IMG/VR virus record: IMGVR_UViG_3300025634_000001
Location: 32,001 to 96,000 of that record
Source: a virus
DNA length: 64,000 bases
Reading direction: 5' to 3' (one strand)
The notes under the pieces: generated by a model
What the model saw: only the letters and a program-made list of their open reading frames with translations
What the model was told of the DNA's origin: nothing
The model's database searches: none
Program-made: the position numbers and the translations under genes
Part shown: positions 1-64,000 of the stretch, in pieces
How positions within the stretch are numbered: position 1 is the stretch's first letter
How the letters are laid out: the number at the start of each line of letters is the position of its first letter

Positions 1-1
1 C

Positions 2-187
2 CCCGCACCCGTCCTCCCGTACCGCGAATGGCGGATCGGCCGGTATGAGTTCCGCTGGACCCGCAGCCGTGGCCGCTGGACGGTCCAGACCGCGGAGGGC
101 ACCGGGATGATGTGCGGCGCGGCCGGCTACCGGACCCCTGTCGCCGCGTTCTTCGCTACGTGGCGCACCCTCCGGAGGCAAGCGTGA
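2..187 (+). CDS. Hypothetical protein, 5'-truncated by window edge
   Basis: Open frame PAPVLPYREWRIGRYEFRW...LRRQA* with GC-rich third positions; stop overlaps next GTG. Confidence 0.55.
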   Translation, partial: PAPVLPYREWRIGRYEFRWTRSRGRWTVQTAEGTGMMCGAAGYRTPVAAFFATWRTLRRQA

Positions 188-285
188 AAATCTGCGCTGC
201 ATGCCGCGAGCCCTGGCCGTCTGAGTGCATCTGCGACGACGACGAACCGGACGCCCCCCAGGACGACAGCGAGGACGCGGCATGA
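184..285 (+). CDS. Small Cys-containing acidic protein
   Basis: MKICAACREPWPSECICDDDE...; GGAGG upstream; GTGA/ATGA coupling on both sides. Confidence 0.5.
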   Translation: MKICAACREPWPSECICDDDEPDAPQDDSEDAA

Positions 286-479
286 CCATCATCACCGCAG
301 CTGAAGCCCGGCCCGGAGACGTCCTCCTGGACGAGTCCGAGAAGGTGTGGCAGCGGGGCTCCGAGCTGTACTTCTGGGCGACGTTCGACGGCCCTGTCGG
401 CTTCTACGGCCCGTGGGATCCCTCGTACGGACCTCAGGGACCGCTGTTCCTCCTGGTCCGCGGCGGGAGGCGGGTGTGA
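282..479 (+). CDS. Hypothetical protein
   Basis: MTIITAAEARPGDVLLD...; ATGA overlap with upstream stop, GAGG RBS. Confidence 0.65.
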   Translation: MTIITAAEARPGDVLLDESEKVWQRGSELYFWATFDGPVGFYGPWDPSYGPQGPLFLLVRGGRRV

Positions 480-742
480 GCGACAGCCTGCCCACCGCCT
501 ACTGCGCGACCGGCCGCAAGGACGCCTCCGCCCTGCTCCTGGTCCTCAAGGACGAGCCGGTAGCCGGCGTCATCGAGTCCGCGCTGATCGAGGGCCCGGA
601 CGTGATCCTCGTCAGCCCGCAGGCGGACCTGTCCGGACCCGTGAAGCTCGAGCCCGTCCCGCGGTCGCGGCTTGAGGCTATGGCCCGGCTGCGGCACTGG
701 CCGGTACCGCCGTCGCCGCTCGTGCTGACCGCCGTCATCTAG
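476..742 (+). CDS. Hypothetical protein
   Basis: GTG start after GGAGG, GTGA overlap; MSDSLPTAYC... Confidence 0.6.
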   Translation: MSDSLPTAYCATGRKDASALLLVLKDEPVAGVIESALIEGPDVILVSPQADLSGPVKLEPVPRSRLEAMARLRHWPVPPSPLVLTAVI

Positions 743-751
743 GCTCACGTC

Positions 752-913
752 ATGCCCGACCCTGCTGCCGACCCCATCGCATCCGAGGACTCCGCTTACG
801 TCACCATCGTGGCCGAGTTCGAGGGCTACCGCCGTGCTGGAGCGGGACTGTTCGGGGCTGCTGTCCTGACGTGGGCTAAGCACCTGCTGGCCGGCACGTC
901 CGGGGAGTCATAG
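752..913 (+). CDS. Small hypothetical protein
   Basis: MPDPAADPIASEDSAYVTIVAEFEGYRRAG... fills the gap with typical codon use. Confidence 0.45.
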   Translation: MPDPAADPIASEDSAYVTIVAEFEGYRRAGAGLFGAAVLTWAKHLLAGTSGES

Positions 914-937
914 CCGTATACCTGTATGCTTAAACGT

Positions 938-1291
938 ATGGCCAGACCCAAGAGCCCGGACGGCAAGCGCGTCCCGATGTCCACCCGGTTCAGCGAACCC
1001 GAAGCCGCCGCCATCGACGCGGCGCGCGGCAACACGGATCGCTCGGTATGGCTTCGCGAGGTAGCGCTTGCCGCCGCCCGCTCTTCGGGTCGCAAGCCGC
1101 TGCCGACCGACGTCATCACCATCACCGCGGACGACCGGATGCCTCCCGGCACTGCCGCTCTCGTCAGCCGGGGCAAGGTCACCGCGTTCAACATCGGCGC
1201 CACCCCTGAGCCTGCCCGCAAGTCCGCCGCCTGCCCCCACCGTCTCCCTGTCGGTGCCTACTGCAAGACATGCGGGCGGACCAAGACCTGA
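938..1291 (+). CDS. Ribbon-helix-helix-like DNA-binding protein with C-terminal Cys/His motif
   Basis: MARPKS...VPMSTRFSEPEAAAIDAARG..RSVWLRE; CPH..CKTC tail; -10-like TATGCT 7 nt before ATG (leaderless). Confidence 0.65.
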   Translation: MARPKSPDGKRVPMSTRFSEPEAAAIDAARGNTDRSVWLREVALAAARSSGRKPLPTDVITITADDRMPPGTAALVSRGKVTAFNIGATPEPARKSAACPHRLPVGAYCKTCGRTKT

Positions 1292-1306
1292 CGTGCGGGA
1301 GGCTGC

Positions 1307-1840
1307 GTGCCTGTCGAACGGCTCGGCGAGCGTGACGTCCAGATCTCAGCGCTGACCTTCTTCCCCGGCAACGCCCGTCGCGGCAACCTCGCCGAGATCC
1401 GCAAGTCCGTCCGCCGCCTCGGCCAGTACCGCTCGGTAGCCGTCCGCGACACAGGCGACGCCCTCGTCATCCTCGCTGGCAACCACACCGTCCAGGCGAT
1501 GCAGGCCGAGGGCTTCGAGACGGTGCACTGCGGTGTCATCCGCTGCACCGACGACGAGGCCCGGCGGGTGGCGGTAGCGGACAACAAGATGGCGGAACTG
1601 GGCGGCTACGACGACGACGCCCTCGCCGAACTGCTGTCGTACCTGGATGACGACTACGACGGCAGCGGCTGGACCGAATCGGAAGTCGAGCGGCTGATCA
1701 ATCCCGAGCTGCCGGACGGGTTCCGCGAGTTCGACGAGGACGACGCCGGCGATGCGCCGCTGTCCATCCCGCTGATCGTGCCGTGCCCCAACTGCGGGCA
1801 TGTCTTCGACGCCAAGGCCGTCACTGCCCGCGATGACTGA
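1307..1840 (+). CDS. ParB/Srx-like N-terminal domain protein with C-terminal zinc ribbon
   Basis: PGNARRG..IRKS..GQYR..ILAGNHT..ADN pattern; CPNCG at C-terminus. Confidence 0.85.
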   Translation: MPVERLGERDVQISALTFFPGNARRGNLAEIRKSVRRLGQYRSVAVRDTGDALVILAGNHTVQAMQAEGFETVHCGVIRCTDDEARRVAVADNKMAELGGYDDDALAELLSYLDDDYDGSGWTESEVERLINPELPDGFREFDEDDAGDAPLSIPLIVPCPNCGHVFDAKAVTARDD

Positions 1841-2909
1841 CTACCCGGCCACGCTCCGCGCCGCATGGCGGGACCACCTCGCACCGCGTGCCCCAGATGC
1901 ACCGACCGTCATATCGACGTTCGCTGGCTGTGGCGGCTCATCCCTCGGCTGGTCGATGGCCGGGTACCGGGAGCTGCTCGCCGTCGAATGGGATGATCAC
2001 GCGGCCGAGGTGTTCAGGCTCAACTTCCCGGACGTGCCGCTGCATCATGGCGACATCGCTCACGTGGATCCCAGCCGGCTCGGACTGGAGCCCGGCGAGC
2101 TTGACGTGCTTGACGGTTCGCCGCCATGCCAGGGATTCTCCCAACTCGGCCGCCGCCAACTCGATGATCCCCGCAACCAGCTATTCCGTCAGTTCATCCG
2201 GCTGCTCAGCGCATGGCAGCCGAGGGCCTTCGTGATGGAAAATGTCGCCGGCCTCGTAGAGGGTCCCATGCTGCCGCTATTCGCGGAGATGATGACCGAA
2301 CTGAAGGCGGCAGGCTACCGGGCCGCCGCCCGGCTGGTCGATGCCTCATACATCGGAGTGCCACAGCGGCGCAGGCGGCTGATCTTCACCGGAGTACGCG
2401 CCGATCTCGCGCTAGACCCGGTGCATCCTGTACCCAGCATGCGGCCGGTCACTGTGCGCCAAGCATGGGCGCGCCTTGATGATCCCGGCCTTTTCGATGT
2501 GCCAACCGGGAAGGGTATGGCGGTCGCCCGACTGACCAAACCGGGCGGACAGGGCTCCGATGCGCTCTATGCGCGAGGCGGGAAGCGCTCCCATTGGGGA
2601 TGCAAGCGCCTCGCCTGGGATCGGTCATCCAACACGATCAGCAAGGAGACCCGCGCCGGCGCGGGTGCCGGATTCCTGCACCCCTCCGAAGATCGGTTCT
2701 GCGGCGTGCGCGAACTAGCCCGGCTCCAGTCCTTCCCCGATGAGTTCGACTGGGGCGACGGCACCTACAAGCAGATCCACGCCCGCATCGGCAACAGCGT
2801 CCCGCCGCTGATGATGCGGGCGGTCGCTACCGAGATCCGAGACAAGATCCTGCATTCCGCGCGTGTCCTGGAGGACGGCACCACCGAGCCCGTCTCGTTC
2901 GCCAGCTAG
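1833..2909 (+). CDS. DNA (cytosine-5)-methyltransferase
   Basis: Motifs FAGCGG (I), GSPPCQGFS (IV), ENV (VI), QRRRR (VIII), GNSVPP (X); ATG 1833 overlaps ParB end. Confidence 0.95.
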   Translation: MTDYPATLRAAWRDHLAPRAPDAPTVISTFAGCGGSSLGWSMAGYRELLAVEWDDHAAEVFRLNFPDVPLHHGDIAHVDPSRLGLEPGELDVLDGSPPCQGFSQLGRRQLDDPRNQLFRQFIRLLSAWQPRAFVMENVAGLVEGPMLPLFAEMMTELKAAGYRAAARLVDASYIGVPQRRRRLIFTGVRADLALDPVHPVPSMRPVTVRQAWARLDDPGLFDVPTGKGMAVARLTKPGGQGSDALYARGGKRSHWGCKRLAWDRSSNTISKETRAGAGAGFLHPSEDRFCGVRELARLQSFPDEFDWGDGTYKQIHARIGNSVPPLMMRAVATEIRDKILHSARVLEDGTTEPVSFAS

Positions 2910-2956
2910 CCCGATTCACTGAATCCCAAGCAACCCTGAACTGCGGGAGGTGACCG

Positions 2957-3436
2957 ATGGCCCGTAAGCGGTCCCTCGCCACCCGCGAGTCAGACGCCCG
3001 CGCCCTGGAGTTCCGCCGCCGCGGCCTGTCCTATGAGCAGATCTCCGCCCAGATGGAATGGCGTTCCCCGTCCGCCGCCCACCAGGCCGTGCAGCGTGCC
3101 CTCGCCGACAGTGCCCGCGAGGCCGGCGAGGAAGTCCGCCAGATCGAAGCGGCAAGGCTGGACGAGCTCACCCGGACCCTGATGCGGGTGCTCGCCACCA
3201 AGCACTATGTCGTCTCGGTCGCCTCGGGAGTCGTCGCACGCCACCCCGAGACCGGGCAGCTGCTCCAGGACGACGCGCCGGTCATCCATGCTATCGCCGG
3301 GCTCGTGCGCATCAGCGAGCGGCGGTCGAAGCTCCTCGGCCTTGACGCACCGAAGCAGGTTGAGGTCCGCACAATTGACGCCATCGACTCCCGCCTCATC
3401 GAGCTTGCGGACCAGATGGCAGCAGTGGACGCCTGA
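2957..3436 (+). CDS. Terminase small subunit (N-terminal HTH)
   Basis: ALEFRRRGLSYEQIS HTH, ERRSKLLGLDAP motif, directly upstream of TerL; GGAGG RBS. Confidence 0.8.
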   Translation: MARKRSLATRESDARALEFRRRGLSYEQISAQMEWRSPSAAHQAVQRALADSAREAGEEVRQIEAARLDELTRTLMRVLATKHYVVSVASGVVARHPETGQLLQDDAPVIHAIAGLVRISERRSKLLGLDAPKQVEVRTIDAIDSRLIELADQMAAVDA

Positions 3437-4904
3437 GCGGCGCCGCGAGTTCCTCCGCAGGCTAGACGCGGAGGAACGTGAACGGCTGCTCGCGGTCCTC
3501 GACGCCCCCGAGCCGGGACCGCCCTGGACGCAGATCGCCCGGCCCGAGCAGCTCCCGCCCGATGGCGACTGGCTGCTGTGGCTCTACATGGCCGGCCGAG
3601 GCGCTGGCAAGACCAGGGCCGCAGCGGAATGGGTTCACGGCCGGGCGCAGGCTTACCCCGGCTGCCGCATAGCGCTGGTAGGCCGTACCCCTGCAGACGT
3701 CCGTGACGTCATGATCGAGGGCGACTCCGGCATCCTGTCTGTCGCGAGGGATGCCCGGCCCGCCTACCAGCCGACGAAGCGGCGCCTGACGTGGCCGAAC
3801 GGGTCGATGGCCTACACCTACTCGGCTGAGGTTCCCGCGCAGCTCCGGGGCCCGCAGCATCACTACGCGTGGTGTGACGAGCCCGCGTCGTGGACTGACG
3901 CCCGCAAGGGCGACGTGCTGGACACCGCGTGGAACAACCTGATGCTGGGGCTGCGGCTCGGCCGGTCGCCGCGGTGCGCGGCCACGACCACGCCGAAGCC
4001 GCTGGCGCTCATCCGCACGCTGCTCGGCCGCCCGACGACGGTCGTGACCAAGGGCAGTACCTACGACAACCTCGACAACCTCGCGCCGTCGTTCCGCGCT
4101 GAAGTGCTGGCCGCGTACGAGGGAACCCGGATCGGCCGGCAGGAACTTCTCGGGGAACTGCTCGAGGACGTCGAGGGCGCGCTGTGGACGCTGGCGCTGC
4201 TCGACGGGAACCGCGTCACGTCCGCGCCGGACATGCGGCGCATCGTCGTCAGCATCGACCCCTCTGGCGGGTCGGGCCCTGACAATGACGAGCAGGGCAT
4301 CATCGTCGCCGGCCTCGGTGTCGACGGCGAGATCTACATTCTCGCGGACAGGTCATGCCGCCTCTCGCCGCACGGCTGGGCATCGCGTGCCGTCGGCGCA
4401 TGGCAGGAGTTCAGCGCCGACCGGATCGTGGCCGAGAAGAACTACGGCGGGGACATGGTGGAGTCCACCATCCGGCAGGTCTCCAAGGTGGTCCCCGTCA
4501 AGGTCATCACCGCCTCGCGTGGCAAGGTCCAGCGGGCCGAGCCGGTCGCGGCGGCTTACGAGCAGGGCCGCGTGCATCACGTCGGGGCGATGGCCAAGCT
4601 TGAGGACCAGCTGACGACGTGGACCCCCGCTGACGGGACGAGCCCGGACCGCCTAGACGCCTTGGTGTGGGCCGTGACAGAGCTGACGGACAACTTCAGT
4701 GCCGACGCCTGGATCGCATGGGCGAAACGCAAGGCCGAGGAAGCCGCCGCCGACCGGGACGCACCCCCGGAACCCCGCGCGAACGGCGCCGTGCCCGCCG
4801 CTGAGACGCCACCCGGACCAGACGCGGACGTTGTTCCCCTCACCCCGGCTGAAGCCCGCAGGGCGGCGAGGAACGCTGCGTTCGCGGCTGGCTCGTGGAC
4901 CTAG
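3375..4904 (+). CDS. terL: Terminase large subunit
   Basis: Walker A AGRGAGKT, Walker B WCDE, TTTP coupling motif, nuclease IDPS...SPDRLDALVWA; probable TTG start at 3375 after GAGG. Confidence 0.95.
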   Translation: MTPSTPASSSLRTRWQQWTPERRREFLRRLDAEERERLLAVLDAPEPGPPWTQIARPEQLPPDGDWLLWLYMAGRGAGKTRAAAEWVHGRAQAYPGCRIALVGRTPADVRDVMIEGDSGILSVARDARPAYQPTKRRLTWPNGSMAYTYSAEVPAQLRGPQHHYAWCDEPASWTDARKGDVLDTAWNNLMLGLRLGRSPRCAATTTPKPLALIRTLLGRPTTVVTKGSTYDNLDNLAPSFRAEVLAAYEGTRIGRQELLGELLEDVEGALWTLALLDGNRVTSAPDMRRIVVSIDPSGGSGPDNDEQGIIVAGLGVDGEIYILADRSCRLSPHGWASRAVGAWQEFSADRIVAEKNYGGDMVESTIRQVSKVVPVKVITASRGKVQRAEPVAAAYEQGRVHHVGAMAKLEDQLTTWTPADGTSPDRLDALVWAVTELTDNFSADAWIAWAKRKAEEAAADRDAPPEPRANGAVPAAETPPGPDADVVPLTPAEARRAARNAAFAAGSWT

Positions 4905-4913
4905 GATGCTGCC

Positions 4914-5267
4914 ATGACTGGCGGCGAGGACATGGACGCGTTCGAGGCCGAGCTAAAGCGGCGCGGTGACGCATTGCTCGCTGGCCGTAACTTCGGCTAT
5001 CCCGAGGACTACTGCGACCCCGCGTACGACGGCACTCCCGCAGGCTTCCGTGACGTGGTGATCCCGGCACGGCTCAAGGCGCTGGAGCGGTCGATCAACG
5101 AGACGTTCGCGGACCTGCTGCCGGAAGGCTGCCGGTTCGAGTACGCCCCCGTCGAACCATCGCGGACTGAGCGTGTCGCGGACCTGGTCCGCAATGGCCA
5201 CCTGAATGACGCCTCGGATCGGGTGGACTGGCGCGCAGCACTAAGCCTGCTACCCGACGAGGACTAG
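4914..5267 (+). CDS. Hypothetical protein (leaderless)
   Basis: ORF between terL and portal; TAGGAT 6 nt before ATG. Confidence 0.6.
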   Translation: MTGGEDMDAFEAELKRRGDALLAGRNFGYPEDYCDPAYDGTPAGFRDVVIPARLKALERSINETFADLLPEGCRFEYAPVEPSRTERVADLVRNGHLNDASDRVDWRAALSLLPDED

Positions 5268-5485
5268 GGCGCCGCGGCCCCCTCGCCGCCGTCTTTGACC
5301 GTCCACGTTCCCGTCTCCCGGTACTCGGCATGCTCCCGGCGGCACTCACCGCACATGACCTCATTGACGGTGCCGTGCCACGTGCACACCCACGGGACCG
5401 GCTGCGGGAGACGCGGGATCAGGTTCCACATCGGCTCGTGCGGCAGCGTGGCCACGTACCGCGCGTAGTCCTCCCGATAGCTCAT
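5264..5485 (-). CDS. Small antisense hypothetical protein (CxxH...CxxC)
   Basis: MSYREDYARY...; stop overlaps upstream stop (CTAG); -10-like CATGAT 6 nt before ATG. Confidence 0.6.
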   Translation of the reverse strand: MSYREDYARYVATLPHEPMWNLIPRLPQPVPWVCTWHGTVNEVMCGECRREHAEYRETGTWTVKDGGEGAAAP

Positions 5486-5516
5486 CCGCCCATCATGGCA
5501 GCGAGGGGGCGGCTGA

Positions 5517-8500
5517 ATGGGCGTCCGCACTCGCATCGGGAACGGCCTGACCCGCGTGGCGAAGACCTTCGGCACGTCGGTACCGGAGTCCTTCACGCAG
5601 GGTGAAGCCGCCAGCCAGATGACCCCGGCGTCCCCGTTCAGCCCCGGCACGCCCATCGGCCCGTACGACGGCTACGACCGGCACACCCGCCAGTTCAATT
5701 TCCAGACCGGCTACAACATCAGCACCCGGCCGCGGCTTCACGAGGCAGTGTCGTTCTCCACGCTCTCTGGCTTGGTAGAGTCTTACGATGTGGCTCAAAT
5801 ATGCTGCACGCCAAAGACTGAGATCATCACCAAGCGCGGCCTCGTCCCGATTGAGGACGTAGTTGTCGGCGATGAGGTAATCACGCACCTGGGCCGCTGG
5901 CGGCGCGTAACCGAGACGATGGTCAACAGGCCGCATACTCCCGTGCGGACGATGAAGACGAGCGCGTTCGAGGATCTGTCGGTCACCGGCAACCATCCTG
6001 TCTATGCGGTTGACTATGGCCTGAGTCAGACCAATAGGCGCGCAGCCAAGGGGATCGGCTGGGTTAGCGCCGACCGGTTGCGTCCGCGAGGGCCGAAGTC
6101 CCCCGGCAACCGCCGCTTTGACGGGCTTGTACTGCCCGCGCTCGCCTTCCCAGACGGATGCCCCGTACTCGACATAGGGACGATTGCCGGGGACGCATAC
6201 ACGGCCAACCCTGACGGAATGCTGGTCCGGACCCTCGGGGGACGGCTCACGCCGGTTCCCGCTCAGGTCAAGATGGACGCCGCCCTCGGCCGGCTGCTCG
6301 GCTGGTACCTGGCCGAGGGGTCGCAGGGCCATAACCGCGACGTACATTTCACCCTGGGTGCGGGCGAGCGCGATTACGCAGAGCAGATCGTCGCCGACGC
6401 CACCGCCGTTTTCGGCCTGGGTGGCACCATTAGTCCGGTGACCGGGGGCGCCAGCCTAGGCGTCCGCATCCACTCGACTATCCTCGCGTCGCTGTTCCGT
6501 TGCGGCACTGCGCACACCAAGCGGCTGCCGGAGTGGGCGTGGGCCGGCGGCCGGGAGTTCTTCACCGCCATGCTTGAGGCGTGGGCCCTCGGTGACGGCT
6601 GCCGCAGTATCCGCGAGGGCAAGGAAAACTGGTCACCCCGCATCATGGTGATCACTGTCTCGCGGGACCTGGCCTGGCAGATGCGGATGATCGCGATCGC
6701 CCTTGGCCTGTCTGCGTCCGTGGTCACCTCGCGGGGGCGCGACAAATACAAGTCCTCCGTCATCAACGGGCGAGAGCTTGCCAGTTCACCCATCTGCTAC
6801 CGGGTGGAATGGCGAGAGAAGCCGACCCGCTGGGGCCGTGAGTCCTTCGAGTTCGATGGCCGGTACCTCGCGACCGCGCTCGTCTCCGCCGAGCAGTCGG
6901 ACTACGACGGCCCGGTCTACAACCTCGAAGTCGAGGAAGACGAGTCCTACGTCACGACCGGCGGCACTGTCCACAACTGCATCTGGCATCGCATCGACTC
7001 CATCCGGTCCCTCGACTGGAAGCTGCTCCCGGCTGAGGGCTACAAGGGCGATGTCACCGACGCGATCCCGCTGGGCCTCGCCGCGCTGAAGAAGCCTGAC
7101 CGGAAGAACTACTTCAAGACGTGGCTCGCGAAGTACCTGTACGACATCCTCGCGTGGGACGCGGGAGCGATGTACCGGCTGCGGAACCGCGGCGGCCGGT
7201 GCATCGGCCTGCAGCCGGTTGACGGCCGGACCATCGCGCCGCTGCTCGACTACTGGGGCAACTCCCCCGACGAGCCCGCCGAGGCTTACGTCCAGTACGT
7301 CAACGGCCTGCCGTGGAACTGGCTGACCCGCGCGGACCTGATCTACGAGCCGTTCCGCCCGGTGACGAATTCCCCGTACGGGCGCCCGCCGATCGAGTCC
7401 GTGATCCTCAACGCGAACACGGACCTGCGGTTCCAGGCGTACTTTTTGCAGCGTTTCACCGCCGGGAACCTTCCCGCCGCGTTCGCGTCATCGCCTGAGT
7501 CGTGGTCACCGGACCAGATCGAGCAGTTCCAGAGCTACTGGGACGCCATGCTGTACGGCGACCAGGCCGGCAAGCACCAGATCAAGTGGATGCCGGGCGG
7601 CACCAAGATCGCCTGGTCTGATGAGAAGGACTTCTCGGACCAGTTCTCGCTGTTCATGATGCGGAAGACCTGCAGCGCCTATCACGTGGTGCCATCTGAC
7701 CTGGGCTTTACCGAGTCAGTGAACCGCTCGTCTGGCGAGTCGCAGGCCGACGTGCAGCACCGTGTCGGCGACCTGCCGCTGATGGAGCATGTCGAGGAAA
7801 TCGTCTCGATGTTCCTGCAGGACGACCTGGGCCTCCCGCTGCGGCAGGAGTTCGACCGCGGCGAGGAGCAGGTTGACCAGTACGCCCAGGCGCAGGCCGA
7901 TGTGCTGTACATGGACCGCGCGGTGGTGGGCTCGTCCGAGATCCGGGAGATCCGCTACGGCCTGACCGACACGACGCCGGTCCCGCGCTCGTTCTTCACG
8001 ACCCGCGCCGGCCCCATCCCGCTGTCGTCGCTGATGGCTGTTGCCGGGGCAGTGGACCCGGTGACCGCCGCCCCGGAACCGGGCGCCCCGCTGCCTCACC
8101 AGGTGTTCGAGGAGGCTCCGGGTGTCGCCCCGAACCCGCCGCTGTACGGGCAGCCGCTCGCGGAGGAGATCTACGGCCCGTCGGCTATCCCGGCGCACAC
8201 GGAGACGCAATCCACGATGCCGGTCGCCAAGGAAGGCGAAGGCGCGGGGATCACGGCGGAGACGGGGATCTACAGCTACGACCTCGACGGCAAGGACGAC
8301 GACGAACCGCGCACGGCAGAGACCAGTCTCCTGAAGCCGGCCGACTCGCAGGCGGTCATCAAGTCTGAGCTCGCTGCTTTCCGCCGCTTTGAGCGCACCC
8401 GGCGCAAGTCTGGTGAGTGGCGGGACTTCAAGTTCAGTGCCGTCGCTGACGTGCAGGCCCACAACCTCAACGACGACGGCAGGCTCGCTGTCCGCAAGGC

Positions 8501-8594
8501 TACGGGTGAGGTGGCCGTCGCGGGGCTCGCGGTGATGGCTGCGGACACGGGACGAGTGCTGATGCTTCAGCGAGCGCTAGATCCCGAGGATTAG
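5517..8594 (+). CDS. Portal protein with intein; C-terminus carries the first strands of a NUDIX domain
   Basis: Portal motifs (YVQYVNG, SPYGRPPIE, CSAYHVVPSDLG, NRSSGESQ); ends AGLAVMAADTGRVLMLQRALDPED. Confidence 0.9.
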   Translation: MGVRTRIGNGLTRVAKTFGTSVPESFTQGEAASQMTPASPFSPGTPIGPYDGYDRHTRQFNFQTGYNISTRPRLHEAVSFSTLSGLVESYDVAQICCTPKTEIITKRGLVPIEDVVVGDEVITHLGRWRRVTETMVNRPHTPVRTMKTSAFEDLSVTGNHPVYAVDYGLSQTNRRAAKGIGWVSADRLRPRGPKSPGNRRFDGLVLPALAFPDGCPVLDIGTIAGDAYTANPDGMLVRTLGGRLTPVPAQVKMDAALGRLLGWYLAEGSQGHNRDVHFTLGAGERDYAEQIVADATAVFGLGGTISPVTGGASLGVRIHSTILASLFRCGTAHTKRLPEWAWAGGREFFTAMLEAWALGDGCRSIREGKENWSPRIMVITVSRDLAWQMRMIAIALGLSASVVTSRGRDKYKSSVINGRELASSPICYRVEWREKPTRWGRESFEFDGRYLATALVSAEQSDYDGPVYNLEVEEDESYVTTGGTVHNCIWHRIDSIRSLDWKLLPAEGYKGDVTDAIPLGLAALKKPDRKNYFKTWLAKYLYDILAWDAGAMYRLRNRGGRCIGLQPVDGRTIAPLLDYWGNSPDEPAEAYVQYVNGLPWNWLTRADLIYEPFRPVTNSPYGRPPIESVILNANTDLRFQAYFLQRFTAGNLPAAFASSPESWSPDQIEQFQSYWDAMLYGDQAGKHQIKWMPGGTKIAWSDEKDFSDQFSLFMMRKTCSAYHVVPSDLGFTESVNRSSGESQADVQHRVGDLPLMEHVEEIVSMFLQDDLGLPLRQEFDRGEEQVDQYAQAQADVLYMDRAVVGSSEIREIRYGLTDTTPVPRSFFTTRAGPIPLSSLMAVAGAVDPVTAAPEPGAPLPHQVFEEAPGVAPNPPLYGQPLAEEIYGPSAIPAHTETQSTMPVAKEGEGAGITAETGIYSYDLDGKDDDEPRTAETSLLKPADSQAVIKSELAAFRRFERTRRKSGEWRDFKFSAVADVQAHNLNDDGRLAVRKATGEVAVAGLAVMAADTGRVLMLQRALDPED
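5802..6977 (+). mobile_element. Intein with LAGLIDADG (DOD) homing endonuclease, 392 aa
   Basis: Starts CCTPKTEI, block B VTGNHPV, LLGWYLAEGS and AWALGDG endonuclease blocks, ends VYNLEVEEDESY...VHN followed by Cys+1. Confidence 0.93.
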
Positions 8595-9127
8595 CGGCCA
8601 TCGGGTGCCGTCGTCCCCGCGAGGATCCCGGCCCGCACGGCTGCGTACCGGTCGACTGGCGGCCGGCGCACTGGCACCGACAGCTCCAGGATGACCGACT
8701 CCCATTCGGCGCCCTGCTCTACGGCCTCGGCGGGTACTTCGCGGGAACGGCAGGGCGCATCGACGTCATCGGCGCCCGGGTAGAAGAACCGGTCCATGTA
8801 CATCAGCGCCTCGGCGGGCAGCGCAAGCGGAATGTATCCCTGCTGGGCAACGGTGTCGATCAGCTTGTGCCGCATGTCGTGCCGGATGTGCTCGCGGTAT
8901 GCGTCGATCGCCCACTCGTGCTTGAGAGCCGCCTGCCGGATATGCAGGACGCTGTCGCTGAAGGACAGTGCTACCTCGGCGATGAGTCGGGCCTGATGCT
9001 CGGCCACGCTGATGCCCTGGAGCCACGCTGCCATCTGGACGGCCTCGGTAACGCTGTGGGCGCGCTGCCTGATGTGGGCGCACTTCTCCTGGTCCGACAT
9101 ATGAGGGTACGGAATCTCGGGTGCCAT
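8591..9127 (-). CDS. Hypothetical protein inserted between the two halves of the NUDIX domain
   Basis: MAPEIPYPHMSD...; TACGAT 7 nt before ATG; TAA overlaps portal TAG. Confidence 0.7.
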   Translation of the reverse strand: MAPEIPYPHMSDQEKCAHIRQRAHSVTEAVQMAAWLQGISVAEHQARLIAEVALSFSDSVLHIRQAALKHEWAIDAYREHIRHDMRHKLIDTVAQQGYIPLALPAEALMYMDRFFYPGADDVDAPCRSREVPAEAVEQGAEWESVILELSVPVRRPPVDRYAAVRAGILAGTTAPDGR

Positions 9128-9155
9128 GCCCTGAATCGTAGCCACGGGAGGGCGC

Positions 9156-10700
9156 ATGTCCGACCCTGCTGCGGGCAAGTTCGAATTCGCCGGCGGGCAC
9201 ATCGAAGGCGCGGAATCCCCTCGCGCCGCAGCGATAAGGGAATGGCAAGAGGAGACGGGCCTCCCGTTTGTCGATGGCGAGTTCACTGGCTCCTGGGTAT
9301 CCGCTAACGGCATCTACGAGGGCTTCGTCTACACGATCCCCCGCGAGGCCGACCTTGACATTTTCGCCCGCCAGCTCGGCACCGACCCGGACGGCGACGT
9401 AACGGGATCGGAAACGATCGCCTGGTGGGATCCGGCGACTCTGCCCGGTAACGCCGCCGTCCGGCCTGAGTTGCTACAGGACATCGACGCCGTGATGGCT
9501 GCTCTCGGCTGCGATGAGGGGGCAGCCGAGGACTGCTGCGGTGCTGAGTGCTGTGCCGGAGGGTGCTGTAACGGCTCGTCCGGATGCCAGTGCGGGACAG
9601 GCGCGACACCCGCCGAAGGTGACGAAGCCACCTGCCCGTGCGGGACGCCGGTCGTGTACGACGAGATGAACGGCTGGCAGCACGCCGACGGCTCCATCAG
9701 CCACGATGACGGCGAGTCCGTCAGCGACAAGATGGCGGCGATAGCCAAGGCTGGTGGTAGCAGCGCAGTCCCAAAAGGTGACCCGGACGACTGGTCCGGC
9801 ATCTGGGCCAGGACGCACGCGCGCCGGGAGAAGCTGCTCGCCGGGCACGAGAAAGCCGTCCTCGCCGCGTGGAACGACCTCGCGGGGGACCTGAGCCCGC
9901 GCGTTCTCGTCCGCCAGTTCAAGGCCGACGCGGGACTGGTCGCCAAGCTGGCCGACCCGGACCGGCCATGGTGGAAGGACCGCGGCAGGGACGCCGCGCT
10001 CGCGTGGCTGACCGCGATGCAGCAGCGGAAGGGCTGGGCCGCTCTCGTCGCCGCGATCGAGGCCGCCATCGCCGACGGGATGGCCGAGGGCGAAGCTGAC
10101 TCGCTCGCGGTCGCCGCTGACCGGCAGGGCGTCAAGGGCTTCCCCGTCGCCGCCGCTTTCACCGCTGCGGCGCAGGCGCTCCAGGGTGACCCGGACGTAG
10201 GCCAGAAGGCACAGGAGACCGCGCAGGGCATCCTCGGAGGCGTCGCGGCGGCCCTGTCCGTGACACTGGCGGACGGCGCCGGCAACGGCTCCAGCGACGC
10301 CGAGATGGCCGATGCGGTCACCGGCACCGTGACGGGCCCGGACGTGGCCCCGGTGAAGTACGGGCTCGCTGACGCGCTCTGGGCGGCTGCCGGCGCCGGG
10401 CTGACACGGCTCATCGGCAAGCTGCTGACGGGCACCCCGGCTCCAGCGGGAACAACCACGGAGACCGGTCCGGCTGCCCCGCCAGTTCCGCCGCCGGACG
10501 AGCCGGAACCCGGCCTCGCGATGATCAACTGGGTGTGCGAGGGCGGCAACCCGTGCGTTACCTGCCAGGACAACCAGGATGGCAGTCCGTATGCGCCGCA
10601 GGACGTGCCGGCCTATCTGGCGCATAACCACTGCATGTGCGCCCTGTACCTGGCAAGCGACGTTCCGTCATCGTTCTTCGCCGCCTACCTGCTGAACTGA
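9156..10700 (+). CDS. NUDIX C-terminal part + Cys-rich linker + MuF-like minor head protein
   Basis: NUDIX box GHIEGAESPRAAAIREWQEETGL (Gx5Ex7REUxEExGU); C-terminal CVTC...HNHCMC MuF signature; GGGAGG RBS. Confidence 0.85.
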   Translation: MSDPAAGKFEFAGGHIEGAESPRAAAIREWQEETGLPFVDGEFTGSWVSANGIYEGFVYTIPREADLDIFARQLGTDPDGDVTGSETIAWWDPATLPGNAAVRPELLQDIDAVMAALGCDEGAAEDCCGAECCAGGCCNGSSGCQCGTGATPAEGDEATCPCGTPVVYDEMNGWQHADGSISHDDGESVSDKMAAIAKAGGSSAVPKGDPDDWSGIWARTHARREKLLAGHEKAVLAAWNDLAGDLSPRVLVRQFKADAGLVAKLADPDRPWWKDRGRDAALAWLTAMQQRKGWAALVAAIEAAIADGMAEGEADSLAVAADRQGVKGFPVAAAFTAAAQALQGDPDVGQKAQETAQGILGGVAAALSVTLADGAGNGSSDAEMADAVTGTVTGPDVAPVKYGLADALWAAAGAGLTRLIGKLLTGTPAPAGTTTETGPAAPPVPPPDEPEPGLAMINWVCEGGNPCVTCQDNQDGSPYAPQDVPAYLAHNHCMCALYLASDVPSSFFAAYLLN

Positions 10701-11423
10701 CTAGCCCCTGGGGATGAGCTGGTCAACGCTGACGCCGTGCTCGCCGAGCCATTCCAGGACGCTGAACACGGTCCGGGGCGTGATGTCGAATGATCCCCAG
10801 CTGGCGTTCGCCTGATCCTGGGCGCGGAGGATTTCACTGACGAGCTCGTGGCGGCTCAGGAATCGCGCCGGACCGTAATCCTCCAGCCCCCACTGATCGC
10901 CATTCAGGGTCAGCGGCGCGATCTCCACCGACTCATACATGACCGGAGCGCCGAAGCGGCTCGGCGGCAGGCTGATGTCGGCTCCCGGATAGAGGGTGTC
11001 CCGGCTGAAGCGGACCTCTGCGGCGATCTCGGCGTACTTCACCGGGTGGCGGCGCAGGAACCACGGGATGAAGTAGACGCGCGGCACGATCGTGAGGATG
11101 TCGAGCGGCAGCCAGAACAGCAGATACCGGCTGAGGGGCTTCTGGAGCCACGCCGCGTGCCATTCGTCGGCCGTCTTCTTCAGGTGCTGCCACCCGCTGG
11201 CGGGCACCTTGACTGACGCCCGTTGCTTCTCGGTAACAGTCCGCCCGGACAGGATGCTGGTTGTGAACCGCAGCATCATCTCCCCGAACGCCCGGTCTCG
11301 CATCTCCTCCACCTGGAGCAAGTCCCGGCTGTAGCTGCCCACGTAGCCGAACTGCTTCGAGGTGAGTTGCATCTGCCGCTGGAAATAGCCCGGCATGCTG
11401 AGAAGCCGGTTCTCTTCGCTCAT
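10701..11423 (-). CDS. Hypothetical protein with a hydrophobic segment (leaderless, antisense)
   Basis: 240 aa ORF; YLLFWLPLDILTIVPRVYFIPW; CATCAT 6 nt before ATG. Confidence 0.65.
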   Translation of the reverse strand: MSEENRLLSMPGYFQRQMQLTSKQFGYVGSYSRDLLQVEEMRDRAFGEMMLRFTTSILSGRTVTEKQRASVKVPASGWQHLKKTADEWHAAWLQKPLSRYLLFWLPLDILTIVPRVYFIPWFLRRHPVKYAEIAAEVRFSRDTLYPGADISLPPSRFGAPVMYESVEIAPLTLNGDQWGLEDYGPARFLSRHELVSEILRAQDQANASWGSFDITPRTVFSVLEWLGEHGVSVDQLIPRG

Positions 11424-11441
11424 CCCGCAATGATGCCCGAC

Positions 11442-11711
11442 CTACCTGCTGTCCTGACTGGCCTTCGGCTTCCTGCCGCCGCCCGCACCCTGGCCGGGCA
11501 GCGACGCTTTCCATGCCCTGATCTCGCCCATGCGTTCCGGCAGCCAGCCGGGGATGGCTTTCTCGTCGTCTTCGTCTTCGCCGGTCCACGCGTCGGGCTC
11601 GGGGAACGGCGTGGCCGTGTCGCGGTATCGGTTGCGCCACGTGGCGACGAGGTGGCGACTAGCGCCGAGCCTGCGGCCGATGGCGGCCTGTCCGAGGTAA
11701 CGGGCGGTCAT
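11442..11711 (-). CDS. AlpA/excisionase-like HTH DNA-binding protein
   Basis: YLGQAAIGRRLGASRHLVATWRNRY...PFPEPD...PGW; GGAG RBS. Confidence 0.75.
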   Translation of the reverse strand: MTARYLGQAAIGRRLGASRHLVATWRNRYRDTATPFPEPDAWTGEDEDDEKAIPGWLPERMGEIRAWKASLPGQGAGGGRKPKASQDSR

Positions 11712-11756
11712 GGTTGTCACTCCCTGAGTTTACTTCTGTCGCAAAGTTTTACGCGG

Positions 11757-11996
11757 TCACCACGCCCGCCGGGTCACGGTGGGCGCGTAGCTCATCCGGG
11801 GATCGTGCTGGACTGCGTGCCGGACGCACGGGGGCAGGAACGCCGGGTCCGTGTGGTGTACCTGGACTAGCTGCCGGGCGACCGCGCATGTGCACTGCCC
11901 GGTGTCCCTGAGCTTGCCCAGGATGAATTCGGGCGTGATGCGCGCTTGCTGCTGTGCCGTGATCCATGCCGGCTGCCTGCGGTGCTTGCCGTTCAC
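11757..11996 (-). CDS. Hypothetical protein
   Basis: GAGGAG RBS before GTG; first gene after a consensus promoter. Confidence 0.55.
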   Translation of the reverse strand: MNGKHRRQPAWITAQQQARITPEFILGKLRDTGQCTCAVARQLVQVHHTDPAFLPPCVRHAVQHDPRMSYAPTVTRRAW

Positions 11997-12015
11997 TGGA
12001 TTCTCTCCTCGTCTG

Positions 12016-12069
12016 CTTAACCTCGCTTACTTATGTCTCAAGGTTAAGGCGAGGATAGGTCTATGTCAA
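12016..12069 (-). promoter_or_regulatory. Sigma70/HrdB-type promoter with overlapping inverted repeat
   Basis: TTGACA-17 nt-TAACCT on minus strand; CTTAACCT/AGGTTAAG inverted repeat overlapping the -10. Confidence 0.7.
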
Positions 12070-12098
12070 CACGTGTCGCAAGGTTTTAGGGGGCATGC

Positions 12099-12323
12099 AT
12101 GGCCGCAGCCGAGTGCTCACCCTGCGGCGAGTCATTTACCGGCGTGACCAGCTTCGACGCACACCAGGACCGCGACTACTCCCGCACGCCCGCCATCATC
12201 TGCCACCCCCCGGCTGAGGCCGGTCTCGTCCTGAACGAGCACGGACGGTGGGGCTTCCCGCTCAACGAAGCCGGACGCGCCTACTTCGCATCGCTGGCAG
12301 GCAAGGGGGCATCTGATGCCTGA
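12099..12323 (+). CDS. FDXHR-type phage zinc-binding protein
   Basis: CSPCGESFTGVTSFDAHQ...C.PP..GL. Confidence 0.7.
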   Translation: MAAAECSPCGESFTGVTSFDAHQDRDYSRTPAIICHPPAEAGLVLNEHGRWGFPLNEAGRAYFASLAGKGASDA

Positions 12324-12696
12324 CGAGCCGCAAAGATACGTTTTGTCCATCGCATACAAAGCCGGGAAAGACCCGCGCATAACCAAGGGCGCTGACGGCG
12401 GCCGGGACTTCCTGACGGCCGAATCGCTGGAGCTCGCGGCGTGGAATTACCTAGCCAAGGGTGACCCGCAGGTTGGCATCGGTCACCTAGACGGCACGAC
12501 CGGCGCCGCGACTGTTGTCGAGAGCTACATCTGGCGTGGCCCTGACTGGGATCTCGGCGACGGCATCATCGTCACCAAGGGTGACTGGCTCGTCGGCATG
12601 ATCCTGGACGAGCGCAGCTGGTTTTTGGCGCAGCAAGGGAAGCTGAACGGGCTAAGTCCGCAGGGAATCGCGAGGCGACGCCGAGCCGTCCGCTAG
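12316..12696 (+). CDS. XkdF-like prohead serine protease core
   Basis: RYVLSIAY..DFL..ELAAW..H..VVESYI..KGDWLVG..GKLNGLSPQG. Confidence 0.85.
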   Translation: MPDEPQRYVLSIAYKAGKDPRITKGADGGRDFLTAESLELAAWNYLAKGDPQVGIGHLDGTTGAATVVESYIWRGPDWDLGDGIIVTKGDWLVGMILDERSWFLAQQGKLNGLSPQGIARRRRAVR

Positions 12697-13011
12697 CTAG
12701 CAGCGGCAGTCCGGCTTGACGTGGGCCATCGACCCGCTGGCTAGCCGGTAGCACTTGGCGACGCGCGGGATGCGATCCCGGAACGGCGTCCAGTGCTCCG
12801 CTGATGGCCCCGGCCACTTCGGCAGCACCATGTCATACACGAGCACGCCAGCGTCCCGGTTCCGCAGCGGAACGTTGACCGGCCAGGGATTTGCGGCCAC
12901 GCAGGTAGCGCACCCGCTGACCACGCTTAGGTGCCGCTGATATCCCGGCGTCCCGCACTCGCCGCAGTTCTCAGACAGGAACCGGCTCAGGTCGGCGTGT
13001 CCGTAGCTCAT
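12697..13011 (-). CDS. Small Cys-rich antisense hypothetical protein
   Basis: MSYGHADL..CGEC..CATC..HVKPDCRC; GACGAT 6 nt before ATG; stop abuts XkdF stop. Confidence 0.6.
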   Translation of the reverse strand: MSYGHADLSRFLSENCGECGTPGYQRHLSVVSGCATCVAANPWPVNVPLRNRDAGVLVYDMVLPKWPGPSAEHWTPFRDRIPRVAKCYRLASGSMAHVKPDCRC

Positions 13012-13041
13012 CCCGCCATCGTCCCACTGTGAGGTGACACC

Positions 13042-14817
13042 GTGACCGCGCTCGCTGACGACGACGAGATGACCGAGCTGGTAGACGCAGACTTCCCGCG
13101 CGTAGACCTCGTGGGGAAGGGCGCCAACGGCATCCCCCGGTTCCTGGTCATGAAGAACGCGGACGGCGACGCTACCGGCCTGCTGGAGCCTGATTTCGTC
13201 CGCGACCTCATCGCGAAGGCCGAGCCCGAGCCTGCCCGTGAGCGCGCTGTGCTGTCCAACGGCATCACCCTGAACGGTTCCCCGGCTGACATCGCCGCTT
13301 TCATCCACAAGGCCGCGGAGCGCGCCGCAGTCACCGAAGTTCCCGAGGAGGCGGCCATGGCCGACACAGTGAGCAAGGCTGACATGGGCCCCGAGCTCGA
13401 TGACGGCATCGACGGCATGGACCCCACCGTCCCCCTCGCCGAACCCGACGAGATGGGCGCCGGTGACCCCACCGACCCCGGCAGCCCCGCGTGGGAGTCC
13501 ATCGACGCGGCCACCGCCCAGAAGTGGACCTCCATCCTCGCCCGCGCCCGGGTAGCCGTCGACATCCTCGCCGAGCGGGAGATGCTCGAGGCCGCCAGTG
13601 CGGACCCCGACGACATGTGCAACGCGATGGACCTCCAGGACGTGTGCAGTGCCATCGACTACGCCATCGGCGTCCTCGCCCCGTTCGCGGTCGCTGAGCA
13701 GTCGGAGGCTGACTGCGGCGAGGCGGACATGATGGCGATGGTCGGGAAGTCCGCGGGCACCGACCCTGCTGTCTTCGCCCAGGTCGCCAAGGCGATGGGC
13801 GCCGCGGACCTGAGCCTGCCGCTGCAGCAGCTGGAGTACTTCGGCGCTGTCGTCGCCAAGTCCGGCCGGGTCCTGTCCTCCGTCAACGAGGCCCACATCC
13901 GCGAGGCCAGCGCACGGCTGACTACGGTCCTGTCGTCGCTGCCGCAAGCCCCCATCACCGATGACGGCCAGCCCGTCGCCAAGGAACAGGAGAACGCCGT
14001 GGACGCAACCGAGACCGCGCCGGTCGCCAAGGCGGACTCCGCTGAGGCGCAGGCCAAGAACAGTGACCCCGTGAACGCGGGCGGGACGATGGGCATGGGT
14101 ACCCCGAAGGGCGGCGACGTCGAGGCGCTCCCCGGCGACGCGCAGACCCCCGGCCGTGAGGTCATGAAGGCCGACGGGGACGGCGGGAAGCCCGCCCAGG
14201 TCGCCGTCTACGACGCGGACGGGAACCTCGTCGGCGTCGCCAACCCCGATGACATCACGCCGCTGGCCAACGTCAAGGCCCCCGCCAGCGACGACCCCAG
14301 CCCCGACGGAGCCGAGGCGGCACCCGCCCCCGACCCCGCCGACATGACCCCGGCCCCGCCAGCGGAGACCGGAACACCGGCCGATGCCGTCGACCCTGAC
14401 GACGTGGCCAAAAGCGGAGAGCTGATCTCCGCGACCAGTCACCTGATCTCGCCTGATGCGCTCGAGAGCATCATCGCGAAGGCAGTGGCAGCAGCGCTCG
14501 GCGCGCAGGCCCCGGCACAGGACATCGCCAAGCAGGCTGATGTCGCCGGGCTCAGCGAGCAGGTCGAGACGCTGAAGGCCCGCCTCGCGACGGTGGAAGA
14601 GCAGCCCGCGGCGCCGAAGGTGTTCACCAACGGGGCGGTCCCCCCGGCGCACCAGCTGCGCGGACAGGACCAGGGTGAGGCCCGGCCGGTCGACGTCGCC
14701 AAGGCGCTCGACCTGAAGCACAAGATGTACACCGCAGAGCCGGGCGAGGCCAAGCAGATCCAGGACGACCTGACGCAGATGGCCATCGACCAGCTCGCGG
14801 CGATCCACCGCCGGTAG
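13042..14817 (+). CDS. Capsid scaffold protein with N-terminal protease-like segment
   Basis: N-terminal ELVDADFPRVDLVGKGANG..FLVMK; acidic low-complexity body, repeated VAKA/VAKS, C-terminal coiled coil; precedes MCP. Confidence 0.75.
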   Translation: MTALADDDEMTELVDADFPRVDLVGKGANGIPRFLVMKNADGDATGLLEPDFVRDLIAKAEPEPARERAVLSNGITLNGSPADIAAFIHKAAERAAVTEVPEEAAMADTVSKADMGPELDDGIDGMDPTVPLAEPDEMGAGDPTDPGSPAWESIDAATAQKWTSILARARVAVDILAEREMLEAASADPDDMCNAMDLQDVCSAIDYAIGVLAPFAVAEQSEADCGEADMMAMVGKSAGTDPAVFAQVAKAMGAADLSLPLQQLEYFGAVVAKSGRVLSSVNEAHIREASARLTTVLSSLPQAPITDDGQPVAKEQENAVDATETAPVAKADSAEAQAKNSDPVNAGGTMGMGTPKGGDVEALPGDAQTPGREVMKADGDGGKPAQVAVYDADGNLVGVANPDDITPLANVKAPASDDPSPDGAEAAPAPDPADMTPAPPAETGTPADAVDPDDVAKSGELISATSHLISPDALESIIAKAVAAALGAQAPAQDIAKQADVAGLSEQVETLKARLATVEEQPAAPKVFTNGAVPPAHQLRGQDQGEARPVDVAKALDLKHKMYTAEPGEAKQIQDDLTQMAIDQLAAIHRR

Positions 14818-14848
14818 CCCCGCCGCCCTTAAACGCACACCTCCAGCC

Positions 14849-14887
14849 CCCGGAGAGCGCACCGCGCCCGGGGGCTTCCGCATGCCC
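14849..14887 (+). promoter_or_regulatory. GC-rich hairpin followed by TTCCGCATGCCC upstream of MCP
   Basis: CCCCCGG...CCGGGGG stem; the same 12-mer follows a hairpin at 16517-16528. Confidence 0.45.
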
Positions 14888-14901
14888 CCGAAGGAGGCAT
14901 C

Positions 14902-16395
14902 ATGGCTCCACCTCTCGGCCAGATGACCGAGGACACCATCGCCGCCATCGCCAAGGCGCAGACGACGGGCATCCTCGAGTCCACCGGCATCTACTCCTAT
15001 GACCTGTCCAACCTGATCTCCCTGATCCCCGTCGTCACGCCGTGGCGTGACATGGTGTCGCGGGTCAAGAGCCCTGACGGTAACCCGTACGCGATCTGGC
15101 GGGCCATCCTCAACCTCACCAACAGCCAGCCTGACGGTTCGATGGGCTTCGACTACGCGGCTCAGGAAGTCCAGTTCCAGGAGCAGGACTTCCAGGCCAG
15201 GTACAAGCCGACCGGTTACGCGGGCCTGGTCACCCAGGACGCCTACGACATGGCCACGGGCTATGCCGACCCGTACGCGGTGTCCACGTTCAACACCCTG
15301 AACCAGGTGCTGATCATGGACGACCGCAAGCTGATGGGCGCCCAGTCCTTCGCGCTCGCGTCGGCGTCGGCGCCGACCCTGACCGGCCACACGACCGGCG
15401 GCACCATCTCCGCGTCCAGCTGCTACGTCGGCGTCGCCGCCCGCACCGGGTCCGGGTACTACTACGGTTCCGGGAACAGCCAGGGGAACAGCACCCAGAT
15501 CACCGGCCTGACCGGCTCGACCAACTCGGTCACCGCGTCCGTCACGTCGGTCAAGGGCGCGGTCGCCTACGACTGGTTCTACTCGGCGAACGGCTCGACC
15601 TGGTACTACTACAGCACCACGACCACGAACACGGTGCTGATCACGACCACCATCACCAGCAACAACTCGCTGACGTCGGCGACGGTCTGCCCGGACATGT
15701 CCACCCAGTGGAAGGGCTCGGCGGGCGTCCCCACCTACAACGCCGCCGCCGACAACGGCAGCGCCAACAGCAACGACTACGACGGGCTCCTCGCGAACCT
15801 GGCCGGCGACTACAACGGCTCCGGGCAGTGGGTCCAGCCCGGCACCGGCACCGCCAACCCGGCGATCAACGCCAGCCTCGACGGCGCCGCGCTGACCCTG
15901 ACCGGCGGGACCATCACCGAGATCGAGTCCAAGCTGTTCGTCCCGCTGTGGAACCAGGTCAAGTGCTCCCCGACCGCGCTGATGGTCAACGCGGCACAGG
16001 CGCAGGAGATCGCCAACCTCATCCTGGGCGCCAACTCCGCGACGACCTACCTGCAGACCGACTCCTCGGGCCGTATCAACGTCACCGCGGGCGGCCGGGT
16101 CGGGTCCATCGTCAACGCCCCGGCAGGCGGCATGACCGTCCCCATCGAGGTCCACGTCTCCATCCCGCCGGGCACCATCGTCGCGCGCGCCGACCGGGTT
16201 CCGTTCCCGCAGGCCAACATCTCCAGCGTGTTCGAGTACCGCGCGCTGCGGGACACCGCCCAGTTCGACTACGGCATCTCGCGTGTCGCGAACACGGTCG
16301 GCGGAGGGCCGCGTAAAGAATATGAGATTCGCAGTATGGGTTCGTTCCTGTGCAGGGCTCCTGTTGCCCAGGCGGTGCTCCAGAACGTGGCCTAG
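14902..16395 (+). CDS. Major capsid protein with Ser/Thr-rich inserted beta-domain
   Basis: AAGGAGG RBS; YDLS..LIPVVTPWRD..SRV N-terminus; PIEVHVSIPPGT C-terminal motif; position after scaffold. Confidence 0.85.
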   Translation: MAPPLGQMTEDTIAAIAKAQTTGILESTGIYSYDLSNLISLIPVVTPWRDMVSRVKSPDGNPYAIWRAILNLTNSQPDGSMGFDYAAQEVQFQEQDFQARYKPTGYAGLVTQDAYDMATGYADPYAVSTFNTLNQVLIMDDRKLMGAQSFALASASAPTLTGHTTGGTISASSCYVGVAARTGSGYYYGSGNSQGNSTQITGLTGSTNSVTASVTSVKGAVAYDWFYSANGSTWYYYSTTTTNTVLITTTITSNNSLTSATVCPDMSTQWKGSAGVPTYNAAADNGSANSNDYDGLLANLAGDYNGSGQWVQPGTGTANPAINASLDGAALTLTGGTITEIESKLFVPLWNQVKCSPTALMVNAAQAQEIANLILGANSATTYLQTDSSGRINVTAGGRVGSIVNAPAGGMTVPIEVHVSIPPGTIVARADRVPFPQANISSVFEYRALRDTAQFDYGISRVANTVGGGPRKEYEIRSMGSFLCRAPVAQAVLQNVA

Positions 16396-16550
16396 TTCTA
16401 GCTGCGGAAACGCGCTAACGCGTGCCGAGAACACGCGGATGCGCAACCATCGCCGCACCTAGCCCGCTTCACCTGACCGGAAGGCCCGGACGGCGCCTGC
16501 TCCCGCCCTCCGGGCCTTCCGCATGCCCACCTAACCCAAGGAGCAAATCA

Positions 16551-16847
16551 ATGCGTCTTTACTCGCGCACTGGCGCGGCATCGGTCCAGCACGGCGGCCA
16601 GCGGTACGAGCCCGGCAAGTCCGGCGGGTTCGACTTCCCCGACCACGTGTCCGACGTGCTGCACCCGTTCGCGGTCCGCGGCGAGAAGCTGTGGGAGACC
16701 GACATCGAACGGCAGCGCCGCATGCTGGCCGAGGAGATGGACCGCCGCCGCGACCCCGCGTCCCTGTACGACGCGGTGGAGAAGATCATGCAAGCCGCCG
16801 AGGTGGCAGGCGCGAAGCCCTCGCGGGCCAAGTCCGAAGCGAAGTAA
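16551..16847 (+). CDS. Hypothetical head-associated protein
   Basis: AAGGAG RBS; MRLYSRTG... Confidence 0.7.
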   Translation: MRLYSRTGAASVQHGGQRYEPGKSGGFDFPDHVSDVLHPFAVRGEKLWETDIERQRRMLAEEMDRRRDPASLYDAVEKIMQAAEVAGAKPSRAKSEAK

Positions 16848-16899
16848 CGAACCCCTGCGGGGATCTCCCGCGCCCCTTACATGACCCTGGAGGTCTCCC

Positions 16900-17562
16900 G
16901 TGCCCAATGCCAATGACGGCCTGATCGCCGCGTACGGCAACACCATCAACTCGACCTCGACGTCGCCGCAGACGGTGGCGGGCCTGATCGTCGCCCAGTC
17001 CGGCGTGTCCACCCAGGCGCTCCCCGCCGGGTACCTCGGGCAGTCGATCGCCCCGGAGGTGCTGTCTTCGACCGCCGTGGTCCTGACGACCGCCTACGGG
17101 TACCTGACCCGGATCAACGTCCCCGTCTCGGGCACCTCCACTTACCTGGATGTGGTCCTGACCACCGGGAACACGGTCACGAACGCGATCTGGGGGCTGT
17201 ACACCGGGTCGGGTGTCAACCCGGTCGCGTGGACCGCGGAGGCTCACGCCACCGTCACCGGCACCGCGAACCTGTACTCGATCCCGTGGGTGACCCCCGT
17301 AGCGCTGACCGCGGGAACCTACTACGTGTACCAGGAGCTCACCGGCACTACCCCGTCGATGCCGGGGGTGACGGCGACCGCTACCGGGTCGATCGGCGCG
17401 ACGATCCTGAACCCGAACTGCTCCCTGTCCGCCACCGTGCCGACGCTGAACGCCGCGGACCTGACCTCCGGCGCCCCGACCACGATCGGGTCGACCACCA
17501 CGCTGGCGTGGGGGACCTCGTGGGCGCTGACCGCCACGAAGCTCTGGTACGGCCTGCGGTAG
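16900..17562 (+). CDS. Thr/Ser-rich virion (decoration-like) protein
   Basis: GGAGG RBS; beta-rich, PVALTAGTYYV. Confidence 0.65.
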   Translation: MPNANDGLIAAYGNTINSTSTSPQTVAGLIVAQSGVSTQALPAGYLGQSIAPEVLSSTAVVLTTAYGYLTRINVPVSGTSTYLDVVLTTGNTVTNAIWGLYTGSGVNPVAWTAEAHATVTGTANLYSIPWVTPVALTAGTYYVYQELTGTTPSMPGVTATATGSIGATILNPNCSLSATVPTLNAADLTSGAPTTIGSTTTLAWGTSWALTATKLWYGLR

Positions 17563-17571
17563 GGTGCTTGA

Positions 17572-17619
17572 CCTGAACCGCCAGCCCTGCGCGTATCGCG
17601 GGGTGGCTGGCGGTTCAGG
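17572..17619. terminator. 15-bp perfect inverted repeat (hairpin)
   Basis: CCTGAACCGCCAGCC / GGCTGGCGGTTCAGG; no U-tract. Confidence 0.55.
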
Positions 17620-17655
17620 CCGGCGCTGCCGCGGAAACGATGGAAGGCGATCCAG

Positions 17656-18795
17656 ATAAAGATCCTCTGGCATTCAAACGGGCCGTGGAACCGTAGCGGG
17701 TACGGCAAGCAGACCGCACTGTTCGTCCCCCGGATAGCCGCCCTCGGGCATGAGGTCGTCATCGCCTCCCCGTACACCTTCGGCGGGACGCCGCTGGAAT
17801 GGGAAGGGTTCACCGTCCTTCCGTGCTCGCGGGACACCGCCGGGAACGACGTCTTCACCGCCAACTACGAGTACTTCGGCGCGGACCTCGCCATCACCCT
17901 GTGCGATGTGTTCGGGCTGATGAAATGCGCCCCGGAACTCGCCGGGCTGAACGTGGCCCACTGGTTCCCCGTGGACACCGACCCGCTCGGCGAAGGTGAC
18001 GTCACCGTCCTGCGGGAAGGCCAGGGCGTCCCTGTGGCCATGTCCCGCTTCGGTGAGCGTGTCCTCCGCGGTGAGGGCGCGGACCCCCTGTACGTGCCGC
18101 ACGGCACCGACACGGCGGTCTACTGCCCCGGCGACCCGGCTCCTTACCGGGACACCGTTCCGGGGATCGGGCCGGGCACGTTCGTCATCGGGCTGTGCGC
18201 GATGAACAGGGACCCGCAGCGCAAGGGCTTCCACGAGCAGATGCTGGCGTTCTCCCGGTTCCACGCGAGGCACCCCGACTCGTTCCTGGCGCTGCACACG
18301 TCCCCGGTGAACAATCCCGGCATCAACCTGCCCGGCATGGCGGCCAGGCTCGGGATCTCCGGTGCCGTCGCGTGGCCCGACTCCTACAGCTACGACATGG
18401 GCCTCGTCACCGAAGAGCAGATGGCCACCTGGTACCGGGGCCTGGACATCCTGTCGCTGTGCTCCTACGCGGAAGGGTTCGGCCTCCCGCTGGCAGAGGC
18501 CCAGGCGTGCGGGATTCCCGTGGTCACGACCGACGGGTCCGCGATGTCTGAGCTGTGCGGCGCCGGATGGGTGGTGTCCGGGACGCCATTCTGGGCCAAC
18601 GGGCACGGGGCATGGTGGAAACGGCCCGACGCCGACGACATCGACCAGGCGTACGAGGCGGCATGGCAGGCCCGCGAAGCCGGCCAGCTGCCGCGCAAGC
18701 AGGCCCGCGACTTCGCGATGCTGTATGACGCCGACCGGGTGTTCACCCAGTTCTGGAAGCCGGTCCTCGCCGAGCTCGAAGCCCGCATCACCTAG
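17656..18795 (+). CDS. GT-B (GT4-like) glycosyltransferase, apparent ATA start
   Basis: (I)KILWHSNGPW..SGYGKQT N-terminus in frame with RKG and EGFGLPLAEAQACGIPV; GGAAGG 8 nt before ATA. Confidence 0.9.
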   Translation: MKILWHSNGPWNRSGYGKQTALFVPRIAALGHEVVIASPYTFGGTPLEWEGFTVLPCSRDTAGNDVFTANYEYFGADLAITLCDVFGLMKCAPELAGLNVAHWFPVDTDPLGEGDVTVLREGQGVPVAMSRFGERVLRGEGADPLYVPHGTDTAVYCPGDPAPYRDTVPGIGPGTFVIGLCAMNRDPQRKGFHEQMLAFSRFHARHPDSFLALHTSPVNNPGINLPGMAARLGISGAVAWPDSYSYDMGLVTEEQMATWYRGLDILSLCSYAEGFGLPLAEAQACGIPVVTTDGSAMSELCGAGWVVSGTPFWANGHGAWWKRPDADDIDQAYEAAWQAREAGQLPRKQARDFAMLYDADRVFTQFWKPVLAELEARIT

Positions 18796-18809
18796 GGAAG
18801 GGCACGCCG

Positions 18810-19025
18810 ATGGCCGAGGTCAACGAGACCACCCAGCGGAAATGCGACCGCTGCGGCGAACTGTCCGCCCCGGCCGCGAAAGGAGGCGTGCCGGACGGGT
18901 GGCTGACGGGCCTGGGCCTGCGGGTGCCGGGGACGTTCGACGTCTACGACGACCTCGACCCCGCGTGCGCGTCGCTGGCTGTGGTGCAGGCGGTCGTGCC
19001 GGTACCTGCGGAGGACGCGGTTTAA
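18810..19025 (+). CDS. Small hypothetical protein (CDRC)
   Basis: GGAAGG RBS; CDRCG..PDGW. Confidence 0.6.
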   Translation: MAEVNETTQRKCDRCGELSAPAAKGGVPDGWLTGLGLRVPGTFDVYDDLDPACASLAVVQAVVPVPAEDAV

Positions 19026-19027
19026 CG

Positions 19028-19636
19028 ATGCCGCTCGCCCGCACCTTCGACCCCGCCACCGGCAAGGTCATCACCACCCTGCACGACGCGTACCTGGACA
19101 GGCTGTCCCGGTGGAGCGACATCCAGGAATACCTCCCGTTCCTGCACGAGCAGGCCCGGTCCCGCAAGGGCGTGCGGGTGCTGGAGCTGGGCAGCAGGCG
19201 GGCGAACTCCACCCTGACGTTCCTCGCGGGGGCAACCGAGTCCGGCGGGCACGTCTGGTCGGCGGACATCGACAACATACTGACCCACGCCGGCGGGATC
19301 GGCCCGTGGGCGGACTGCCCCCGGTGGACGTTCATCTGCGGCGACGACATGAACCCCGCCCTGCAAGCGCTCCTCCCGCCTGAGGTTGACGTGTTCTTCC
19401 TCGACACCAGCCACGAGTACGAGCACACCCTCGCCGAGCTCCGCGCCTACATGCCCCGCGTGGCGGCGGGCGGGATCGCCCTGTTCCACGACACGAACCT
19501 CATCGGCTGGCCCGGCTACCAGTGGGACCGGGACATCCCCCCGGTACGCGCGGCGCTGGACGACTACTGCGCGGAAACCGGGATCACCTGGGAGAACATG
19601 CCGGGTGATTACGGGCTCGGGGTCATCCGGCCGTGA
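19028..19636 (+). CDS. Class I SAM-dependent methyltransferase (Methyltransf_24-like)
   Basis: VLELGSR..ST, WSADI, DVFFLDTSHEYE, GGIALFHD. Confidence 0.88.
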   Translation: MPLARTFDPATGKVITTLHDAYLDRLSRWSDIQEYLPFLHEQARSRKGVRVLELGSRRANSTLTFLAGATESGGHVWSADIDNILTHAGGIGPWADCPRWTFICGDDMNPALQALLPPEVDVFFLDTSHEYEHTLAELRAYMPRVAAGGIALFHDTNLIGWPGYQWDRDIPPVRAALDDYCAETGITWENMPGDYGLGVIRP

Positions 19637-19782
19637 CCGTGAACCCGCGGCTGCTGGACCTGCTGGACCGGGACGAACTCGACTGGGATGACCCGAGGCA
19701 CCGCGAGGCGTACCTGCGCGCATGGGTGAACCGCGACCTGCCCGTGAAGGCGGAGGGGAGAGAACCTGATGACCAGCGGTGA
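19633..19782 (+). CDS. Small hypothetical protein
   Basis: GTGA-coupled MTVNPRLLDLLDRDELDWDDP... Confidence 0.4.
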   Translation: MTVNPRLLDLLDRDELDWDDPRHREAYLRAWVNRDLPVKAEGREPDDQR

Positions 19783-20476
19783 CCTGCTCGTGATCGTCCC
19801 CTCTCGCGGACGGCCTGGAAATATCGCCAGGCTCCTCGACTCCGTTCACGCCACCGCCAGGGCGCAGACGCACCTGCACGTCGCCGTGGACGACGACGAC
19901 GAGAAACTGCCCCAGTACCGGACGGTCATGGACCATGCGGGCCGGGACGGCGACACCCTGGAGACCGGGCCGCGTAAGGGCCTGTGCGCATGGACGAACG
20001 AGGTAGCCGTCCGCCGTGCGGGCGAGTACCCGTTCCTCGCCAGCTTCGGTGATGACATGGTGCCCCGCACCCCCGGCTGGGACGCGGCCCTCCTGCGCGG
20101 GATCGCGCACATGGGCGGGACCGGGACCGTCTACCCGTGGGACGGCGCCAGGGAAGACATCCCCGAGGCCGTCGCCCTCTCCAGTGACATCGTGACCGCG
20201 CTCGGCTGGATGTGCGAGCCGACGCTGAAGCACTGGTACCCCGACAACGTGTGGGCGGACCTGGGGCGCGGAGCGGGCTGCCTGCGGCACCTCCGCGCCG
20301 TCGCCGTCGATCACCTGAACGTGGCCGCGCAGGCTAAGCCCGACGCGACCGCCCGCGACAACGGGCGATCCCTGGACGATGACCGTGAGGCGTACTGGCA
20401 GTGGCGGGCCACCCGGATGGCCGGTGACATCGCGACGATCGTGAAGCTCCGCGAGAAGACGCTTCAGCCTGCTTAG
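19769..20476 (+). CDS. GT-A (GT2-like) glycosyltransferase
   Basis: LLVIVPSRGRP, VDDDD, FGDD, HWYPDN. Confidence 0.85.
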   Translation: MTSGDLLVIVPSRGRPGNIARLLDSVHATARAQTHLHVAVDDDDEKLPQYRTVMDHAGRDGDTLETGPRKGLCAWTNEVAVRRAGEYPFLASFGDDMVPRTPGWDAALLRGIAHMGGTGTVYPWDGAREDIPEAVALSSDIVTALGWMCEPTLKHWYPDNVWADLGRGAGCLRHLRAVAVDHLNVAAQAKPDATARDNGRSLDDDREAYWQWRATRMAGDIATIVKLREKTLQPA

Positions 20477-20603
20477 GCCAGGCGTCCGGAAAGCGCCGAG
20501 ATCGAAGAGCGCGCCCATAGCCTCGCCCGGCGCCTGCTTTTCCCGCACTTCCGGCTTGCGTGCCGGGTAAAGAAAACCAACCTGACACAAGGAGAGGGTT
20601 AAA

Positions 20604-21125
20604 TTGGCGATCGGCCGCACATATAACGTCGACAGTGGTCAGACGACCGGAATTTCGATCGGCACGGGCGGAGTCGGGGGCACTGAGTATGTCCTGATGT
20701 ACGGCGGGACTGCCGGCGAGTTCAACATCAGCGCCATCCGCGTCGGCACCTACTCCGGCTCCTCGGCGTCGTACCCGTCGAACGGGACGATCACGTGGCG
20801 GATCCGCAGGGTGTCCTCCACGAACTCCGCCACCCTCGTGGGTACCGGCACCGCGTACCCGGTGAGCCAGTCCACGACCGCCGCCTCGAGCGTGTGGATC
20901 TACTCCACCGCGAACGGGTCGGGCACCGCGACGTTCGCCACTCCCGGCAACGTGCTGTGGTCCCAGACGACCCCGTGCACCGCCGGCGCGAACTGGGGTG
21001 AGTGGTTCACCCCCGGCTTCGAGCTGAACTGCACCAACTCCACCCTCGCGATCACCTACGAGCTCGGTGCGGCGGGTACCACGTCCGCGGTGAACCTGAT
21101 GCCGGAACTGGTCATCTCCGAGTAA
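20604..21125 (+). CDS. Thr/Ser/Gly-rich virion structural protein
   Basis: TTG after GGAGAGG; beta-rich composition. Confidence 0.65.
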   Translation: MAIGRTYNVDSGQTTGISIGTGGVGGTEYVLMYGGTAGEFNISAIRVGTYSGSSASYPSNGTITWRIRRVSSTNSATLVGTGTAYPVSQSTTAASSVWIYSTANGSGTATFATPGNVLWSQTTPCTAGANWGEWFTPGFELNCTNSTLAITYELGAAGTTSAVNLMPELVISE

Positions 21126-21207
21126 CGATGCCGTCGCGTAACAAGTAAGGCAGGTGCCTCTGGAGGTGTGCTGTGATTGCAACGCACTTCCAGGATAGAC
21201 GGCAGTC

Positions 21208-24200
21208 ATGAGCATCGGCTTCAGGGCTGCAGCTAACGCCAGCTCCGCCGGGGCAGTCGCCAGCCAGGCCATCACGATCCCCTCGACGGTGCAAGCCGGG
21301 GATGTCCTGTTCCTGGTTTTCAACGCCTACAGCGGGGCATCCGGCTCGTCCACGCTGACCGTCACCTCCACCGGGTCGGCGTGGACGCAGCTGGGCACTA
21401 CCCAGTTCGAGAGCGCGGCCAGCGCCGAGACGAACTCGGCGATTTTCTACCTCCAGGCGGGCTCCTCGGACGCCAGTGCGACAGTAACGTGTCACACGTC
21501 GGTGAGCCTGTTCGTCAACGCCACGATATCCGCGTATTCCGGGGCGAACTCGTGGAAGTTCCTTGACGTAACGAACACCACCGGGTCGGCGACGCTGACC
21601 TCGACCATGGCAGTCTCCTCGGTCGCCCCCGCCGGGACCGCCGACTGGATTATCTACGGGCTGTCCTGCTGTAACGGGGCCACCGGGTATTCCTCCTGCA
21701 CCGCGCCCGCCGGCACGACGATGCGGGAAGCGAACTTCGGGTCGGCTTCCGGGATCGCCGCCATCGCCGACTCCAACGGAGCGGTGGCCCCCGGGAGCAG
21801 TAACGGCGGCGGGCATTTCACCCCCGATCAGACAGGCACGTACACCACCTGGACGATCGGGCTCGCCGCAACGTACGTCCCTCCCGCGGGAACGCCGGCC
21901 AAAGCCAGGTTCCCGCTGCCCGCCCGCGGTCGCACGTATCCCCTGAATCCCCCCCGGACCCTGCGGATCGTCAACAGCTCCGAGGGCGGCGCCTCCGGGA
22001 CGACCGCTACCCGCGCCAACAGCGGGGGGCTGTCCGGGAGCGCGTTCGATGCCGTCGCGATCGCCGCCGGCGGGACGATGGCGTTCAACAGCACGCGCAC
22101 CGCGCACGGCCTGCGGTCATACAAGGTCGCTGTCGGGGGGACAGCCGGCACGTCGGTGCTGGAGTGGACTACTTCACTCGGCGGGCCGCAGCCGGTCATC
22201 TACTACCGGGCGTACCTCTACTACACGGCGTTCCCGGCTGTAGCTTCTTCGCCCGTCAGTACCCGTACGGGCGCGTCGGTGAGCTCGGCTTCCATCTCGG
22301 TCAGCAGCACCGGCAAGATCAACATCCGCGACGCCGCCTTCACGACCCGCGCCATCGTCGCACAGCCGATCCCGCTGAACCAGTGGTTCCGGGTCGAAGG
22401 CTATTTCGTCGGGAACGCGGTAAACGGCGCTGCCAGCGCCAGCCTGTACTACCCGATGGATTCCGTCACCGCCGCCTCGACGGCGACCGCCACCGGCATG
22501 AACAACGCCGGGCCGGCGAACGCGGTCTGGTTCGGGGAATCGAACAGCGGGACAAACGAGGGTCCCTGGTGGATCGACGACATCGGGATCTCCAACGCCG
22601 GGTACCTCGGTCCCGCCGGCCCCCCGTCCGGTGCGGTCTTCTACCCGCCAAGCCAGGCGGTCAGGGCGAGGCTCCCGCAGCAGCCGCTACTGCGCGGCCG
22701 GGTCACCTCCAGCCCCGGGTCGGTACCCCCGGTGGCCGTCAGCGGGTCCGCGAAAGCGCTCCAGCGGAATGCCGCCGACAAACTCGCGTACCTGTACGAC
22801 GGGTCCCTGATATTCGGGTACTGGAGCGGCACCCAAGGGCAGGTCGGCCACGTCACCAGCCCGCTTGCCGGGCTCTCGGTCACGAACCTGATCTCCACGG
22901 CCGAAGACGGCATCTCGATCTGGGTTGACAACAGCGCCGGTACCTCCAGCGACATCTGGGTCTGCTCCTCCGACGACGACGCCTCCGGCGGCGCCGGCCC
23001 GTCCCTGCACGTCCGCCACGGCACCTACACCGGGGGCGTCTTCACCTGGGACGCCTCCACCCTGATCTCCGGCACCACCACCGCCGCCACCATCCAGTCC
23101 ACGATCACGTGGAACGGCACCTACCTGATGGTGTTCTGGTGGGACGGCGCATCCGGCTCGGACCGGGTGTCGTACGCCTACACCAGCACCAAGAACGGCA
23201 CGTCGGGCTGGACCGCGGCAGCGACGTTCTCCGAGTCCGCCACCTGGTCCACGATCGTGCAGGTCTGCGCCCGGCACTCGTACAAGCTCGGCGCGACCGT
23301 CGTGGTGTACGGCGGCAACAGCCAGATGCACTACGCATGCCTGGCCGATTCCGCTGCCAGTCCCGCGACCGGGAACTGGGGCGGCCGGACGGTCTACGAC
23401 CAGTTCGATGATTCCCTTGAGCTGTTCGGCGGCCCGCAGGTCGTCATCGACGAGTCTTCCGGTGCCATCCACGTGGCCAGGGCCGTCGCGAACCTGGGCG
23501 GGCCGTCCTGGGATGGCGTCATCTACTGGCATGGCACCTACACCCCGGGGGCGTCAGGCTCGGTCAGCTTCGCCGCCCGTGTCACGGTCGCGTCCGCCGC
23601 GTCCGCCACGGGACCGGCGGATATCGCCGCCGCCGTCGACGCCACCGGCACCGTCTGGGTGCTGTGGACGGATAACGCTGCCCAGGGGAACCTGAAGTAC
23701 GCGACGCTGACAGCCCCCTTCACCTCGGCGTCCGCCGCTACGACGCTGATCGCCGGCAGTGCCACGTCGAACCCGCGCTGGCCGCACGTCCCGGCGGTCT
23801 CGGCGGCCCAGGCGGGGCTCGCCACGTTCCTGCCCGTGCTGTACATGGACACCACGGGCAGCCCGTTCCCGGTCCTGCTGAACACCTCGATCGCGCTGCC
23901 CGCCACCCCCGGCCCGGTGTTCTGGCCGGCATCTCAGGCGGTCCGCGCCCGCCTCCCGCAGCCGCCCATCGGGACAGGCGCCTTCCGGGGCCGGGTCAGC
24001 TCCAACCCCGGGACCCCGGTCCGCAGCGTCCCGACGCAGGGCCCGGTCTTCACCCAGAGGCCCGCCCCGGTCAGGTACGCCCTGCCTGCATGGCAGCCCC
24101 GCGCGGGCCGGATCGGGTCGAGTTTCGGCGCCCCGGTCATCAACCCGGTCCACGGGCCTCCTGTCTACCCGCTGCAGGGCGAGGTAAGAGCCCAGCTTCC

Positions 24201-26193
24201 CCCGCTGCAGCCGCGCGCCGGCCGCAGCGCGTCCTGCCCTGGCAGTCCGCCCCGGAACCCCTCTGCGGGGCCGGTGTTCTACCCTGCGGTGCGCCCGGTA
24301 CGCGCCCCGGTACCCCCGGTTTTCTCCAAGGGCCGCGTCCGCTCCGGTCCTGGCAGCGCCGCACGGAATCCGTCCGCAGGCCCCGGGGTTTACGCCCCGG
24401 CGGGCCCGGTCCGGATCAGGACCGCCCCCCCGTTCTCCAAGGGCCGCGTCACTTCCGGTCCCGGATCGCCCGCCCGTAACCCCTCAGCCGGCCCTGCCGT
24501 CTACGCGGCGCAGGGTCCCGTCCGCGCCCGGACCGTACCCCCGTTCAGCAAGGGCCGCACCGGATCTAACCCCGGCGGCCCTGTCACCGCCCTCCCGGTG
24601 CCAGGCCCGGTGTTCCGGCAGGCGCCGGCCCCGGCACGCATCCGGCCCGCCCTGCCGTTGCGGGGCCGGATCAGCTCGAACCCCGGCGGGCCCGTCCAGA
24701 ACCCGCTGCCGCCGATCTTCGGCCCGGTGTTCCGCCCGTTCCGGTTCCCGGCCAGGGCGAGGATCATCCCGCCGCCGCGCGGCAGGGTCACCTCCAGCCC
24801 GGGGTCTCCGCCCCGGAACCCGTCCGCAGGCCCCGTCTTCGTCCAGGCGCCCCGCCCGGCCAGGGCTCCCGTCCCGCAGGTCTTCTCCAAGGGCCGGGTC
24901 AGCTCCGGTCCCGGCACCGCGCCCAGGAACCCCTCACCGGGCCCGGTGTTCCGGCAGGCCGTCCGGCCCGCACGCGCCCCCGTCCCGCAGGTGTTCAGCA
25001 AGGGCCGCGTCGCATCTTGCGCGGGCGCGCCAGCACGGAATCCGGTCTCCGGTCCCGTCATCTACGCTCAGCATGGCCCGGCCAGGGCCAGGACCGCCCC
25101 CCCGTTCTCCAAGGGCCGGGCCGGCTCTAACGCCGGGGCTCCCGCCCGGAACCCCGGTACCGGGCATGTCTTCATCCAGGCCGTCCGCCCGGCCCAGGCC
25201 AGGCTCCCGCTGCCCGCACGGGGCAGGATCAGCTCGAACGCGGGCGGCCCGGTCAGGAACCCGGTCCCGCCGATCTTCGGGCCCCCGTTCTATCCCGCGA
25301 GGTCCCCCGCCCGGATCAGGGTCACCCTCCCGCCGCGAGGCCGCATCGCCTCCGGATCAGGGGCACCTGCCCGGAACCCCGGTACGGGACCCGCCGTCTA
25401 CGCGGCGCACGGCCCCGTCCGGGCCCGCGTCCCCCAGGTCTTCTCCAAGGGCCGGGTCCGGTCCGGCCAGGGGACTCATGTCCCGCAAGAAGCCCCGGTC
25501 TACCCGCAGCACGGGCCCGTCCGGGCACACCCGGTCCCGCCTGCTCGCGGGCGTATCGCCTCCGGTCCGGGCATCCCGGTCCCCGCGACCGTCCCTGTTC
25601 CCGCCTTCGCGCAGCACGGGCCGGTCCGGGCCAGGATCACCCTTCCGGCTCGCGGGCGGGTCAGCATCTTCCGGGCCCCGGCAATCCAGCCGGTCCCGGC
25701 CCCGGTCTACCCGCAGCACGGGCCGGTCGCGGCCCGCCAGCCCCTGTCCCGCAGGGGCCAGGTCCGGTCCGGTGCAGGCACCCCCGTCCGGCATCCCGCG
25801 CCGGCCTACCCGCTGCGGCGGCCGGTCCAGGCACGCATCCCGCTGCCAGCGCGCGGCAGGACCGCAGGCAACCCGGGCGCCCCCGTCCGGAACCCCGGAA
25901 CAGGACCGAAGGTCTACCCGCAGCACGGGCCCGCAGGCCTCGCATGGCGGGCACCCGGCCCGTTCCGCAAGGGATCCGCGCAGGGCAGCCCAGGCAGGTT
26001 CACGGCCACGCCGGCCATGTCGCCCCCGTTCGCCGCCGGCCCCGCCCGGTGGGCGTGGGAAGCGGGAAGCGCCCGCCCGGTATGGGCCGCCGGCCCCGCC
26101 CGGTGGGCGTGGGAAGCGGGAAGCGCCCGCCCGGTATGGGCCGGCGGCCCCGCCCGGAAGACATGGAACCCAGGCTCCGGCCGGAACCAGTGA
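21208..26193 (+). CDS. Large fibre/adhesin-like virion protein: beta-rich domains plus long Pro/Arg-rich repeat region
   Basis: PSTVQAGDVL N-terminal domain, LamG-like domain (LNQWFRVE...WWIDDI), propeller-like domain, then about 750 aa of ~36-aa repeats. Confidence 0.75.
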   Translation: MSIGFRAAANASSAGAVASQAITIPSTVQAGDVLFLVFNAYSGASGSSTLTVTSTGSAWTQLGTTQFESAASAETNSAIFYLQAGSSDASATVTCHTSVSLFVNATISAYSGANSWKFLDVTNTTGSATLTSTMAVSSVAPAGTADWIIYGLSCCNGATGYSSCTAPAGTTMREANFGSASGIAAIADSNGAVAPGSSNGGGHFTPDQTGTYTTWTIGLAATYVPPAGTPAKARFPLPARGRTYPLNPPRTLRIVNSSEGGASGTTATRANSGGLSGSAFDAVAIAAGGTMAFNSTRTAHGLRSYKVAVGGTAGTSVLEWTTSLGGPQPVIYYRAYLYYTAFPAVASSPVSTRTGASVSSASISVSSTGKINIRDAAFTTRAIVAQPIPLNQWFRVEGYFVGNAVNGAASASLYYPMDSVTAASTATATGMNNAGPANAVWFGESNSGTNEGPWWIDDIGISNAGYLGPAGPPSGAVFYPPSQAVRARLPQQPLLRGRVTSSPGSVPPVAVSGSAKALQRNAADKLAYLYDGSLIFGYWSGTQGQVGHVTSPLAGLSVTNLISTAEDGISIWVDNSAGTSSDIWVCSSDDDASGGAGPSLHVRHGTYTGGVFTWDASTLISGTTTAATIQSTITWNGTYLMVFWWDGASGSDRVSYAYTSTKNGTSGWTAAATFSESATWSTIVQVCARHSYKLGATVVVYGGNSQMHYACLADSAASPATGNWGGRTVYDQFDDSLELFGGPQVVIDESSGAIHVARAVANLGGPSWDGVIYWHGTYTPGASGSVSFAARVTVASAASATGPADIAAAVDATGTVWVLWTDNAAQGNLKYATLTAPFTSASAATTLIAGSATSNPRWPHVPAVSAAQAGLATFLPVLYMDTTGSPFPVLLNTSIALPATPGPVFWPASQAVRARLPQPPIGTGAFRGRVSSNPGTPVRSVPTQGPVFTQRPAPVRYALPAWQPRAGRIGSSFGAPVINPVHGPPVYPLQGEVRAQLPPLQPRAGRSASCPGSPPRNPSAGPVFYPAVRPVRAPVPPVFSKGRVRSGPGSAARNPSAGPGVYAPAGPVRIRTAPPFSKGRVTSGPGSPARNPSAGPAVYAAQGPVRARTVPPFSKGRTGSNPGGPVTALPVPGPVFRQAPAPARIRPALPLRGRISSNPGGPVQNPLPPIFGPVFRPFRFPARARIIPPPRGRVTSSPGSPPRNPSAGPVFVQAPRPARAPVPQVFSKGRVSSGPGTAPRNPSPGPVFRQAVRPARAPVPQVFSKGRVASCAGAPARNPVSGPVIYAQHGPARARTAPPFSKGRAGSNAGAPARNPGTGHVFIQAVRPAQARLPLPARGRISSNAGGPVRNPVPPIFGPPFYPARSPARIRVTLPPRGRIASGSGAPARNPGTGPAVYAAHGPVRARVPQVFSKGRVRSGQGTHVPQEAPVYPQHGPVRAHPVPPARGRIASGPGIPVPATVPVPAFAQHGPVRARITLPARGRVSIFRAPAIQPVPAPVYPQHGPVAARQPLSRRGQVRSGAGTPVRHPAPAYPLRRPVQARIPLPARGRTAGNPGAPVRNPGTGPKVYPQHGPAGLAWRAPGPFRKGSAQGSPGRFTATPAMSPPFAAGPARWAWEAGSARPVWAAGPARWAWEAGSARPVWAGGPARKTWNPGSGRNQ
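23905..26000 (+). repeat. Degenerate ~36-aa coding repeats (GPVFxQxxxPxRAxxPxxFSKGRxxSxPGxPxRNP)
   Basis: Roughly 20 copies visible in the translation; TTCTCCAAGGGCCG recurs in the DNA. Confidence 0.85.
26032..26157 (+). repeat. Exact 54-nt tandem duplication plus partial third copy (AAGPARWAWEAGSARPVW)
   Basis: Units start at 26032, 26086 and 26140. Confidence 0.9.
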
Positions 26194-26204
26194 CAGGAGG
26201 CTGA

Positions 26205-26528
26205 GTGAACACGATCTCCCAGTCCGTCCTGTCCACGAACTACATCCAGGTCCCCGTCACGATCCAGTCACCGGGGGCTTATGACCCCAGCACGGATGTC
26301 GTGCAGTTCGCGTTCCCGCCGTCCACCTACCCGCCGACCTCGCCCGGCACCTGGTACACGGGCTCATGGGCCGTCTTCCCCGGCCCGGTGTACTGGGCTC
26401 AGTGCCTCGTGGGCCCCGCTAACGGGGGAGTGTCGCTGGCCATCGGCCGGTACCAGGGGGCAGTGAAGATCACCGACAGCGATGCAGTGCCGGTCGAGTA
26501 CCCGTTCCTTCTGGTCATCACCCCGTAG
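26205..26528 (+). CDS. Small beta-sandwich virion protein (BppU N-domain-like)
   Basis: AGGAGG RBS; VQFAF..WYTGSW..CLVGP..LAIGRY..VKITD. Confidence 0.6.
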   Translation: MNTISQSVLSTNYIQVPVTIQSPGAYDPSTDVVQFAFPPSTYPPTSPGTWYTGSWAVFPGPVYWAQCLVGPANGGVSLAIGRYQGAVKITDSDAVPVEYPFLLVITP

Positions 26529-26579
26529 GTATTCCGCATCCCCCGTACCGCTGATGCAACGAGGGCGAGGTGATGCCCC

Positions 26580-27527
26580 TTGTCCACCCCCCTGCCTGTC
26601 GCTGGCCTCACTCCGTACGTTTCGCCAGAGCTGCTAACCCAGGCCAGTACAGGCGTTTCCTGGAATACCGTGCCCCCCGGCGCCAATGTTTCCCCGGCTC
26701 AGCGCCTCGCGGAGCAGTCGAACATCTGCGCCCGCGCGACGGCCGAGGTCGACAAAGCCGCGAAACAGCCGCTCCGCGCCACCATCGACACCCTGCCGCT
26801 CTACGGGCCCGGTGTCCGCGTCGGCGCGCAGGGCAACGGCCCGGCGACTCTCATCATGACCCGCTGGCCGGTGCTCGAGGTCGTCTCCGTCCAGGTGTCC
26901 CGCAACTGCCTGCCCTACGTGTGGACCACCGTCCCGTCCGACCTGGTGCAGGTCCAGTACCCGCCTGTCGGTCTCTACGGGAGCACAGCCCCCCCGGCGG
27001 CAGGCGAAGGCGGGCAGGGGATCCTCGTCTCCCAGGAGTACGTCAACTGGGCATACGGGCGCAACGGGCTCGCCATCCAGGTCGAGTACATCAACGGGTG
27101 GCCCCACTGCGGGCTGCTCGCCAGCGCCGCCCAGGGCGCGGTGTCCCTGTCCGTCGATGACTGCACCGGCTGGGCGGTCACCTCCCCGCTGACCGGCTAC
27201 AGCGGGGCCACGGGAACGGTCTACGACGCCGGCTACCAGGAAGTCATCCAGGTCACCGCCTCGTCCGTAACCCAGGGGCCGGGAACGCTGACCCTCGCCA
27301 CGCCGCTCCAGTCCGCCCACGCGGCCGGGGTGATGGTCTCCACCCTCCCGCAGACCGTGGTGTGGGCCGCCACCCTGTTCGGTGCCGCGCAGGCACTCAC
27401 CCGCGGCGCGACGTCCACCACGGTCCGGCAGATCCCCGGCACCTCATCGTCGGGTGCGAGCCGGATGGCGGACCTGAAGAAGGAAGCCACCTGCCTGATC
27501 GAGGGCACCTTCGACCGGATCATCTGA
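26580..27527 (+). CDS. Head-tail connector/adaptor protein
   Basis: PYVSPELL..RATAEVD..WPVLEV..VEYINGW..LPQTV; position. Confidence 0.7.
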   Translation: MSTPLPVAGLTPYVSPELLTQASTGVSWNTVPPGANVSPAQRLAEQSNICARATAEVDKAAKQPLRATIDTLPLYGPGVRVGAQGNGPATLIMTRWPVLEVVSVQVSRNCLPYVWTTVPSDLVQVQYPPVGLYGSTAPPAAGEGGQGILVSQEYVNWAYGRNGLAIQVEYINGWPHCGLLASAAQGAVSLSVDDCTGWAVTSPLTGYSGATGTVYDAGYQEVIQVTASSVTQGPGTLTLATPLQSAHAAGVMVSTLPQTVVWAATLFGAAQALTRGATSTTVRQIPGTSSSGASRMADLKKEATCLIEGTFDRII

Positions 27528-27540
27528 ACGGGGGCGGGCA

Positions 27541-28059
27541 ATGCCGATCGCCTCGGTGATGGGGTACGTGAAGGGGCTCCTCGACGGCCTCCCGATGCCC
27601 GGCTACGCGCCGCCCATGTCAGCGCAGATCAACGCGCAGGACCCCAACACCGAAACCGACATCCCCACCGCGTACATCTGGCCGACGCGAGGCCATGAGT
27701 CCCGCGACGACCAGAACTACGCCGGCACGATGTCCCGCAACACCGGACCGGGAACCTCCAGCGGCGAAAAGACCATCCTGCACTCCGTTGACATCTACAT
27801 CGTGTGGATGGAAGCAGGCGACGACGAAGACGCCGACTCGATGTTCCCCGGCATCGTAGACGCCGCCATGTCGGCCCTGCGGACCGCGTACCCGATGCCC
27901 GCGCTCGCGACCGACCCCTACACCGGGGCCGAGACGCTGATCTCGAACATCGGCGAAGTCCAGGACTACCAGATCGTCGTCAGCGCGCTCGAGGACCAGG
28001 CCTACAACCGCTGCGACTCCCTGATCACCCTGCCGGTCATCGAGGTCATCCAAGCCTGA
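27541..28059 (+). CDS. Neck/tail terminator-like protein
   Basis: Position before tail tube; PTAYIWP; size. Confidence 0.55.
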   Translation: MPIASVMGYVKGLLDGLPMPGYAPPMSAQINAQDPNTETDIPTAYIWPTRGHESRDDQNYAGTMSRNTGPGTSSGEKTILHSVDIYIVWMEAGDDEDADSMFPGIVDAAMSALRTAYPMPALATDPYTGAETLISNIGEVQDYQIVVSALEDQAYNRCDSLITLPVIEVIQA

Positions 28060-28112
28060 CCGCCCCGCCCGACACCTCCCCTTTCTTCCTCGCTGCGCTC
28101 TCTGGAGGCCCC

Positions 28113-28331
28113 ATGCCGCCCGCCTACTGGACGATGACCGATTCCGGGGTTCGCTACTACCCCGCCACCAGGGACGCCTACGGCGTGCCCCTGGGCGACG
28201 TGAAGCCCGGCGACGTCATTGAACGCGACGAGGCCCCCGACCAGTACTGGGCGCCCTACGACGGCGAGCCGCCCCGCACCGACACCCCCGAGACCGACAC
28301 GGCCGGCGAGACCGGCAGCGAGGAGAACTAG
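28113..28331 (+). CDS. Small acidic hypothetical protein
   Basis: GGAGG RBS; VKPGDVIE motif typical of the small gene before the tail tube. Confidence 0.6.
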   Translation: MPPAYWTMTDSGVRYYPATRDAYGVPLGDVKPGDVIERDEAPDQYWAPYDGEPPRTDTPETDTAGETGSEEN

Positions 28332-28333
28332 AC

Positions 28334-29605
28334 ATGGTTGCTCCCAACCCGCCGACCGCCGTATACCCCGTCTGCACGCAGCTGCTGCAGATCGGACTGG
28401 AGCAGGGCGGCTTCGGCGTCACCCCGGCTCAGGCCGCGTTCGCGTCGGTGCCCATCGCCAGCTTCATGCCGGACAACAAGATCATGCCCTGGATCGAGGA
28501 TTCGTCCATGTGGGGCGACTTCGTGAAGACCCATGATCTTCAGGAAGGTCCGCGCTGGGCCGAGTCTGAGATCAAGGAGTCCCCTCTCTACGGGGATACG
28601 TTCGGTCACTTTCTGTATAACCTGATGGGTGACCTGGTAGAGACCGGGACCGCGAGCACCCCGACGTGGATGACCTCCGGCGCGCTGTCGGCGGGCGCGG
28701 GCCCGATCCCGGTCACCTCCGGGTCCACCGCCGTCGCCGGGACCTTCGTCCAGGTCGACACGGGCGTCAACGCCGAGGTCGTGAAGGTCGGCACGGGCTC
28801 CTCGGCAACGAGCATCGTGCTGGACGCCACGACGCCGCTCCGGTTCTCCCACCTGACCACCATCGCGGTCGTCACGGTCATCGCACCGTACAGTCACGTG
28901 CTTTCCCTGCTCAATCCCTACGGCAGCACCGGGAACGTCACCGGCCAGGGCCCGACCCACTCCCTCATCCACCGCACGGGCATCCCCGGCTCGGGCAACA
29001 ACTACTCGTGGCAGTTCGCGTACGGCTGCATGAGCGAGATCATGATCTCCGGCAAGGCGACCGGCGCTCTGACGTGGAGCGGGAAGGTCACCACGTACAT
29101 CAAGACCTATCCGAGCTTCGTTCCCACTCCCAGCTTCTCGTCCGTGCGGATGATCCCCGCATGGAACAGCACGACCACGGTAGCCAGCGCGGCCGTGAAC
29201 GACATCACCGAGTGGTCCGTCACGCTGACCAGGGACCTCGACGTGATCCCGACCGCGGACGGATTCCAGCAGCCGTACCTGATCGGCCGCGGCAACCTGT
29301 CCGCCCCGTTCAAGCTCAAGTACTCGCCGGCGCTGGACGAATCGCCCTTGACGGCGATGCTGTCCAACACCCAGCCGACACTGGCGTGGTCGATCTCCAA
29401 CGGGCTCAGCGGGTCAAGCCTCGTGTCCTTCGCGCTCGCCGCGAACCAGGCCGCCTACAAGCAGACGCCGCTGGACAGCGGAAAAACTTTCTGGGGCTGG
29501 GACGTGGACGGCGAGTTCATCGCAAACACGACAAACGCGGGCAATTCGGGCGGTCGCTCTCCGCTTAGCATTACACTACAGAATGCTGTCCCGACCTACG
29601 CCTGA
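28334..29605 (+). CDS. Major tail (tube) protein with inserted beta-domain
   Basis: GAGGAG RBS; IGLEQ.GFG, YGCM.E, WSVTLTR, SITLQNAVPTY; precedes chaperones and TMP. Confidence 0.8.
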   Translation: MVAPNPPTAVYPVCTQLLQIGLEQGGFGVTPAQAAFASVPIASFMPDNKIMPWIEDSSMWGDFVKTHDLQEGPRWAESEIKESPLYGDTFGHFLYNLMGDLVETGTASTPTWMTSGALSAGAGPIPVTSGSTAVAGTFVQVDTGVNAEVVKVGTGSSATSIVLDATTPLRFSHLTTIAVVTVIAPYSHVLSLLNPYGSTGNVTGQGPTHSLIHRTGIPGSGNNYSWQFAYGCMSEIMISGKATGALTWSGKVTTYIKTYPSFVPTPSFSSVRMIPAWNSTTTVASAAVNDITEWSVTLTRDLDVIPTADGFQQPYLIGRGNLSAPFKLKYSPALDESPLTAMLSNTQPTLAWSISNGLSGSSLVSFALAANQAAYKQTPLDSGKTFWGWDVDGEFIANTTNAGNSGGRSPLSITLQNAVPTYA

Positions 29606-29607
29606 CC

Positions 29608-30852
29608 TCAGAACAGCGACTCCGTCTCCACCTGCTCCCGGCCCTGCGCTGAGTGCTGCCGGGCTGCGAGCAGGCTAGCGAGCCGATCCACCTCGGCGGC
29701 GAGGCCTCCTATCGTCGCGTCACGGTCAGCTAGATCGCGGGTGAGCGCGGCTATCTTCCGCTGGTTCTCGTTCTGCTCGCGCTTGGTCGCCCATCGGCAG
29801 TTGGGTGGCCAGCCGTTCCGCTCGCACTCCTCGCAGCGACCGCAGAGGTAGCCCTTGTCATTGTCCCGCCGGTCGACACTGTGGGACCGGCTAGGCCGCG
29901 GACCCAAGTCCGCAGCGAAGGCCAGCAGCCCGTCCGGGATGCCGCGATACCCCTGGCAGACCGTGATCTCACGGGGGTCGCCGCCGTACTTCGGCCATGC
30001 AGCGTTGTTCGGGTCGGTGCACCGGCCGATGATCCCGCGCCAGATGCCGTAGAGCGGGTGCCTGCTGAGGCCGTGGGTGAACTTCCCCTTCCCGCATCCG
30101 CACGACCTGACCTTGCCGTCCCTGACCATCCCGGCCATCTTCGTCGTCACTCTGCCGCACTCGCAGCGGACCGTGACGAGGTCGCAGTACAGGTAGCCGG
30201 CTTCCAGAACCTCCAGTTTCCCGAAGCTGTCGCCCGGATTCACGATGGCGGTCTTCCGGTTCTCGCGCGGTCCGCTAAGGCATGAGCAAGAACGGCTGGT
30301 GCCTATCTGGAGCGACTTGGCGCGGACGCGCCTAACCCTCCCGCAGTCACATCGGCAGAGAACGCTGCCGTCGCCTCCCTTGTAATCCTCTAGCGTCATC
30401 CACAGTCCGAAGAACTCGCCGGCACTGATGACGATCGGGTGATACTTCGGGCCGATCGGGCCGAGTTCGCCGGTGGTCTTGAGCCTGACTGCGTGCATGT
30501 TGCACAAGCCGCCGGTACGGCTGGGCACCGGGCAGCCATCGGGGTGACTGCACGTGCCGCCCTTGGGCTGCACACCCCGCGCCCGCCGCGCTCTGGTCGC
30601 TCGCTCACGCAGGCACGCGTTGGTTTTCTTGCAGAGCCCCGTGGTGTTGTCGCGCCGCAGGGGGCTACCGCAGACCTGGCAGTGACCTGTCGCCGGCCCG
30701 AACCTGCGGTCAAGTGCGTCGCGGGCGCGGGCCGCCTTGCATGCGGGACTATTCCGGCTGTCGCAGATGCCCGACTTATTGTCATGGCGCAGATGTTTGC
30801 CGCAGACCTTGCAGCTCCGGGGTGCCGGAAGGAGCTCGGGGACGGCCATCAC
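29608..30852 (-). CDS. Free-standing HNH-like homing endonuclease with multiple zinc fingers
   Basis: HGLSRHPLYGIW..RC..YGG..ITVC..F.ADLGPRP..SVDRRDNDKGY..NCRWAT..Q..N; CRCDCG/SCGC repeats. Confidence 0.85.
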   Translation of the reverse strand: MMAVPELLPAPRSCKVCGKHLRHDNKSGICDSRNSPACKAARARDALDRRFGPATGHCQVCGSPLRRDNTTGLCKKTNACLRERATRARRARGVQPKGGTCSHPDGCPVPSRTGGLCNMHAVRLKTTGELGPIGPKYHPIVISAGEFFGLWMTLEDYKGGDGSVLCRCDCGRVRRVRAKSLQIGTSRSCSCLSGPRENRKTAIVNPGDSFGKLEVLEAGYLYCDLVTVRCECGRVTTKMAGMVRDGKVRSCGCGKGKFTHGLSRHPLYGIWRGIIGRCTDPNNAAWPKYGGDPREITVCQGYRGIPDGLLAFAADLGPRPSRSHSVDRRDNDKGYLCGRCEECERNGWPPNCRWATKREQNENQRKIAALTRDLADRDATIGGLAAEVDRLASLLAARQHSAQGREQVETESLF

Positions 30853-31193
30853 GCCTCTCCGTCCTCAAGGTCGAGCATCGCCTGCAGGATGACTGCCTCG
30901 GCCTGCAGTTCCGCGCACTCGGCGAGCAGTTCTTCCGTCTGGGCTTTTATGGCGGCGGTCCGCCCCTCATCGACTTCGCCCGTGAGCACCATCTCCCGGT
31001 AGTCGTCCTCGGCCTCGTCAAGGATGAGCTGGGAGTAGCCGACGTCCAGGCCGATGTGGCAGGACTCCTCCAGGAGATCCATTGCGGACAGCACACGGGC
31101 CCGAGCCTGCTGGACTGAAACGGGCGCCTTCATGATCCGGCCGGACGGATGGCCGGCGGGGTAGCTCTCGCCGAGGTCTGTACGATTAGTCAT
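30849..31193 (-). CDS. Helical acidic protein co-transcribed with the HNH
   Basis: GAGGAAGG RBS; stop overlaps HNH start. Confidence 0.6.
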   Translation of the reverse strand: MTNRTDLGESYPAGHPSGRIMKAPVSVQQARARVLSAMDLLEESCHIGLDVGYSQLILDEAEDDYREMVLTGEVDEGRTAAIKAQTEELLAECAELQAEAVILQAMLDLEDGEA

Positions 31194-31199
31194 AGCTGG

Positions 31200-31290
31200 G
31201 CCTTCCTCTGCTAAGGGTTGAGGTCGAGCACGCGAGGCGATGGGGTGCAATCCTGTCGCCTCGCTTTTTAATGCCTTCACATTCTACCGC
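31200..31290 (-). promoter_or_regulatory. Promoter/leader of HNH cassette
   Basis: GCGG-TAGAAT, A-run, GCGAGGCGA/TCGCCTCGC hairpin, CCCTTAGCAG before RBS. Confidence 0.6.
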
Positions 31291-31338
31291 AATTCCCTCC
31301 CTTAAATGGCATCGAAACGAACACGGAAGCGAGCATCA

Positions 31339-31740
31339 ATGACCCGTCACAATGTCCCCGGCGACGGCGGCTGGTTCGAGCTGCGGGACATCAGGGAACT
31401 CAACGAGGACCACCAGATTGAGTACCTGGACCTCGCGGACAAGCTGCGCCAGGACAAGCGCGACGCCACTGCGGCGCGGCCCCCGGAGAACCCCGCCGTG
31501 ATGCCGGTCCCGGGGGACGAGGCCCCGGTCAGGCTGACCCGCGCGGAACTCGCCCCGGTCCGCGAGCTGGTAGAGGGCTGGGTAGTCGCCGATTCCTCGT
31601 TCGGGATACCGCTGCCGCACCCGCTGCCCCTCGTTGCCGGCAACGTCTTCCGCGAGGCCATTGATTTCTACTACGGGGCCCTGAACGGCGAAACCCCAAA
31701 AGAGAATCCGGGTTCGGACTCCACCTCTACCAGTACCTGA
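31339..31740 (+). CDS. Tail assembly chaperone (gpG-like)
   Basis: Between tube and TMP; slippery C CCA AAA at 31695-31701. Confidence 0.75.
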   Translation: MTRHNVPGDGGWFELRDIRELNEDHQIEYLDLADKLRQDKRDATAARPPENPAVMPVPGDEAPVRLTRAELAPVRELVEGWVVADSSFGIPLPHPLPLVAGNVFREAIDFYYGALNGETPKENPGSDSTSTST

Positions 31741-31922
31741 ACGGTGACTGCCACTGCTGTCCCCGCCCCGTAGGCGCCGGGACTATCCGTCATTGCGTGT
31801 GGATCATCCGGGGCCGGCTGCATCCGCAGACACCCAGGGACATCCCGCTGCTGGTCGGCAACTACCTGGGGCCGGTCGCTGAGGTGCTGGACGGCATCGA
31901 TGAGGCCCGGCGCCGGAAGTGA
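31695..31922 (+). other. Programmed -1 frameshift site and gpGT-like extension
   Basis: C CCA AAA heptamer; the -1 frame is open (RESGFGLHLYQYL...DEARRRK*) to TGA 31920-31922, just before the next gene. Confidence 0.75.
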
Positions 31923-31928
31923 GGTCCC

Positions 31929-32345
31929 GTGAATTTCTCCGAGGCCGCGGCGAGATTCAAGGCCGCCACTGACCGGGCTGAAGCGTCGATGGCCCGTGAC
32001 TGCGCGGCGGCGGGGGCGCGGGCGTTCCTGCCGATCGAGCGGTCCATGACGCCGGTCCTGTCCGGGCGCCTGCGGGAGTCCGAGGCGGTCAAGGCGGTGA
32101 CGGGCGGCGGGACGTACGCGGAGGCGGTCGTGTCCCCGAACATCATCTACGCGCGGTTCCGGAACTTCGGCGGGACGATCACGGCGAAGCGTTTCCCGCA
32201 GCTCGGCAACCCGACGGTGGGGTTCTTCGGCAAGTCCGTGACGCAGGCCGGGAGTCACTACGTGGAGCGGGCGGATGCGGCTGCACGGGGTCCCGTGCAG
32301 GTCGCTATCCAGATGCGGGCCGACACGTTCTTCGAGGGCCTGTAA
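31929..32345 (+). CDS. HK97 gp10-like tail completion protein
   Basis: TPVLSGRLRES...YARF.NFGG motif. Confidence 0.75.
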   Translation: MNFSEAAARFKAATDRAEASMARDCAAAGARAFLPIERSMTPVLSGRLRESEAVKAVTGGGTYAEAVVSPNIIYARFRNFGGTITAKRFPQLGNPTVGFFGKSVTQAGSHYVERADAAARGPVQVAIQMRADTFFEGL

Positions 32346-32507
32346 TCCCTCGCGTCCTTGCGTTGCCTGCTGGTCTAGCCATGCCTTCACGGCGTCTGAG
32401 ATGACGCGGCGGACGGGCTGGCCGGTGGCGCGGGCGTAGTCCTCAAGCCGCTGCCGCTCAGCCCCTAGGCGCAGGCTGAGCGGCTTCTCCCTGTGGCGGT
32501 CGGTCAT
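32342..32507 (-). CDS. Ribbon-helix-helix protein (no nearby stop; frame stays open to 31671)
   Basis: MTDRHREKPLSLRL..LEDYA..TGQPVRRVISDAVKAWL; ATGA coupling; 3' end uncertain. Confidence 0.6.
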
Positions 32508-32704
32508 CGGGTGGTCTCGGCCTGCGCGGCGCGGTAAGCGGTGCCTGCGGCGTCCTGGACATCGCCGTAGCGAGCCCACGCCGCACGGCGTGCGTCCTTG
32601 TCGGTTCCGGCAGCGGCCAACTCGGCCCCCAGTACCTCGCCAGCCGCGCTGACGGTCTTCTCGAATGCGGTGTCCCTGGCGTCTCTGGCGGTGTCGGCGG
32701 TCAT
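32504..32704 (-). CDS. Small helical hypothetical protein
   Basis: GAGGGAG RBS; downstream of promoter. Confidence 0.65.
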   Translation of the reverse strand: MTADTARDARDTAFEKTVSAAGEVLGAELAAAGTDKDARRAAWARYGDVQDAAGTAYRAAQAETTR

Positions 32705-32721
32705 TTCGTGCTCCCTCTCTA

Positions 32722-32763
32722 GGTGGTAGCTCCACTCTAGGGCATGTGGCGCTACCACGTCAA
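32722..32763 (-). promoter_or_regulatory. Promoter with operator-like inverted repeats
   Basis: TTGACG-18 nt-TAGAGT; GTGGTAGC/GCTACCAC inverted repeat. Confidence 0.65.
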
Positions 32764-32800
32764 GGCTCTCACTGACTTCTGACCTGCCGGGGGTGATCCG

Positions 32801-35800
32801 GTGGGCGACATCAACGAGACGATTTCCGTCAACGCGGGGCCCGGTATCGCAGGGCTCAAGGAGTTCACGGACGCGCTCGATCAGGCGTCGGCGAAGTGGG
32901 CGGCGTTCGAGGACAAGCTCAACGGCGGCGGCGGTGGCGCCGGCCCGGCGAAGCTCGCCGCGAGCATGGACGCCGCTGCGGCTTCGATCTCCGAGGCTGC
33001 GGCGAAGATCAACGCGGCGGTGGATAAGGTCGGCGCGTCCGCTGATACGGCGGCCGGGGGGATCGAGCGGCTCGGCTCGGCTGCGGGGACCGCTGGCGGC
33101 GGCCTGGATGAGGCCGCTGCGGGGGCTGATGCTGCCGCTGCGGCGTCGGATCGCCTCGCGGAGGCCGCGGATGCGGCGGGGGCGTCCCTGGACGTTCAGG
33201 CGGCTTCAGCGGCCCGGGCGGGGAAGTCCGGTGCTGAGGCGGCTGCGTCGTCGGAGGGGTTCGGGAAGGTCGCGAAGGTCGCCCTCCTCGGCCTCGGTGT
33301 CGCGGCTGCGTACGGCCTTGACAAGGCGATGAAGTTCCAGTCGCAGATGCTGCTGCTGAACACCCAGGCGGGCGTGTCCCTGCCGAAGGTGAAGCAGATG
33401 TCCCAGGGCGTCCTGGAGATCTCCACCCAGACCGGCCAGTCCCTCTCCGACGTGTCCGAGTCCGCCTACCATGTCGCGTCGAACATGGCGTCGATGGGGT
33501 CGACGGTCCCGAACATGCTGAAGGCGACGAAGATCGCCGCTGAGGGCGCCTCTGTCGGCCACGCCCACATGGTCGATGTCACCAACGCGCTGACCGCCTC
33601 CATCGCATCCGGGATCCCGGGGGTCAAGAACTACTCCCAGGCGATGGGCATGCTCAACGCCACGGTGGGTTCCGGCGACATGAACATGCAGGACCTGTCG
33701 GAGGCGTTCGGGACCGGCATGGTCGCGTCGGTGAAGGGCTACGGCCTGTCGCTGAAGGACGTCGGCGCCGGGCTCGCGGTGTTCGGTGACAACAACATCC
33801 GGGGTGCCAAGGCGGGCACGGACATGCGGATGGCGGTCCAGTCCCTCGCCGTCCCCGCGGCCAGCGCGAAGAAGGAGCTCGCGGGGCTCGGGCTGACCCA
33901 GAACTCGCTGGCGAAAGACATGCAGTCCGGGGGGCTGCTGAAGGCCCTGGATGACCTGAACGGGAAGTTCAAAGAGCACGGGATCACCGCGAAGAACGAG
34001 GGCCAGGTCATCACTGACCTGTTCGGCAAGAAGGCCGGGGTGGGCCTGTCGCTGCTGATGGAGCAGATGGACCGGCTCAAGTCGAAGTACCCGGCGATCA
34101 CCGCGGGCGCGAACAGTTTCAATGCGGCGTGGGAGAAGACGCAGCAGTCCCCGGCGCAGAAGTGGAAGGAAGCCGTCGCCGGCTTGCAGGCGTCCGCGAC
34201 GGGGTTCGGTACTCAGCTGCTCCCCGCGTTCAGTTCCGCGCTGGGGTTCGCGGACAAGATCCTCGCCGACATCAACGGGACCAAAGGCGCCGCCCAGGGG
34301 CTCGCCGTCGCGTTCGGCGGAGCCGCTGCGCTGTTCACCGGCAAGAAGCTGGTCTCCGGGGTCGAGTCGGCGTTCAAGACCGGCGAGACGGTCTTGCGCG
34401 GGGTCGGGAAGATCTCCGAGGTGCTGAAGATCCCCGGCCTGGACAAGCTCAGCAATATCGGCAAGAGCGCCGGCCTGGATACGGCGGCGGAGTCCTTGAC
34501 TGGGGCCGCGGGGGATCTCAGCGCCGCGGCGGCGAAGCTGTCAGAGGGCGGCCTCGGGGGCGCTGCAGGTGCGGCAGGAAAAGCCGAAGGCGGCGCTGCG
34601 GCGACGGCGGAAGGCGCGGGCGCCGGCGGCCTGCTCGCGAAGATAGGCAGCAGGACCGGCATGGATGCCGGAGGCCTGGCCTCCGCCGCCAATCCGATCG
34701 CGGCGGGCGTCGCGGCGGGCCTGCTGCTGCGCGGCTACAGCGATTCGCTGGCACCGAAGGGCACCGGGGCCGGGGATATCAGCAAGGCCATCCAGAAGGG
34801 TAACCCGATCAGCCCGGACTGGGCTCTCGGCGGGATCATCGGCAAGCTCGGGACATCGAACTTCGGCCTTGACGCCGGCAAATTCCTCAGCCGGGGCCTG
34901 TCGCAGGCCAGCCAGATGGTCACGGACCCGTTCGACGCTGCCCGGCACGGCATCGCCGGCCTGTTCGGCGGCGGCGGCCCGGCGCAGATGCAGCGCACCG
35001 GGGGCGGGCGCGGGGACGCGGTGAACTTCGCCGCCGTCAAGCCCCCGGACACCGGGGCGTTCACCTCGGCTGGACACGCCATCGAGAGCGCCTTCGACGG
35101 CGCGAAGGCGCGCGCCGGGTCGGCACTGTCGGGGATCGCGTCGGAGGTCGGCAGCGCGGGGTCGAAAGCCGCGTCAGAGGCGTCTTCCGCGTTCCACGGC
35201 GTCGAGTCGGCGGTGGCGTCGGGGATGTCGTCGGCTGCGGCGGCGGCCGGGTCCGGCGCGGGCAGGATCGAGTCGGCGCTAGCACGGCTGCCGGGCGAGC
35301 TCACGTCGGTCGGCAGTGCGGCGATGGCCGGGCTGGCTCACGGGATCGAGTCGGGGATCGGCGCTGTCATCGGCGCGGCCGAGCATGCCGCGGGCGCTGT
35401 CGAGGGCGCGATGAAAAACGTGCTGAAGATCTTCTCCCCGTCCAAGGTCACGGAGAAGATCGGCAAGTCCGCAGTCGACGGCCTCGTCGTGGGCCTGGAA
35501 GGCGGCCAGGCCGCCGTCACCGCGGCGGCGCAGGCGCTCGGCCAGCAGACCGCGAAGGCCGCCGACGTGACCGCCATCGACACCGCGATCACCAAGGGGA
35601 TCGCCGACGCGGGCAAGGACTCGGCGCTGGTGAAGTACCTCAAGGCGGACCAGTCGAAGCTGCTGGCCCTGGCGGCGCAGCGGACGAAGCTCGAGGCGGA
35701 GATCACCGACGCCCAGCAGATAGCCCAGGCCGCGATCAGCGGGGCGTCCATCATGAACGCGTCGGCCGCCACCCCCTACGATCCGTCGACGGTGCAGTCC

Positions 35801-36544
35801 CCGTACACGCTCGTGCAGGGGCAGCAGATGCAGGCGCAGCAGGCCGCCATGTTCGCCAAGGCCGTCGGGCAGGACAAGAAGCTCGGCCTCAACGCCACGT
35901 CGCTGAACCAGATCGTGCAGTCGGGGGCCTCGGCGGGCCTGCCGGTGGCGCAGGGGATCGCGCAGGGCGGCAAGTCCACCGTCGCGCAGCTCAACGCGCT
36001 GCAGGCCCAGATCCACGCGTCCGCCGCGAAACTCGGCGACGAGGGCGCGGGGCCGATGTACCAGGCCGGCGTCCAGGCTGGCCAGGGGCTCGCGGAAGGC
36101 ATCAAGGCGTCACTCGGCTCGGTCGACGCGGCGATCTCGCAGATGGCCAAGTCGATGGTGGCGACGATCGAGAAGGATCTCAAGATCCACAGCCCGAGCC
36201 TGGTGTTCGCGGAGCGGGGCGCGATGGTGCCCGCGGGCGTGGCGATGGGCGTCGACGCGGGGGCCGGGCAGGCTGCCGCTGCGGTGGGCCGGATGGGCAG
36301 CCGGATGACGGGCGCCTACCACCCCGCCATGGCCTACGCGGGCGGGTTCGGCGGGGGCCACGGCGGCGGGAGCGGTTCCGGTTCAGGCTCGGGCGGCGGC
36401 GACACGCATGTCACCGTGAACATGACGGTCATGGGCAGTGTCTCGACGCAGAACGACCTGATCAACGCAGTACAGCGCGGACTTTTGAAAAAAGGTTCGA
36501 ACAACTGGCAAGTTGGCGTTATCAGGCCAGGTCGGGGCGGGTGA
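32801..36544 (+). CDS. Tape measure protein (TP901-type core)
   Basis: 1247 aa Ala/Gly-rich; GIRGAKAGT-like core, LFGK, twice LKIxSPS motif. Confidence 0.92.
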   Translation: MGDINETISVNAGPGIAGLKEFTDALDQASAKWAAFEDKLNGGGGGAGPAKLAASMDAAAASISEAAAKINAAVDKVGASADTAAGGIERLGSAAGTAGGGLDEAAAGADAAAAASDRLAEAADAAGASLDVQAASAARAGKSGAEAAASSEGFGKVAKVALLGLGVAAAYGLDKAMKFQSQMLLLNTQAGVSLPKVKQMSQGVLEISTQTGQSLSDVSESAYHVASNMASMGSTVPNMLKATKIAAEGASVGHAHMVDVTNALTASIASGIPGVKNYSQAMGMLNATVGSGDMNMQDLSEAFGTGMVASVKGYGLSLKDVGAGLAVFGDNNIRGAKAGTDMRMAVQSLAVPAASAKKELAGLGLTQNSLAKDMQSGGLLKALDDLNGKFKEHGITAKNEGQVITDLFGKKAGVGLSLLMEQMDRLKSKYPAITAGANSFNAAWEKTQQSPAQKWKEAVAGLQASATGFGTQLLPAFSSALGFADKILADINGTKGAAQGLAVAFGGAAALFTGKKLVSGVESAFKTGETVLRGVGKISEVLKIPGLDKLSNIGKSAGLDTAAESLTGAAGDLSAAAAKLSEGGLGGAAGAAGKAEGGAAATAEGAGAGGLLAKIGSRTGMDAGGLASAANPIAAGVAAGLLLRGYSDSLAPKGTGAGDISKAIQKGNPISPDWALGGIIGKLGTSNFGLDAGKFLSRGLSQASQMVTDPFDAARHGIAGLFGGGGPAQMQRTGGGRGDAVNFAAVKPPDTGAFTSAGHAIESAFDGAKARAGSALSGIASEVGSAGSKAASEASSAFHGVESAVASGMSSAAAAAGSGAGRIESALARLPGELTSVGSAAMAGLAHGIESGIGAVIGAAEHAAGAVEGAMKNVLKIFSPSKVTEKIGKSAVDGLVVGLEGGQAAVTAAAQALGQQTAKAADVTAIDTAITKGIADAGKDSALVKYLKADQSKLLALAAQRTKLEAEITDAQQIAQAAISGASIMNASAATPYDPSTVQSPYTLVQGQQMQAQQAAMFAKAVGQDKKLGLNATSLNQIVQSGASAGLPVAQGIAQGGKSTVAQLNALQAQIHASAAKLGDEGAGPMYQAGVQAGQGLAEGIKASLGSVDAAISQMAKSMVATIEKDLKIHSPSLVFAERGAMVPAGVAMGVDAGAGQAAAAVGRMGSRMTGAYHPAMAYAGGFGGGHGGGSGSGSGSGGGDTHVTVNMTVMGSVSTQNDLINAVQRGLLKKGSNNWQVGVIRPGRGG

Positions 36545-36560
36545 CCGGGCTTCCGTCCGG

Positions 36561-37328
36561 CTAGAACAGCACGCCCGCCAGCTCGCATTCGCGGGCGGCT
36601 TCACGCTCCCGCATTGCCGGCGACATTCTCGCGTGCATCCTGCATGCGGCGTTGCAGTAGAGCTTGCCCTGCCGCCTTGTCTCGAAGGTGCTTCCGCAGT
36701 CGGCGCAGACGTGCACCTGCTCGGCACCTATCTGCTCGGCGCGCACCCTCTCTAGCGCCTCCTGATAGGTGATGCCCTCGCGGCGCGCAAGACAGACCGC
36801 GTTCGCCCGGTCTAGGTGGCACGCTCGGCAATCGCGCCCCCGTCCGTTTTCGCGCACGATCGTGTTCTCGGGCGTGAACTCGTGGCCGTGAATGCAATGC
36901 GTCTGGCTCGACATCACCTGCAACATCGTGCCGTGGCGAATACCGTCCGCGACATTCTCTTTCCGCGTCCCGTAGAACAGGTTGCCGCCGGCCGCCCTGG
37001 CCTCGTCCTCGTCGCCGGGTGCCCAGCGGTTGTTCGCCGGGTTACCGTCGAGGTGACGGACCTCCTGGCCGGGCGGGCACGGGCCGATAAACGCCCTGGC
37101 CACAAGCTGGTGGATCCAGTAGCTGCGCCCGTTCTCTACCAGCCCGTACAGGCTGACCTCAACGTGTCCGCTCACCTTGTGGACCTGCGGCTTCAGGATG
37201 CAGCCGCGCACCTGCCGCCCTGAGGCGGTCGTGCGCGGAAGGCTCCGGACGCGACCGAGGTCTGAAATCTCATAGCTGCCCTCATAGTCATCTACGGGCA
37301 GCCAGTTCTCGGGCATAGCATCGTTCAC
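36561..37328 (-). CDS. NUMOD4-HNH homing endonuclease
   Basis: ENWLPVDDYEGSYEISDLGRVRS (NUMOD4); HQLVARAFIG..EVRHLDGNPANN..NL.YGT..EN; CIHGH..CRAC; GTG after AGGAGG. Confidence 0.92.
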   Translation of the reverse strand: MNDAMPENWLPVDDYEGSYEISDLGRVRSLPRTTASGRQVRGCILKPQVHKVSGHVEVSLYGLVENGRSYWIHQLVARAFIGPCPPGQEVRHLDGNPANNRWAPGDEDEARAAGGNLFYGTRKENVADGIRHGTMLQVMSSQTHCIHGHEFTPENTIVRENGRGRDCRACHLDRANAVCLARREGITYQEALERVRAEQIGAEQVHVCADCGSTFETRRQGKLYCNAACRMHARMSPAMREREAARECELAGVLF

Positions 37329-37334
37329 GTCGGA

Positions 37335-37420
37335 CCTCCTGCTAAGGGGTAAAGGTTCGGCCACGCCCCCGGACGATTCACAGTCGTCGCGGGGGTCTTT
37401 TCGTACAGCCATTCTACCGC
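37335..37420 (-). promoter_or_regulatory. Promoter/leader of NUMOD4-HNH
   Basis: GCGG-TAGAAT, A-run, CCCCC..GGGGG hairpin, CCCTTAGCAGGAGG. Confidence 0.6.
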
Positions 37421-37449
37421 CAACACAGTCTTGCGAACGGAGTTTGGCT

Positions 37450-38049
37450 ATGCCTTTTAGCACTTCTGCGGCCGACTATCAATTGACCCAGTGGGCCACC
37501 AACGAGGCCCTGTACACGTCGCTCCACACCGCTTACAGCGCCAGCGGCGCCAACGAGCTGACCGGCGGTTCCTACGCCCGCGTGGCGATCACGTGGGGCA
37601 GCGCTTCGAGCAACGCCATTTCCCTCTCCGGCACCCCGTACACGCTGAATGTCCCCGCGAGCACGACGGTGGCGTTCGTAGGCTTCTGGACGGCATCCTC
37701 TGGCGGGACGTTCCAGGGGATGACCCCGCTCGGCGGCGCGACCGGGTACGGGTTCAGCGCCCCGTCGTCCACGGGCGTCCTGCTGGCGCCGGGCACGTCG
37801 TACTCCAACGGGAACACGGTGTGCGTGTTCGCCCCGGCGGGGACCACCTTGCCGACCGGATTGACCGCGGGCACCATCTACTTTGTGGTGAGCGCTTCGA
37901 GCGACACCTTCAAGCTCAGCGCCACGCTAGGCGGGTCGGCTATCTCGCTGTCCGCTGACGGGTCGGGGCTCGTGCAGGCCATCACTACAGAGGCCTTCAG
38001 CGGAGCCGGCACGTACCAGGTGACCGCCGCAACTCTTAACCTAGCGTAG
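37450..38049 (+). CDS. Minor tail/fibre-associated protein
   Basis: SLHTA..GANELTGGSYARVAITW; LPTGLTAGTIYFV..DTFKLSAT.GG. Confidence 0.75.
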   Translation: MPFSTSAADYQLTQWATNEALYTSLHTAYSASGANELTGGSYARVAITWGSASSNAISLSGTPYTLNVPASTTVAFVGFWTASSGGTFQGMTPLGGATGYGFSAPSSTGVLLAPGTSYSNGNTVCVFAPAGTTLPTGLTAGTIYFVVSASSDTFKLSATLGGSAISLSADGSGLVQAITTEAFSGAGTYQVTAATLNLA

Positions 38050-38106
38050 CCAATCCATCTCTTAAAGTAAGCATACCCCTTCTGGCGGCCGGGAGGGGCG
38101 TGCCCC

Positions 38107-39510
38107 TTGGCCAGCATTGTCATCTCAGCCAGTACCACGTGGACCGCCCCCAGCAACATCTCCGGCGCACCCGAGGTCCAGGCCTGGGGTGAGAGCGGGA
38201 CCGGCGGGACCAGCCTCAACGGCTCCCATTCCGGCGGGTCCAGCGGCTCGGGTGCCTACGCGGCGGAACCTGCTCTCGGCGGGGTGACCGCCGGGACCGT
38301 CCTGACGATCACCATCGGCACGGGCGGCAGCAGCACGGCCACGACCGTTACCGGCGGTTCGGTCGCGGTGACCGCGGCCTACGGCGGGAGCGCGTCGGGG
38401 TCCATCGCCGGGTCGGGCGGTGCGGCGGGTTCCAACACTGTCGCCACGGCGGGCACGGGCGGCGAGAACGGCACCACGGGAAGCTCGAAGGGCGGCGGGG
38501 GCGGCCCCGGGTCGCCGGGGGCTTCCGGTTCCGGCGGCGCGGGCAGCCTCGGCGGGACGACCGGCGGGTCCGGCGGTACGGCGGGGTCCGGCGGCGGCGC
38601 AGCAGGCGGCGCGGGCGGCGGCCCCACATCCTCCGGGAACAGCGGCGGAACCCCCGGCGCGGGGTCCGGCGGCGGCGGGAACACCGGGAGCCGGCCCGGC
38701 GGGGCCGGCGTGCCCGGCCAGGTCATCATCACGTGGACCGCTGTCAGCGGCTACCCGGCCGAGGACTACGCGGCGGGGTACGGGAAAGCGTCCGGCCTCA
38801 AGAAGGCCGCCGGGACTGTCAAGGGCTACGCGGCCGGGACCGGCACTGCGTCGGGTGCCAAGCATGCGTCCGGCACGGCGGCGGGCTACGCGGCGGGCAC
38901 AGCGGTCATCAACCCGCCTCCGTCGTCGTCGTCCAGCGGCTACGGGTACGGGACCGGCACCGCTACCGGGATAGCGCACCGCAAGGGCACCGCGAAGGAC
39001 TACGGGGCCGGGTACGGGCTCCTGACTGGCGCCGCGTTCAACCCCGGCGTCGTCAACGCGTGGGCTGACAGCTTCGCGCAGCCGTCTGCGTTCGGGCCGA
39101 TGCCGCCCGCGTTGCAGTCCGTCAACGTGCCGCTGACCGCCGCGTACAGCATCACCGGGGGGACCGGCGTCCCGTCGGAGGGTAACTGGCTGTTCTGCCT
39201 CGCCGGCTGGAACCAGGACGACGGGCTGCCCGCCCTCACCGTCGGGGTAGCCGATGACATCCACAGCTACTGGCGACCCCAGTCCCCGTCCGTCTCGACG
39301 GGTAACACGCGGGCTGTGACCTGGTACACCGCGAACCTGGCGAGAATCCCCACGGTCGTCTACGTCGCGCCGAACGGGGCCTACGCGGGGATCGCGGTCA
39401 TGGTCGTGGAAGTCGCCAACCTCGGCCCCTGGGACACCGTGACGGGCTACGAGACGAACTACGCGGCCGGGGCCACATCCCTGCCGCTGACGCTCCCGGC
39501 ACCCACCTAG
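38107..39510 (+). CDS. Glycine-rich minor tail protein (probable N-terminal half of a split gene)
   Basis: TWTAP..VQAWG..GG Gly-rich domain; GYAAG repeats; ends mid-domain at TSLPLTLPAPT. Confidence 0.75.
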   Translation: MASIVISASTTWTAPSNISGAPEVQAWGESGTGGTSLNGSHSGGSSGSGAYAAEPALGGVTAGTVLTITIGTGGSSTATTVTGGSVAVTAAYGGSASGSIAGSGGAAGSNTVATAGTGGENGTTGSSKGGGGGPGSPGASGSGGAGSLGGTTGGSGGTAGSGGGAAGGAGGGPTSSGNSGGTPGAGSGGGGNTGSRPGGAGVPGQVIITWTAVSGYPAEDYAAGYGKASGLKKAAGTVKGYAAGTGTASGAKHASGTAAGYAAGTAVINPPPSSSSSGYGYGTGTATGIAHRKGTAKDYGAGYGLLTGAAFNPGVVNAWADSFAQPSAFGPMPPALQSVNVPLTAAYSITGGTGVPSEGNWLFCLAGWNQDDGLPALTVGVADDIHSYWRPQSPSVSTGNTRAVTWYTANLARIPTVVYVAPNGAYAGIAVMVVEVANLGPWDTVTGYETNYAAGATSLPLTLPAPT

Positions 39511-39555
39511 GCCCGGCAGTCACCAGGCGCCTTACGCACTGAGGGGGAGGCGTCC

Positions 39556-41688
39556 GTGGCTACCGAGGTCTTCGCCAACGACCCGTCTACGACGATCAGC
39601 AGCGGCGGCACCACAGCACCCGCCAGCGGCACCACGGAAACCTGGACGGGCGCGTCCTGGGCGTCGTTCCCGGTCGCGGCCACGGGCGCGACCCAGTTCC
39701 ACGTTTACGACACCGCCGCCGGGTACGGCAGCGAGCTGATCCTGGTCAGGAACATCTCCGGCACGACGGCGAGCGTCACCAGGGGCGCGGAGGGCACCAC
39801 CCCGGTAGCCCACGTGACCGGGTTCACGGTCACCCAGCCGATCACGGCGGGGTTCCTGGGGAACCTGGTCCAGTGCGCCAGCATCGTCTCCTTCGGCGCG
39901 GACCCCACCGGGGCGGCCGACTCCACCGCCGCGATCCAGGCGGCATGGGAGAACGGCCTCCCCGTCTACGCGCCGGCCGGGAATTACCTCGTCGGCACGG
40001 GCGGCGTGTCCCTCATCTGGCAGCCGGGCCTGGTGTTCTTCGGCCCCTATGCGGGCACCTTTCCGGGCCTGGACACGATCCCCGGCATCGCCTACCTGCA
40101 CCGGGTGGCCAGCACCAATGCGGACGTGATCCAGGTCCCGGACGGCACGAACTACGGCCGGATGTCCGACATCGCGATCGACGGGAACAAGACCCACAAC
40201 ACCGCCGGGTACGGGATCAACCTCCAGGACGGCGCCGCCCTCCAGGAAACGGAGATCCACTTCACCCGGTGCTTCATCCACGACAACCCGTACTCGAATT
40301 TCTACCTCGGCAACTTCCGGCTCGCGAACCGGCTGCGGGACTGCACGATCATGTACTCCGCGACGGGGGACGGTATCACCGTCGCGGGCACGGACAACAT
40401 GATCTCCGGCAACATCATCGGCGACAACGGCCGGTGCGGCATCGCGGTCGGCACCACGATCTCCCAGAATTACGCCGCCTCGGGCACCGCGTGGGATCCG
40501 GCCGACACCCAGATCTACGGGAACAACATCTTCAAGAACGACACCGGGATCGCCATCTCCAGTGGCGTGGACAACACGGTCCTGGCGATGAACATCATCA
40601 ACCTGAATAACAGGCAGGGGATCACGGTCTACGACCAGACCTGCAACACGATCCACGCGAACATGCTCCACGGCAACAGCCAGGCCACGAACAACGGCTA
40701 CGCCCACATCGACGTAGGGGCGTCCGTCACCGGGGTCTCCATCTCGGACAACATGTTCGGCGCGCCGGACGCCGGGACCACCAACGTCGCGTCGTGGTGC
40801 GTGAATGTCGGGTCCGGGGCGAGCCCGGGCACGATCAGCGGGAACCTCGGCACGATGAACGCCACGTCGTCCGTGAACGGGCTGATCAACCAGGCGGGCA
40901 GCAACGCCTCCCCGTCGATCATCTTCCCGTCGATGATCGTCAAGGCGACGAGCTCATCGCAGAAAGTCTTCCAGCTGGAAAGCACGACGGGCTCTGTGCT
41001 GTTCAGCCTGACCAACGGCGGGTCATTCACGCTCCCGAACGGCGCCGGCCAGTTCGAGACCGCGCAGAACGTCTTCGGGTCCGCGACCGCGCTGGCCAGC
41101 GCGGTCGTGTCCCTCGTCGGCACGGCCACGGGGACGGCGCAGCTGAAGACGCAGCTGTTCGCCGGGCAGACCGCCGACATCGCCGACTTCTACGCCTCCA
41201 ACGGGTCCACGCTGCTCGCCAAGATCACCGCAGCCGGGGTGTACGTCGGCCCGCAGGCGGCCTCAGTGAGCTACACCCCGTCCAACCCGACGGCGACGGC
41301 CAGCGGCACCCTGGTCATGATGGGACTCGGGACCACCTGCACCTTCACCCCGGGCGCGACCGGAATCGTGATGGCCACGGTGAACGGGTTCTGGAATACG
41401 GCCACGGCGTCAATTAACGGCACCCTGTCGGCGCGCTACGGGACCGGGACCGCGCCCGCGAACGCCGCCGCCGTCACGGGCACCCGGTGGGGCACCGGCA
41501 CGAGCGACCCGTCGATCAACGCGGCCCGCTCCCAGTCCGGCGCGGTCCCGTTCTCGTTCACCCAGGTCATCACCGGCCTGACGGTCGCCACCGCCTACTG
41601 GTTCGACCTGGCCACGAGCACGAGCAACCCGTCGGACTCGGCCACCGTCACGAACGTGACGATGAGCTTCACGGAACTGCCCGCCTGA
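39556..41688 (+). CDS. Tailspike-like protein with pectate-lyase-3/right-handed beta-helix
   Basis: VTRGAEGT N-domain; SFGADPTGAADSTAAIQAA..VYAPAGNY; Asn-rich helix repeats. Confidence 0.85.
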   Translation: MATEVFANDPSTTISSGGTTAPASGTTETWTGASWASFPVAATGATQFHVYDTAAGYGSELILVRNISGTTASVTRGAEGTTPVAHVTGFTVTQPITAGFLGNLVQCASIVSFGADPTGAADSTAAIQAAWENGLPVYAPAGNYLVGTGGVSLIWQPGLVFFGPYAGTFPGLDTIPGIAYLHRVASTNADVIQVPDGTNYGRMSDIAIDGNKTHNTAGYGINLQDGAALQETEIHFTRCFIHDNPYSNFYLGNFRLANRLRDCTIMYSATGDGITVAGTDNMISGNIIGDNGRCGIAVGTTISQNYAASGTAWDPADTQIYGNNIFKNDTGIAISSGVDNTVLAMNIINLNNRQGITVYDQTCNTIHANMLHGNSQATNNGYAHIDVGASVTGVSISDNMFGAPDAGTTNVASWCVNVGSGASPGTISGNLGTMNATSSVNGLINQAGSNASPSIIFPSMIVKATSSSQKVFQLESTTGSVLFSLTNGGSFTLPNGAGQFETAQNVFGSATALASAVVSLVGTATGTAQLKTQLFAGQTADIADFYASNGSTLLAKITAAGVYVGPQAASVSYTPSNPTATASGTLVMMGLGTTCTFTPGATGIVMATVNGFWNTATASINGTLSARYGTGTAPANAAAVTGTRWGTGTSDPSINAARSQSGAVPFSFTQVITGLTVATAYWFDLATSTSNPSDSATVTNVTMSFTELPA

Positions 41689-41715
41689 TGCGGGCCTCCG
41701 TCCGGGGGTGAGCGG

Positions 41716-44694
41716 ATGAACGCCTCCGCGGTCCCCGGCCGCGCTGTCCCCGGCCTGGCCGTCCCCGGCTACCACGGAGGGGCGCCCGTGGCTGTCAACG
41801 CGTTCACGATCGCGTTCACCTGCGGCGACAACACCAGCGCCACGCAGGCGTTCGCCCCGGCCGGCTGGACGACGCTCCCGGCCGTCACCGCCAGCAATGG
41901 TGTAGACCACTCGTGCGATGTGGTCCTGACCGCCGCGTGGACCGTCACCTCATCCGCCGTCTCCGTCACCGGCACCGCGGGGACAGCAGAAGACCTCTCC
42001 GGGGCCATCATCGGCGTCCAGGTCGACGCACCCAGCCCCATCCCCGCCGTGTCCGGGGTATCACCGGGATGGGCCGGGCGGACCATCCTGCAGGCCGCGC
42101 TCGGGTCCGGCTTCCAGACCCCCGCCGACGAGATGACCTGGACCACCCTCTCCGACTCCGCAGCCGCACCGGGAAGCATCAAGCGGCTCTGGTCATGGTC
42201 GGAGACCAGCACCGGCATCCCGTACGCTCTCGGGCAGCTCCAGTCTTCCGAGGGCACCGTCGAGATCGACAACGCCGACGGGGAAGTCACCCCCTCCAAC
42301 GCCGCCAGCGCCTACTTCCCCGACGTCACCACCGGCACCCCTTTGCGGATGCTGTTCGCGCTCGGCACCTACGGCGGGGTTCCGGTCGACCGCTGGTACT
42401 GCTGGCAGCGGAACGCCCTGGACTGGACCGAGAAACGCGACGAGTCGCTCCGCAACTACGTCGAGACCGGCCTCACCGACGGCTGGTCCGTCGTCGGCGC
42501 GTCCTGCCCCACCCCGTACCGGGGGGAAGTCCTCCAGGACGGCCCGTACGCGTGGTGGCCGATGGACGACCAGCCGCTCTCCGGCGGGGTCCTCCCGACT
42601 GCGCTGCTCAACGCCGCGCCGGGGAACAGCAGCACCCTCAACGTCCTCGCCAACTCGGTCACCGCAGGCGACCAGTACTCCACCACGGGCACCGACCTGA
42701 CCACCGACGGGACCGTCCTCACCGGCATCCCCGCCGGGAACCCGCCCCCCAGCGTGGCCGTCTACGGCGCCGGCACGAACCCGGGCTGGATGTACGGCGA
42801 CCCCCAGTCCTCCCCGAGCTCGTACAGCACCGGCAACCCCGTCACGTCCAGCCCCGGGTCCGCCGCATGGCAGCAGACCGGCCTCCTCGGCAACACCGGG
42901 GCCAACGGCTGGTTCCTCGCCGCCAACGACACCGGTTTCCCGCCGCTGTCCGGCGGGATGACGTTCGGGCTGTGGTTCAACGCCACGTTCTTCGGCACCG
43001 CGACCGGGTTCACCGACACGGGCAACTCCACGTTCAACGTCGCCGGGCAGCCCTACGGCCAGATCACCCTCGCCACCCTCGCGACCGCATCGAACGCCGT
43101 CGCGATCCTCTACCTCGACATCAGCGGTCACCTGATCCTGGAGACGTTCGCCGGGTCAACGGGGACCACGCACTCCATCTACAGTTCATCGGACCTGCGC
43201 TCATCCTCGTTCCACTCGGTGAAGATCGCCCTGACCACGACCACGTGGACGGTGTACGTCGACGGCGGCCAGACCGCCCTCGTGTCCGGCACCGCGGCGG
43301 GCATGACCAGCGCGTGGACGTGGCTGATCCTCGGCGCCGACTGCGGCACCGCAGGCGGCTCGAGCCTGGGCAGCGCCGTCCACATGAGCAACATCGCCCT
43401 GTCCCACGCCGAGGTGTACCCGGGACTGCTCCCCGCATGGCGGGAACTCAGCCACTACGCTGCGGCGACAACCGGGTTCGGTACCATCCCCGCACCCCAG
43501 TCCGTCGCCGTCAGCACGGTCGGGAACCAGCTCGCCGGGGTGGGGTATGTCCCCGATGGAAGCGAGTTCCGGGGGTCCTACGGAAGCAGCGGCAGCGCCG
43601 CCACCGCGTTCGGGTTCTCCGCCCTGGTCACCGCCGGGATCGGCTCGTACAGCAGCGGACCCTCGGCACGGTCCACCATCGCCGCGATCGGCGGCAATAC
43701 CGGCGGGACGATCGTCGGGAAAGCCTCGTGGGTGTCGTGGACGTCGCTGGCCCCCCAGTCCGTCGTCTACACGGCGGCGTCCGCGAACGCGGAGACCAGT
43801 GCGGGGACCGCGGACGGGTCCGGGCTGGCGTTCACCGCCGGGTACGGCGGGTCGGCTACGGCGGCGGGAGTGTGCAAGACAGGCGGCGGAGCCGGGGCGT
43901 CGCCGCCTACAGGGCCTGACGCGCTCGGGGACACGGTAGCGAACCGGCTAGAGCGGATCCTTTCGTACGGCGGGGTGACCTCGCCCAACCGGGCCATCGA
44001 CGCGACAGCCTCTGCGCTGGTCCAGGCGGCCCTCGACGTGGGCGGCCAGCAGGCGGGCGCGAGTATCGCGTCGATCGTCAGCAGTGACTACGGGATGCTG
44101 TTCGTTGACAGCAACGGCACGACCTGCTACAAGAGCCGGCCTCACCTCAGCTCGGACACGGTGGTCTGGAACATCAGCTCGGCAGGCCCGGACTACGGCT
44201 ACCCGTACAGCAAAGACCAGAACTTCGGAAATGATCCTCAGTTCGTCTATAACGTCATCCAGGTAAACCAGTACTCGCCCGACGGCGCGAGTTTGCCTGC
44301 TACCACGCCGGCTAACGCGAGCGCCGCGACAGCCTCTCAGTCGCAATACGGGCCGCGCCCGCTCAGCGTCGGGACCACGAGCTACCTGCAGAGCACGGCA
44401 CTCATCCAGTCGGCTGTCAACTGGCTTCTCAGTACGTTCGGCGCGCTCGAGCGCAGGGTGCTGACCGCCACCGTCGACGCCGCCGGGTACCCGCCCGCAT
44501 GGCCGTACGTTCTTTCCGTCCAGTGCGGAGATCTTCTCCAGATCACGGACCAGCCGATGCAGGGCGGCCCGCTCAGCGTCGGCACCTACCGCGTGAGCCT
44601 GATCAGCCGGAAGGTGGCGTTCGGGGCCAACGGGTCCAAGCCGACCGGGGCCGTGACGGTCACCTGCGATCCCGTTCCCGCCAGCTACTTCTGA
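41716..44694 (+). CDS. Large minor tail/baseplate protein with LamG-like domain (alternative start GTG 41788)
   Basis: IDNADG..TP.N..S.YFP, PYAWWPMDD, GMLFVDSNG, SQSQYG..GDLLQI tail-tip motifs. Confidence 0.8.
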   Translation: MNASAVPGRAVPGLAVPGYHGGAPVAVNAFTIAFTCGDNTSATQAFAPAGWTTLPAVTASNGVDHSCDVVLTAAWTVTSSAVSVTGTAGTAEDLSGAIIGVQVDAPSPIPAVSGVSPGWAGRTILQAALGSGFQTPADEMTWTTLSDSAAAPGSIKRLWSWSETSTGIPYALGQLQSSEGTVEIDNADGEVTPSNAASAYFPDVTTGTPLRMLFALGTYGGVPVDRWYCWQRNALDWTEKRDESLRNYVETGLTDGWSVVGASCPTPYRGEVLQDGPYAWWPMDDQPLSGGVLPTALLNAAPGNSSTLNVLANSVTAGDQYSTTGTDLTTDGTVLTGIPAGNPPPSVAVYGAGTNPGWMYGDPQSSPSSYSTGNPVTSSPGSAAWQQTGLLGNTGANGWFLAANDTGFPPLSGGMTFGLWFNATFFGTATGFTDTGNSTFNVAGQPYGQITLATLATASNAVAILYLDISGHLILETFAGSTGTTHSIYSSSDLRSSSFHSVKIALTTTTWTVYVDGGQTALVSGTAAGMTSAWTWLILGADCGTAGGSSLGSAVHMSNIALSHAEVYPGLLPAWRELSHYAAATTGFGTIPAPQSVAVSTVGNQLAGVGYVPDGSEFRGSYGSSGSAATAFGFSALVTAGIGSYSSGPSARSTIAAIGGNTGGTIVGKASWVSWTSLAPQSVVYTAASANAETSAGTADGSGLAFTAGYGGSATAAGVCKTGGGAGASPPTGPDALGDTVANRLERILSYGGVTSPNRAIDATASALVQAALDVGGQQAGASIASIVSSDYGMLFVDSNGTTCYKSRPHLSSDTVVWNISSAGPDYGYPYSKDQNFGNDPQFVYNVIQVNQYSPDGASLPATTPANASAATASQSQYGPRPLSVGTTSYLQSTALIQSAVNWLLSTFGALERRVLTATVDAAGYPPAWPYVLSVQCGDLLQITDQPMQGGPLSVGTYRVSLISRKVAFGANGSKPTGAVTVTCDPVPASYF

Positions 44695-44707
44695 CCGGGG
44701 GTGAACC

Positions 44708-44875
44708 GTGGCCGTCGTTTTCAAGGCCCCGAACCGCGTCCAGGAACTGGCGCCCCCGCACCGCAAGGGGACAGTCAGGCACGTGGCAGGCACAGGCTCG
44801 AACGCCACCGTGACCGTCAACCTCGACGGACGCGCCCCCACGTCGTTCCGTCCCGCGCAGCTGAAGCTCATCTGA
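44708..44875 (+). CDS. Small SH3/KOW-like protein
   Basis: MAVVFKAPNRV..RKGTVRHV..VTVNLDG..FRPAQLKLI; GGGG RBS. Confidence 0.55.
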   Translation: MAVVFKAPNRVQELAPPHRKGTVRHVAGTGSNATVTVNLDGRAPTSFRPAQLKLI

Positions 44876-44915
44876 CCCGCAGGCAGTACGCCCGCACTGC
44901 ATGAAGGGGGGCGTA

Positions 44916-45188
44916 TTGACATCTGGGGAAGCACTGGCCATCGGCATCCCGCTGATCGTCTTCATCCTCGGGGGCATCGCGACCGGTATCACGATGCTGG
45001 TCAAAGGGTCCGCCTACATGGCCAGGAGCGCGGTGGCGCAGGAGTCCACGGCCACGTCGAACGCCGAGATCAACGAGACGCTGAAGGCGTACATGGCGAG
45101 CAATGACGCGCGAGTCAACGACCTGGACCGCCGGGTGTACCTGATCGAGGACTGGCGCGACCGGGACCGGGAGAGGGGGCACCTGTGA
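44916..45188 (+). CDS. Membrane protein, 1 TM + coiled coil (lysis cassette)
   Basis: IGIPLIVFILGGIA; LDRRVYLIE. Confidence 0.7.
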   Translation: MTSGEALAIGIPLIVFILGGIATGITMLVKGSAYMARSAVAQESTATSNAEINETLKAYMASNDARVNDLDRRVYLIEDWRDRDRERGHL

Positions 45189-45433
45189 ACGTCATCAGGA
45201 GACGCGCTGTCGTCCTCGGCTCCGCCGCCTTCGCCGCTGTCGTCCTGACCGTGACCGCGTGCATCGGCGGGTCCTACGTCGTGGCCCTGAATGCCCTGCA
45301 CAATCACAACAACCTGTCCGTGAAGCAAGCCTGCGCGCACTGGGGCTGGATCTATCAGGCCACCGCGCATGACGGGACACCTGTGCTGCATGCCGCGGTG
45401 AAACGGACCCTCGCCCAGCTGGACTGCAAGTGA
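45185..45433 (+). CDS. Membrane protein
   Basis: N-terminal TM, paired Cys, GTGA coupling. Confidence 0.6.
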   Translation: MNVIRRRAVVLGSAAFAAVVLTVTACIGGSYVVALNALHNHNNLSVKQACAHWGWIYQATAHDGTPVLHAAVKRTLAQLDCK

Positions 45434-45768
45434 CCGGGCACGGTGCCGACGACCGGCACAGGCGGCAGCGGAAGACCGGGGTGCTCCTCGTCGCCGCGGG
45501 GATCGTCCTGCTCGGCGGGATCATCGCCGGGAACTACTACCTGACCATCGGGGTAGCGACCCGCACTGCCACCGCGCAGCAGCGGGCAGGGGTCGTTCTC
45601 GGCGAGCGGCTGTGCACGACGTTCGGGAGACTCGCGGCGCTGAAGCCGCCACCCGGAAACCCTGCCGTTAACCCCAGCCGGGCGTACGAGCAAGAAGAAC
45701 ACGCGACCCTTGACCAGCTCGGCACTGACCTCGGCTGCAAAGTTACCGGACCCCGGAAAGGCAAGTGA
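45430..45768 (+). CDS. Membrane protein
   Basis: TM VLLVAAGIVLLGGIIAG; paired Cys. Confidence 0.6.
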   Translation: MTGHGADDRHRRQRKTGVLLVAAGIVLLGGIIAGNYYLTIGVATRTATAQQRAGVVLGERLCTTFGRLAALKPPPGNPAVNPSRAYEQEEHATLDQLGTDLGCKVTGPRKGK

Positions 45769-45772
45769 CCTA

Positions 45773-45934
45773 ATGATCTTCATCTCTGCTCTCGCGTTTG
45801 CTGTTGCCCTGATCCTCGACTTGGCCGGGGTCAGTAAGGGTCACGTCGACCCGGTGACATTCATGCTCGCGGGCCTGCTGTTCCTCGCGCTCGCCGGCTG
45901 CCCGTGGGGCTGGCTGCCGCGCCGCACGCCGTAG
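45773..45934 (+). CDS. Small 2-TM protein (holin candidate)
   Basis: Two hydrophobic helices, basic C-terminus. Confidence 0.6.
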   Translation: MIFISALAFAVALILDLAGVSKGHVDPVTFMLAGLLFLALAGCPWGWLPRRTP

Positions 45935-45975
45935 CCGCGGTCGTCGCTGTCCTGCCTCCCGGGGGGTGCTGCCTG

Positions 45976-46317
45976 ATGTGGTGGTGGCACGCCTTCCAGC
46001 ACTGGCTCGCCTATCACACGGGCAGCCTCAACGAGCCGGGGGTCGCGCCGGGAGGCGCATTCTGGGGCGGTATCGCGTCCGACCTCGGCGAAGTGACGCT
46101 GGTCGGCGGGATGATCGCGATCTACCGCAAGCACGCGTGCCATACAAGGTGGTGCCTGCGGTTCGGCCGCCACGACTTCACCGACGAGGCGACCAAGATC
46201 ACCTATCGTCTTTGCCGCCGTTGCCATCCCGCGCATCCGGGGCGCCCGCTCACCAAGCTCCACATTGCCCTTATCCATCAGCGGAACCAAGGAGGCCACC
46301 GTGACGCGCAGAACTGA
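45976..46317 (+). CDS. Membrane protein with Cys/His-rich C-terminus
   Basis: FWGGIASDLGEV..YRKHACH..CLRFG..CRRCHP. Confidence 0.65.
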   Translation: MWWWHAFQHWLAYHTGSLNEPGVAPGGAFWGGIASDLGEVTLVGGMIAIYRKHACHTRWCLRFGRHDFTDEATKITYRLCRRCHPAHPGRPLTKLHIALIHQRNQGGHRDAQN

Positions 46318-46573
46318 CCAGTCCGACCGCATCGAGGCGTCCCTGGATCGCGTCGAGGGGGCGCTGTCCAGGATCGCGGATGCGCTGAACCCCGCCACGG
46401 CGGGCGGCGTGGCTGCCGTCGCCGCCGACGCTAAGGATGCCCGCGCTGAGGCGTCAGCGGCACGGACCGAGATGACCGCGCTCCGCGAGCTCATGACGAC
46501 GCTGGCGGCCCGCCCATCGCCGCAGACGGTCATGACGCCCTCGGCGAAGACCCGCAAGGGGGCGGGGGCGTGA
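46301..46573 (+). CDS. Coiled-coil hypothetical protein
   Basis: AAGGAGG RBS. Confidence 0.6.
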   Translation: MTRRTDQSDRIEASLDRVEGALSRIADALNPATAGGVAAVAADAKDARAEASAARTEMTALRELMTTLAARPSPQTVMTPSAKTRKGAGA

Positions 46574-46683
46574 ACGGGTTCTGCTTCAGGTGCGGCGCCT
46601 TCGGGCTGCTCGGCCGGGCTACGGCATGGTGCGGCAAATGCACGGACCGGTGGCACCGGGACCGCCAGCGAGGACCGCGATGA
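46570..46683 (+). CDS. Tiny zinc-finger protein
   Basis: CFRC...CGKC; coupled GTGA/ATGA. Confidence 0.45.
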   Translation: MNGFCFRCGAFGLLGRATAWCGKCTDRWHRDRQRGPR

Positions 46684-47438
46684 CGCCGCTGAAGCTGTCC
46701 GTCGACTCCGAGGGACGCGTTCACGGCCCGCGCATCACCTGGAACGACCCGTGGCCCTGCCGCAACGGGGACGCCGGGGGGATGAAGGTCCCGTCCGGGG
46801 TGCTCGGGATGCTTGTCCACACCCAGGTTGGCAACAATCCGGGATCTGTCAGCTGGTTCAATAACAGCGCATCTCAGGCATCGGCACATTTCTGCGTGGC
46901 CCAAGATGGCTCGATCGTGCAGATGGGACCGGTCAACGGGTGGAAGGCGTGGCATGCCGCCGAGGGCAATCCCCACTGGTTCGGCTGTGAGTTCGCCGAC
47001 GACGGCAACCCCGCGAACCCGCTCACCGCATCGCAGGTCATCGCCGGGGCGCAGCTCCTCGAGCTGCTGTCGCGGCCCGATGTCGGCCGGTTCCCCCTCC
47101 AGATGAGCAACTCGCCGAGCACCGAGGGGCTCGGCTGGCACGGGATGGGCGGCGTCGCGTTCGGCGGCCACTTCGACTGCCCCGGCGACACCCGCAAAGC
47201 CCAGCGACCGCGGATCATCGCGCTGGCCGCGGCCATCCGGGCGGGCGGATCGCAGGCGGGACCGTTCCGGCACACCGCGCCGGGCGGGAAGACGCTCGGC
47301 GAGATAGCAGCCGCGCGCAGTACGACGCCGGAGCACGTCTTCGGCGTGTCCGCGAAGGCCTACACCGCCGCGGACGTGGCCGTGATCGCCACGCTGCCGC
47401 TGCCGCCCGGTTTCCCGTATTACACATCCAGCCCCTGA
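46680..47438 (+). CDS. Endolysin, N-acetylmuramoyl-L-alanine amidase (Amidase_2)
   Basis: VHT, SAHF..DG.I.Q, AWHA, E, H..CPG zinc-amidase motifs; LysM-like C-terminus. Confidence 0.9.
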   Translation: MTPLKLSVDSEGRVHGPRITWNDPWPCRNGDAGGMKVPSGVLGMLVHTQVGNNPGSVSWFNNSASQASAHFCVAQDGSIVQMGPVNGWKAWHAAEGNPHWFGCEFADDGNPANPLTASQVIAGAQLLELLSRPDVGRFPLQMSNSPSTEGLGWHGMGGVAFGGHFDCPGDTRKAQRPRIIALAAAIRAGGSQAGPFRHTAPGGKTLGEIAAARSTTPEHVFGVSAKAYTAADVAVIATLPLPPGFPYYTSSP

Positions 47439-47450
47439 TCGGAGCCCGTC

Positions 47451-48314
47451 TTGACCCTGAAGCTAGGCCGCCTTCCCGGCCAGATCCCGGCGGGACTGCG
47501 GGACCTCACCTTCTACTCGGCCGGGCCGCTCCCGAAGCCGCCGCCGAGCGTGACCATCCCCGCCGTCCCAGCGTGGGGCATGGACGGCAACGACGTCTAC
47601 GGAGACTGTGGCGTTGCCGGGATCACCCACGGCTTCCAGGCCGCCGCAGCGGACACCCGCGAGACCGAAGCGTTCCCGCCCGCCGCCGAGGTCATCAGCT
47701 ACTACCTGAAGTACACGGGCGGCCAGGACTCCGGTGTCGTCCTCTCTCAGTTCCTCGCCTACGTCCGTGCGCACGGGTTCTACGGCCACTCGGTAGCCGC
47801 CTACGCCCCCGTCGCCGTCCACGACGTGCCGACTCTCCAGTTCTGCATCGACGCCTACGACTTCGCCTATGTGGGCATCACGGTCACCCAGGGCATGATG
47901 GACGCCGCCCAGGGCCCCGGGCCGTGGACATGGACTGCTGAGGACGCCGCAGGTGCCGAGATCGGCGGGCACTGCATCATCCTCGTGGCCTACGACAGCC
48001 AGTGGCTCTACGGCGTCACCTGGGGCCAGGTCGTCCGCATCGCCTACCCGGCCTGGCACCGGATGAGCGACGAGGCGTGGGCGGTCCTGCCGGGTGAGAT
48101 CCGCACCGCGGGTACTGACGGCCACGGGATCAACATCGCCGCGCTGAACGCCGACATGCCCCGCCTCGACGGGACCGCAGGCCAGCCCGCAGCCGGCCCG
48201 GCCGGGCATGAGGGCCTTCTGGGTGAGCTCGCCGCCGCTGTCCGGGACGTGGCCGCAAGCACCGAGAAGGACGTCACGGAACTCCTTTCCTTCCTCGCAT
48301 CGAAGGGGCTCTAG
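47451..48314 (+). CDS. Papain-like cysteine peptidase domain protein
   Basis: GNDVYGDCGVAG, GGHCI, VTWG. Confidence 0.75.
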   Translation: MTLKLGRLPGQIPAGLRDLTFYSAGPLPKPPPSVTIPAVPAWGMDGNDVYGDCGVAGITHGFQAAAADTRETEAFPPAAEVISYYLKYTGGQDSGVVLSQFLAYVRAHGFYGHSVAAYAPVAVHDVPTLQFCIDAYDFAYVGITVTQGMMDAAQGPGPWTWTAEDAAGAEIGGHCIILVAYDSQWLYGVTWGQVVRIAYPAWHRMSDEAWAVLPGEIRTAGTDGHGINIAALNADMPRLDGTAGQPAAGPAGHEGLLGELAAAVRDVAASTEKDVTELLSFLASKGL

Positions 48315-48316
48315 CC

Positions 48317-48580
48317 ATGTCCCATGCCGCAGACCCCGGCATCGCCGCCCACATCGAGCACTGGCTGCAGCAGCACGTAGCCCCCGACATCACCCGCCTC
48401 AAGGCCGACGTGTCAAAGGTCCGGGCGCTGCTCCCCGAACTCCAGGTGCTCGCTAACACCGTCGTGACGCTGGCTAAGGCCTCTGACGTCCCCGAGGTCG
48501 CGGTGATCGCGGAGGACGCGGTGAAAGCCGCTGAGGTCATCGCGGAGATCGCGACGGCACTGGCGGCGGCAGGGATGTAG
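48317..48580 (+). CDS. Helical hypothetical protein
   Basis: GAAGGGG RBS; operon continuity. Confidence 0.6.
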   Translation: MSHAADPGIAAHIEHWLQQHVAPDITRLKADVSKVRALLPELQVLANTVVTLAKASDVPEVAVIAEDAVKAAEVIAEIATALAAAGM

Positions 48581-48684
48581 GTCTCGCTCCCGCGCGGCTG
48601 AGGGGGCCGCTGGTGAATACGTCCGGGCAGGCGGGATGGCCCGGCGGTAGGTAACGGCGGCCACGAGCAGAAAGGCGGCCAGCC

Positions 48685-48900
48685 GGCGATGCAAGGATTT
48701 TTTCGTGACTCCTCCTGCGGATTGAGTCCGCAGGATTCTCAGGCAGCTATCGCCTGACGGGCAAGCCCTGCCCGCAAGATGTTGATGGCCGCGTTCACGT
48801 CCGCGTGGGCCTCGTGGCCGCACGACAGGCACCGGAAAACGGCCTGGCTTGCACGGTTCCCCTTGGCGACGTGCCCGCACTGAGCGCATCGCTGCGAGGT
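48685..48900 (-). ncRNA. Predicted TnpB omegaRNA (scaffold 5' end approximate) and guide
   Basis: After the tnpB stop: hairpin CCTGCGGA-CTCAA-TCCGCAGG then AGGAGTCAC, a typical IS200/605-type right end; guide GAAAAAATCCTTGCATCGCC. Confidence 0.7.
48689..48704 (+). pseudogene. Orphaned original 5' end (MQGFF) of the gene at 50066; also the predicted TnpB guide
   Basis: GAAAGG..ATG CAA GGA TTT TTT C abuts the element end; matches TTG AAC GGC TTT TTC C at 50066. Confidence 0.65.
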
Positions 48901-49926
48901 GTTCTGGGGGTTTACTGCGACTACCGTCCGTCCGGCCCATTCTGCCTTGGCGGCGAGTATCCGCAGGAAGTTACCCCATCCCGCATCCTTGATGGATCTG
49001 TTCAGCCCAGCTTTGGCCGCCGCGCCGTTTGGCTCGAACGTGCCGTCACCAACCGGCCGCGGTTTCGGTCGGCGGGTCATGTTCGCGATCTTCAATGCTT
49101 CATGCACGATCACGTCATGGTCACGGACGAGAGCCAGCGCGGTCTTATGGGCATGGTCGAGGCGCTGGCGGCGTGCCTTGCCGTACAGTGCCGCAACCCG
49201 CCGGGTGGCCTTGCGCCTGCGATTGCTTCCTAGTTTCTTGCGGGAGTGCTTCCGGTTGGCGGCGGCAAGACGTTCAGTGATGGCGGCATGCGGGCGCGGG
49301 TTCGGGACGTGCTTCCCGTCGCTGGTCGTCAGGAACGACATCACGCCTAGGTCGATGCCGACGACCGCGCCAGTCGGCGCCAGTGCCTCAACCGGCACGT
49401 CATCGCAAGTCAGGATCACGTACCAGCGACCAAGCTCACGTCTTACCGTGATCCTCTTGACGATGCCCCTGACCGGGCGGTGCTGGTGTACGCGGACGTG
49501 GCCGATGCCCTGAAGCTTCACGCGGGTCACGGTCGGATGCGGGACAGAATCCCAGAGGCATGCATGGCCATTCTCCGGCCACTCGATGGAGTTCCACCGA
49601 CCCCGCCCCTTGAAGCGAGGATGGCCGGGTACCTCGCCTGCCTTGACGCGACGGAAGAAGCCTAGGAACGCATCGTCAAGGCGACGGAGAGTTTCCTGCT
49701 CGCAACTGTAGGCCCACCGGGTGAACCGCTCCGGGGCGGCGGCACGGATCTCCTTCAGCTGTGCCGCCTGTGTGCTGTAGAAGATGCGGCGTTTCCCCAT
49801 CCGCCATGCCTCAACGCGTTCCTCAAGCGCGGCGTTATATAGCTCGCGGGTGTCCTCAAGGCACGCCTCGAACGCGGCTATCTGCTTAGCAGTCGGCCGC
49901 AGAAGGAACCTATAGTTGCGATACAA
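48739..49926 (-). CDS. tnpB: TnpB RNA-guided endonuclease, no TnpA
   Basis: YRFLLRPT..Q, LYNAAL, RuvC GIDLG / VHEAL / ADVNAAINI, CAQC..CLSC zinc finger; probable TTG start. Confidence 0.95.
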   Translation of the reverse strand: MYRNYRFLLRPTAKQIAAFEACLEDTRELYNAALEERVEAWRMGKRRIFYSTQAAQLKEIRAAAPERFTRWAYSCEQETLRRLDDAFLGFFRRVKAGEVPGHPRFKGRGRWNSIEWPENGHACLWDSVPHPTVTRVKLQGIGHVRVHQHRPVRGIVKRITVRRELGRWYVILTCDDVPVEALAPTGAVVGIDLGVMSFLTTSDGKHVPNPRPHAAITERLAAANRKHSRKKLGSNRRRKATRRVAALYGKARRQRLDHAHKTALALVRDHDVIVHEALKIANMTRRPKPRPVGDGTFEPNGAAAKAGLNRSIKDAGWGNFLRILAAKAEWAGRTVVAVNPQNTSQRCAQCGHVAKGNRASQAVFRCLSCGHEAHADVNAAINILRAGLARQAIAA

Positions 49927-49954
49927 CCTGCACCGGGTCTCAGTAGTCGGTGTG

Positions 49955-50013
49955 GGTTCAGGCCCGGTTCGGTGGTTGCACATCGGCCGGGCCGCTTTAT
50001 GTCGAACAGTCTA
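49955..50013 (-). promoter_or_regulatory. tnpB promoter/leader
   Basis: TAGACT, AAAG, GGCCCGG/CCGGGCC hairpin. Confidence 0.55.
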
Positions 50014-50065
50014 GCGGACTTAGACCACGACATGCATGAGTGCCACGCTGAAAGGTGGCGAAAAA

Positions 50066-50389
50066 TTGAACGGCTTTTTCCACCCGGAAGTCCTCCGGGT
50101 GCTCGACAGGATCGACGCGCAGCTCTGCGCAATCAACGAGAAACTGGAGAACATCATCATGTCTCAATCGGATATCGATGCTGCCGTGGCGACCGACACG
50201 GCGCTGCTGGCCGACCTGACCACCCAGACCGCCGCGATCGCCGCCGCGCAGGCCGCGTTCGCCGCGGAGATCGCCACCCTGCAGGGCCAGGGCGTGGACA
50301 CGTCCGCGCTGGACGCCATCAACGCTCAGCTGGCCGCCGCTCAGGCGCCTCTGGACGCTGCGGTGACCGCGCTGACCGCTGCGAGCTAG
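50066..50389 (+). CDS. Coiled-coil Ala-rich protein
   Basis: TTG after GAAAGGTGG; MNGFFHPEVL... Confidence 0.7.
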   Translation: MNGFFHPEVLRVLDRIDAQLCAINEKLENIIMSQSDIDAAVATDTALLADLTTQTAAIAAAQAAFAAEIATLQGQGVDTSALDAINAQLAAAQAPLDAAVTALTAAS

Positions 50390-50417
50390 CCGGTAGGCTA
50401 CCGCCCAGGTAAACGGG

Positions 50418-50457
50418 AAGCAGCGCGCCTCGTCTTCGGACGGGGCGCGCTGCTTTT
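50418..50457 (+). terminator. Intrinsic terminator ending the late operon (likely bidirectional)
   Basis: 16-bp stem, cUUCGg loop, TTTT; between convergent genes. Confidence 0.85.
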
Positions 50458-50471
50458 GCGTTGGGGCGGGA

Positions 50472-51140
50472 CTAGCCGGCGATATTGCCATCCCCGGCCG
50501 AGTCGCCGTAGTTGTTGTTATAGCCATCCGTCCACTGCTGGTACTGCTCGCTGGCGACAGGGACGACGAAGCGGCCGAACACCCGGTAGGAGATCGTCGT
50601 CACCGTCACGCCGTAGTGCCACGACCAGTCCCCGATGCCGATACCGCCGAAGGTGGTCCCGTGCGGGAACGCCAGCTCATACCACGTCGAGGTACTGTCG
50701 GCCGGGTCGGCACCGTGATCGTTCTCGCTGTAGGCGACACCCGCATTGAACGCCGCGCTCGGCAGCTCGGACGCAGTGAACGAGAAATCGGCGTAACCCG
50801 CCATCTGCCCGGTGACCCTGGACTTGATCACGTCGCCGGCGTAGGAGCCGCCCTGGTTCGGGGTCGGCGCTCCCTTGACCGTCGTGAAGGTGCCGATGTC
50901 GCCGAGCGTCGCGGTGAAGGTGTAGGCGCCGGGCGAGCCGCCAGTCAGGGTGACCGTCAGGCTCCGGGTCATGGTGTCGTCAGCCCAGGTGTCCGGGTTA
51001 CCGTTCCCGCCGTCAGGGCGGTCGGTGACAAAGGTCAGCGCGTGCCACGACGGCTGACGGGCAGCGGCGTTCGCGATGCCGCCTGACGTCAGCAGCGCTG
51101 CGGCTGCGGCAACCGCGATGGCTGCGGCTTTGATGCTCAT
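50472..51140 (-). CDS. Secreted protein
   Basis: Signal peptide MSIKAAAIAV...ANA|AA; GAGGAG RBS. Confidence 0.75.
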   Translation of the reverse strand: MSIKAAAIAVAAAAALLTSGGIANAAARQPSWHALTFVTDRPDGGNGNPDTWADDTMTRSLTVTLTGGSPGAYTFTATLGDIGTFTTVKGAPTPNQGGSYAGDVIKSRVTGQMAGYADFSFTASELPSAAFNAGVAYSENDHGADPADSTSTWYELAFPHGTTFGGIGIGDWSWHYGVTVTTISYRVFGRFVVPVASEQYQQWTDGYNNNYGDSAGDGNIAG

Positions 51141-51294
51141 TACGTTGTCTCCTCGTTGAGTGTTCAATCGGTTGCTGTGGGGTATTTAGGCAGTGATCGC
51201 ACCGTTACCGCTCGCGCTCCCGGTTACAGCCGGCGAGCACCCCCGCCAAGCCCGGCCGCGCCGATCCCCCCCAGGCGCGGCCGGGCCCCAGGGG

Positions 51295-51735
51295 TCAGGC
51301 GACCTTGCTGAGCACCTCGCCGTGCAGCGCGAGCCCCGCTTTTGCGAGTGCCAGGCGGACCTCATCGACCTGCGGCCGGCTGAAACCCAGATCATCCAGG
51401 TCGAGAGCGGACAGGCCCTTCAGCTTGCCGACCGTATTGAAGCCCGCGGTCTCCAGGCGCCGCTGGATGGTCACCGCCGGGCCGGTCCGGAAGGCAGGCC
51501 ACAGGGACGTCAGGGACGCGTCGAGGGGATCGGGGGCGCCGGGGGCGGGTGTGCCGGCGAGGAGCGCGCGGACCTCGGCCTCCTTGTAACGTCGATGTCC
51601 CCCAAGTGTCCTTATTGTTGACAGTTTGCCCGCTTTAGCCCATCTTGTCACGGTCTTCGGATCAACTCTGAACATCTGGGCTACTTCGGACGGCGTGAGT
51701 AGATTGTCTGTTTCGATTGGCGTCCTGGCACTCAT
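51295..51735 (-). CDS. bldC: BldC-family MerR-like regulator fused to an RNAP alpha-CTD-like domain
   Basis: LLTPSEVAQMFRVDPKTVTRWAKAGKLSTIRTLGGHRRY; C-terminal RLETAGFNTVGKL..DL..GF...VDEVRLAL.KAGLAL. Confidence 0.85.
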   Translation of the reverse strand: MSARTPIETDNLLTPSEVAQMFRVDPKTVTRWAKAGKLSTIRTLGGHRRYKEAEVRALLAGTPAPGAPDPLDASLTSLWPAFRTGPAVTIQRRLETAGFNTVGKLKGLSALDLDDLGFSRPQVDEVRLALAKAGLALHGEVLSKVA

Positions 51736-51836
51736 CTTGCTACCCTCCCATTAGGTCCGCTGGCCTCCTGACCAGCGGTGATGTACCCTTATTGCGGTAA
51801 AGGGCGGCTATTGCGGATAACCGCCTGACTGCTTCA

Positions 51837-51879
51837 CCCCGTCCGGCCTCCCCAGGTCGGGCGGGGCTTTTTCATGCCC
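51837..51879 (+). terminator. Hairpin + T-tract followed by CATGCCC
   Basis: CCCCGTCCGGCCT/AGGTCGGGCGGGG then CTTTTT. Confidence 0.55.
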
Positions 51880-52049
51880 GGAGCCGGGCGGCCCCAGGAG
51901 TAAACGGTTCCCTGGGACCACCCGGCATCCGGTATCGCGGTGACGCAGGCGATCTAAAATCCCTCAACGACAAAGAGGGCCGGGAACCGATCAGCCCGTT
52001 CCCATCGCCGGCGTTCTGATGTGGCTGCCCCACCGCGACTAGCTACTTC

Positions 52050-52805
52050 TTAGCGCAGCACGCCGAAGTCGGCGCCCCAGAGCTGGTTGTCGTTCACCGT
52101 GCCCAGCTCAGGCACGAGGAAGGCACCCGTGAACCCGGTCAGGCTGTCGGTCTCCAGCTGCGGCCGGGGAGTGTTCGTCGGATACCCGTTCTTCGGGTAG
52201 TCCAGCACGAACGGGTGCGAGAACGTGGTGTCCGACCCGTTGATCAGCGGCACGTAGCCGTGGGTGATCGTAGTGTCGAGCGTGTCCACGACCCAGGCGG
52301 TCTTGCTCGTGTAACCACAGGGCTGAAGGGTCACCTTCGTGCCCTGCTGGGCGGTCGCCGCGACACCCGCGCACAGGCCGGACGCCACCCCGTACGGGGT
52401 GTACTCCAGCTCGAACGCCGGGTCATCCGGGTAGCCGTTCCCTGCGGCCGTGACGCCGGCCATCCCGATCCCGGAACCGTAATGCAGGTCGATCGCCGCG
52501 GACATGAGACCCGCGGCGAAGAAGTCCGACGTGGTGCCGTTGAACTCGGCGCTGAAGTCCTCAGCCGGGTCGGTGTCCGACGTGCGGAACAGGATGACCG
52601 GCTGGCCGACCTTCGCAGCCTGCTGGAACACGTCGAGAACGAACGCCGGCGTGTGGTGGGTGCCGAACTCGCGGCTGAACACGTCAGCGCACGTAGACCC
52701 GCACGACGGGGTGGCAGCACTGGCGGACATCACGCCCACCGCGCCGACACCGCCGACGAGGGTCAGCGTGGCCGCTGCGGCGAAAACCTTGCTCTTGACA
52801 GACAA
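52050..52805 (-). CDS. Secreted protein, possible ricin-type beta-trefoil
   Basis: TTG after AGAGGA; signal peptide ..SASA|A; SGLC.GV...VTLQPC..W and NQLW. Confidence 0.7.
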   Translation of the reverse strand: MSVKSKVFAAAATLTLVGGVGAVGVMSASAATPSCGSTCADVFSREFGTHHTPAFVLDVFQQAAKVGQPVILFRTSDTDPAEDFSAEFNGTTSDFFAAGLMSAAIDLHYGSGIGMAGVTAAGNGYPDDPAFELEYTPYGVASGLCAGVAATAQQGTKVTLQPCGYTSKTAWVVDTLDTTITHGYVPLINGSDTTFSHPFVLDYPKNGYPTNTPRPQLETDSLTGFTGAFLVPELGTVNDNQLWGADFGVLR

Positions 52806-52904
52806 TTCGATTCCTCTGTTTGGACTCCAGCCTCGCCCTGCGCGCGGCTGGCCCTGCGATTCCCCGGTCATTACCCGGACCGGGACGGGGGTCTATGGGG
52901 GCGG

Positions 52905-53930
52905 CTAGCCCATCTCGAACGCCAGCACCGTCTGCTCGGGCTGCTCAGACTCCAGGATGGCCAGGTTCTTCACGGCCTGCCGGTAATAGCTGGCCTTCAG
53001 TTCCGCGCCGGCGGCCTTGCGGCCCAGCTCGACCGCCGCGTAGGCCTCAGATCCGACGCCGAGAAACGGAGTGAACACCGTCTCGCCAGGATTGGTCCGC
53101 ATGTCCACGAACCGGCGCGACACGTCGAGCTGCAGCGGGTGGACGTGCTTCTCGTCCTCCTCGTCGCGGGCCTCCCGGTACGGCAGGACCGCCATGTGAC
53201 TGCGGTCATCGTACTGACCCAGGTTGCCGCGGACGTCATCCCACACCGACCCGGCATACTGCCGCCACACCCACTGCGAATACCGGTTCTCCAGCTGGCT
53301 CCCCGACCACCCCCGGTACTTCATCACGTCGGCGGGCGGGACGCTGGCGCCATGGTAGGCAGTGAACCCGTTCGGGTGCGTCACCGGGACGGGATTCTTC
53401 CCCTTCTTGCGGAAGATCAGGAGCCAGTCCGCGCCGGCGATACCCGCGAACGTGGCGTCATCCACGATCGTCTTGTGAGTGAGATCCTTGACCATCGTCC
53501 GGTTCCGGACCGCCAGCGGCTCCTTCCAGATGGCGTGACGGCCCAGGTACTCGAACCCGTGCCGCTGATGCAGGCGGATCACGTCACCGGGGAAGTCGAC
53601 CAGGGCGTCACCGCCGGAGTTCCCCGACGGGGTGTCCATGCAGTGGACGGCGTTCAGCCGGCCCGGCATCGTCAGCCGGTGAAGCTCGGCGACGAAATAG
53701 CCGTACATCTCGAAGAACTCCGTGTACCCGCCGGCATTGGACAGGTCCCGCTCACTGGAGGAGTACTTGTACAGGCCCGCCCCCCCGGCGCCCTCGTCGC
53801 CGTAGGCGAACGGCGGGGAGTAAACCACGCCGTGCATGCACCCGTCCGGGTAGGCGGCCATGACCTCCATGCTGTCGCCGTTGTGGATGGCGTACCGGTC
53901 GGTGATGACCTGTGCTGCTACCTGACCCAT
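52905..53930 (-). CDS. DNA N4-cytosine/N6-adenine methyltransferase (beta class)
   Basis: GDS, YSPPF (IV), HVHPLQLD, FTPFLGVGSE (I), ELKASY. Confidence 0.92.
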   Translation of the reverse strand: MGQVAAQVITDRYAIHNGDSMEVMAAYPDGCMHGVVYSPPFAYGDEGAGGAGLYKYSSSERDLSNAGGYTEFFEMYGYFVAELHRLTMPGRLNAVHCMDTPSGNSGGDALVDFPGDVIRLHQRHGFEYLGRHAIWKEPLAVRNRTMVKDLTHKTIVDDATFAGIAGADWLLIFRKKGKNPVPVTHPNGFTAYHGASVPPADVMKYRGWSGSQLENRYSQWVWRQYAGSVWDDVRGNLGQYDDRSHMAVLPYREARDEEDEKHVHPLQLDVSRRFVDMRTNPGETVFTPFLGVGSEAYAAVELGRKAAGAELKASYYRQAVKNLAILESEQPEQTVLAFEMG

Positions 53931-55294
53931 GAGGGGACCTCCGTGTCCTTGGCGTAGGTGGCGCTGCGGTCGACAGCCAGCGCGTTGTTCATGTGGGCGG
54001 TCAGGGAACTGAACATCCGGTCCGCCTTGACGGCCTTGCGTTCCAGGCTGGCGAGGACCCGTTCCCCGCCCGTGGTCGTGACGACATCCACGATCACCGG
54101 ATGCTGCTGCCCGAACCGCCAGCAGCGGCGCACCGCCTGGTAGTAGGCCTCGAACGAATGGTCCACGAAGTACGTCATGCGGTGGCAGTTCTGGTAGTTC
54201 AGGCCCCACGACGCGATCCGGGGTTTCGTGACCAGGACCCGGATCTCCCCGCGGCCGAACGCGCCGAGCTTCTCCTCTTTCGCTTCCACCGGATCGGACC
54301 CGGTCACCTGGACCGCGCCGGGGATCAGCTTCGTGAGCAGGTCGCCCTCGTCGTTCAGGTGGCACCAGGCGATGCCGGGCGCGGCGTCCGAAAGCAGGTC
54401 CGCGGCCTTCTCGCACCGCTCCGTGATGGTGCGCCGTGACTCTTCCCGCTCCTCGTGCAGCCCGACGGCAGGCACGTCGAACAGGGTGCCCTCTTTCACC
54501 GTCCGCGCCTCCACGACATTGCAGCGGGTCTCCAGCGGCGGCAGGATGAACCCGTCATCTGCGAACCCGAGATCGGACGGCTTGCGCATCGCCCTGGCCC
54601 ACGACGACACCCACCGCCAGAACAGTTCCTCGGCGTGGCCCTTGAACCGCCATTCCTCCCCGGCCCGCGGGCGCCACTTCCCGCCCATCGTCTTGCTGGT
54701 CTTCTCCTTGTTCGTGAAGAACCGGCCGAGCATGTCCATGTGACCCAGGTACCCGAGGGCCTCACTGGAGGTCCCCAGCTCCGTGTGATCGTTCGGGGAG
54801 GGCGTGGCCGTGGCCAGCAGCCGGTACGGCACGGTCCGCATGAACTCGTTCACCATCGCCCGCCGCACCGAATCGTACGACTTCAGTGCCGAGCTCTCGT
54901 CGCAGATCACGCCGCCGAACTTGTCCCGGTCGAAATGCTCGAGCCGCTCGTAGTTGGTGACGGTGATGGGGGCCGGGATCTTGCCGTCCCGCGAGATGGC
55001 CGCGTCTATCCCGAACTTGGCGGCCTCGGTCACCATCTGGTCGGTGACGCCCAGCCGGGTCAGCAGCAGGACGGGCTTGCCGGCGTGCTTGTGCACGTTC
55101 TGCCCCCAGACCAGCGACATCGGGGTCTTCCCGCCCCCGCAGTCCACGAACAGCGCGCCGCGGCCCTGCCGGATCGACCACTCCGTGAGCATCCGCTGGA
55201 ACCCGAACAGGAAGTCCGGCGTCCACAGCGGCTCGAACCCGGCCGAGCTACCCAGCTGCGCCTTGCGTGCGAGCAGTTCCGCGTAGGTGCCCAT
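53918..55294 (-). CDS. SNF2-like superfamily 2 helicase
   Basis: FQ, DCGGGKT, NYERL, DESS, TATPSPND, WGLNYQ, QAVRRCWRFGQ. Confidence 0.92.
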   Translation of the reverse strand: MGTYAELLARKAQLGSSAGFEPLWTPDFLFGFQRMLTEWSIRQGRGALFVDCGGGKTPMSLVWGQNVHKHAGKPVLLLTRLGVTDQMVTEAAKFGIDAAISRDGKIPAPITVTNYERLEHFDRDKFGGVICDESSALKSYDSVRRAMVNEFMRTVPYRLLATATPSPNDHTELGTSSEALGYLGHMDMLGRFFTNKEKTSKTMGGKWRPRAGEEWRFKGHAEELFWRWVSSWARAMRKPSDLGFADDGFILPPLETRCNVVEARTVKEGTLFDVPAVGLHEEREESRRTITERCEKAADLLSDAAPGIAWCHLNDEGDLLTKLIPGAVQVTGSDPVEAKEEKLGAFGRGEIRVLVTKPRIASWGLNYQNCHRMTYFVDHSFEAYYQAVRRCWRFGQQHPVIVDVVTTTGGERVLASLERKAVKADRMFSSLTAHMNNALAVDRSATYAKDTEVPSWVR

Positions 55295-55710
55295 CAGCAG
55301 GCCCCCAGGTCTCTCGCAGCGGCTTCCGTGCGGTGATCCCACGCTTCCTGGTCGTGCACTGGTGCGGCGGCAGGCAAGCCGGGACCGTGGACCGCGCAGT
55401 CAGTGACCGGGCTCGTGTCGGTGCCGGGGATCTCGCGGCCCAGGTAGCAGGTGCAGTGCGGCTGCCCTTCCAGGATCGCCAGAGCCACCGCAGCGACCTG
55501 GACAAGCTCCGTCCTCAGTGCTTCCGGGTCACCGTCGAGGGCGGCGCGGGCGACTTCCCCGCACTCCTCGGTGAGTACCGCGACCTTGACCATGAGGGGG
55601 ACGGCGGCACTTGAGCAGTCACCCTGCCCGTGGGCGTGCGGTGCGGCCCAGAGCTGCGCCTGGCGGTCCCGCTCGGCGCTGATCGCGGCCAGGGCGTCGG
55701 CGCGGGTCAC
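55294..55710 (-). CDS. MazG-like nucleotide pyrophosphohydrolase
   Basis: ERDRQ..W, LTEECGEVA, ELVQVAAVA. Confidence 0.8.
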   Translation of the reverse strand: MTRADALAAISAERDRQAQLWAAPHAHGQGDCSSAAVPLMVKVAVLTEECGEVARAALDGDPEALRTELVQVAAVALAILEGQPHCTCYLGREIPGTDTSPVTDCAVHGPGLPAAAPVHDQEAWDHRTEAAARDLGAC

Positions 55711-55895
55711 TGCGCTGCCTCGTGTGCGGGCAGTTCGGCCGCGGCGGCAACTTCGGGTGGCGCGGTGATCATCGCGACCACGCGGCCCCGGCTGGTGACG
55801 TAGGTGATCCGACCCCGGATGGCGTCGTTGATCACATCGGCTAGGTGCTCGCGAACGTCGCGGATGCTCCGCTCGCACGGTTCGGTGGTAGTCAT
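55707..55895 (-). CDS. Phd/YefM-family antitoxin-like protein
   Basis: SIRDVREHLADVIN...TYVTSRGRVVAMI; TACGCT 6 nt before ATG. Confidence 0.75.
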   Translation of the reverse strand: MTTTEPCERSIRDVREHLADVINDAIRGRITYVTSRGRVVAMITAPPEVAAAAELPAHEAAQ

Positions 55896-55952
55896 GACGC
55901 TAGCGTACACAAGTAGTGGCGGGTGCACACTGGTGACACGCCGGAAAGTTTC

Positions 55953-56195
55953 TCACGCCGCCGCGCCCGGATTCACGCGGGAGCCGGGCATCGGCCTCGG
56001 GTCGGCGCCGGCCGCCTGCTGGGCTTCCTGCTGGCGCTTCTCCCAGGCGATGACGTCGGCTAGCTTGTAGAGGGTCCTGCGCCCGAACCGTGTCCCGGAC
56101 GGGCCGTAGCCGCGGTGCTTCCAGTAGCGGACCGTGGACGGGACAGTCCGCAGGCGGTCGGCTAGCTCGGCGGTGGTCAGCCACTGGTCGTCCAC
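55953..56195 (-). CDS. Excisionase/HTH_17 DNA-binding protein
   Basis: WLTTAELADRLR..STVRYW..G.GP..GRRTLY..DV.AW; GAGG RBS. Confidence 0.85.
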   Translation of the reverse strand: MDDQWLTTAELADRLRTVPSTVRYWKHRGYGPSGTRFGRRTLYKLADVIAWEKRQQEAQQAAGADPRPMPGSRVNPGAAA

Positions 56196-56360
56196 GGAAA
56201 TCCTCACAGGGAATACGTACCGGAACCCGTCACGGGGATGATGACGACAGGTTCGCATATCCGTTGGCTATATGCAACCTGTACCGGGATGCGGTTTAAT
56301 ATCCCCGTGACGAATCAACGCCAGCCAACGGTAACCCCTGAATCCGGGGACTCCCCCGGC

Positions 56361-56837
56361 ATGCGGGACGAGTACGCCGGCGAACCGGAACGCGTCCTCG
56401 CCGCCCGGGTCCGCGAGATCCGGGAGAAGCTCGGCATGACCCAGGCCGAAGTCGCCAGGGGAATGACCGCGCAGGGGCTCGCCATGCTGCAGAGCACCAT
56501 CGCCAAGATAGAGGCCTGCCAGCGGCCCGTACGCCTCAACGAGGCCGTCCGCCTCGCCGCCGTGCTCCGCACCCAGCTGGACGACCTCATGACCGACCCC
56601 CGCCAGCGGGACATGCAGGACGCCCTCGCCGCAGCGAGGGACGAGGAACGGGAGCTGCTCGGGCAGCTTCTCCAGGCAACCCACCGGCTCGAGCAGCGCC
56701 GCGCCGCGCTCGACGCCGCCGGGCATGCCGTGCGCGAGTCGGCCGCCCAGGTCGAGGAACTGCAAGACCTGTACGCGCAAGCCCAGTACACGACCGGGAT
56801 GCTGATCGCAGCCGGCGACGAGAGGAACGAACCGTGA
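56361..56837 (+). CDS. XRE-family immunity repressor-like protein
   Basis: VREIREKLGMTQAEVA..QSTIAKIE..RPVRLNEA; start may be GTG 56307. Confidence 0.85.
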   Translation: MRDEYAGEPERVLAARVREIREKLGMTQAEVARGMTAQGLAMLQSTIAKIEACQRPVRLNEAVRLAAVLRTQLDDLMTDPRQRDMQDALAAARDEERELLGQLLQATHRLEQRRAALDAAGHAVRESAAQVEELQDLYAQAQYTTGMLIAAGDERNEP

Positions 56838-58060
56838 GCCATGTCGAGGACCGGTGGTTCACCACCGTCAAGGACGAGAACGGCAAGGCCGGCAAGGAAC
56901 GCAGCGCACGGCACGGCAACGGCCGGCGCTGGCGGGCCCGGTACGAGGACCCGGACGGGCGGGAGCGGAACCGCAGCTTCGCCACGAAGGTGATGGCCGA
57001 GAACTTCCTCACCGAGGTCGAGCACTCCAAGCTCGCCGGTTCCTACCGTGATCCCGACGCCGGGAGGGTGAGCCTGCGGAAGTACGCGGAGGGGTGGGTG
57101 GATGCCTATCATGCCGACTCCGCCCGCGGCGAGCAGATCCGCCGGCAGCTCCGGCTCCACATCCTGCCGGGCCTCGGCGCTCACCCCCTGGCTCAGCTCA
57201 GCCAGCGGCCGAGCATCATCGGGAAATTCTTGCAGGGGCTGCCCATGACGCCGGCAGGGCAGAGCCAGGTCCGCATCACCCTGTCCAGCCTTCTCGGCAC
57301 GGCACTGGAGGACGGCCTGATCGCCCGGAATCCGTGCGAGGCCAAGGTGGCGAAGATCCAGCTCCCGCCGAGGCGCAAGCTCATCCCGTGGACATCCGCC
57401 CAGATCTCCGAGCTCCGCGCCGGGCTGCCCGAGCAGTGGCGGGCCGTGGCCGACTGCGGGTCAGGGCTCGGGCTGCGGCAGGGGGAGATATTCGGCCTGG
57501 CTGAAGATGCTGCCGGGCTGCTGAAGCGGCGAGCGCGGATCGTGCGGCAGGTAACGCGGATCAACGGGCGCCTGTGGTTCTCGCTGCCGAAGGGAGATAA
57601 GGAGCGGGACGTGCCGCTGCCCGAGTGGGTCAGGTTCGCGCTGGCCGCCCACATGGAGCGCTTCCCTCCCGTGGAGGTGACGCTGCCGTGGAATGACCCC
57701 AAGAACCTGAAGCGGCACGGGAAGCCGGTTACCGTCGCGCTGCTGTTCACTAAGAACGGCGGCCCGATGATGCACTCGACGTTCAACACGATGGCGTGGC
57801 GGCCGGCCCGGAACGCGGCGGGCATGACCGAGGGCGGGCTGCATCAGCTGCGCCACTTCTACGCCTCGACTCTTCTCGCCGGAGGGGTTGACATCAAGGC
57901 AGTGTCGGAGTATCTGGGCCACCATGACGCGTCGGTGACGCTGAGGGTTTACGCGCACCTGATGCCGGTGGCCGAGGGGCGTGCCCTGAGGGCGATCGAG
58001 GCCGCTTTTGAGGCCGATGACGGCCCCGTGACGGCCCCTGAGGCAGAAAGTGGCCCCTGA
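56834..58060 (+). CDS. int: Tyrosine integrase
   Basis: RWRARY arm domain; GLRQGE, K, HQLRH, LGH, VYAH catalytic residues. Confidence 0.95.
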   Translation: MSHVEDRWFTTVKDENGKAGKERSARHGNGRRWRARYEDPDGRERNRSFATKVMAENFLTEVEHSKLAGSYRDPDAGRVSLRKYAEGWVDAYHADSARGEQIRRQLRLHILPGLGAHPLAQLSQRPSIIGKFLQGLPMTPAGQSQVRITLSSLLGTALEDGLIARNPCEAKVAKIQLPPRRKLIPWTSAQISELRAGLPEQWRAVADCGSGLGLRQGEIFGLAEDAAGLLKRRARIVRQVTRINGRLWFSLPKGDKERDVPLPEWVRFALAAHMERFPPVEVTLPWNDPKNLKRHGKPVTVALLFTKNGGPMMHSTFNTMAWRPARNAAGMTEGGLHQLRHFYASTLLAGGVDIKAVSEYLGHHDASVTLRVYAHLMPVAEGRALRAIEAAFEADDGPVTAPEAESGP

Positions 58061-58335
58061 CCTGCAATGCCATCGGTAGGAGTGGTTCTTGTGCGGCTTC
58101 CGGCCCCGCCTGCGGCCCGATCCGGGGTGCCGTTCTGGCCTGCAACTTCAGACGTTGGCTAGCGTTGGAAACGTTGGGGCGGGTTAGGCGCTGTCACGTC
58201 CCCCCGACGGCCCCAGTCCGGACCGGCCTCCGCCGGCGTCCTGTCCCCGTGATGCCACCGGAACGGATGAGCCCAGAGATTCCACCGGGCCACATGAGGC
58301 CACTGGGTGGGCCGGTCCGGATGAGTCCTGCCGGT
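58019..58335. other. Candidate attP region
   Basis: Non-coding gap after int; GACGGCCCC/GGCCCCTGA repeats at 58019-58060 and about 58206. Confidence 0.45.
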
Positions 58336-58544
58336 CAAACAGTCCAGCGCATCACCCAGTACGGCAGCGCAGGCGAGTCCAGCGGGTGCCGCGGCGAAAG
58401 GTCAACGTCGATCACCGGACGGCGGGCCACAACCCTGGTGAGCGCCGCCCCGAGGAGCGCCGCGGCGCCGATGTCGAGTTCCCCGGAGAGCTCGACGACG
58501 ACGAGCCTGCGGGGATCGCGGGCGGACAGCTCCGTGCCGGTCAT
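58335..58544 (-). CDS. Truncated STAS/anti-sigma-factor antagonist-like protein
   Basis: VVVELSGELDI..A.LL....IDVDLS...LDS; AAGGAAGG RBS. Confidence 0.65.
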   Translation of the reverse strand: MTGTELSARDPRRLVVVELSGELDIGAAALLGAALTRVVARRPVIDVDLSPRHPLDSPALPYWVMRWTV

Positions 58545-58713
58545 GGGCGTCCTTCCTTGCTGGGCGGCAAGGCGGGGTCCGGGCCGTGCGTCGGGTGTGG
58601 GACGGGATGCTACTGCATCGCGCGGAGGGGCGGAAGAGATGCAGCGAGGGCAGGGAGCAGGGCGAGGCAAATTGTCCCGTTTCCGGGAATCGGCTGGCGC
58701 GGCAGCCGTGAGG

Positions 58714-59412
58714 TCAGGCTAGCGGAGTAGCGGCCCGGACTTGCGCTAGGCGTTCCCTCGTCACGTCGGCCGCGTCATCCATGCTCGCCTCGTACTCGCG
58801 GATCACGCCGAGGATCGCCGCCTCGCTGGCCGGTCGCAGATCCCAGGCGTCAAGCCCGGCATGGACCTCCCGGCCGCGCGGATGCGGTTTGCCTGGCCCT
58901 CCGGTCGCGGGATCCATGATCGTCAGATAGCGCGGGTGCGGCCCGAGCCGGTTCTGCAGGTGGGTGTGGCCGTGGATCAGCCACGCGCCCTCGTCCCGCA
59001 GCCGGTACTGCGTGGCCCGGTCCTCGCCGACGTGATCGCCCTCGTAGGGGAAGTGTGACAGCAGCACCTGGCGCCCGTCGATGCGTATCCGCGCGAACGC
59101 CTGCACCGACTCGAAGACCTCGAGCCAGCGGCGCTGATGCTTCCGCGAGTCCCGGTGACCCGGCCAGCATGCGTCGTGGTTGCCGGTGATGAGCTGCTTG
59201 CGCCCGTTCAGCCGCGCGGCCTGCTCGAGTATCAGCGTCTCGCTACCGAGGCCTACGTCTCCCAGATGCCACACGAGGTCATCGGGGCGCACCATCTCGT
59301 TCCATCGGTCGATGATGGCCTCGTCGTGCTCCTCTGGGGTGTCGAAGCCACGCAGGGCCGCCACGAACCGGTGAAGGAAGTGGCTATCCGACGAGAACCA
59401 GACTGCGCTCAC
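58714..59412 (-). CDS. Calcineurin-like metallophosphoesterase
   Basis: SDSHF.H, HLGD, GNHD, SHFP, HGHTH. Confidence 0.92.
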   Translation of the reverse strand: MSAVWFSSDSHFLHRFVAALRGFDTPEEHDEAIIDRWNEMVRPDDLVWHLGDVGLGSETLILEQAARLNGRKQLITGNHDACWPGHRDSRKHQRRWLEVFESVQAFARIRIDGRQVLLSHFPYEGDHVGEDRATQYRLRDEGAWLIHGHTHLQNRLGPHPRYLTIMDPATGGPGKPHPRGREVHAGLDAWDLRPASEAAILGVIREYEASMDDAADVTRERLAQVRAATPLA

Positions 59413-59618
59413 GATCTCTCATTCCCCGTCTCCAGGCCGGCCAGCATCGCGCCCGCGGTCCCCCGGTCGGTAACCTGCTCACGGCGGATCGTGAACTGCT
59501 CGCTCGTGCAGTAGCGGTCCACGTTGCCGCCCACGTGCTCGAGGAGGTCTCCCGGTCCGGGCTTCACGCGGCGGCGGTGGGCGGTGCACACGATGGTGAT
59601 GGTCCCGGGCTCAGGCAC
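59409..59618 (-). CDS. Hypothetical protein
   Basis: Overlapping start/stop chain. Confidence 0.55.
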   Translation of the reverse strand: MPEPGTITIVCTAHRRRVKPGPGDLLEHVGGNVDRYCTSEQFTIRREQVTDRGTAGAMLAGLETGNERS

Positions 59619-59862
59619 CGCCGGCCGCCTCGTTCGCTTCCTTCATCGCTGCTGCGAGCTCGTCCAGCCGTCCCCGGAGAGCACCGACCGCGCGGGCGTG
59701 AAGCTCGCGATCCTCAGGCGTGTACATGTTCACGTGCTCCAGCATCTGGAGGGCGTGGTCGGCGATCAGGCCGAGCTGGACCATGATGCCGTGGTCGGTG
59801 TCGATGTGCTCGCGGAGCCGGGCGATCTCCGTCATCACGTCCTCGCTGGCGTATTCAGCCAT
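59611..59862 (-). CDS. Hypothetical protein
   Basis: GGAAGG RBS; coupled. Confidence 0.6.
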   Translation of the reverse strand: MAEYASEDVMTEIARLREHIDTDHGIMVQLGLIADHALQMLEHVNMYTPEDRELHARAVGALRGRLDELAAAMKEANEAAGGA

Positions 59863-60196
59863 GCTCGGCACCTTCCCCTCCGCGCAGCTCGCGCCAGTCC
59901 GGCAGTGCCTCGCCTCGCTCGATCCGCCTCAGGCTGATGTCCATGCTTCCCCACGGGCCCGCGTTCCCGGAGCACTGGCGGTTCACGTGGTGAAGGTGCA
60001 GGATCTCGCGGGCCATCCTGCGGCATACTTCGCGCTCGATGAGCGGATAGGCAGCAGCGACGGCAGCCTCGGCCAGCGCCCCGGAATCGCCGGCCACTAC
60101 GCGATCCTGGCCGAAGTCGACAGCCGTGCCGATGATAGCGGCCTCGGCCGCGTCCCGGATCTTACGGGAGAGCCTAGGCTTCTGTTCAGCTTCCAT
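59855..60196 (-). CDS. Hypothetical protein
   Basis: Coupled ORF chain. Confidence 0.55.
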   Translation of the reverse strand: MEAEQKPRLSRKIRDAAEAAIIGTAVDFGQDRVVAGDSGALAEAAVAAAYPLIEREVCRRMAREILHLHHVNRQCSGNAGPWGSMDISLRRIERGEALPDWRELRGGEGAEHG

Positions 60197-60452
60197 CGCC
60201 AGCCCCCCCGGTCAGCTCGCGGGTGATGGCCTCGCGGACGTCGCCGACAGTCAGGACGCGCTCGCGGTGCCGGTCGTTGCCTGTGCTGTCGCGGGTCAGC
60301 GCCAGTACCGCGTCTACAGCAGACAGGAGGCGGAGCGCGTTGTGGCCGAGACAGGACACCCGGACCTCTGCGCAGTCCTCATCGGAGTCGATGATGAAGC
60401 CCTCGGCGTCGGCCCGGATACCGGCCAGGATGGCGGTCAGGTCGTCACTCAC
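60186..60452 (-). CDS. Hypothetical protein
   Basis: GAGG RBS; coupled. Confidence 0.55.
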   Translation of the reverse strand: MSDDLTAILAGIRADAEGFIIDSDEDCAEVRVSCLGHNALRLLSAVDAVLALTRDSTGNDRHRERVLTVGDVREAITRELTGGAGDGS

Positions 60453-60942
60453 AGGTGCTCACCTCACTGAAAGCTTCTGGGTGTGCGTCCTTGAACGTCT
60501 GCCACTTCGCCGGAACCAGGTCGTTGATCTTGTCGAGCACCTGCTCGAGGCTCAGGCGCTCGTCGCTGTTCCAGGGCGGGATCATGCACGGGCCGGTCTG
60601 CCATGACGCGCGCCGGTAGCACCAGCCGCCCTTGGCGCGCTTCTGCAGGATGACCGTGTTCGTCGTCCCGTCGACGTCGAGCGGGCGCTTGCGCATCCCG
60701 GCTTTCCAGTTCTCGTTGTAATAGAGCATGCGGTACTCGATGTAGGCCACGACCTGGCGGACCTCGGCGTCGTCAGGACGCAGCGACGGGTAGAGATCCT
60801 GGCCGGCCGGGGAGTCGGGGCAGAGCAGCGCCACCTCGTACTTCCATCCGGGCCACGGGCTGCCGACAACAGGGATTCGTAGCGCGGCCAGCGGGTCATC
60901 CTGGTAGGCATCGAACGGCCATGCGGCGGTCTCGGTGTCCAT
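60445..60942 (-). CDS. Hypothetical protein
   Basis: AAAGGA RBS; 165 aa. Confidence 0.65.
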   Translation of the reverse strand: MDTETAAWPFDAYQDDPLAALRIPVVGSPWPGWKYEVALLCPDSPAGQDLYPSLRPDDAEVRQVVAYIEYRMLYYNENWKAGMRKRPLDVDGTTNTVILQKRAKGGWCYRRASWQTGPCMIPPWNSDERLSLEQVLDKINDLVPAKWQTFKDAHPEAFSEVSTCE

Positions 60943-60945
60943 GCT

Positions 60946-61168
60946 CTATTCCTTTCCCGCCCTGGGGGCGGATGGCTGATCGGCTCGTGCGTTCAGCACG
61001 GCAAGGCACTCCAGGCAGTCGGGCTTGCCTTCGCTTGCTGCCGCCCCTCATGGTCACGACGTAGCCACACAAGGTCGGGTCGTTGAGTGCTTCCGGGTCC
61101 GGTTCGGCACCGGCAGGGAGCGCGCACCAGCCGTCGCGGTGGTGGACGATCCAGGGCTTCGCGCTCAT
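60946..61168 (-). pseudogene. Small zinc-binding protein with apparent 1-nt frameshift
   Basis: HH..C..TLCG in one frame, KPDCLECL..GKE* in the next; span is 3n+1. Confidence 0.55.
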
Positions 61169-61587
61169 GTCGCTACTCCTGCCCCGTAGTGCTGACCGGC
61201 CCACGTCGCGGCGTCATCGTCCCGGCAGTCCTCAGTGCAGAACGGGTGGCCGGACTGGTCAGTCACCGGAGTGCCTGTGATGGGCTCGTCGCAGCGGCAG
61301 ACGGGGACCAGGCGCAGGCGCCCGCTCTCGCGCCACGCCGAGCCGCGGGAGTCCAGCAGGAATAGCTGCTCGTTCCCGTCGCCGAACCGGGCAGTGACGG
61401 AGCACAGGCGGGCCTCGGTCACGGTGCCGTAGTGGACGGCTCCGGACTCAAGCGGGTTTCCTGCGTCTTCGTGCTCTACTGCGGCTACTTCCTGGTGCTG
61501 GCGGAAGGGGGTGAGGTCCAGCAGCTTGACGCGGTTGTCGTGGGCGATGATGTAGGGCATCGGGTCTGCGGGGTGAAGGGTGGTCAT
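61165..61587 (-). CDS. Hypothetical protein with C-terminal zinc finger
   Basis: CRC...FCTEDC; GGAGG RBS. Confidence 0.65.
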   Translation of the reverse strand: MTTLHPADPMPYIIAHDNRVKLLDLTPFRQHQEVAAVEHEDAGNPLESGAVHYGTVTEARLCSVTARFGDGNEQLFLLDSRGSAWRESGRLRLVPVCRCDEPITGTPVTDQSGHPFCTEDCRDDDAATWAGQHYGAGVAT

Positions 61588-61590
61588 GGC

Positions 61591-61878
61591 TTATGCCTCC
61601 GTCTTCGTGGTGACGATGAGCCGGCAGGCCTGCGCGTCGGTCTCGACCGCGTAGCCGTGCATGCTGAGTACCCGCTCGTATCTGGCGAGGTGCATCAGGC
61701 GGTGCTCGTTGCTGGTGCCCATCGAGACGGACGAGTAGCGGACCTCTACGTCAGGTCCGGCGCCGTACTTCGAGACGCTATAGCCGGACACGCCGCCGCG
61801 CAGCAGCGAGATAGCGCGAACGAATCCGGCTTTCCGGAGCAAGGCGCTGATGGCCTGCGGGGTGGGGGCATTGGTCAC
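61591..61878 (-). CDS. Hypothetical protein
   Basis: GAGGAGG RBS. Confidence 0.65.
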   Translation of the reverse strand: MTNAPTPQAISALLRKAGFVRAISLLRGGVSGYSVSKYGAGPDVEVRYSSVSMGTSNEHRLMHLARYERVLSMHGYAVETDAQACRLIVTTKTEA

Positions 61879-61881
61879 GGA

Positions 61882-62121
61882 TCAGCCCTCCTCGGTCGGC
61901 TGGAAGGCGGACAGCGCGTCCATTACCTCAATGTCACGGGCCAGCTTCAAGGCGTCGTCCAGAACCGACCGCAAGCGCGGAGTGCGGGCCCGGTCCAGAT
62001 CCTGCAAGATGTAGCCCGCGTTGGCCAGAAGCCTCTCGGCGGCCTCCTGTACTGCCAGCGCCCGCGTCAGGTACGCATCGCGCGCAAGGCCGGGAGGGGT
62101 GACGGGGTGCGGGGCGCTCAT
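61882..62121 (-). CDS. Hypothetical protein
   Basis: AAAGG RBS. Confidence 0.6.
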   Translation of the reverse strand: MSAPHPVTPPGLARDAYLTRALAVQEAAERLLANAGYILQDLDRARTPRLRSVLDDALKLARDIEVMDALSAFQPTEEG

Positions 62122-62124
62122 GGC

Positions 62125-62436
62125 TCAGGCCGCCTTTCCGGCGTCGTAGCGGGCCGTGTCGAAGTAGCGGACGCCGGCCCTCTCGCTGGCGGGGGTGATC
62201 GCGTACTGACCGGCCAGCAGCAGGCCGACCGTGATCCGCACCTCGCTGCCGTTGCTGGAGACGGCCAGATGGCAGCGGTTGATGTCGGCGTGGTCGTGCT
62301 GCTGCGGGGTCATGACGACGGCGGGGAAGCTGATCCGCCGGCCGGAGACTTCTACGGAGTCGCCGCGCTGGAAGCTGGCGAGGTGGGCGTAGGCGTCCTC
62401 GGCCCGGGTGAGCTTGGTGTCTGTGGTGGTGGTCAC
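62125..62436 (-). CDS. Hypothetical protein
   Basis: GAGAGG RBS, GTG start MTTTTDTK. Confidence 0.6.
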   Translation of the reverse strand: MTTTTDTKLTRAEDAYAHLASFQRGDSVEVSGRRISFPAVVMTPQQHDHADINRCHLAVSSNGSEVRITVGLLLAGQYAITPASERAGVRYFDTARYDAGKAA

Positions 62437-62440
62437 GGGG

Positions 62441-62695
62441 TCAGGCCCTCTCGTTCGCCGCGCGCATTGCGTTGAGCATCTGGCGCTTCTCGGCCTCAAG
62501 CTTGTTCTGGTCAATACCGGCCCACTCGGCGAGCAAGTCGCGGATGCTCGCGTCGAACTGGCGCGGGAAGTTCATGCCATCGACGTAATGGGCCAGGAAG
62601 GCTCCCTTGCCCTCCAGCCATTCCATGAACTCGCCGATGGCCTGCGTTTGCTCAGCGACCGCAGACAGCTTGTCGTGCTCGGGGTAGTCGCTCAT
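62441..62695 (-). CDS. Hypothetical protein
   Basis: MSDYPEHDKL..QAIGEFMEWL..GID..LEAEK; GGAGG RBS. Confidence 0.7.
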   Translation of the reverse strand: MSDYPEHDKLSAVAEQTQAIGEFMEWLEGKGAFLAHYVDGMNFPRQFDASIRDLLAEWAGIDQNKLEAEKRQMLNAMRAANERA

Positions 62696-62697
62696 GG

Positions 62698-62925
62698 CTA
62701 GGCCTCCATCGCGGCGAGGTGGTCGGCCATCTCGTGGCCGCTGTGGCGGGTCCAGCCGCAGGTGCACCACGGCGGCAGGCCGCCCGCTGCCGGCACGGTG
62801 GCCACGTGCTCTTCCATGAAGTGCTCGGGGCTGACGATCGGGTTGCCGTAGTAGTTGAGGGTCAGCGAGTCGTCGGTGTTGTGCTCGTAAGCCCATTCAG
62901 GATACTTGCCAGTCGCGCTTGCCAT
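62698..62925 (-). CDS. Small zinc-binding protein, first gene of the leftward early operon
   Basis: H..CTCG..H; leaderless start. Confidence 0.6.
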   Translation of the reverse strand: MASATGKYPEWAYEHNTDDSLTLNYYGNPIVSPEHFMEEHVATVPAAGGLPPWCTCGWTRHSGHEMADHLAAMEA

Positions 62926-62982
62926 ATGAGAAACGTACCAGCCTCTACCCGCGCTTGTCAACTGGGGAGTACAATCGGTGAC
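62926..62982. promoter_or_regulatory. Divergent leaderless promoters
   Basis: Minus: TTGACA-18-TACGTT-6-ATG; plus: TACAAT-7-ATG. Confidence 0.7.
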
Positions 62983-63177
62983 ATGGAATACGACACGCGC
63001 CACGTCCTCGGCGCGCATGAGATCGGTGAGCTGCTGGGCGTGACCCGTTCGCGCGCCAACCAGCTCTCCCGCGAGGTCGGCTTTCCGAAGCCGCTCGGAG
63101 TGCTGCACATGGGCAAGGTCTGGAGACGCGCCGACATCGAGAAATGGATGGGCAGGCGCAAGGCCCCGGCCGGCTAG
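62983..63177 (+). CDS. AlpA-like HTH regulator
   Basis: LGAHEIGELLGVTRSRANQL..FPKP..GKVW..DIEKW. Confidence 0.8.
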   Translation: MEYDTRHVLGAHEIGELLGVTRSRANQLSREVGFPKPLGVLHMGKVWRRADIEKWMGRRKAPAG

Positions 63178-63324
63178 CCCGCAGCTGTCCCCGACAGAAA
63201 ACGACAGGACCGGCGCCCAACCGCAAAGAAGAACGCCGGCCCTGCCCACTCCCTTCTCAAGGAGCGTGCTCAGTATGCCATTTGACCCTGCCCGGACTCC
63301 GCGCGCCGTCAGGGAGTTACCGGG

Positions 63325-63849
63325 GTGGCTTGCGGCCTTGGCCTGCCCGATGCACAGGACTGCGCCGCTGATCACTGGTCGCTCGCACTAGACGGACGCC
63401 GCGAGCCGAACGGGCAGTGGCGTGCGCCGTGCCCTGTTCCCGGCTGCGGCACGCTGCGGTCTCTGGAATACGACGCACCGGGCAAGCATGTGCGGTGGAA
63501 GTCATGGTGTGGCGAGCATGACAAGGAAGCGGTGCGCCCGCACCTTGCCCGGCTCATCGGCTCTTGCATGCCCGGAGGCAGCCGCCGCGAGGTGATCAGC
63601 CATGACGAACTTATCGAACTGGCGCTAGCCGGCGTGCCGCCCATGACCATGAAGCTGATGATGCTGCGGCTGGCCGGACTCGGCACGATCGAAGCACTCG
63701 ACAAGCTCGGCGTACGGCCCGACCATCGGGCGCGGGTCATCGGAGGCCGCACGGGCGGCGCGCCCAAACGGGCGCGGAACCGCAGGTCGTTACTCACGCC
63801 CAAATGGGCGGGCTGCAATACGCCCAAATGGGCGCGGGATCGCAGGTAA
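63325..63849 (+). CDS. Protein with primase-type zinc-binding-like N-domain
   Basis: WRAPCPVPGC..RSL....WC..H; basic repetitive C-terminus. Confidence 0.5.
   Translation: MACGLGLPDAQDCAADHWSLALDGRREPNGQWRAPCPVPGCGTLRSLEYDAPGKHVRWKSWCGEHDKEAVRPHLARLIGSCMPGGSRREVISHDELIELALAGVPPMTMKLMMLRLAGLGTIEALDKLGVRPDHRARVIGGRTGGAPKRARNRRSLLTPKWAGCNTPKWARDRR
63761..63834. repeat. Three palindromic CGCCCAAAYGGGCG repeats
   Basis: At 63761, 63797 and 63821. Confidence 0.8.
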
Positions 63850-63944
63850 ATCGAGGGATGTTCTGGCTTGCTTCCTGCTGCTACTCTCATCCCGCCGGTA
63901 GGCGGCGTAAGGACTAGGCTCGGCAGCGAAGGGAGGTGAGAGTC

Positions 63945-64000
63945 ATGGGCAACATCACGGTGAGCAGGTACGACCACCCGGCCGACGTGGGCTATCAGGG
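63945..64000 (+). CDS. Hypothetical protein, truncated by window edge
   Basis: GGAGGTG RBS; MGNITVSRYDHP. Confidence 0.6.
   Translation, partial: MGNITVSRYDHPADVGYQ

Follow-up and report, generated by a model that had tools for sequence, protein, structure and literature searches.

The portal-NUDIX-MuF architecture is a class already described for actinophages (Iyer, Burroughs, Anantharaman and Aravind 2022, section 3.5.2, PMC9503650). For example, gp3 of the Arthrobacter phage Mufasa8 consists of Phage_portal, NUDIX (profile positions 6-123) and Phage_Mu_F domains, and gp3 of the Arthrobacter phage Sonali is built alike; the role proposed for these proteins is that of a head-packaged enzyme injected with the DNA. 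Other known systems resemble the locus discussed here in part. NrdA of Aeromonas phage Aeh1 is encoded by genes-in-pieces, with the free-standing endonuclease gene mobE lying between them (Crona et al. 2011, PMC3045599); each piece is translated on its own, and reassembly is thought to need neither RNA nor protein splicing. In the fractured genes of Dassa et al. (2009, PMC2677866), which have split inteins and a homing endonuclease between them, a selfish or accessory gene likewise separates two halves. Finally, phage morons and the accessory slots of late operons place small unrelated genes, often antisense, at the same position in related genomes.

The window, that is the whole 64,000-nucleotide stretch of soil actinophage DNA that was analysed, has the three orthologous modules of Mufasa8 gp3 and Sonali gp3 in the same order. 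However, the NUDIX domain that is one piece in the head protein of these relatives is halved here by an inserted gene: instead of one open reading frame there are two, the first closed by a TAG at 8592 and the second opened by a new ATG at 9156, and the 564-bp insert that parts them carries an antisense gene. The portal gene (5517-8594, plus strand) encodes 1025 amino acids (Pfam Phage_portal, E 1.6e-13), including an intein at about residues 96-487 and weak Pfam matches to Hint_2, LAGLIDADG_3 and Intein_splicing. Its product ends in ...AADTGRVLMLQRALDPED, followed by TAG at 8592-8594, and residues 996-1025 (8502-8591, plus strand), which match the fused-domain profile, are an orphan N-terminal piece of the NUDIX domain, strands 1-2. 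The portal stop lies in a TTAG (8591-8594), where it overlaps the stop of the minus-strand gene, a TAA that is the complement of 8591-8593. This antisense gene, the cargo of the insert (8591-9127, minus strand), encodes 178 amino acids of a conserved family that has no assigned function. Beyond it, the ribosome-binding site GGGAGG (9146-9151) and the ATG at 9156, which together occupy 9146-9158 of the plus strand, begin the downstream plus-strand gene (9156-10700), whose 514-amino-acid product, referred to as the 9156 protein, reads MSDPAAGKFEFAGGH... and starts two residues ahead of the remaining NUDIX domain. Residues 1-120 (9156-9515, plus strand) form a NUDIX fragment without strands 1-2 (Pfam NUDIX, E 6.2e-10), and the rest (9516-10700, plus strand) is a Cys-rich linker and a MuF-like C-terminal part, as judged by motif alignment. 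In Mufasa8 gp3 the same residues on either side of the break are contiguous, ...QRYLDPEDPAAGKWEFPGGH. An earlier note on this DNA had described a NUDIX domain split over two genes, with the shared TTAG stop and the GGGAGG and ATG of a new start, and the sequence reads as claimed.

The relationship of the two pieces to a single domain was examined with a profile of 142 positions, built from 12 fused homologues only and searched against the 1128 open reading frames of the window. Only two of the 1128 match, the portal and the 9156 protein. Portal residues 996-1025 correspond to profile positions 2-31 (E 1.8e-10) and the 9156 protein to positions 30-142 (E 2.4e-42). Because the two genes match adjoining parts of one profile, they are complementary halves rather than a chance resemblance. 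The Pfam NUDIX match on the 9156 protein covers only positions 26-118 of 134. As judged by the features of the NUDIX superfamily (PF00293), this protein has the complete Nudix box, GX5EX7REUXEEXGU, at its residues 14-36 (window 9195-9263), but one polypeptide does not hold the complete alpha/beta/alpha fold, as the missing positions are on the portal tail. All 50 structural matches listed for the fragment are NUDIX chains; where the Nudix domain of the solved chain is N-terminal, the aligned part starts between its residues 25 and 48. When modelled alone with AF2, the fragment has a pLDDT of 69.9, residues 1-10 and 75-86 fall below 50, and two strands do not form. These models support the view that the fragment is an incomplete NUDIX domain by itself, as the earlier note had supposed.

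Fused homologues, whose existence that note had proposed as a check on its claim of a split ancestral portal-NUDIX-MuF protein, are plentiful, go well beyond Mufasa8 and Sonali, and support that claim. Identity of the window proteins to Mufasa8 gp3 is 41% in the portal outside the intein, 74% in the tail (gp3 residues 539-565) and 50% in the NUDIX fragment. In each of two related loci (L004, L005) one frame of 1111-1149 amino acids runs through to a MuF C-terminus shared with the window protein, almost identical in the case of L005. Among the best 120 portal relatives, 78 are fused, that is, 69 full fusions and nine with a degenerate Nudix box from which the last glycine is gone; other classes among these 120 are portal-NUDIX without MuF (20), tail only (15), proteins that end mid-NUDIX (7) and proteins without the tail motif (6). 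In a phylogenetic tree the split forms are one derived group nested within the fused forms. The five split loci require one change on this tree, with a branch support of 59/94 and presence in 65% of bootstrap trees, and support for a single origin of the split is only moderate. Their nearest relative, L011, is joined to them with 98/99 support. The split clade comprises five contigs, 15 portal clusters and 24 partner clusters; judging from these sequences, the split is derived and widespread, appears to mark one clade and would be new relative to the published fusion architecture. Close copies of the locus were scarce: a blastn search with 8000-10000 had no match among GenBank phages, and the 9156 protein, searched against genome contigs for prophage copies, found only one distant Kineosporiaceae MAG contig.

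The contents of the gap differ between relatives. In the window the insert is 564 bp with the conserved antisense gene, in two relatives it is 541 bp with an antisense DUF6221 gene (L006 and L007), in another 363 bp (L008), in two more 328 bp with a sense Cys-rich ORF (L009 and L010), and in one 774 bp with two antisense ORFs (L015). These inserts are unrelated to each other. This comparison shows that the gap serves as a slot for differing small genes and not as the site of one element. The antisense gene that the earlier note placed in the insert is indeed there in the window, but the insert does not stand as a single element across the relatives. At the ends of the window insert there are only short repeats at chance level, with neither terminal inverted repeats nor a target duplication, and it was rejected as a transposon-like element; no homing endonuclease was recognised in it.

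The cargo gene of the window has 11 homologues (42-100% identity, 20 invariant columns), and one of them, in L029, occupies another slot of the head module, again in antisense orientation. Its product has no Pfam or PHROG family, tblastn against phages gave no match, and neither the protein nor its alignment matched viral or genome contigs; in metagenomes it was found on one short contig only. The model of the protein has a pLDDT of 82. Foldseek against PDB and BFVD returned nothing at E up to 0.001, and the ESM Atlas gave no usable match. A wide VIA-align search had HK97-type capsid proteins as its best match (Z 6.4, rmsd 4.0, 89 aligned residues), which is within the tool's stated background. 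A terminator search found none. One sigma-70-like match was found within the cargo gene, at 8859-8831 of the minus strand; such a match is not informative for an actinophage.

Could the insert be removed again, so that the covalent portal-NUDIX-MuF protein is still made? A group I or II intron, an intein or a ribosomal bypass would accomplish this; in favour of it, the protein sequence runs across the joint with no seam, the last letter of the portal is T and that of the insert, ahead of TCC, is G, a combination that would fit a group I intron on paper, and inteins and LAGLIDADG genes occur both in this phage and in its relatives. However, Rfam introns had no match at 8300-9500 (E up to 10) or in five related loci (E up to 1), although an uncatalogued ribozyme would escape such a search. 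The inserts of the relatives share no common sequence, range from 328 to 774 bp and have ORFs on either strand, and the portal stop varies in position from 5 to 14 residues after the conserved ...QRA. In addition, all five split loci, and likewise 24 database proteins, have a purine-rich ribosome-binding site and ATG ahead of M[SPA]DPAAGK. An intein is excluded by the stop codon directly after the tail, the antisense ORF of the insert, and the lack of Hint sequence or extra residues at the joint. We consider removal at the RNA or protein level very improbable. This sets the locus apart from the fractured split-intein genes, as the split here has no intein halves; homology stops five residues before the end of the portal and resumes two residues into the fragment, so the chain is not one that could be religated.

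Both pieces have been maintained since they were separated. Within the split clade, the 23-codon core of the tail has 6-16 synonymous and 0-1.5 non-synonymous differences per pair (pN 0-0.03, pS 0.29-0.78), and although synonymous change is at saturation, this core hardly varies among the five loci and 15 clusters. The NUDIX fragment has a pN/pS of 0.10-0.27, and all 24 split partners, the proteins that start M[SPA]DPAAG, keep every residue of the strict Nudix box down to about 60% identity. These substitution patterns indicate that tail and fragment are both still under purifying selection. They weigh against the idea that the split killed the enzyme and that tail and fragment are a leftover linker or spacer, with MuF reaching the portal by the usual direct contact, because an orphan peptide of 23 residues would erode under relaxed selection. 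MuF-family proteins such as SPP1 gp7 do bind portals without a NUDIX domain, and the nine fused relatives that lack the last Nudix-box glycine indicate that activity is not universal in the family; even so, loss of the enzyme seems unlikely to us. Since selection has kept both pieces, they most likely reassemble and hold MuF on the portal.

The predicted complex of tail and fragment scores 0.69, against 0.01 for the best of three controls, and in a benchmark 58 of 80 solved complexes and two of 110 mismatched pairs reached the 0.69 mark; the prediction shows likeness and not binding, because two halves of a known fold may reach such a mark through solved NUDIX structures that the predictor has already learned. 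Such a complex would be expected to pass simply by rebuilding the textbook fold. At least 82% of contacts recur between runs, the partner pLDDT is at least 53, and the predicted interface is between tail residues 32-55 and fragment strands 55-61 and 85-93. The tail might instead be kept for the portal itself, for subunit or DNA contacts, while the truncated NUDIX functions alone or as a homo-oligomer with domain swapping. Many NUDIX enzymes are dimers, and the fragment modelled alone is NUDIX-like (Z 7.7 and rmsd 3.3 over 106 residues, to RenU 6uuf_A). However, the residues of the tail are core NUDIX strands in the fused relatives (Pfam profile 6-25), the model of the fragment lacks two strands and shows the poorly modelled stretches noted above, and its pLDDT rises from 47-52 with unrelated partners to 69-70 only with the true tail. 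We give separate roles for the two pieces a low probability.

The reading that we prefer is that an ancestral fusion was split, that the genes in the slot turned over, and that the halves reassemble non-covalently on the portal by fragment complementation; we would put its probability at about 0.7, and reassembly is the part that we infer. In this reading the ancestor had one head protein with portal, NUDIX hydrolase domain and MuF in that order. A gene was inserted in the loop between NUDIX strands 2 and 3 in the lineage of the window phage, where the portal stop is five residues past strand 2 and the new ATG two residues before the next conserved residue, with no part of the domain lost. The break then became a permissive intergenic slot through which small accessory genes were exchanged. 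The two-strand tail of each portal subunit may insert into the beta-sheet of the truncated NUDIX, which would rebuild the active enzyme without a covalent link and fix NUDIX-MuF to the portal within the capsid; from this position it could leave along with the DNA, a route already suggested for the fused proteins. The earlier note had also suggested that the domain reassembles in trans, and this suggestion receives only indirect support, from the purifying selection on the tail, the intact Nudix boxes and the predicted complex that passed its controls.

As in Aeh1 nrdA/mobE, an inserted gene interrupts what relatives encode in one stretch. However, the window insert has no recognisable endonuclease, its cargo has since turned over, the pieces are on two different virion proteins, and assembly would use the domain's own strands and not insert-derived tails. 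The slot also differs from those of morons and other accessory genes in that it is inside a protein domain and not between genes. In the sister lineage, L011, the domain is cut in the middle at another site, with a LAGLIDADG gene (E 2.2e-7) between the pieces. A second independent break, in this case by a homing endonuclease, would suggest that the linker enzyme is unusually tolerant of fragmentation. We see even odds for this second break taken jointly with the proposal that the two-piece NUDIX is a non-covalent latch, in which portal peptides complete, activate and anchor NUDIX-MuF, and that the break is a protected swap slot, possibly for counter-defence.

If the preferred reading is true, the locus would be a case of natural fragment complementation in a small, well-understood fold, selected across many phages. 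To our knowledge, natural split domains of such a kind are rare outside ribonucleotide reductase and split polymerases. It would also give a straightforward, testable approach to the attachment of head-packaged effectors to the portal and to their release, and it would imply that an insertion within a structural gene can give rise to a durable site for the uptake of accessory genes. As a tool, tail peptide and fragment may be a ready-made split-enzyme pair.

The MuF assignment comes from the C-terminal C..C / HNHCMC motif of the 9156 protein, which aligns with the Phage_Mu_F (PF04233) region of Mufasa8 gp3. The head morphogenesis family phrog_1657 matches weakly (E 0.079); the window protein has no PF04233 match in Pfam at E up to 0.1, and its orthologues P0037 and P0038 carry PF04233. 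Between NUDIX and MuF there is a C CCA AAA slippery heptamer (9770-9776, plus strand), at which a -1 shift would lead to a stop after two codons; the heptamer with a nearby stop in the -1 frame is common to nine relatives, split and fused.

The portal ORF of the window (5517-8594, plus strand, 1025 aa) encodes a Phage_portal domain along with an intein-like insert and ends ...EVAVAGLAVMAADTGRVLMLQRALDPED, with its TAG overlapping the TAA of a minus-strand ORF in the TTAG at 8591-8594. The next plus-strand gene is opened by a ribosome-binding site, GGGAGG (9146-9151), and the ATG at 9156; its 514-aa product (9156-10700), here the 9156 protein, begins MSDPAAGKFEFAGGH. The Pfam NUDIX match of this protein begins only at profile position 26 of 134, and its Nudix box is complete. 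A profile made from the NUDIX stretches of fused homologues only, 12 in all, was run against all 1128 window ORFs and matched two of them, the portal and the 9156 protein. The last 30 portal residues (the tail, aa 996-1025) correspond to profile positions 2-31 (E 1.8e-10), and positions 30-142 are covered by the 9156 protein (E 2.4e-42). Therefore, adjoining and almost non-overlapping parts of one NUDIX domain lie on two genes, as an earlier note had proposed.

The same note suggested that an ancestral portal-NUDIX-MuF polyprotein had been split. Fused homologues do exist. Tblastn gave matches in Arthrobacter phages Mufasa8 and Sonali, where gene 3 encodes proteins of 1000 and 995 aa, with annotations of portal or portal-MuF fusion; each of them contains Phage_portal, a full NUDIX domain (profile 6-123) and Phage_Mu_F. 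Mufasa8 gp3 runs uninterrupted across the break site as ...QRYLDPEDPAAGKWEFPGGH; compared with this sequence, the second D is where the window portal ends and also where the next gene resumes. The majority of 25 related IMG/VR loci are fused in frame, and two of them, L004 and L005, each consist of a single frame (1111-1149 aa) with a C-terminus nearly identical to that of the 9156 protein. When the best 120 portal relatives in a large protein collection were classed by their end point, 69 were full fusions, nine were fusions in which the Nudix box is degenerate, 20 had the portal and whole NUDIX without MuF, 15 ended at most 25 residues past the tail, seven ended inside the NUDIX domain and six had no tail motif.

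In the closest relatives (76-83% identity) the break is in the same loop and the inserts differ. The window has 564 bp with an antisense 178-aa gene, L006 and L007 have 541 bp with an antisense DUF6221 gene, L008 has 363 bp with no convincing gene, L009 and L010 have 328 bp with a sense 107-aa Cys-rich ORF, and L015 has 774 bp with two antisense ORFs, one of them phrog_8937. Compared with each other, the inserts of the split loci displayed no significant similarity in DNA or protein. Every split locus has a purine-rich ribosome-binding site and an ATG in front of M[SPA]DPAAGK, and 24 cluster representatives in the large collection have a start of this type. In a tree based on the C-terminal portal part together with NUDIX, a single change accounts for the five split loci (support 59/94; 65% of bootstrap trees), which are nested in a clade of fused forms; L011, which is fused at the window's break site, joins them with support 98/99. 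Because of this nesting, the fusion is the ancestral state and the split is derived, probably with a single origin, so that the note's polyprotein is supported by both the homologues and the tree. Taken together, the sequences show that the fusion was broken in the loop between strands 2 and 3 with nothing lost, that the halves have separate translation signals, and that the cargo in the gap was replaced after the split. One portal, P0055, ends ...ALCDDDPAAGSAAEP and its partner P0036 starts MPDPAAGK (both on 9727-bp contigs, possibly one contig), and therefore the DPAAG loop is on both pieces; this may be a short duplication from the insertion or another breakpoint.

Several patterns argue against decay of the separated halves. 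Among members of the split clade, the tail core (23 codons) has 6-16 synonymous versus 0-1.5 non-synonymous differences per pair (pS 0.29-0.78, pN 0-0.03), and pN/pS is 0.10-0.27 in the NUDIX fragment. The tail core is near-invariant across 15 tail-only portal clusters, and a strict Nudix box is present in 24 of 24 split-type partners. Both halves, and with them the catalytic motif, have stayed under selection.

The window's own cargo, the 178-aa antisense ORF (8591-9127, minus strand), is a real gene: it has eleven homologues (42-100% identity, 20 invariant columns) and its start at 9127 is kept in the nearest one. In the one other context seen, L029 (364-846), the homologue is antisense and adjoins a homologue of window gene 12316-12696, whose Mufasa8 counterpart carries the annotation capsid maturation protease; so members of the cargo family lie in different head-module slots and move among them. 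No Rfam intron match and no intein or transposon signature was found at the window site. Within the head module, two further antisense genes directly follow the MuF gene, one of 240 aa (10701-11423, minus strand) with no family found and one of 92 aa (11442-11720, minus strand) that matches phrog_597, a family of DNA-binding proteins (E 1.1e-10).

By sequence, the solved structure that matches best is the Thermus ADP-ribose pyrophosphatase (1v8i, E 3.8e-7); on it, the tail aligns to the first strands and the break lies in the loop before the strand leading into the Nudix box. Folded alone, the NUDIX fragment had a pLDDT of 69.9, which drops below 50 at residues 1-10 and 75-86. All 50 listed structural matches were NUDIX enzymes, the best being RenU (6uuf_A, Z 7.7, rmsd 3.3, 106 aligned residues), and in listed chains with an N-terminal Nudix domain the alignment begins at residue 25-48. 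The 59-residue portal tail and 125-residue fragment were predicted as a complex with a score of 0.69 versus 0.01 in the best of three controls; of 80 solved complexes 58 attained this mark, as did 2 of 110 mismatched pairs. Contact agreement between runs was at least 82% and partner pLDDT at least 53, with an interface between tail residues 32-55 and the fragment's strands 55-61 and 85-93, and the fragment reached a confidence of 69-70 with the tail versus 47-52 with unrelated partners. Because a known fold is rebuilt, the predictor may have passed by drawing on NUDIX structures that are already solved, and the prediction shows likeness, not binding. We infer that the portal tail, acting in trans, probably completes the sheet of the NUDIX domain in the NUDIX-MuF protein, as the earlier note had also suggested, which would restore the enzyme and dock the protein to the portal.

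Fusions of NUDIX domains with MuF and portal proteins have already been published, with packaging and injection proposed (PMC9503650, section 3.5.2); the window combines this known type, a NUDIX fusion of head proteins, with another, genes in pieces. L011 has a second, independent split. Its portal frame continues through the tail and Nudix box to ...EADL and a stop, a 374-aa LAGLIDADG gene follows (2282-3406, Pfam E 2.2e-7), and the remaining NUDIX restarts in a different frame (region 1962-3546). This is the classic genes-in-pieces pattern, like Aeh1 nrdA/mobE (PMC3045599). Seven portal clusters (P0048-P0050, P0089, P0094, P0099 and P0108) end mid-NUDIX, all with a conserved ...NDRV.DR.GR end, whose role may resemble that of the assembly tails in split NrdA.

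The window record is a complete IMG/VR virus (105.7 kb, direct terminal repeats, G+C about 67%). Its host is probably a streptomycete, because related proteins are named in NCBI from Streptomyces and Streptacidiphilus genomes.

The portal's intein-like insert (5802-6977, portal aa ~96-487) has Hint_2, LAGLIDADG_3 and Intein_splicing matches, each under the Pfam cut-off; it is absent from Mufasa8 gp3, L006 (622-aa portal) and L008 (632-aa portal) and present in L010. A very Cys-rich stretch of the 9156 protein (CC, CC, CC, C.C, C.C; 9507-9650, aa ~118-165) separates the NUDIX domain from the linker, is partly kept in relatives and may be a metal-binding module. Between NUDIX and MuF there is a C CCA AAA slippery heptamer (9770-9776), from which a -1 shift reaches a stop after two codons; the heptamer and the close -1 frame stop are kept in nine relatives, split and fused alike.

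Follow-up and report, generated by a model that had tools for sequence, protein, structure and literature searches.

A tnpB-only element of IS1341 type with a short left end and a predicted flank-derived guide at a repeated gene start of a peat actinophage

Cas12 descends from TnpB, the natural role of which is still under study; the guide of a TnpB nuclease is formed by the 16-20 nt past the right end of its element. The IS1341 group of the IS200/IS605 family and the TnpB of ISDra2 (8H1J, 8EXA) share with the phage locus presented here the set of domains, the D-E-D triad of RuvC, the zinc finger, an omegaRNA scaffold extending across the 3' end of tnpB and the right end, a predicted flank-derived guide and, apparently, the lack of a target-site duplication. 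The phage TnpB is, however, only about 30% identical to that of ISDra2, its adjacent motif is apparently (C/T)CAT instead of TTGAT, its left end is cut to a leader devoid of a recognisable transposase hairpin, and its replicon is a phage.

The T-even Seg and Mob proteins are free-standing homing endonucleases that bring about intronless homing and marker exclusion. Their genes resemble the one described here in being wedged between conserved phage genes, and in both cases the nuclease is expected to cut the allele without the gene in co-infection, repair then copying the gene in (PMC13565253). Seg and Mob recognise DNA by protein contacts, whereas an RNA guide is predicted for the phage TnpB; they tell self apart by substitutions, the phage element by the predicted loss of the adjacent motif. 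A 2026 review has given such homing by TnpB the name 'transposon non-restorative homing', names co-infecting phages as conceivable targets and refers to plasmid experiments where TnpB, but not TnpA, was needed for spread (PMC13565253).

Among the deposited phages, genes for TnpB are common, with 203 records, 44 of which are mycobacteriophages. Kimberlium (NC_028792) contains a 1.33-kb tnpB-only element, located in antisense at the junction of the tape measure and minor tail genes; in Cabrinians (NC_028678) that site is empty and the same element occurs at another place. The two phages are a cultured occupied/empty pair, and their comparison revealed an IS608-like element cleanly inserted after TTAC, with GGGAGGGTAA directly on one side and ATG directly on the other; this site, the empty form of which is known, shows no duplication. 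This cluster-F-type element has in common with ours that it is phage-borne, devoid of tnpA and antisense to late genes, that it separates the ribosome site of the next gene from the ATG, and that its guide is complementary to this ribosome site and to the end of the gene upstream. It differs in its TnpB (about 31% identity), in the motif (TTAC/TCAC), in a right end terminating in TCAA, in the possession of both canonical end hairpins and in its known empty site without duplication.

The locus described here belongs to a soil/peat actinophage, known from an IMG/VR virus record of 105,737 bp (105.7 kb) with direct terminal repeats; several peat and soil metagenome runs contain near-identical DNA. 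The window, which is the whole stretch of 64,000 nucleotides analysed and to which all coordinates refer, comprises bases 32001-96000 of the record and has 68% GC. The element, of about 1.33 kb (48705 to about 50035), lies antisense in the late region, an amidase endolysin being encoded just upstream of the locus at 46590-47438. Megablast of 47400-51200 against 50,697 deposited phage records gave no close relatives of the phage. The 87-aa upstream protein had zero relatives in IMG/VR, the IMG/VR homologues of the 287-aa and 107-aa flanking proteins were too distant or non-syntenic, and no paralogy was found between the 87-aa and 107-aa proteins. The features of the locus are as follows.

48660-48704, plus strand: copy A of the initiation-region repeat, with GAAAGGCGG at 48670 and ATG at 48689 (MQGFF), cut off by the element
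48685-48704, minus strand: predicted omegaRNA guide, the first 16-20 nt past the right end, starting GAAAAAATCC
48705-48738, minus strand: right end, with hairpin arms at 48714-48720 and 48728-48734 and the terminal GGAGGAGTCAC finishing at 48705
48705-48884, minus strand: omegaRNA-like scaffold that extends over the 3' end of tnpB, with covariation in 21 relatives
48739-49983, minus strand: tnpB, longest open reading frame of 414 aa, assigned by Pfam and by alignment with a structural reference
49927-50035, minus strand: short left end and tnpB leader, with a putative outer boundary and homology to relatives up to 50019
50036-50040, minus strand: putative transposon-adjacent motif CTCAT, proposed by comparison with the CCAT present at 10 of 11 Nonomuraea copies
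50042-50091, plus strand: copy B of the repeat, with GAAAGGTGG at 50050 and TTG at 50066 (MNGFFHPEV)
50066-50389, plus strand: downstream gene, intact, 107 aa (117 aa if begun at ATG 50036)

The product of tnpB contains the domains OrfB_IS605, Cas12f1-like_TNB and HTH_OrfB_IS605, the RuvC core (OrfB_IS605) and the C-terminal zinc ribbon (TNB) being matched in Pfam with E values of 9e-24 and 2.5e-24, respectively, and PHROG 506 with an E value of 1e-96. The protein could be aligned end to end with the ISDra2 TnpB (8H1J, E 6e-39). Residues D211, E295 and D395, in the numbering of the 414-aa frame, coincided with the ISDra2 residues in GVDVG, TEHLK and RDENAA, and both CxxC pairs of the zinc finger are kept. 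Judged by these residues, the nuclease is catalytically complete. Comparison with relatives indicated that translation probably begins at the TTG at 49926, which gives a protein of 395 aa. Neither Y1_Tnp (PF01797) nor Resolvase (PF00239) was matched anywhere in the 105,737-bp record; tnpB is present in a single copy in the whole phage, and multiple near-identical copies of the element at unrelated sites were not found there. Relatives of the TnpB were collected at 80 loci in a set with one genome per prokaryote species and at 17 loci in IMG/VR. The nearest show 60-69% protein identity and none is above 69%, and an open reading frame, catalytic residues, zinc finger and omegaRNA stems that stay intact at this distance argue for purifying selection.

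At over 20 of the closer loci a hairpin and then GGAG(G)AGTCAC follow the stop codon, and similarity ends at the final C. In the phage element the hairpin spans 48714-48734, and the minus-strand flank beyond the element begins with GAAAAAATCCTTGCAT. The terminus shared by the relatives, with divergence directly beyond it, fixes the right boundary at 48704/48705. Consensus folding (RNAalifold) of the last 180 nt of 21 elements gave 27 pairs, 13 of them with compensatory changes, and the GTCAC terminus was invariant in the alignment. Rfam contained nothing relevant for this region, which looks as a conserved omegaRNA scaffold should look. Given an intact nuclease and a conserved scaffold, the flank beyond the right end is the expected guide. 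An initial annotation of this DNA had stated that tnpB keeps the three RuvC acids, that tnpA is absent, that the element ends at 48704/48705 and that the adjoining flank serves as guide; the first three statements proved correct, and the last agrees with what the compensatory changes in the scaffold lead one to expect. The guide had no other match with up to three mismatches in the whole phage. In 401 Actinomycetes genomes the guide together with the motif was matched at chance level, with two two-mismatch matches as against two control matches.

The way in which such elements are inserted could be seen in Nonomuraea jabiensis (G001), which contains a related element of 1,409 bp in 11 full-length copies of 92-100% identity; the loci of this species are L012-L015, L020, L046 and L108-L118. 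CCAT stands directly outside the left end in 10 of the 11 copies, and in eight of these ten the complementary ATG opens a long open reading frame directed away from the element. A Pfam scan of four such frames matched three, the domain beginning at profile position 1-2 in all three. The flank at the right end is the complement of the ribosome site of the target gene, so that the Nonomuraea element docks between the ribosome site and the ATG. On the opposite strand of its left tip GGGAGA occurs five bases ahead of the ATG, and the element seems to supply a replacement for the ribosome site. Reading frames of Y1 tnpA lie upstream of the relatives L011, L016 and L017, and the relatives in this family are ordinary mobile IS elements.

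The phage element and that of Nonomuraea show about 60% TnpB identity, a common right-end terminus GGAGGAGTCAC, an insertion site directly 5' of an ATG, putative in the phage, and a tnpB directed away from the target gene. The Nonomuraea element differs in its canonical left end, where a 20-nt hairpin lies 18 nt from the tip, in the ribosome-site-like GGGAGA facing the orphaned ATG, in its 11 copies, in the occurrence of related loci with Y1 tnpA and in having no flank repeat. A canonical IS with identical copies elsewhere, which had been named earlier as a case against the homing interpretation of the locus, thus exists for the family, in Nonomuraea, but not for the phage copy.

The left end of the phage element, of about 109 nt, is reduced to a promoter and leader, in which a -10-like TAGACT is located at 50007-50012 (plus strand) and a hairpin at 49961-49992, the stem of which covaries in L088 and L089. 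The -10-like hexamer, the covarying hairpin and a ACCCACACCGAC box are conserved in the nearest elements, L088, L089 and L008, and the homology of the left end to these elements stops at about 50019. No transposase-type subterminal hairpin could be recognised within the approximately 109 nt, as delimited by the putative boundary, whereas the Nonomuraea and mycobacteriophage relatives have a left-end hairpin 18 nt from the tip. A hairpin at 50081-50101 was considered as the true left-end hairpin, which would place copy B inside the element, and was set aside as improbable, as the left-end homology of the relatives does not extend past 50019.

On the minus strand CAT is found at 50036-50038, 16 nt past the last homologous base of the left end. 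The left boundary is put at 50035/50036, bracketed by 50019 and 50041, with CTCAT as the presumed adjacent motif, which differs from the CCAT of Nonomuraea at one position. The plus strand of the motif reads ATGAG, its ATG being in frame with the downstream gene, and when 48704 is joined to 50036 the sequence AAGGA (48693-48697) comes to stand 7 nt ahead of ATG 50036 (AAGGA-N7-ATG). As the empty allele was not recovered, the sequence before insertion, the left boundary and the motif are putative.

The two flanks of the element resemble each other over the initiation region of the downstream gene. GAAAGGYGG occurs at exactly two sites on the plus strand of the 64-kb window (48670 and 50050), as does a start codon followed by NAN-GGN-TTTTT (48689 and 50066). 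Both pairs of motifs lie at the flanks of the element, in the same order and with a spacing of 19 and 16 nt, and TTTTT itself has only six sites in the 64 kb, runs of T being very rare in a genome of 68% GC. A generic gapped local alignment of the flanks is not significant by itself (p 0.08-0.28); the repeat is taken as real because its motifs are rare and colinear, and not from the alignment score. At about 50 nt and about 63% identity it is not a target-site duplication. If the element is removed, copy A runs for six more bases (50036-50041) and copy B, whose GCCACG begins at 50042, starts next; the copies are tandem and the element lies 6 nt before the end of copy A. The 107-aa protein is rich in Ala; its C-terminal part is conserved, and its N-terminus differs from phage to phage. 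Its closest full-length homologue among 5.8 billion proteins (P0003, 76% identity) starts with MDGFFHP, which matches the N-terminus encoded in copy B and thus marks copy B as the native start; the TTG at 50066 is the working start of the gene.

A comparable layout was found in L089, an element in a phage contig with 62% TnpB identity and an orientation opposite to that of the phage element. An intact MuF-like gene lies past its right end, and the left-end side carries a degenerate copy of the ribosome site, the start and the first approximately 40 codons of that gene. A 41-nt block of this repeat is 78% identical, ribosome site and start being aligned in order, and the dead copy starts with ATG and the live copy with TTG, likewise in the phage locus. 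L088 and L090 have no comparable flank repeat, so that of four related phage elements two show a duplicated start. A six-frame screen for flank duplications at 60 TnpB loci proved insensitive, missing even the window and L089, and nucleotide z-scores for such repeats are inflated by GC-rich coding sequence.

The reading that best fits these data overall, and which we hold to be moderately probable, is that of a left-end-truncated, tnpB-only IS1341-type element lying in a degenerate duplicated leader, with its guide directed at the unoccupied allele. The element would have entered 3' of a (C)TCAT motif, directly ahead of an ATG, in the gap between ribosome site and start codon that is also used by the Nonomuraea and mycobacteriophage relatives. 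The former leader past the right end would be transcribed as guide, and the complex of TnpB and omegaRNA would recognise only the unoccupied allele, i.e. CTCAT followed by 16-20 nt beginning GAAAAAATCC; the occupied genome, in which the right end has taken the place of the motif, is proposed to be immune for that reason. In a mixed infection the empty sibling genome would be cut and then repaired from the occupied genome, and such repair would keep or spread the element with no need of TnpA ('non-restorative homing'). The downstream gene would be expressed from its own ribosome site and TTG 50066. The flanking repeat would represent a degenerate tandem duplication, of about 50 nt, of the initiation region of the gene; it is taken to predate the insertion or, failing that, to have arisen independently, and could be a recombination scar at the variable 5' end of the gene or a permissive landing place. 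Against this part of the reading, the similar layout of L089 hints that duplication and insertion may be linked and not independent. Homing into co-infecting genomes independently of TnpA is plausible and consistent with the locus, and in concept it has already been described (PMC13565253).

It may also be supposed that the element broke the original coding start (ATG 48689, MQGFF) and that the gene was rescued by a second start, element-borne or captured by recombination, which was selected to be unlike the guide. With regard to ATG 48689, the dead start would then be retained as a guide against the intact starts of element-free relatives, for homing or exclusion. The repeat is indeed real and spans the ribosome site, the start codon and the first codons, the element lies within copy A, and copy A read across the element gives MQGFF-HE as compared with MNGFFHPE in copy B. 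In addition, L089 has a similar arrangement with another gene, again with a dead ATG and a live TTG, and the guide differs from copy B (50066) at 5 of 16 positions, 11 of 16 being identical, including all of the first six. Read through the element site, however, copy A does not share the frame of the gene, and its codons CAA, GGA, TTT, TTT and CAT are atypical, 5 of 5 ending in A or T in a genome of 68% GC, whereas the N-terminus encoded in copy B is typical of the family. On the minus strand GGGTG, not a CAT motif, stands before copy B, which would for that reason be spared whatever its mismatches, so that selection for mismatches is unnecessary. An uninterrupted start of the copy B or P0003 type would have GTG/RTG, not CAT, beside the target, and the occupied/empty pair of mycobacteriophages shows a clean insertion without duplication. 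On balance we consider this course of events quite unlikely.

A form of it had been put forward in the initial annotation, the descriptive part of which, a diverged repeat at both flanks and a difference of five positions in 16 between guide and copy, was borne out by the rare colinear motifs and by the sequence itself. That the element carries a recoded replacement start is not supported, in view of three observations: the left-end homology stops at about 50019 and copy B extends from 50042; CAT 50036-50038, the core of the left flank in the family, precedes copy B; and the start at 50066 matches MDGFFHP of P0003, the codons ending in A or T being those of copy A. Nor is recoding needed for guide resistance, since copy B, next to GGGTG and not to CAT, would be no target anyway. 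In the reconstructed empty site the supposed old start can be read just as readily as AAGGA-N7-ATG(50036), the ATG being in the frame of the gene. What is left of that interpretation is the intact nuclease, the scaffold, the expected guide, the missing transposase and the reduced left end, without an element-borne recoded start.

The empty allele was not found in IMG/VR, in the JGI metagenomes or in the contigs of four peat/soil runs. Neither the exact 20-nt guide nor the exact 30-nt right end had a match in IMG/VR. The guide 20-mer gave two matches in JGI metagenome contigs, both of low GC and unrelated, which were attributed to chance, and a degenerate pattern of the gene start gave one match in IMG/VR, in the portal gene of an unrelated low-GC phage, also attributed to chance. 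The Logan contigs of four further peat/soil runs, examined over 48000-50800, are fragmented and of low depth and derive from the same occupied phage; both junctions are crossed in them and none skips the element, a result uninformative on rare empty alleles.

These results would also suit a passive passenger, i.e. a dead-end insertion without TnpA or left-end hairpin, inherited with the phage, the TnpB of which has no current role: the element is present in a single copy, all four further runs show its junctions, and the empty target is absent from every collection searched. The purifying selection indicated by the intact reading frame, catalytic residues, zinc finger and omegaRNA stems at 60-69% identity, and the occurrence of the short-left-end relatives L088 and L089 at different sites in other phage contigs, make such an explanation distinctly improbable. 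A chance similarity of the flanks, as of two ribosome sites with T-rich starts, might be suggested by the non-significant scores of generic local alignment and an overall identity of only about 63%, but is extremely improbable with each motif present exactly twice on that strand in 64 kb, always at the flanks, the pairs in the same order at near-equal spacing, and T-runs very rare at 68% GC.

For the truncated element with a guide directed at the unoccupied allele, which remains the preferred reading, it is tempting to speculate further. Phage TnpB cassettes with a truncated left end may spread only by RNA-guided homing, a phage that is invaded at the 5' end of a needed gene surviving through the gain of a second copy of the start of that gene, and the dead copy persisting as the guide or beside it; at present we regard this generalisation as unlikely. 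The layout concerned is that of the present locus and of L089, where it involves a different gene and the opposite orientation. If the proposal is true, the duplication would be a recurrent footprint of the invasion of phage genomes by TnpB.

RNA-guided homing that needs no transposase would be of greatest consequence in phages, since occupied and empty alleles meet there during co-infection. The present locus adds one intact, transposase-less phage tnpB, for which the predicted target can be written down, homing itself being predicted. The practical gain is twofold: the relatives dock precisely between the ribosome site and the start codon, and the cultured occupied/empty pair of mycobacteriophages allows a direct test of the homing idea.

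A degenerate 5' copy of a gene was found beside the TnpB element of a second phage contig, L089, at two segments:

L089 2806-2948, first segment
L089 4286-4450, second segment

The degenerate copy, which belongs to a MuF-like gene, has an ATG start and a frameshift and is located on the left-end side of the element, while the intact MuF-like gene, with a TTG start, lies beyond the right end. Over its first 12 nt, the right-end flank also has a match about 170 nt downstream, in the antisense strand of the intact MuF-like gene.

The 107-aa gene beside the left end of the window element (50066-50389, plus strand) contains a perfect hairpin of 7 bp with a 7-nt loop at 50081-50101, within codons 6-12. 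Its closest homologue, P0002 (86% identity), begins where the window has GTG at 50099, and therefore the first 11 codons represent an N-terminal add-on that is variable among close relatives.

The leader of the window tnpB, composed of TAGACT, a hairpin and an ACCC box, is arranged like those of two HNH-type nuclease cassettes, which share GCGGTAGAATG, a hairpin and CCCTTAGCAG ahead of their starts:

window 31190-31290, minus strand, HNH-type nuclease cassette
window 37330-37430, minus strand, HNH-type nuclease cassette

Since the same leader is conserved in the TnpB elements of other phage contigs, it is part of the window element. At a third phage TnpB locus (L090:2900-3040) a ribbon-helix-helix-like small ORF immediately upstream of tnpB replaces the usual leader.

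Two cultured phages provided an occupied and an empty site of a tnpB-only IS608-like element:

L120, Mycobacterium phage Kimberlium 12831-14160, occupied site
L121, Cabrinians 13000-13020, empty site
L119, Cabrinians, about 31.5 kb, a further site occupied by the same element

The element has the motif TTAC/TCAC and the right end TCAA, and in Kimberlium this right end restores the last codon and stop of the tape measure gene. The same element occupies at least three sites across related phages.

Additional copies of the right-end terminus (GGAGTCAC) occur just outside certain elements, 30-90 nt past the right end at L027 and at phage contig L088, and also in the left flank of L014/L116, one instance being inverted against a left end. 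They may be leftovers of former insertions at the same place.

The tnpB-only IS of Nonomuraea jabiensis (1,409 bp) is present in 11 copies in genome G001:

G001 loci L012-L015, L020, L046, L108-L118 and L123-L127, tnpB-only IS

The left-end CCAT was found in 10 of the 11, and eight lie directly 5' of an ATG beginning a long ORF. Pfam confirmed a genuine start codon behind three copies (ABC ATPase, FAD oxidoreductase, MmyB-like regulator); the remaining ORF starts were judged by their N-termini. The IS separates the ATG from its ribosome site, and GGGAGA is located in its left tip, 5 bases upstream of the ATG. The IS may carry a substitute ribosome site.

What the first reader, a model, noticed from the sequence alone, without database searches (positions are those of the whole stretch)
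51295..51735. Phage BldC fused to an RNA polymerase alpha-CTD-like domain
Seen: residues 1-60 are nearly identical to Streptomyces BldC as I recall it (LLTPAEVATMFRVDPKTVTRWAKAGKLTSIRTLGGHRRY). After a Pro-rich linker, RLETAGFNTVGKLKGLSALDLDDLGFSRPQVDEVRLALAKAGLAL follows the alpha-CTD pattern (L.RAGINTVGEL....DL...FG..S..E....L...GL.L). Established: BldC is normally a stand-alone ~68-aa MerR-like protein that oligomerises head-to-tail on DNA and delays sporulation; alpha-CTD contacts activators and UP elements. Inference: the fusion could co-polymerise with host BldC and display decoy alpha-CTDs, rewiring the host developmental regulon.
Basis: partly seen in the sequence, partly recalled or inferred. 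Interest (0 to 1): 0.82.

Follow-up and report, generated by a model that had tools for sequence, protein, structure and literature searches.

The report
Phage BldC fused to alpha-CTD-like domain
A temperate phage from peat carries a near-copy of BldC, the small DNA-binding protein that delays sporulation in Streptomyces-like bacteria, joined to a second domain with the fold of the RNA polymerase alpha subunit's C-terminal domain; this unreported architecture suggests the phage interferes with its host's developmental switch.

Summary
Window 51295-51735 (minus strand) encodes a 146-aa protein.

- **BldC half:** residues 12-60 are a bona fide BldC-family wHTH. NCBIfam HTH_BldC scores 103 bits against a cut-off of 77, and the core is 90 % identical to Streptomyces BldC. 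Of the 21 published DNA-contact and head-to-tail interface residues, 20 are identical.
- **Alpha-CTD half:** residues ~66-141 have the RNAP alpha-CTD fold. It is the best of 48,161 PDB chains (Z 10.7 and 10.4). Profile-profile probability against actinobacterial RpoA CTDs is 97 %. The canonical UP-element hairpin (N294/G296/K298/S299) is replaced.
- **Family:** the protein is not unique, because at least 116 metagenomic clusters share both domains. The three members with usable context lie in related phages, after a conserved secreted-protein gene.
- **Not found in:** cultured phages, plasmids, about 1,200 sampled actinobacterial genomes, or the searchable literature.
- **Gene organisation:** a self-contained cassette bracketed by hairpins, in a complete 105.7-kb temperate phage.

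Best reading: a phage-made "modified BldC" that occupies BldC-type sites in the host. The added domain gives it a new DNA or transcription-machinery contact. The scan has noted phage-borne BldC copies on other DNA before, without this C-domain.

The parts
51295..51735 (-). Complete CDS of the 146-aa BldC/alpha-CTD-like fusion protein (P0001), stop codon included
   Evidence: 116 full-length homologues
51556..51702 (-). Residues 12-60: BldC-family winged helix-turn-helix. This is the AT-rich, rare-codon half of the gene (GC3 0.58).
   Evidence: NF033787 103 bits; PDB 6AMA E 2e-27; Foldseek TM 0.90, rmsd 0.8 A; functional residues conserved; codon usage
51505..51555 (-). Residues 61-77: Pro-rich linker with the conserved PDPLxAPV motif; lower model confidence
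51313..51504 (-). Residues 78-141: alpha-CTD-fold (SAM-like, double helix-hairpin-helix) domain, starting at the invariant L78-W79
   Evidence: conserved columns
51298..51312 (-). Residues 142-146: conserved C-terminal tail ending [AV]-A-COOH. A possible ClpXP-type degron (inference only).
   Evidence: A146 in 53 of 56; position 145 is V in 27 and A in 21; PMC9775585
51743..51749 (-). Shine-Dalgarno GGGAGGG, 7 nt before the ATG; conserved in homologues
51757..51778 (-). Leader hairpin or palindrome CCGCTGG-N8-CCAGCGG just 5' of the SD. It is conserved in four other loci, and L166 keeps pairing with a different stem sequence.
   Evidence: z = -3.2
51790..51816 (-). Two direct repeats (plus strand TATTGCGG at 51790-51797 and 51809-51816, 19 bp apart) in the presumed promoter region. 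They are kept in L165. A 22-nt stretch over the second repeat (51805-51826) is kept in a diverged, more abundant relative.
51837..51866 (.). GC-rich hairpin (13 pairs) between the upstream secreted-protein gene and this gene; it insulates the cassette
51250..51286 (-). Perfect 13-bp inverted repeat with an 11-nt loop, 9 nt after the stop codon: a terminator-like hairpin. Part of it is kept in the diverged relative.
52050..52871 (-). Upstream 273-aa secreted protein of no known family. It lies upstream of the fusion gene on the same strand in three loci.

Best explanation
This is a phage accessory transcription factor, a 'modified BldC'. The N-terminal wHTH is kept almost identical to the host's BldC. 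It should therefore recognise the same AT-rich AATTNNNN(C)-type direct repeats, assemble head-to-tail on them alone or mixed with host BldC, and so sit on the host BldC regulon. That regulon includes whiI, whiD, sigF, smeA-sffA and hupS, the genes whose repression keeps the mycelium vegetative. A flexible Pro-rich linker connects the wHTH to a domain descended from, or sharing ancestry with, the RNA polymerase alpha C-terminal domain. This domain gives each DNA-bound protomer an extra contact surface that BldC lacks. The surface is basic (R/K at 91, 93, 119, 127, 132, 133), and the canonical UP-element hairpin is remodelled. I therefore think it most likely makes a new DNA or transcription-machinery contact that strengthens or changes BldC-type regulation. 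The likely benefit to the phage is that the host stays in vegetative growth and does not enter sporulation. The gene is an insulated cassette in a temperate phage, consistent with expression independent of the late operon. What is shown: both domain identities, conservation of the BldC functional residues, the family, its phage context, and the cassette structure. What is inferred: binding to host BldC sites, mixed oligomers, the role of the C-domain, and the effect on development.
For: - **N-domain identity:** NF033787 is above its cut-off. Identity to BldC structures is about 86 %. The model superposes on 6AMA at rmsd 0.8 A.
- **Functional residues:** 20 of the 21 DNA-contact and interface residues named in PMC5859096 are identical in this protein, and they are 77-100 % conserved across 56 family members.
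- **Uneven conservation:** the N-core is 85 % identical to Streptomyces BldC on average across the family, while the C-domains are only 53 % identical to each other. This means selection to stay BldC-like.
- **C-domain identity:** alpha-CTD ranks first and second of 48,161 chains (Z 10.7 and 10.4; other SAM/HhH folds reach 7.5 at most). hhalign gives 97.3 %. There are transitive links through proteins that Pfam calls RNA_pol_A_CTD. Atlas structural neighbours are all PF03118 clusters.
- **Basic surface:** conserved basic columns are listed.
- **Phage context:**. Related phage contigs share a lysin (65 %), a phrog_19005 protein (70 %) and the upstream secreted protein (53 %).
- **Targets probably not phage DNA:** there are no canonical AATTN4C arrays in the phage genome above chance.
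- **RDF role already filled:** a separate excisionase-like HTH sits next to the integrase.
- **Known BldC function:** BldC represses developmental genes and prolongs vegetative growth (PMC6428758).
Against: - No experiment or expression data exist. No RNA run holds the locus.
- The host is unknown, so whether it has BldC and a sporulating life cycle is assumed from the 90 % identity.
- BldC sites are degenerate, so a lack of consensus arrays in the phage does not exclude phage targets.
- The window copy lacks two of the family's conserved basic residues (Q91 and S119).
- Nothing tested shows what the C-domain binds.
- Only 3 of more than 100 family members have usable genomic context.
Confidence: 0.55

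Rival explanations
1. Decoy alpha-CTD. The protein co-polymerises with host BldC and displays free alpha-CTD copies. These titrate activators, sigma region 4 or UP-element DNA away from the real RNA polymerase alpha subunit.
For: The alpha-CTD fold and homology are real. The best cellular match of the C-domain is RpoA itself, at 42 % identity over 45 residues. The BldC interface residues are identical.
Against: The 265-determinant hairpin N294-x-G296-x-K298-S299 is replaced by G-[LF]-[RK]-P-x-Q across the family. R265 has no secure equivalent: T89 by hhalign, R91 (Q in this copy) by MAFFT. The acidic 261 and the 287 determinants are not recognisably kept. C-domains diverge quickly (53 % pairwise), which is not expected for a mimic that must track a highly conserved host surface.
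Confidence: 0.12
2. A regulator of the phage's own genes, like mycobacteriophage D29 Gp36, a MerR-like protein that binds direct repeats and represses phage genes. Its resemblance to host BldC would then be ancestry, not mimicry. It may act at the conserved direct repeats and palindrome in its own promoter.
For: There is precedent in D29 Gp36 (PMC12266134). BldC-like HTH genes are common in actinophages, with 245 IMG/VR loci. The conserved TATTGCGG repeats and leader palindrome upstream of the gene are kept even in a diverged relative. A weak four-unit BldC-like array lies inside the gene's own AT-rich 5' half.
Against: Typical phage BldC-like regulators are far more diverged; the second copy in this same phage is only 45 % identical. 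This family holds 85-98 % identity to host BldC in the DNA-reading core. No consensus BldC arrays occur in the 105.7-kb genome above chance. The upstream repeats are 19 bp apart and lack the position-9 C, unlike contiguous 9-bp BldC units.
Confidence: 0.2
3. The C-domain is an oligomerisation (SAM-like) module. It would turn monomeric BldC into a dimer or polymer that bridges or loops DNA, acting as a nucleoid-architectural protein.
For: The fold class is SAM-like. SAM domains appear at Z 5.4-6.1, and Pfam SAM_EPH gives a weak hit at E 0.046. Relatives occur as long tandem arrays (P0121).
Against: Alpha-CTD matches stand about 3 Z units above SAM domains. Alpha-CTD itself is monomeric (established knowledge).
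Confidence: 0.1
4. A recombination directionality factor (excisionase) for the phage integrase. BldC and Xis share a fold and a way of forming filaments on DNA.
For: The protein hits TIGR01764 'excise' and phrog_66. Pukovnik Xis is a structural neighbour at Z 8.1. The phage has a tyrosine integrase.
Against: It scores far better as BldC (103 against 32 bits). A dedicated excisionase-like HTH (55953-56258) lies right beside the repressor-integrase pair, about 4 kb from this gene. In relatives the gene travels with the lysis and secreted-protein genes, and no integrase was found in the parts of those contigs that were read.
Confidence: 0.04

Closest known systems
BldC of Streptomyces coelicolor / S. 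venezuelae (SCO4091; PDB 6AMA, 6AMK; NCBIfam NF033787)
   Same: The N-terminal 60 residues have the same wHTH fold (rmsd 0.8 A) and a 90 % identical core. They keep the same base-reading residues (K26, R30), wing residues (H46, R47, R48) and head-to-tail interface residues.
   Different: BldC is 68 aa, chromosomal, and consists of the wHTH only. This protein is phage-encoded and carries an extra ~80-residue linker plus an alpha-CTD-fold domain.
C-terminal domain of the bacterial RNA polymerase alpha subunit (Pfam PF03118; e.g. PDB 1Z3E_B, 3K4G, 8HVR_K)
   Same: The same compact helical double helix-hairpin-helix fold (Z 10.4-10.7, rmsd 1.9-2.6 A over 66-68 residues). Homology is detectable by profiles (hhalign 97 %), and it is 42 % identical to Streptomyces RpoA over 45 residues.
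   Different: It is not attached to an alpha N-terminal domain. It falls below Pfam's own detection. The hairpin is one residue shorter, with G-[LF]-[RK]-P-x-Q in place of N-[FL]-G-x-K-S. It also has its own invariant L-W motif and a conserved C-terminal tail.
Stand-alone phage BldC-like / MerR-like regulators (mycobacteriophage D29 Gp36, PMC12266134; 245 IMG/VR loci; earlier scan notes e1-6010191 and e1-5918587)
   Same: They are phage-encoded small wHTH proteins of the BldC/Xis type that bind direct repeats.
   Different: They are single-domain and usually much more diverged from host BldC. None of the 80 best viral loci has the C-domain.
Other phage copies of actinomycete developmental or nucleoid regulators, such as WhiB-like and Lsr2-like proteins
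   Same: The concept is the same: a phage carries a near-copy of a host global regulator.
   Different: Here the copy is fused to a domain related to an RNA polymerase subunit. I found no description of this in the literature searches.

Membership tests
BldC family (NF033787) | Score above the curated NCBIfam cut-off | tested here: met
   103.4 bits against a cut-off of 77, residues 12-59
BldC family (NF033787) | DNA-reading residues K26, R30 (major groove), H46, R47, R48 (wing, minor groove) and phosphate contacts T27, T29, W31, K33 | tested here: met
   All are identical in the window protein (numbering +1) and 84-100 % conserved in 56 family members
BldC family (NF033787) | Head-to-tail oligomer interface: F21, R22, V23, W31 against L11', E16', I40', T42', L43', G44' | tested here: met
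   All are identical. Actual oligomerisation was not tested.
BldC family (NF033787) | Protein consists of the wHTH alone (~68 aa, no further domain) | tested here: not met
   146 aa with a folded C-terminal domain. It is therefore a BldC-domain protein, not a canonical BldC.
BldC family (NF033787) | Binds AATTNNNN(C) direct repeats cooperatively | not testable with these tools
   Needs EMSA, FP or ChIP
RNA polymerase alpha C-terminal domain (PF03118) | Match to the Pfam model at its gathering score | tested here: not met
   PF03118 is not listed even at E 10, and no match at E<=1 in the six-frame search of the phage
RNA polymerase alpha C-terminal domain (PF03118) | Homology detectable by profile methods | tested here: met
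   Family profile against PDB alpha-CTDs gives E 5e-5. hhalign against 26 RpoA CTDs gives 97.3 %, E 1.8e-11. Transitive hits P0121, P0131 and P0133 are PF03118 at 1e-28 to 1e-81.
RNA polymerase alpha C-terminal domain (PF03118) | Alpha-CTD three-dimensional fold | tested here: met
   VIA-align gives Z 10.7 (4MEX_A 248-317) and 10.4 (1Z3E_B), ranks 1-2 of 48,161. Foldseek TM is 0.70-0.79. Atlas TM is 0.72-0.80.
RNA polymerase alpha C-terminal domain (PF03118) | 265 determinant for UP-element DNA (E. coli R265, N268, N294, G296, K298, S299, E302; numbering from my own knowledge) | tested here: not met
   N294 to G (52/56), G296 to R/K (46/56; S here), K298 to variable, S299 to Q (45/56), N268 to N in only 19/56 (R here). 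Only E302 is kept (38/56). The R265 equivalent is ambiguous.
RNA polymerase alpha C-terminal domain (PF03118) | Tethered to the alpha N-terminal (assembly) domain as part of RpoA | tested here: not met
   The N-terminus is a BldC wHTH. The phage has no RpoA-like gene.
Phage excisionase / RDF (TIGR01764, phrog_66) | Small HTH_17 protein encoded next to its integrase and acting on att sites | tested here: inconclusive
   It hits TIGR01764 at 32.5 bits (cut-off 28.8) but hits BldC much better. The gene is about 5 kb from the integrase, and another excisionase-like gene (55953-56258) lies next to it. Activity cannot be tested here.

The most novel reading that the evidence does not exclude
Phages have captured the alpha C-terminal domain of RNA polymerase and tethered it to a host-mimicking DNA-binding head. 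At every BldC site in the host chromosome, a surrogate alpha-CTD would then capture, or be captured by, the partners of the real alpha-CTD (activators, sigma region 4, neighbouring alpha-CTDs). This would switch BldC-repressed sporulation promoters into a phage-chosen state. It would be the first case of viral mimicry of an RNA polymerase subunit domain used to reprogram bacterial development. The same C-domain on a Cro/C1-type head (P0134), and viral HTH_17 + PF03118 clusters in the atlas, would make it a general phage 'portable alpha-CTD' module.
Probability: 0.12. Interest if true: 0.85.

Novelty: new variant of a known kind. Interest (0 to 1): 0.62.

Why it matters
BldC is one of the few regulators that set the length of vegetative growth in antibiotic-producing actinomycetes. 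Phages need growing hyphae and are shut out by spores. A phage family keeps the BldC DNA-reading and oligomerisation surfaces nearly unchanged while adding a domain related to an RNA polymerase subunit. That makes it a natural, ready-made tool for two questions: how BldC filaments communicate with RNA polymerase, which is unknown because BldC has no effector domain, and whether temperate soil phages manipulate sporulation timing.

The work also shows that alpha-CTD-like domains occur outside RpoA as portable modules. They are found on two kinds of HTH head, as stand-alone proteins of about 71 aa, and as long tandem arrays. I found no literature on this.

Tried and rejected
Genomic context for most metagenomic homologues could therefore not be fetched. 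A degenerate DNA-pattern scan replaced it and gave only 4 loci.
- **Homodimer of the C-domain (complex prediction):** no verdict (score 0.01). This counts neither for nor against binding.
- **The search for related loci in genome contigs:**
  - The C-domain-only alignment A2 was too variable to use.
  - The single C-domain query found no relatives.
It is therefore no evidence on whether the fusion occurs in cellular genomes.
- **The genome search for the C-domain:** no match in 401 + 401 + 401 genomes, that is, not found in those searched. A positive control on the metagenomic records was not possible because they are not held. The only internal control is that the same pipeline found the rpoA CTD at 37-38 % identity in 2 of 5 genomes.
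- **Region-restricted word search:** only 22 candidates, so uninformative.
- **Megablast of 24 kb against phages and plasmids:** no match.
- **RNA evidence:** no RNA holder is listed for the locus, so there is no evidence on expression.
- **Read laying:** contigs only, no variants.
- **Sigma-70-type promoter scan:** none found upstream. This is not informative for actinomycete promoters.
- **TTA (bldA-dependent) codon:** none in the gene.
- **Pfam SAM_EPH hit (E 0.046):** rejected as the family assignment, because alpha-CTD outranks SAM domains by about 3 Z units.
- **WD40 hits:** zero-stretch artefacts of the TLGGH motif.
- **Unpublished genomes G006 and G023:** they were among the genomes tallied.

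Full report
**1. The observation**

Window 51295-51735 (minus strand) is a clean 146-aa ORF. It has an ATG start and a GGGAGGG Shine-Dalgarno 7 nt upstream. The window is positions 32001-96000 of a complete 105,737-bp IMG/VR virus record with terminal repeats. It encodes:
- terminase large subunit (3207-4904)
- portal (5517-8594)
- tape measure (32801-36544)
- an amidase endolysin (46590-47438)
- a TnpB (48739-49983)
- an N6/N4 DNA methylase and a helicase
- a Cro/C1-type HTH (56238-56837) directly followed by a tyrosine integrase (56834-58060)

So 'phage' is right, and the phage is temperate. Identical copies of the locus occur in contigs from several peat metagenomes.

**2. The N-terminal domain is BldC**

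Residues 12-59 score 103.4 bits on NCBIfam HTH_BldC, against a cut-off of 77. Residues 1-64 align to the crystallised BldC proteins 6AMA/6AMK at E 2e-27. The AlphaFold model (mean pLDDT 86, N-domain blocks 92-95) superposes on 6AMA at rmsd 0.8 A, TM 0.90.

Schumacher et al. (PMC5859096) name three sets of functional residues:
- base-reading residues K26 and R30
- wing and phosphate contacts H46, R47, R48, T27, T29, W31, K33, plus backbone contacts at A15 and D24
- head-to-tail interface residues F21, R22, V23, W31 against L11', E16', I40', T42', L43', G44'

In the window protein, 20 of these 21 are identical. The exception is A15 to S, a backbone contact. Across 56 family members each position is 77-100 % conserved. 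The 49-residue core is 90 % identical to Streptomyces BldC.

**3. The C-terminal domain is an alpha-CTD-type domain**

The single-sequence evidence is weak: phmmer gives E 0.025 to S. coelicolor and M. smegmatis alpha, and Pfam PF03118 does not fire. Five independent lines then agree.

a. A profile of 56 full-length homologues (A1) searched against all PDB sequences hits, over positions 80-135, only RNA polymerase alpha subunits (best E 4.8e-5).

b. hhalign of the C-domain family against 26 actinobacterial RpoA CTDs collected here gives probability 97.3 %, E 1.8e-11, 50 columns, 32 % identity.

c. An exhaustive phmmer of the C-domain against 1.8 billion representatives finds multi-repeat proteins (P0121, P0131, P0133). 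Pfam calls these RNA_pol_A_CTD at 1e-28 to 1e-81.

d. Structure also agrees. Without using Foldseek, VIA-align places E. coli alpha 248-317 (Z 10.7, rmsd 2.6 A over 68 residues) and B. subtilis alpha-CTD (Z 10.4, rmsd 1.9 A over 66 of 67) first and second among 48,161 chains. RAD51-N and SAM domains reach 7.5 at most. Foldseek gives TM 0.70-0.79 to isolated alpha-CTD chains, including the S. coelicolor one. The atlas's own model finds only PF03118 clusters.

e. In Streptomyces and Kitasatospora genomes, the only match to the C-domain is rpoA itself, at 42 % identity over 45 residues.

**4. It is not a functional copy of alpha-CTD**

I mapped the hhalign and MAFFT alignments onto E. coli numbering, which comes from my own knowledge. 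The second hairpin N294-L-G296-K-K298-S299 becomes G117-[LF]-[RK]119-P-x-Q122 and is one residue shorter. N268 is N in only 19 of 56 members. R265 aligns either to a variable T/A (hhalign register) or to the family's R91 if a two-residue deletion is allowed (MAFFT), and the window copy has Q91. Only E302 is kept. The 261 and 287 determinants are not recognisably kept.

What is conserved instead:
- an invariant L78-W79 that precedes the domain
- a set of basic residues (R91, R/K93, R/K119, R127, R/K132, K/R133)
- a C-terminal tail ending [AV]-A

**5. It is a family, and where context exists it is a phage family**

The search for homologous proteins returned 3,491 relatives in the 80-256-aa class. 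Of the best 120, 116 carry both domains. N-domains are 77 % identical pairwise and C-domains 53 %.

The fusion was not found in:
- the 80 best IMG/VR BldC-like loci
- the 50,697 INPHARED phage records
- PLSDB plasmids
- samples of 401 Actinomycetota, 401 genomes of the Streptomyces family, and 401 genomes of the Actinomadura order, meaning not found in those searched

A degenerate DNA pattern for the C-domain motif pulled four metagenomic loci, and all four are true fusions. One of them, L166, lies on an 87-kb contig. It shares with the window an endolysin (65 %), a phrog_19005 protein (70 %) and the 273-aa secreted protein (53 %) that lies upstream of the fusion gene. An HNH endonuclease gene is inserted between that gene and the fusion gene. 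L167 has a duplicated version of the same secreted protein directly upstream. The atlas labels the protein's own cluster 89 % viral. It also lists a second viral cluster with HTH_17 plus PF03118 called directly; this is a lead only, with score 0.76. P0134 joins the same C-domain to a Cro/C1-type HTH.

**6. Gene organisation**

The gene is bracketed by hairpins. A 13-pair GC hairpin lies upstream (51837-51866). A perfect 13-bp inverted repeat lies 9 nt after the stop codon (51250-51286). Between the upstream hairpin and the SD are two elements:
- two TATTGCGG direct repeats 19 bp apart (51790-51816)
- a palindrome or leader hairpin CCGCTGG-N8-CCAGCGG (51757-51778)

These are conserved in the four other loci. 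In L166 the stem reads CCCCAGG/CCTGGGG, so pairing is kept through two double changes (the window fold has z -3.2). A more abundant, diverged relative in the peat samples retains only short stretches at both flanks. This looks like an insulated, separately regulated cassette of the 'moron' type. It lies on the strand of the early and lysogeny-side genes, convergent with the late operon.

**7. Mechanism**

BldC is a 68-aa wHTH with no effector domain. It coats 9-bp AT-rich direct repeats head-to-tail. It both represses and activates, and its net effect is to prolong vegetative growth (PMC5859096; PMC6428758).

This phage protein keeps every DNA-reading and interface residue. It should therefore read the same sites and be able to join the same filaments. 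The family holds this half at 85 % identity to host BldC while the other half drifts. I read that as selection to keep matching host sites or host BldC.

The 105.7-kb phage genome has no consensus AATTN4C arrays above chance. A separate excisionase-like gene sits beside the integrase. Both points count against the 'own-genome regulator' and 'RDF' readings, though neither is excluded.

What the alpha-CTD-like domain contributes is open. Its basic conserved surface and remodelled hairpin suggest a new nucleic-acid or transcription-machinery contact rather than faithful mimicry of alpha-CTD. The dimerisation test gave no verdict. I commit to 'modified BldC acting on the host BldC regulon, with the C-domain as an added contact module' at about 0.55, and I keep the decoy model at about 0.12.

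**8. Novelty**

Phage-borne BldC copies are common (245 IMG/VR loci). This scan has already noted them on other DNA (e1-6010191, e1-5918587). A phage MerR-like direct-repeat binder has also been characterised (D29 Gp36, PMC12266134). The fusion to an alpha-CTD-type domain is not in the literature I could search nor in any cultured phage. I class it as a new variant of a known kind.

**9. Side observations**

- The BldC half of this copy is written in rare A/T-ending codons. GC3 is 0.58 with 21 of 62 codons rare, against 0.87 with 5 of 84 rare in the rest of the gene. Its four homologues have GC3 0.78-0.81. None of 76 high-GC viral BldC-like genes is below 0.65, and the cellular bldC median is 0.81. 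The recoding is therefore specific to this phage lineage. It is identical in other peat samples.
- The conserved terminal [AV]-A resembles the Ala-Ala ClpXP degron of Streptomyces ClgR, PopR and sigma-AntA (PMC9775585). This is a hint only.

Noticed in passing
window 51550-51735 (codons 1-62 of the gene): The BldC half is written in rare A/T-ending codons: GC3 0.58, with 21 of 62 codons below 10 % synonymous usage, including AGA x2, ACA x5, ATA, CTA and GTA. The rest of the gene has GC3 0.87. Four homologues have GC3 0.78-0.81, and none of 76 high-GC viral BldC-like genes is below 0.65. There is no TTA codon. The copy is identical in other peat samples. The cause is unknown. Possibilities include avoiding recombination with host bldC, throttling translation, or an internal binding site.
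   Followed up: partly
window 51757-51816: The 5' region is conserved across five loci. It holds two TATTGCGG direct repeats 19 bp apart and a CCGCTGG-N8-CCAGCGG palindrome or RNA hairpin just before the SD. L166 keeps the pairing with a different stem sequence. This is a candidate operator or leader element for this cassette.
   Followed up: partly
window 51614-51649 (+ strand, inside the CDS): A weak four-unit BldC-like 9-bp array (ATTGTTGAC AGTTTGCCC GCTTTAGCC CATCTTGTC) lies inside the AT-rich recoded half. It is one of 3 such arrays in the genome, against 0.6 expected by chance (max 3 in the controls). It may simply follow from the local AT-richness.
   Followed up: partly
window 52050-52871 (-) and 50472-51167 (-): Two secreted proteins of no known family flank the fusion gene. 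A homologue of the 273-aa one lies upstream of the fusion gene in L166 (53 % identity) and L167 (a duplicated 375-aa form). Its sequence has a QLW-type motif that suggests a beta-trefoil lectin; that is my impression and was not tested.
   Followed up: partly
L166:1425-2111 (+): In the related 87-kb phage contig, an HNH homing endonuclease gene (phrog_826, E 2e-45) is inserted between the secreted-protein gene and the fusion gene.
   Followed up: no
proteins P0121 (900 aa), P0124, P0130, P0131, P0133, P0135: Metagenomic proteins made of 3 to 13 tandem alpha-CTD-like repeats. P0121 starts with a hydrophobic, signal-like segment. Pfam calls them RNA_pol_A_CTD at up to 2e-81. Their function is unknown and I found no literature.
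   Followed up: no
protein P0134 (181 aa); also P0137 and P0136: The same C-domain (E 1.5e-14 to the family HMM) is fused to a Cro/C1-type HTH_3 head instead of BldC. The domain therefore behaves as a portable C-terminal module for DNA-binding proteins.
   Followed up: partly
L066:1652-2995 (+) and L066:5896-6480 (+): In another viral contig, a 448-aa ORF ends in an alpha-CTD-like domain (E 2e-4 to the family HMM; no Pfam hit). A 195-aa ORF there carries two BldC-like HTH units in tandem.
   Followed up: no
genome C1:20055-20279 (+), outside the window; window 55953-56258 (-): The phage has two more HTH_17-type genes. One is a stand-alone BldC-like protein 45 % identical to the fusion's N-domain. 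The other is an excisionase-like 101-aa protein divergent from the repressor-integrase pair.
   Followed up: partly
window 51298-51312 (residues 142-146): The family's C-terminus is conserved as GE[VI]xxxx[AV]A-COOH (A146 in 53 of 56). It resembles the C-terminal Ala-Ala ClpXP degron described for Streptomyces ClgR, PopR and sigma-AntA.
   Followed up: partly
window 48739-49983 (-): A solo TnpB (OrfB_IS605 + Cas12f1-like TNB domains) sits between the lysis cassette and this accessory region.
   Followed up: no
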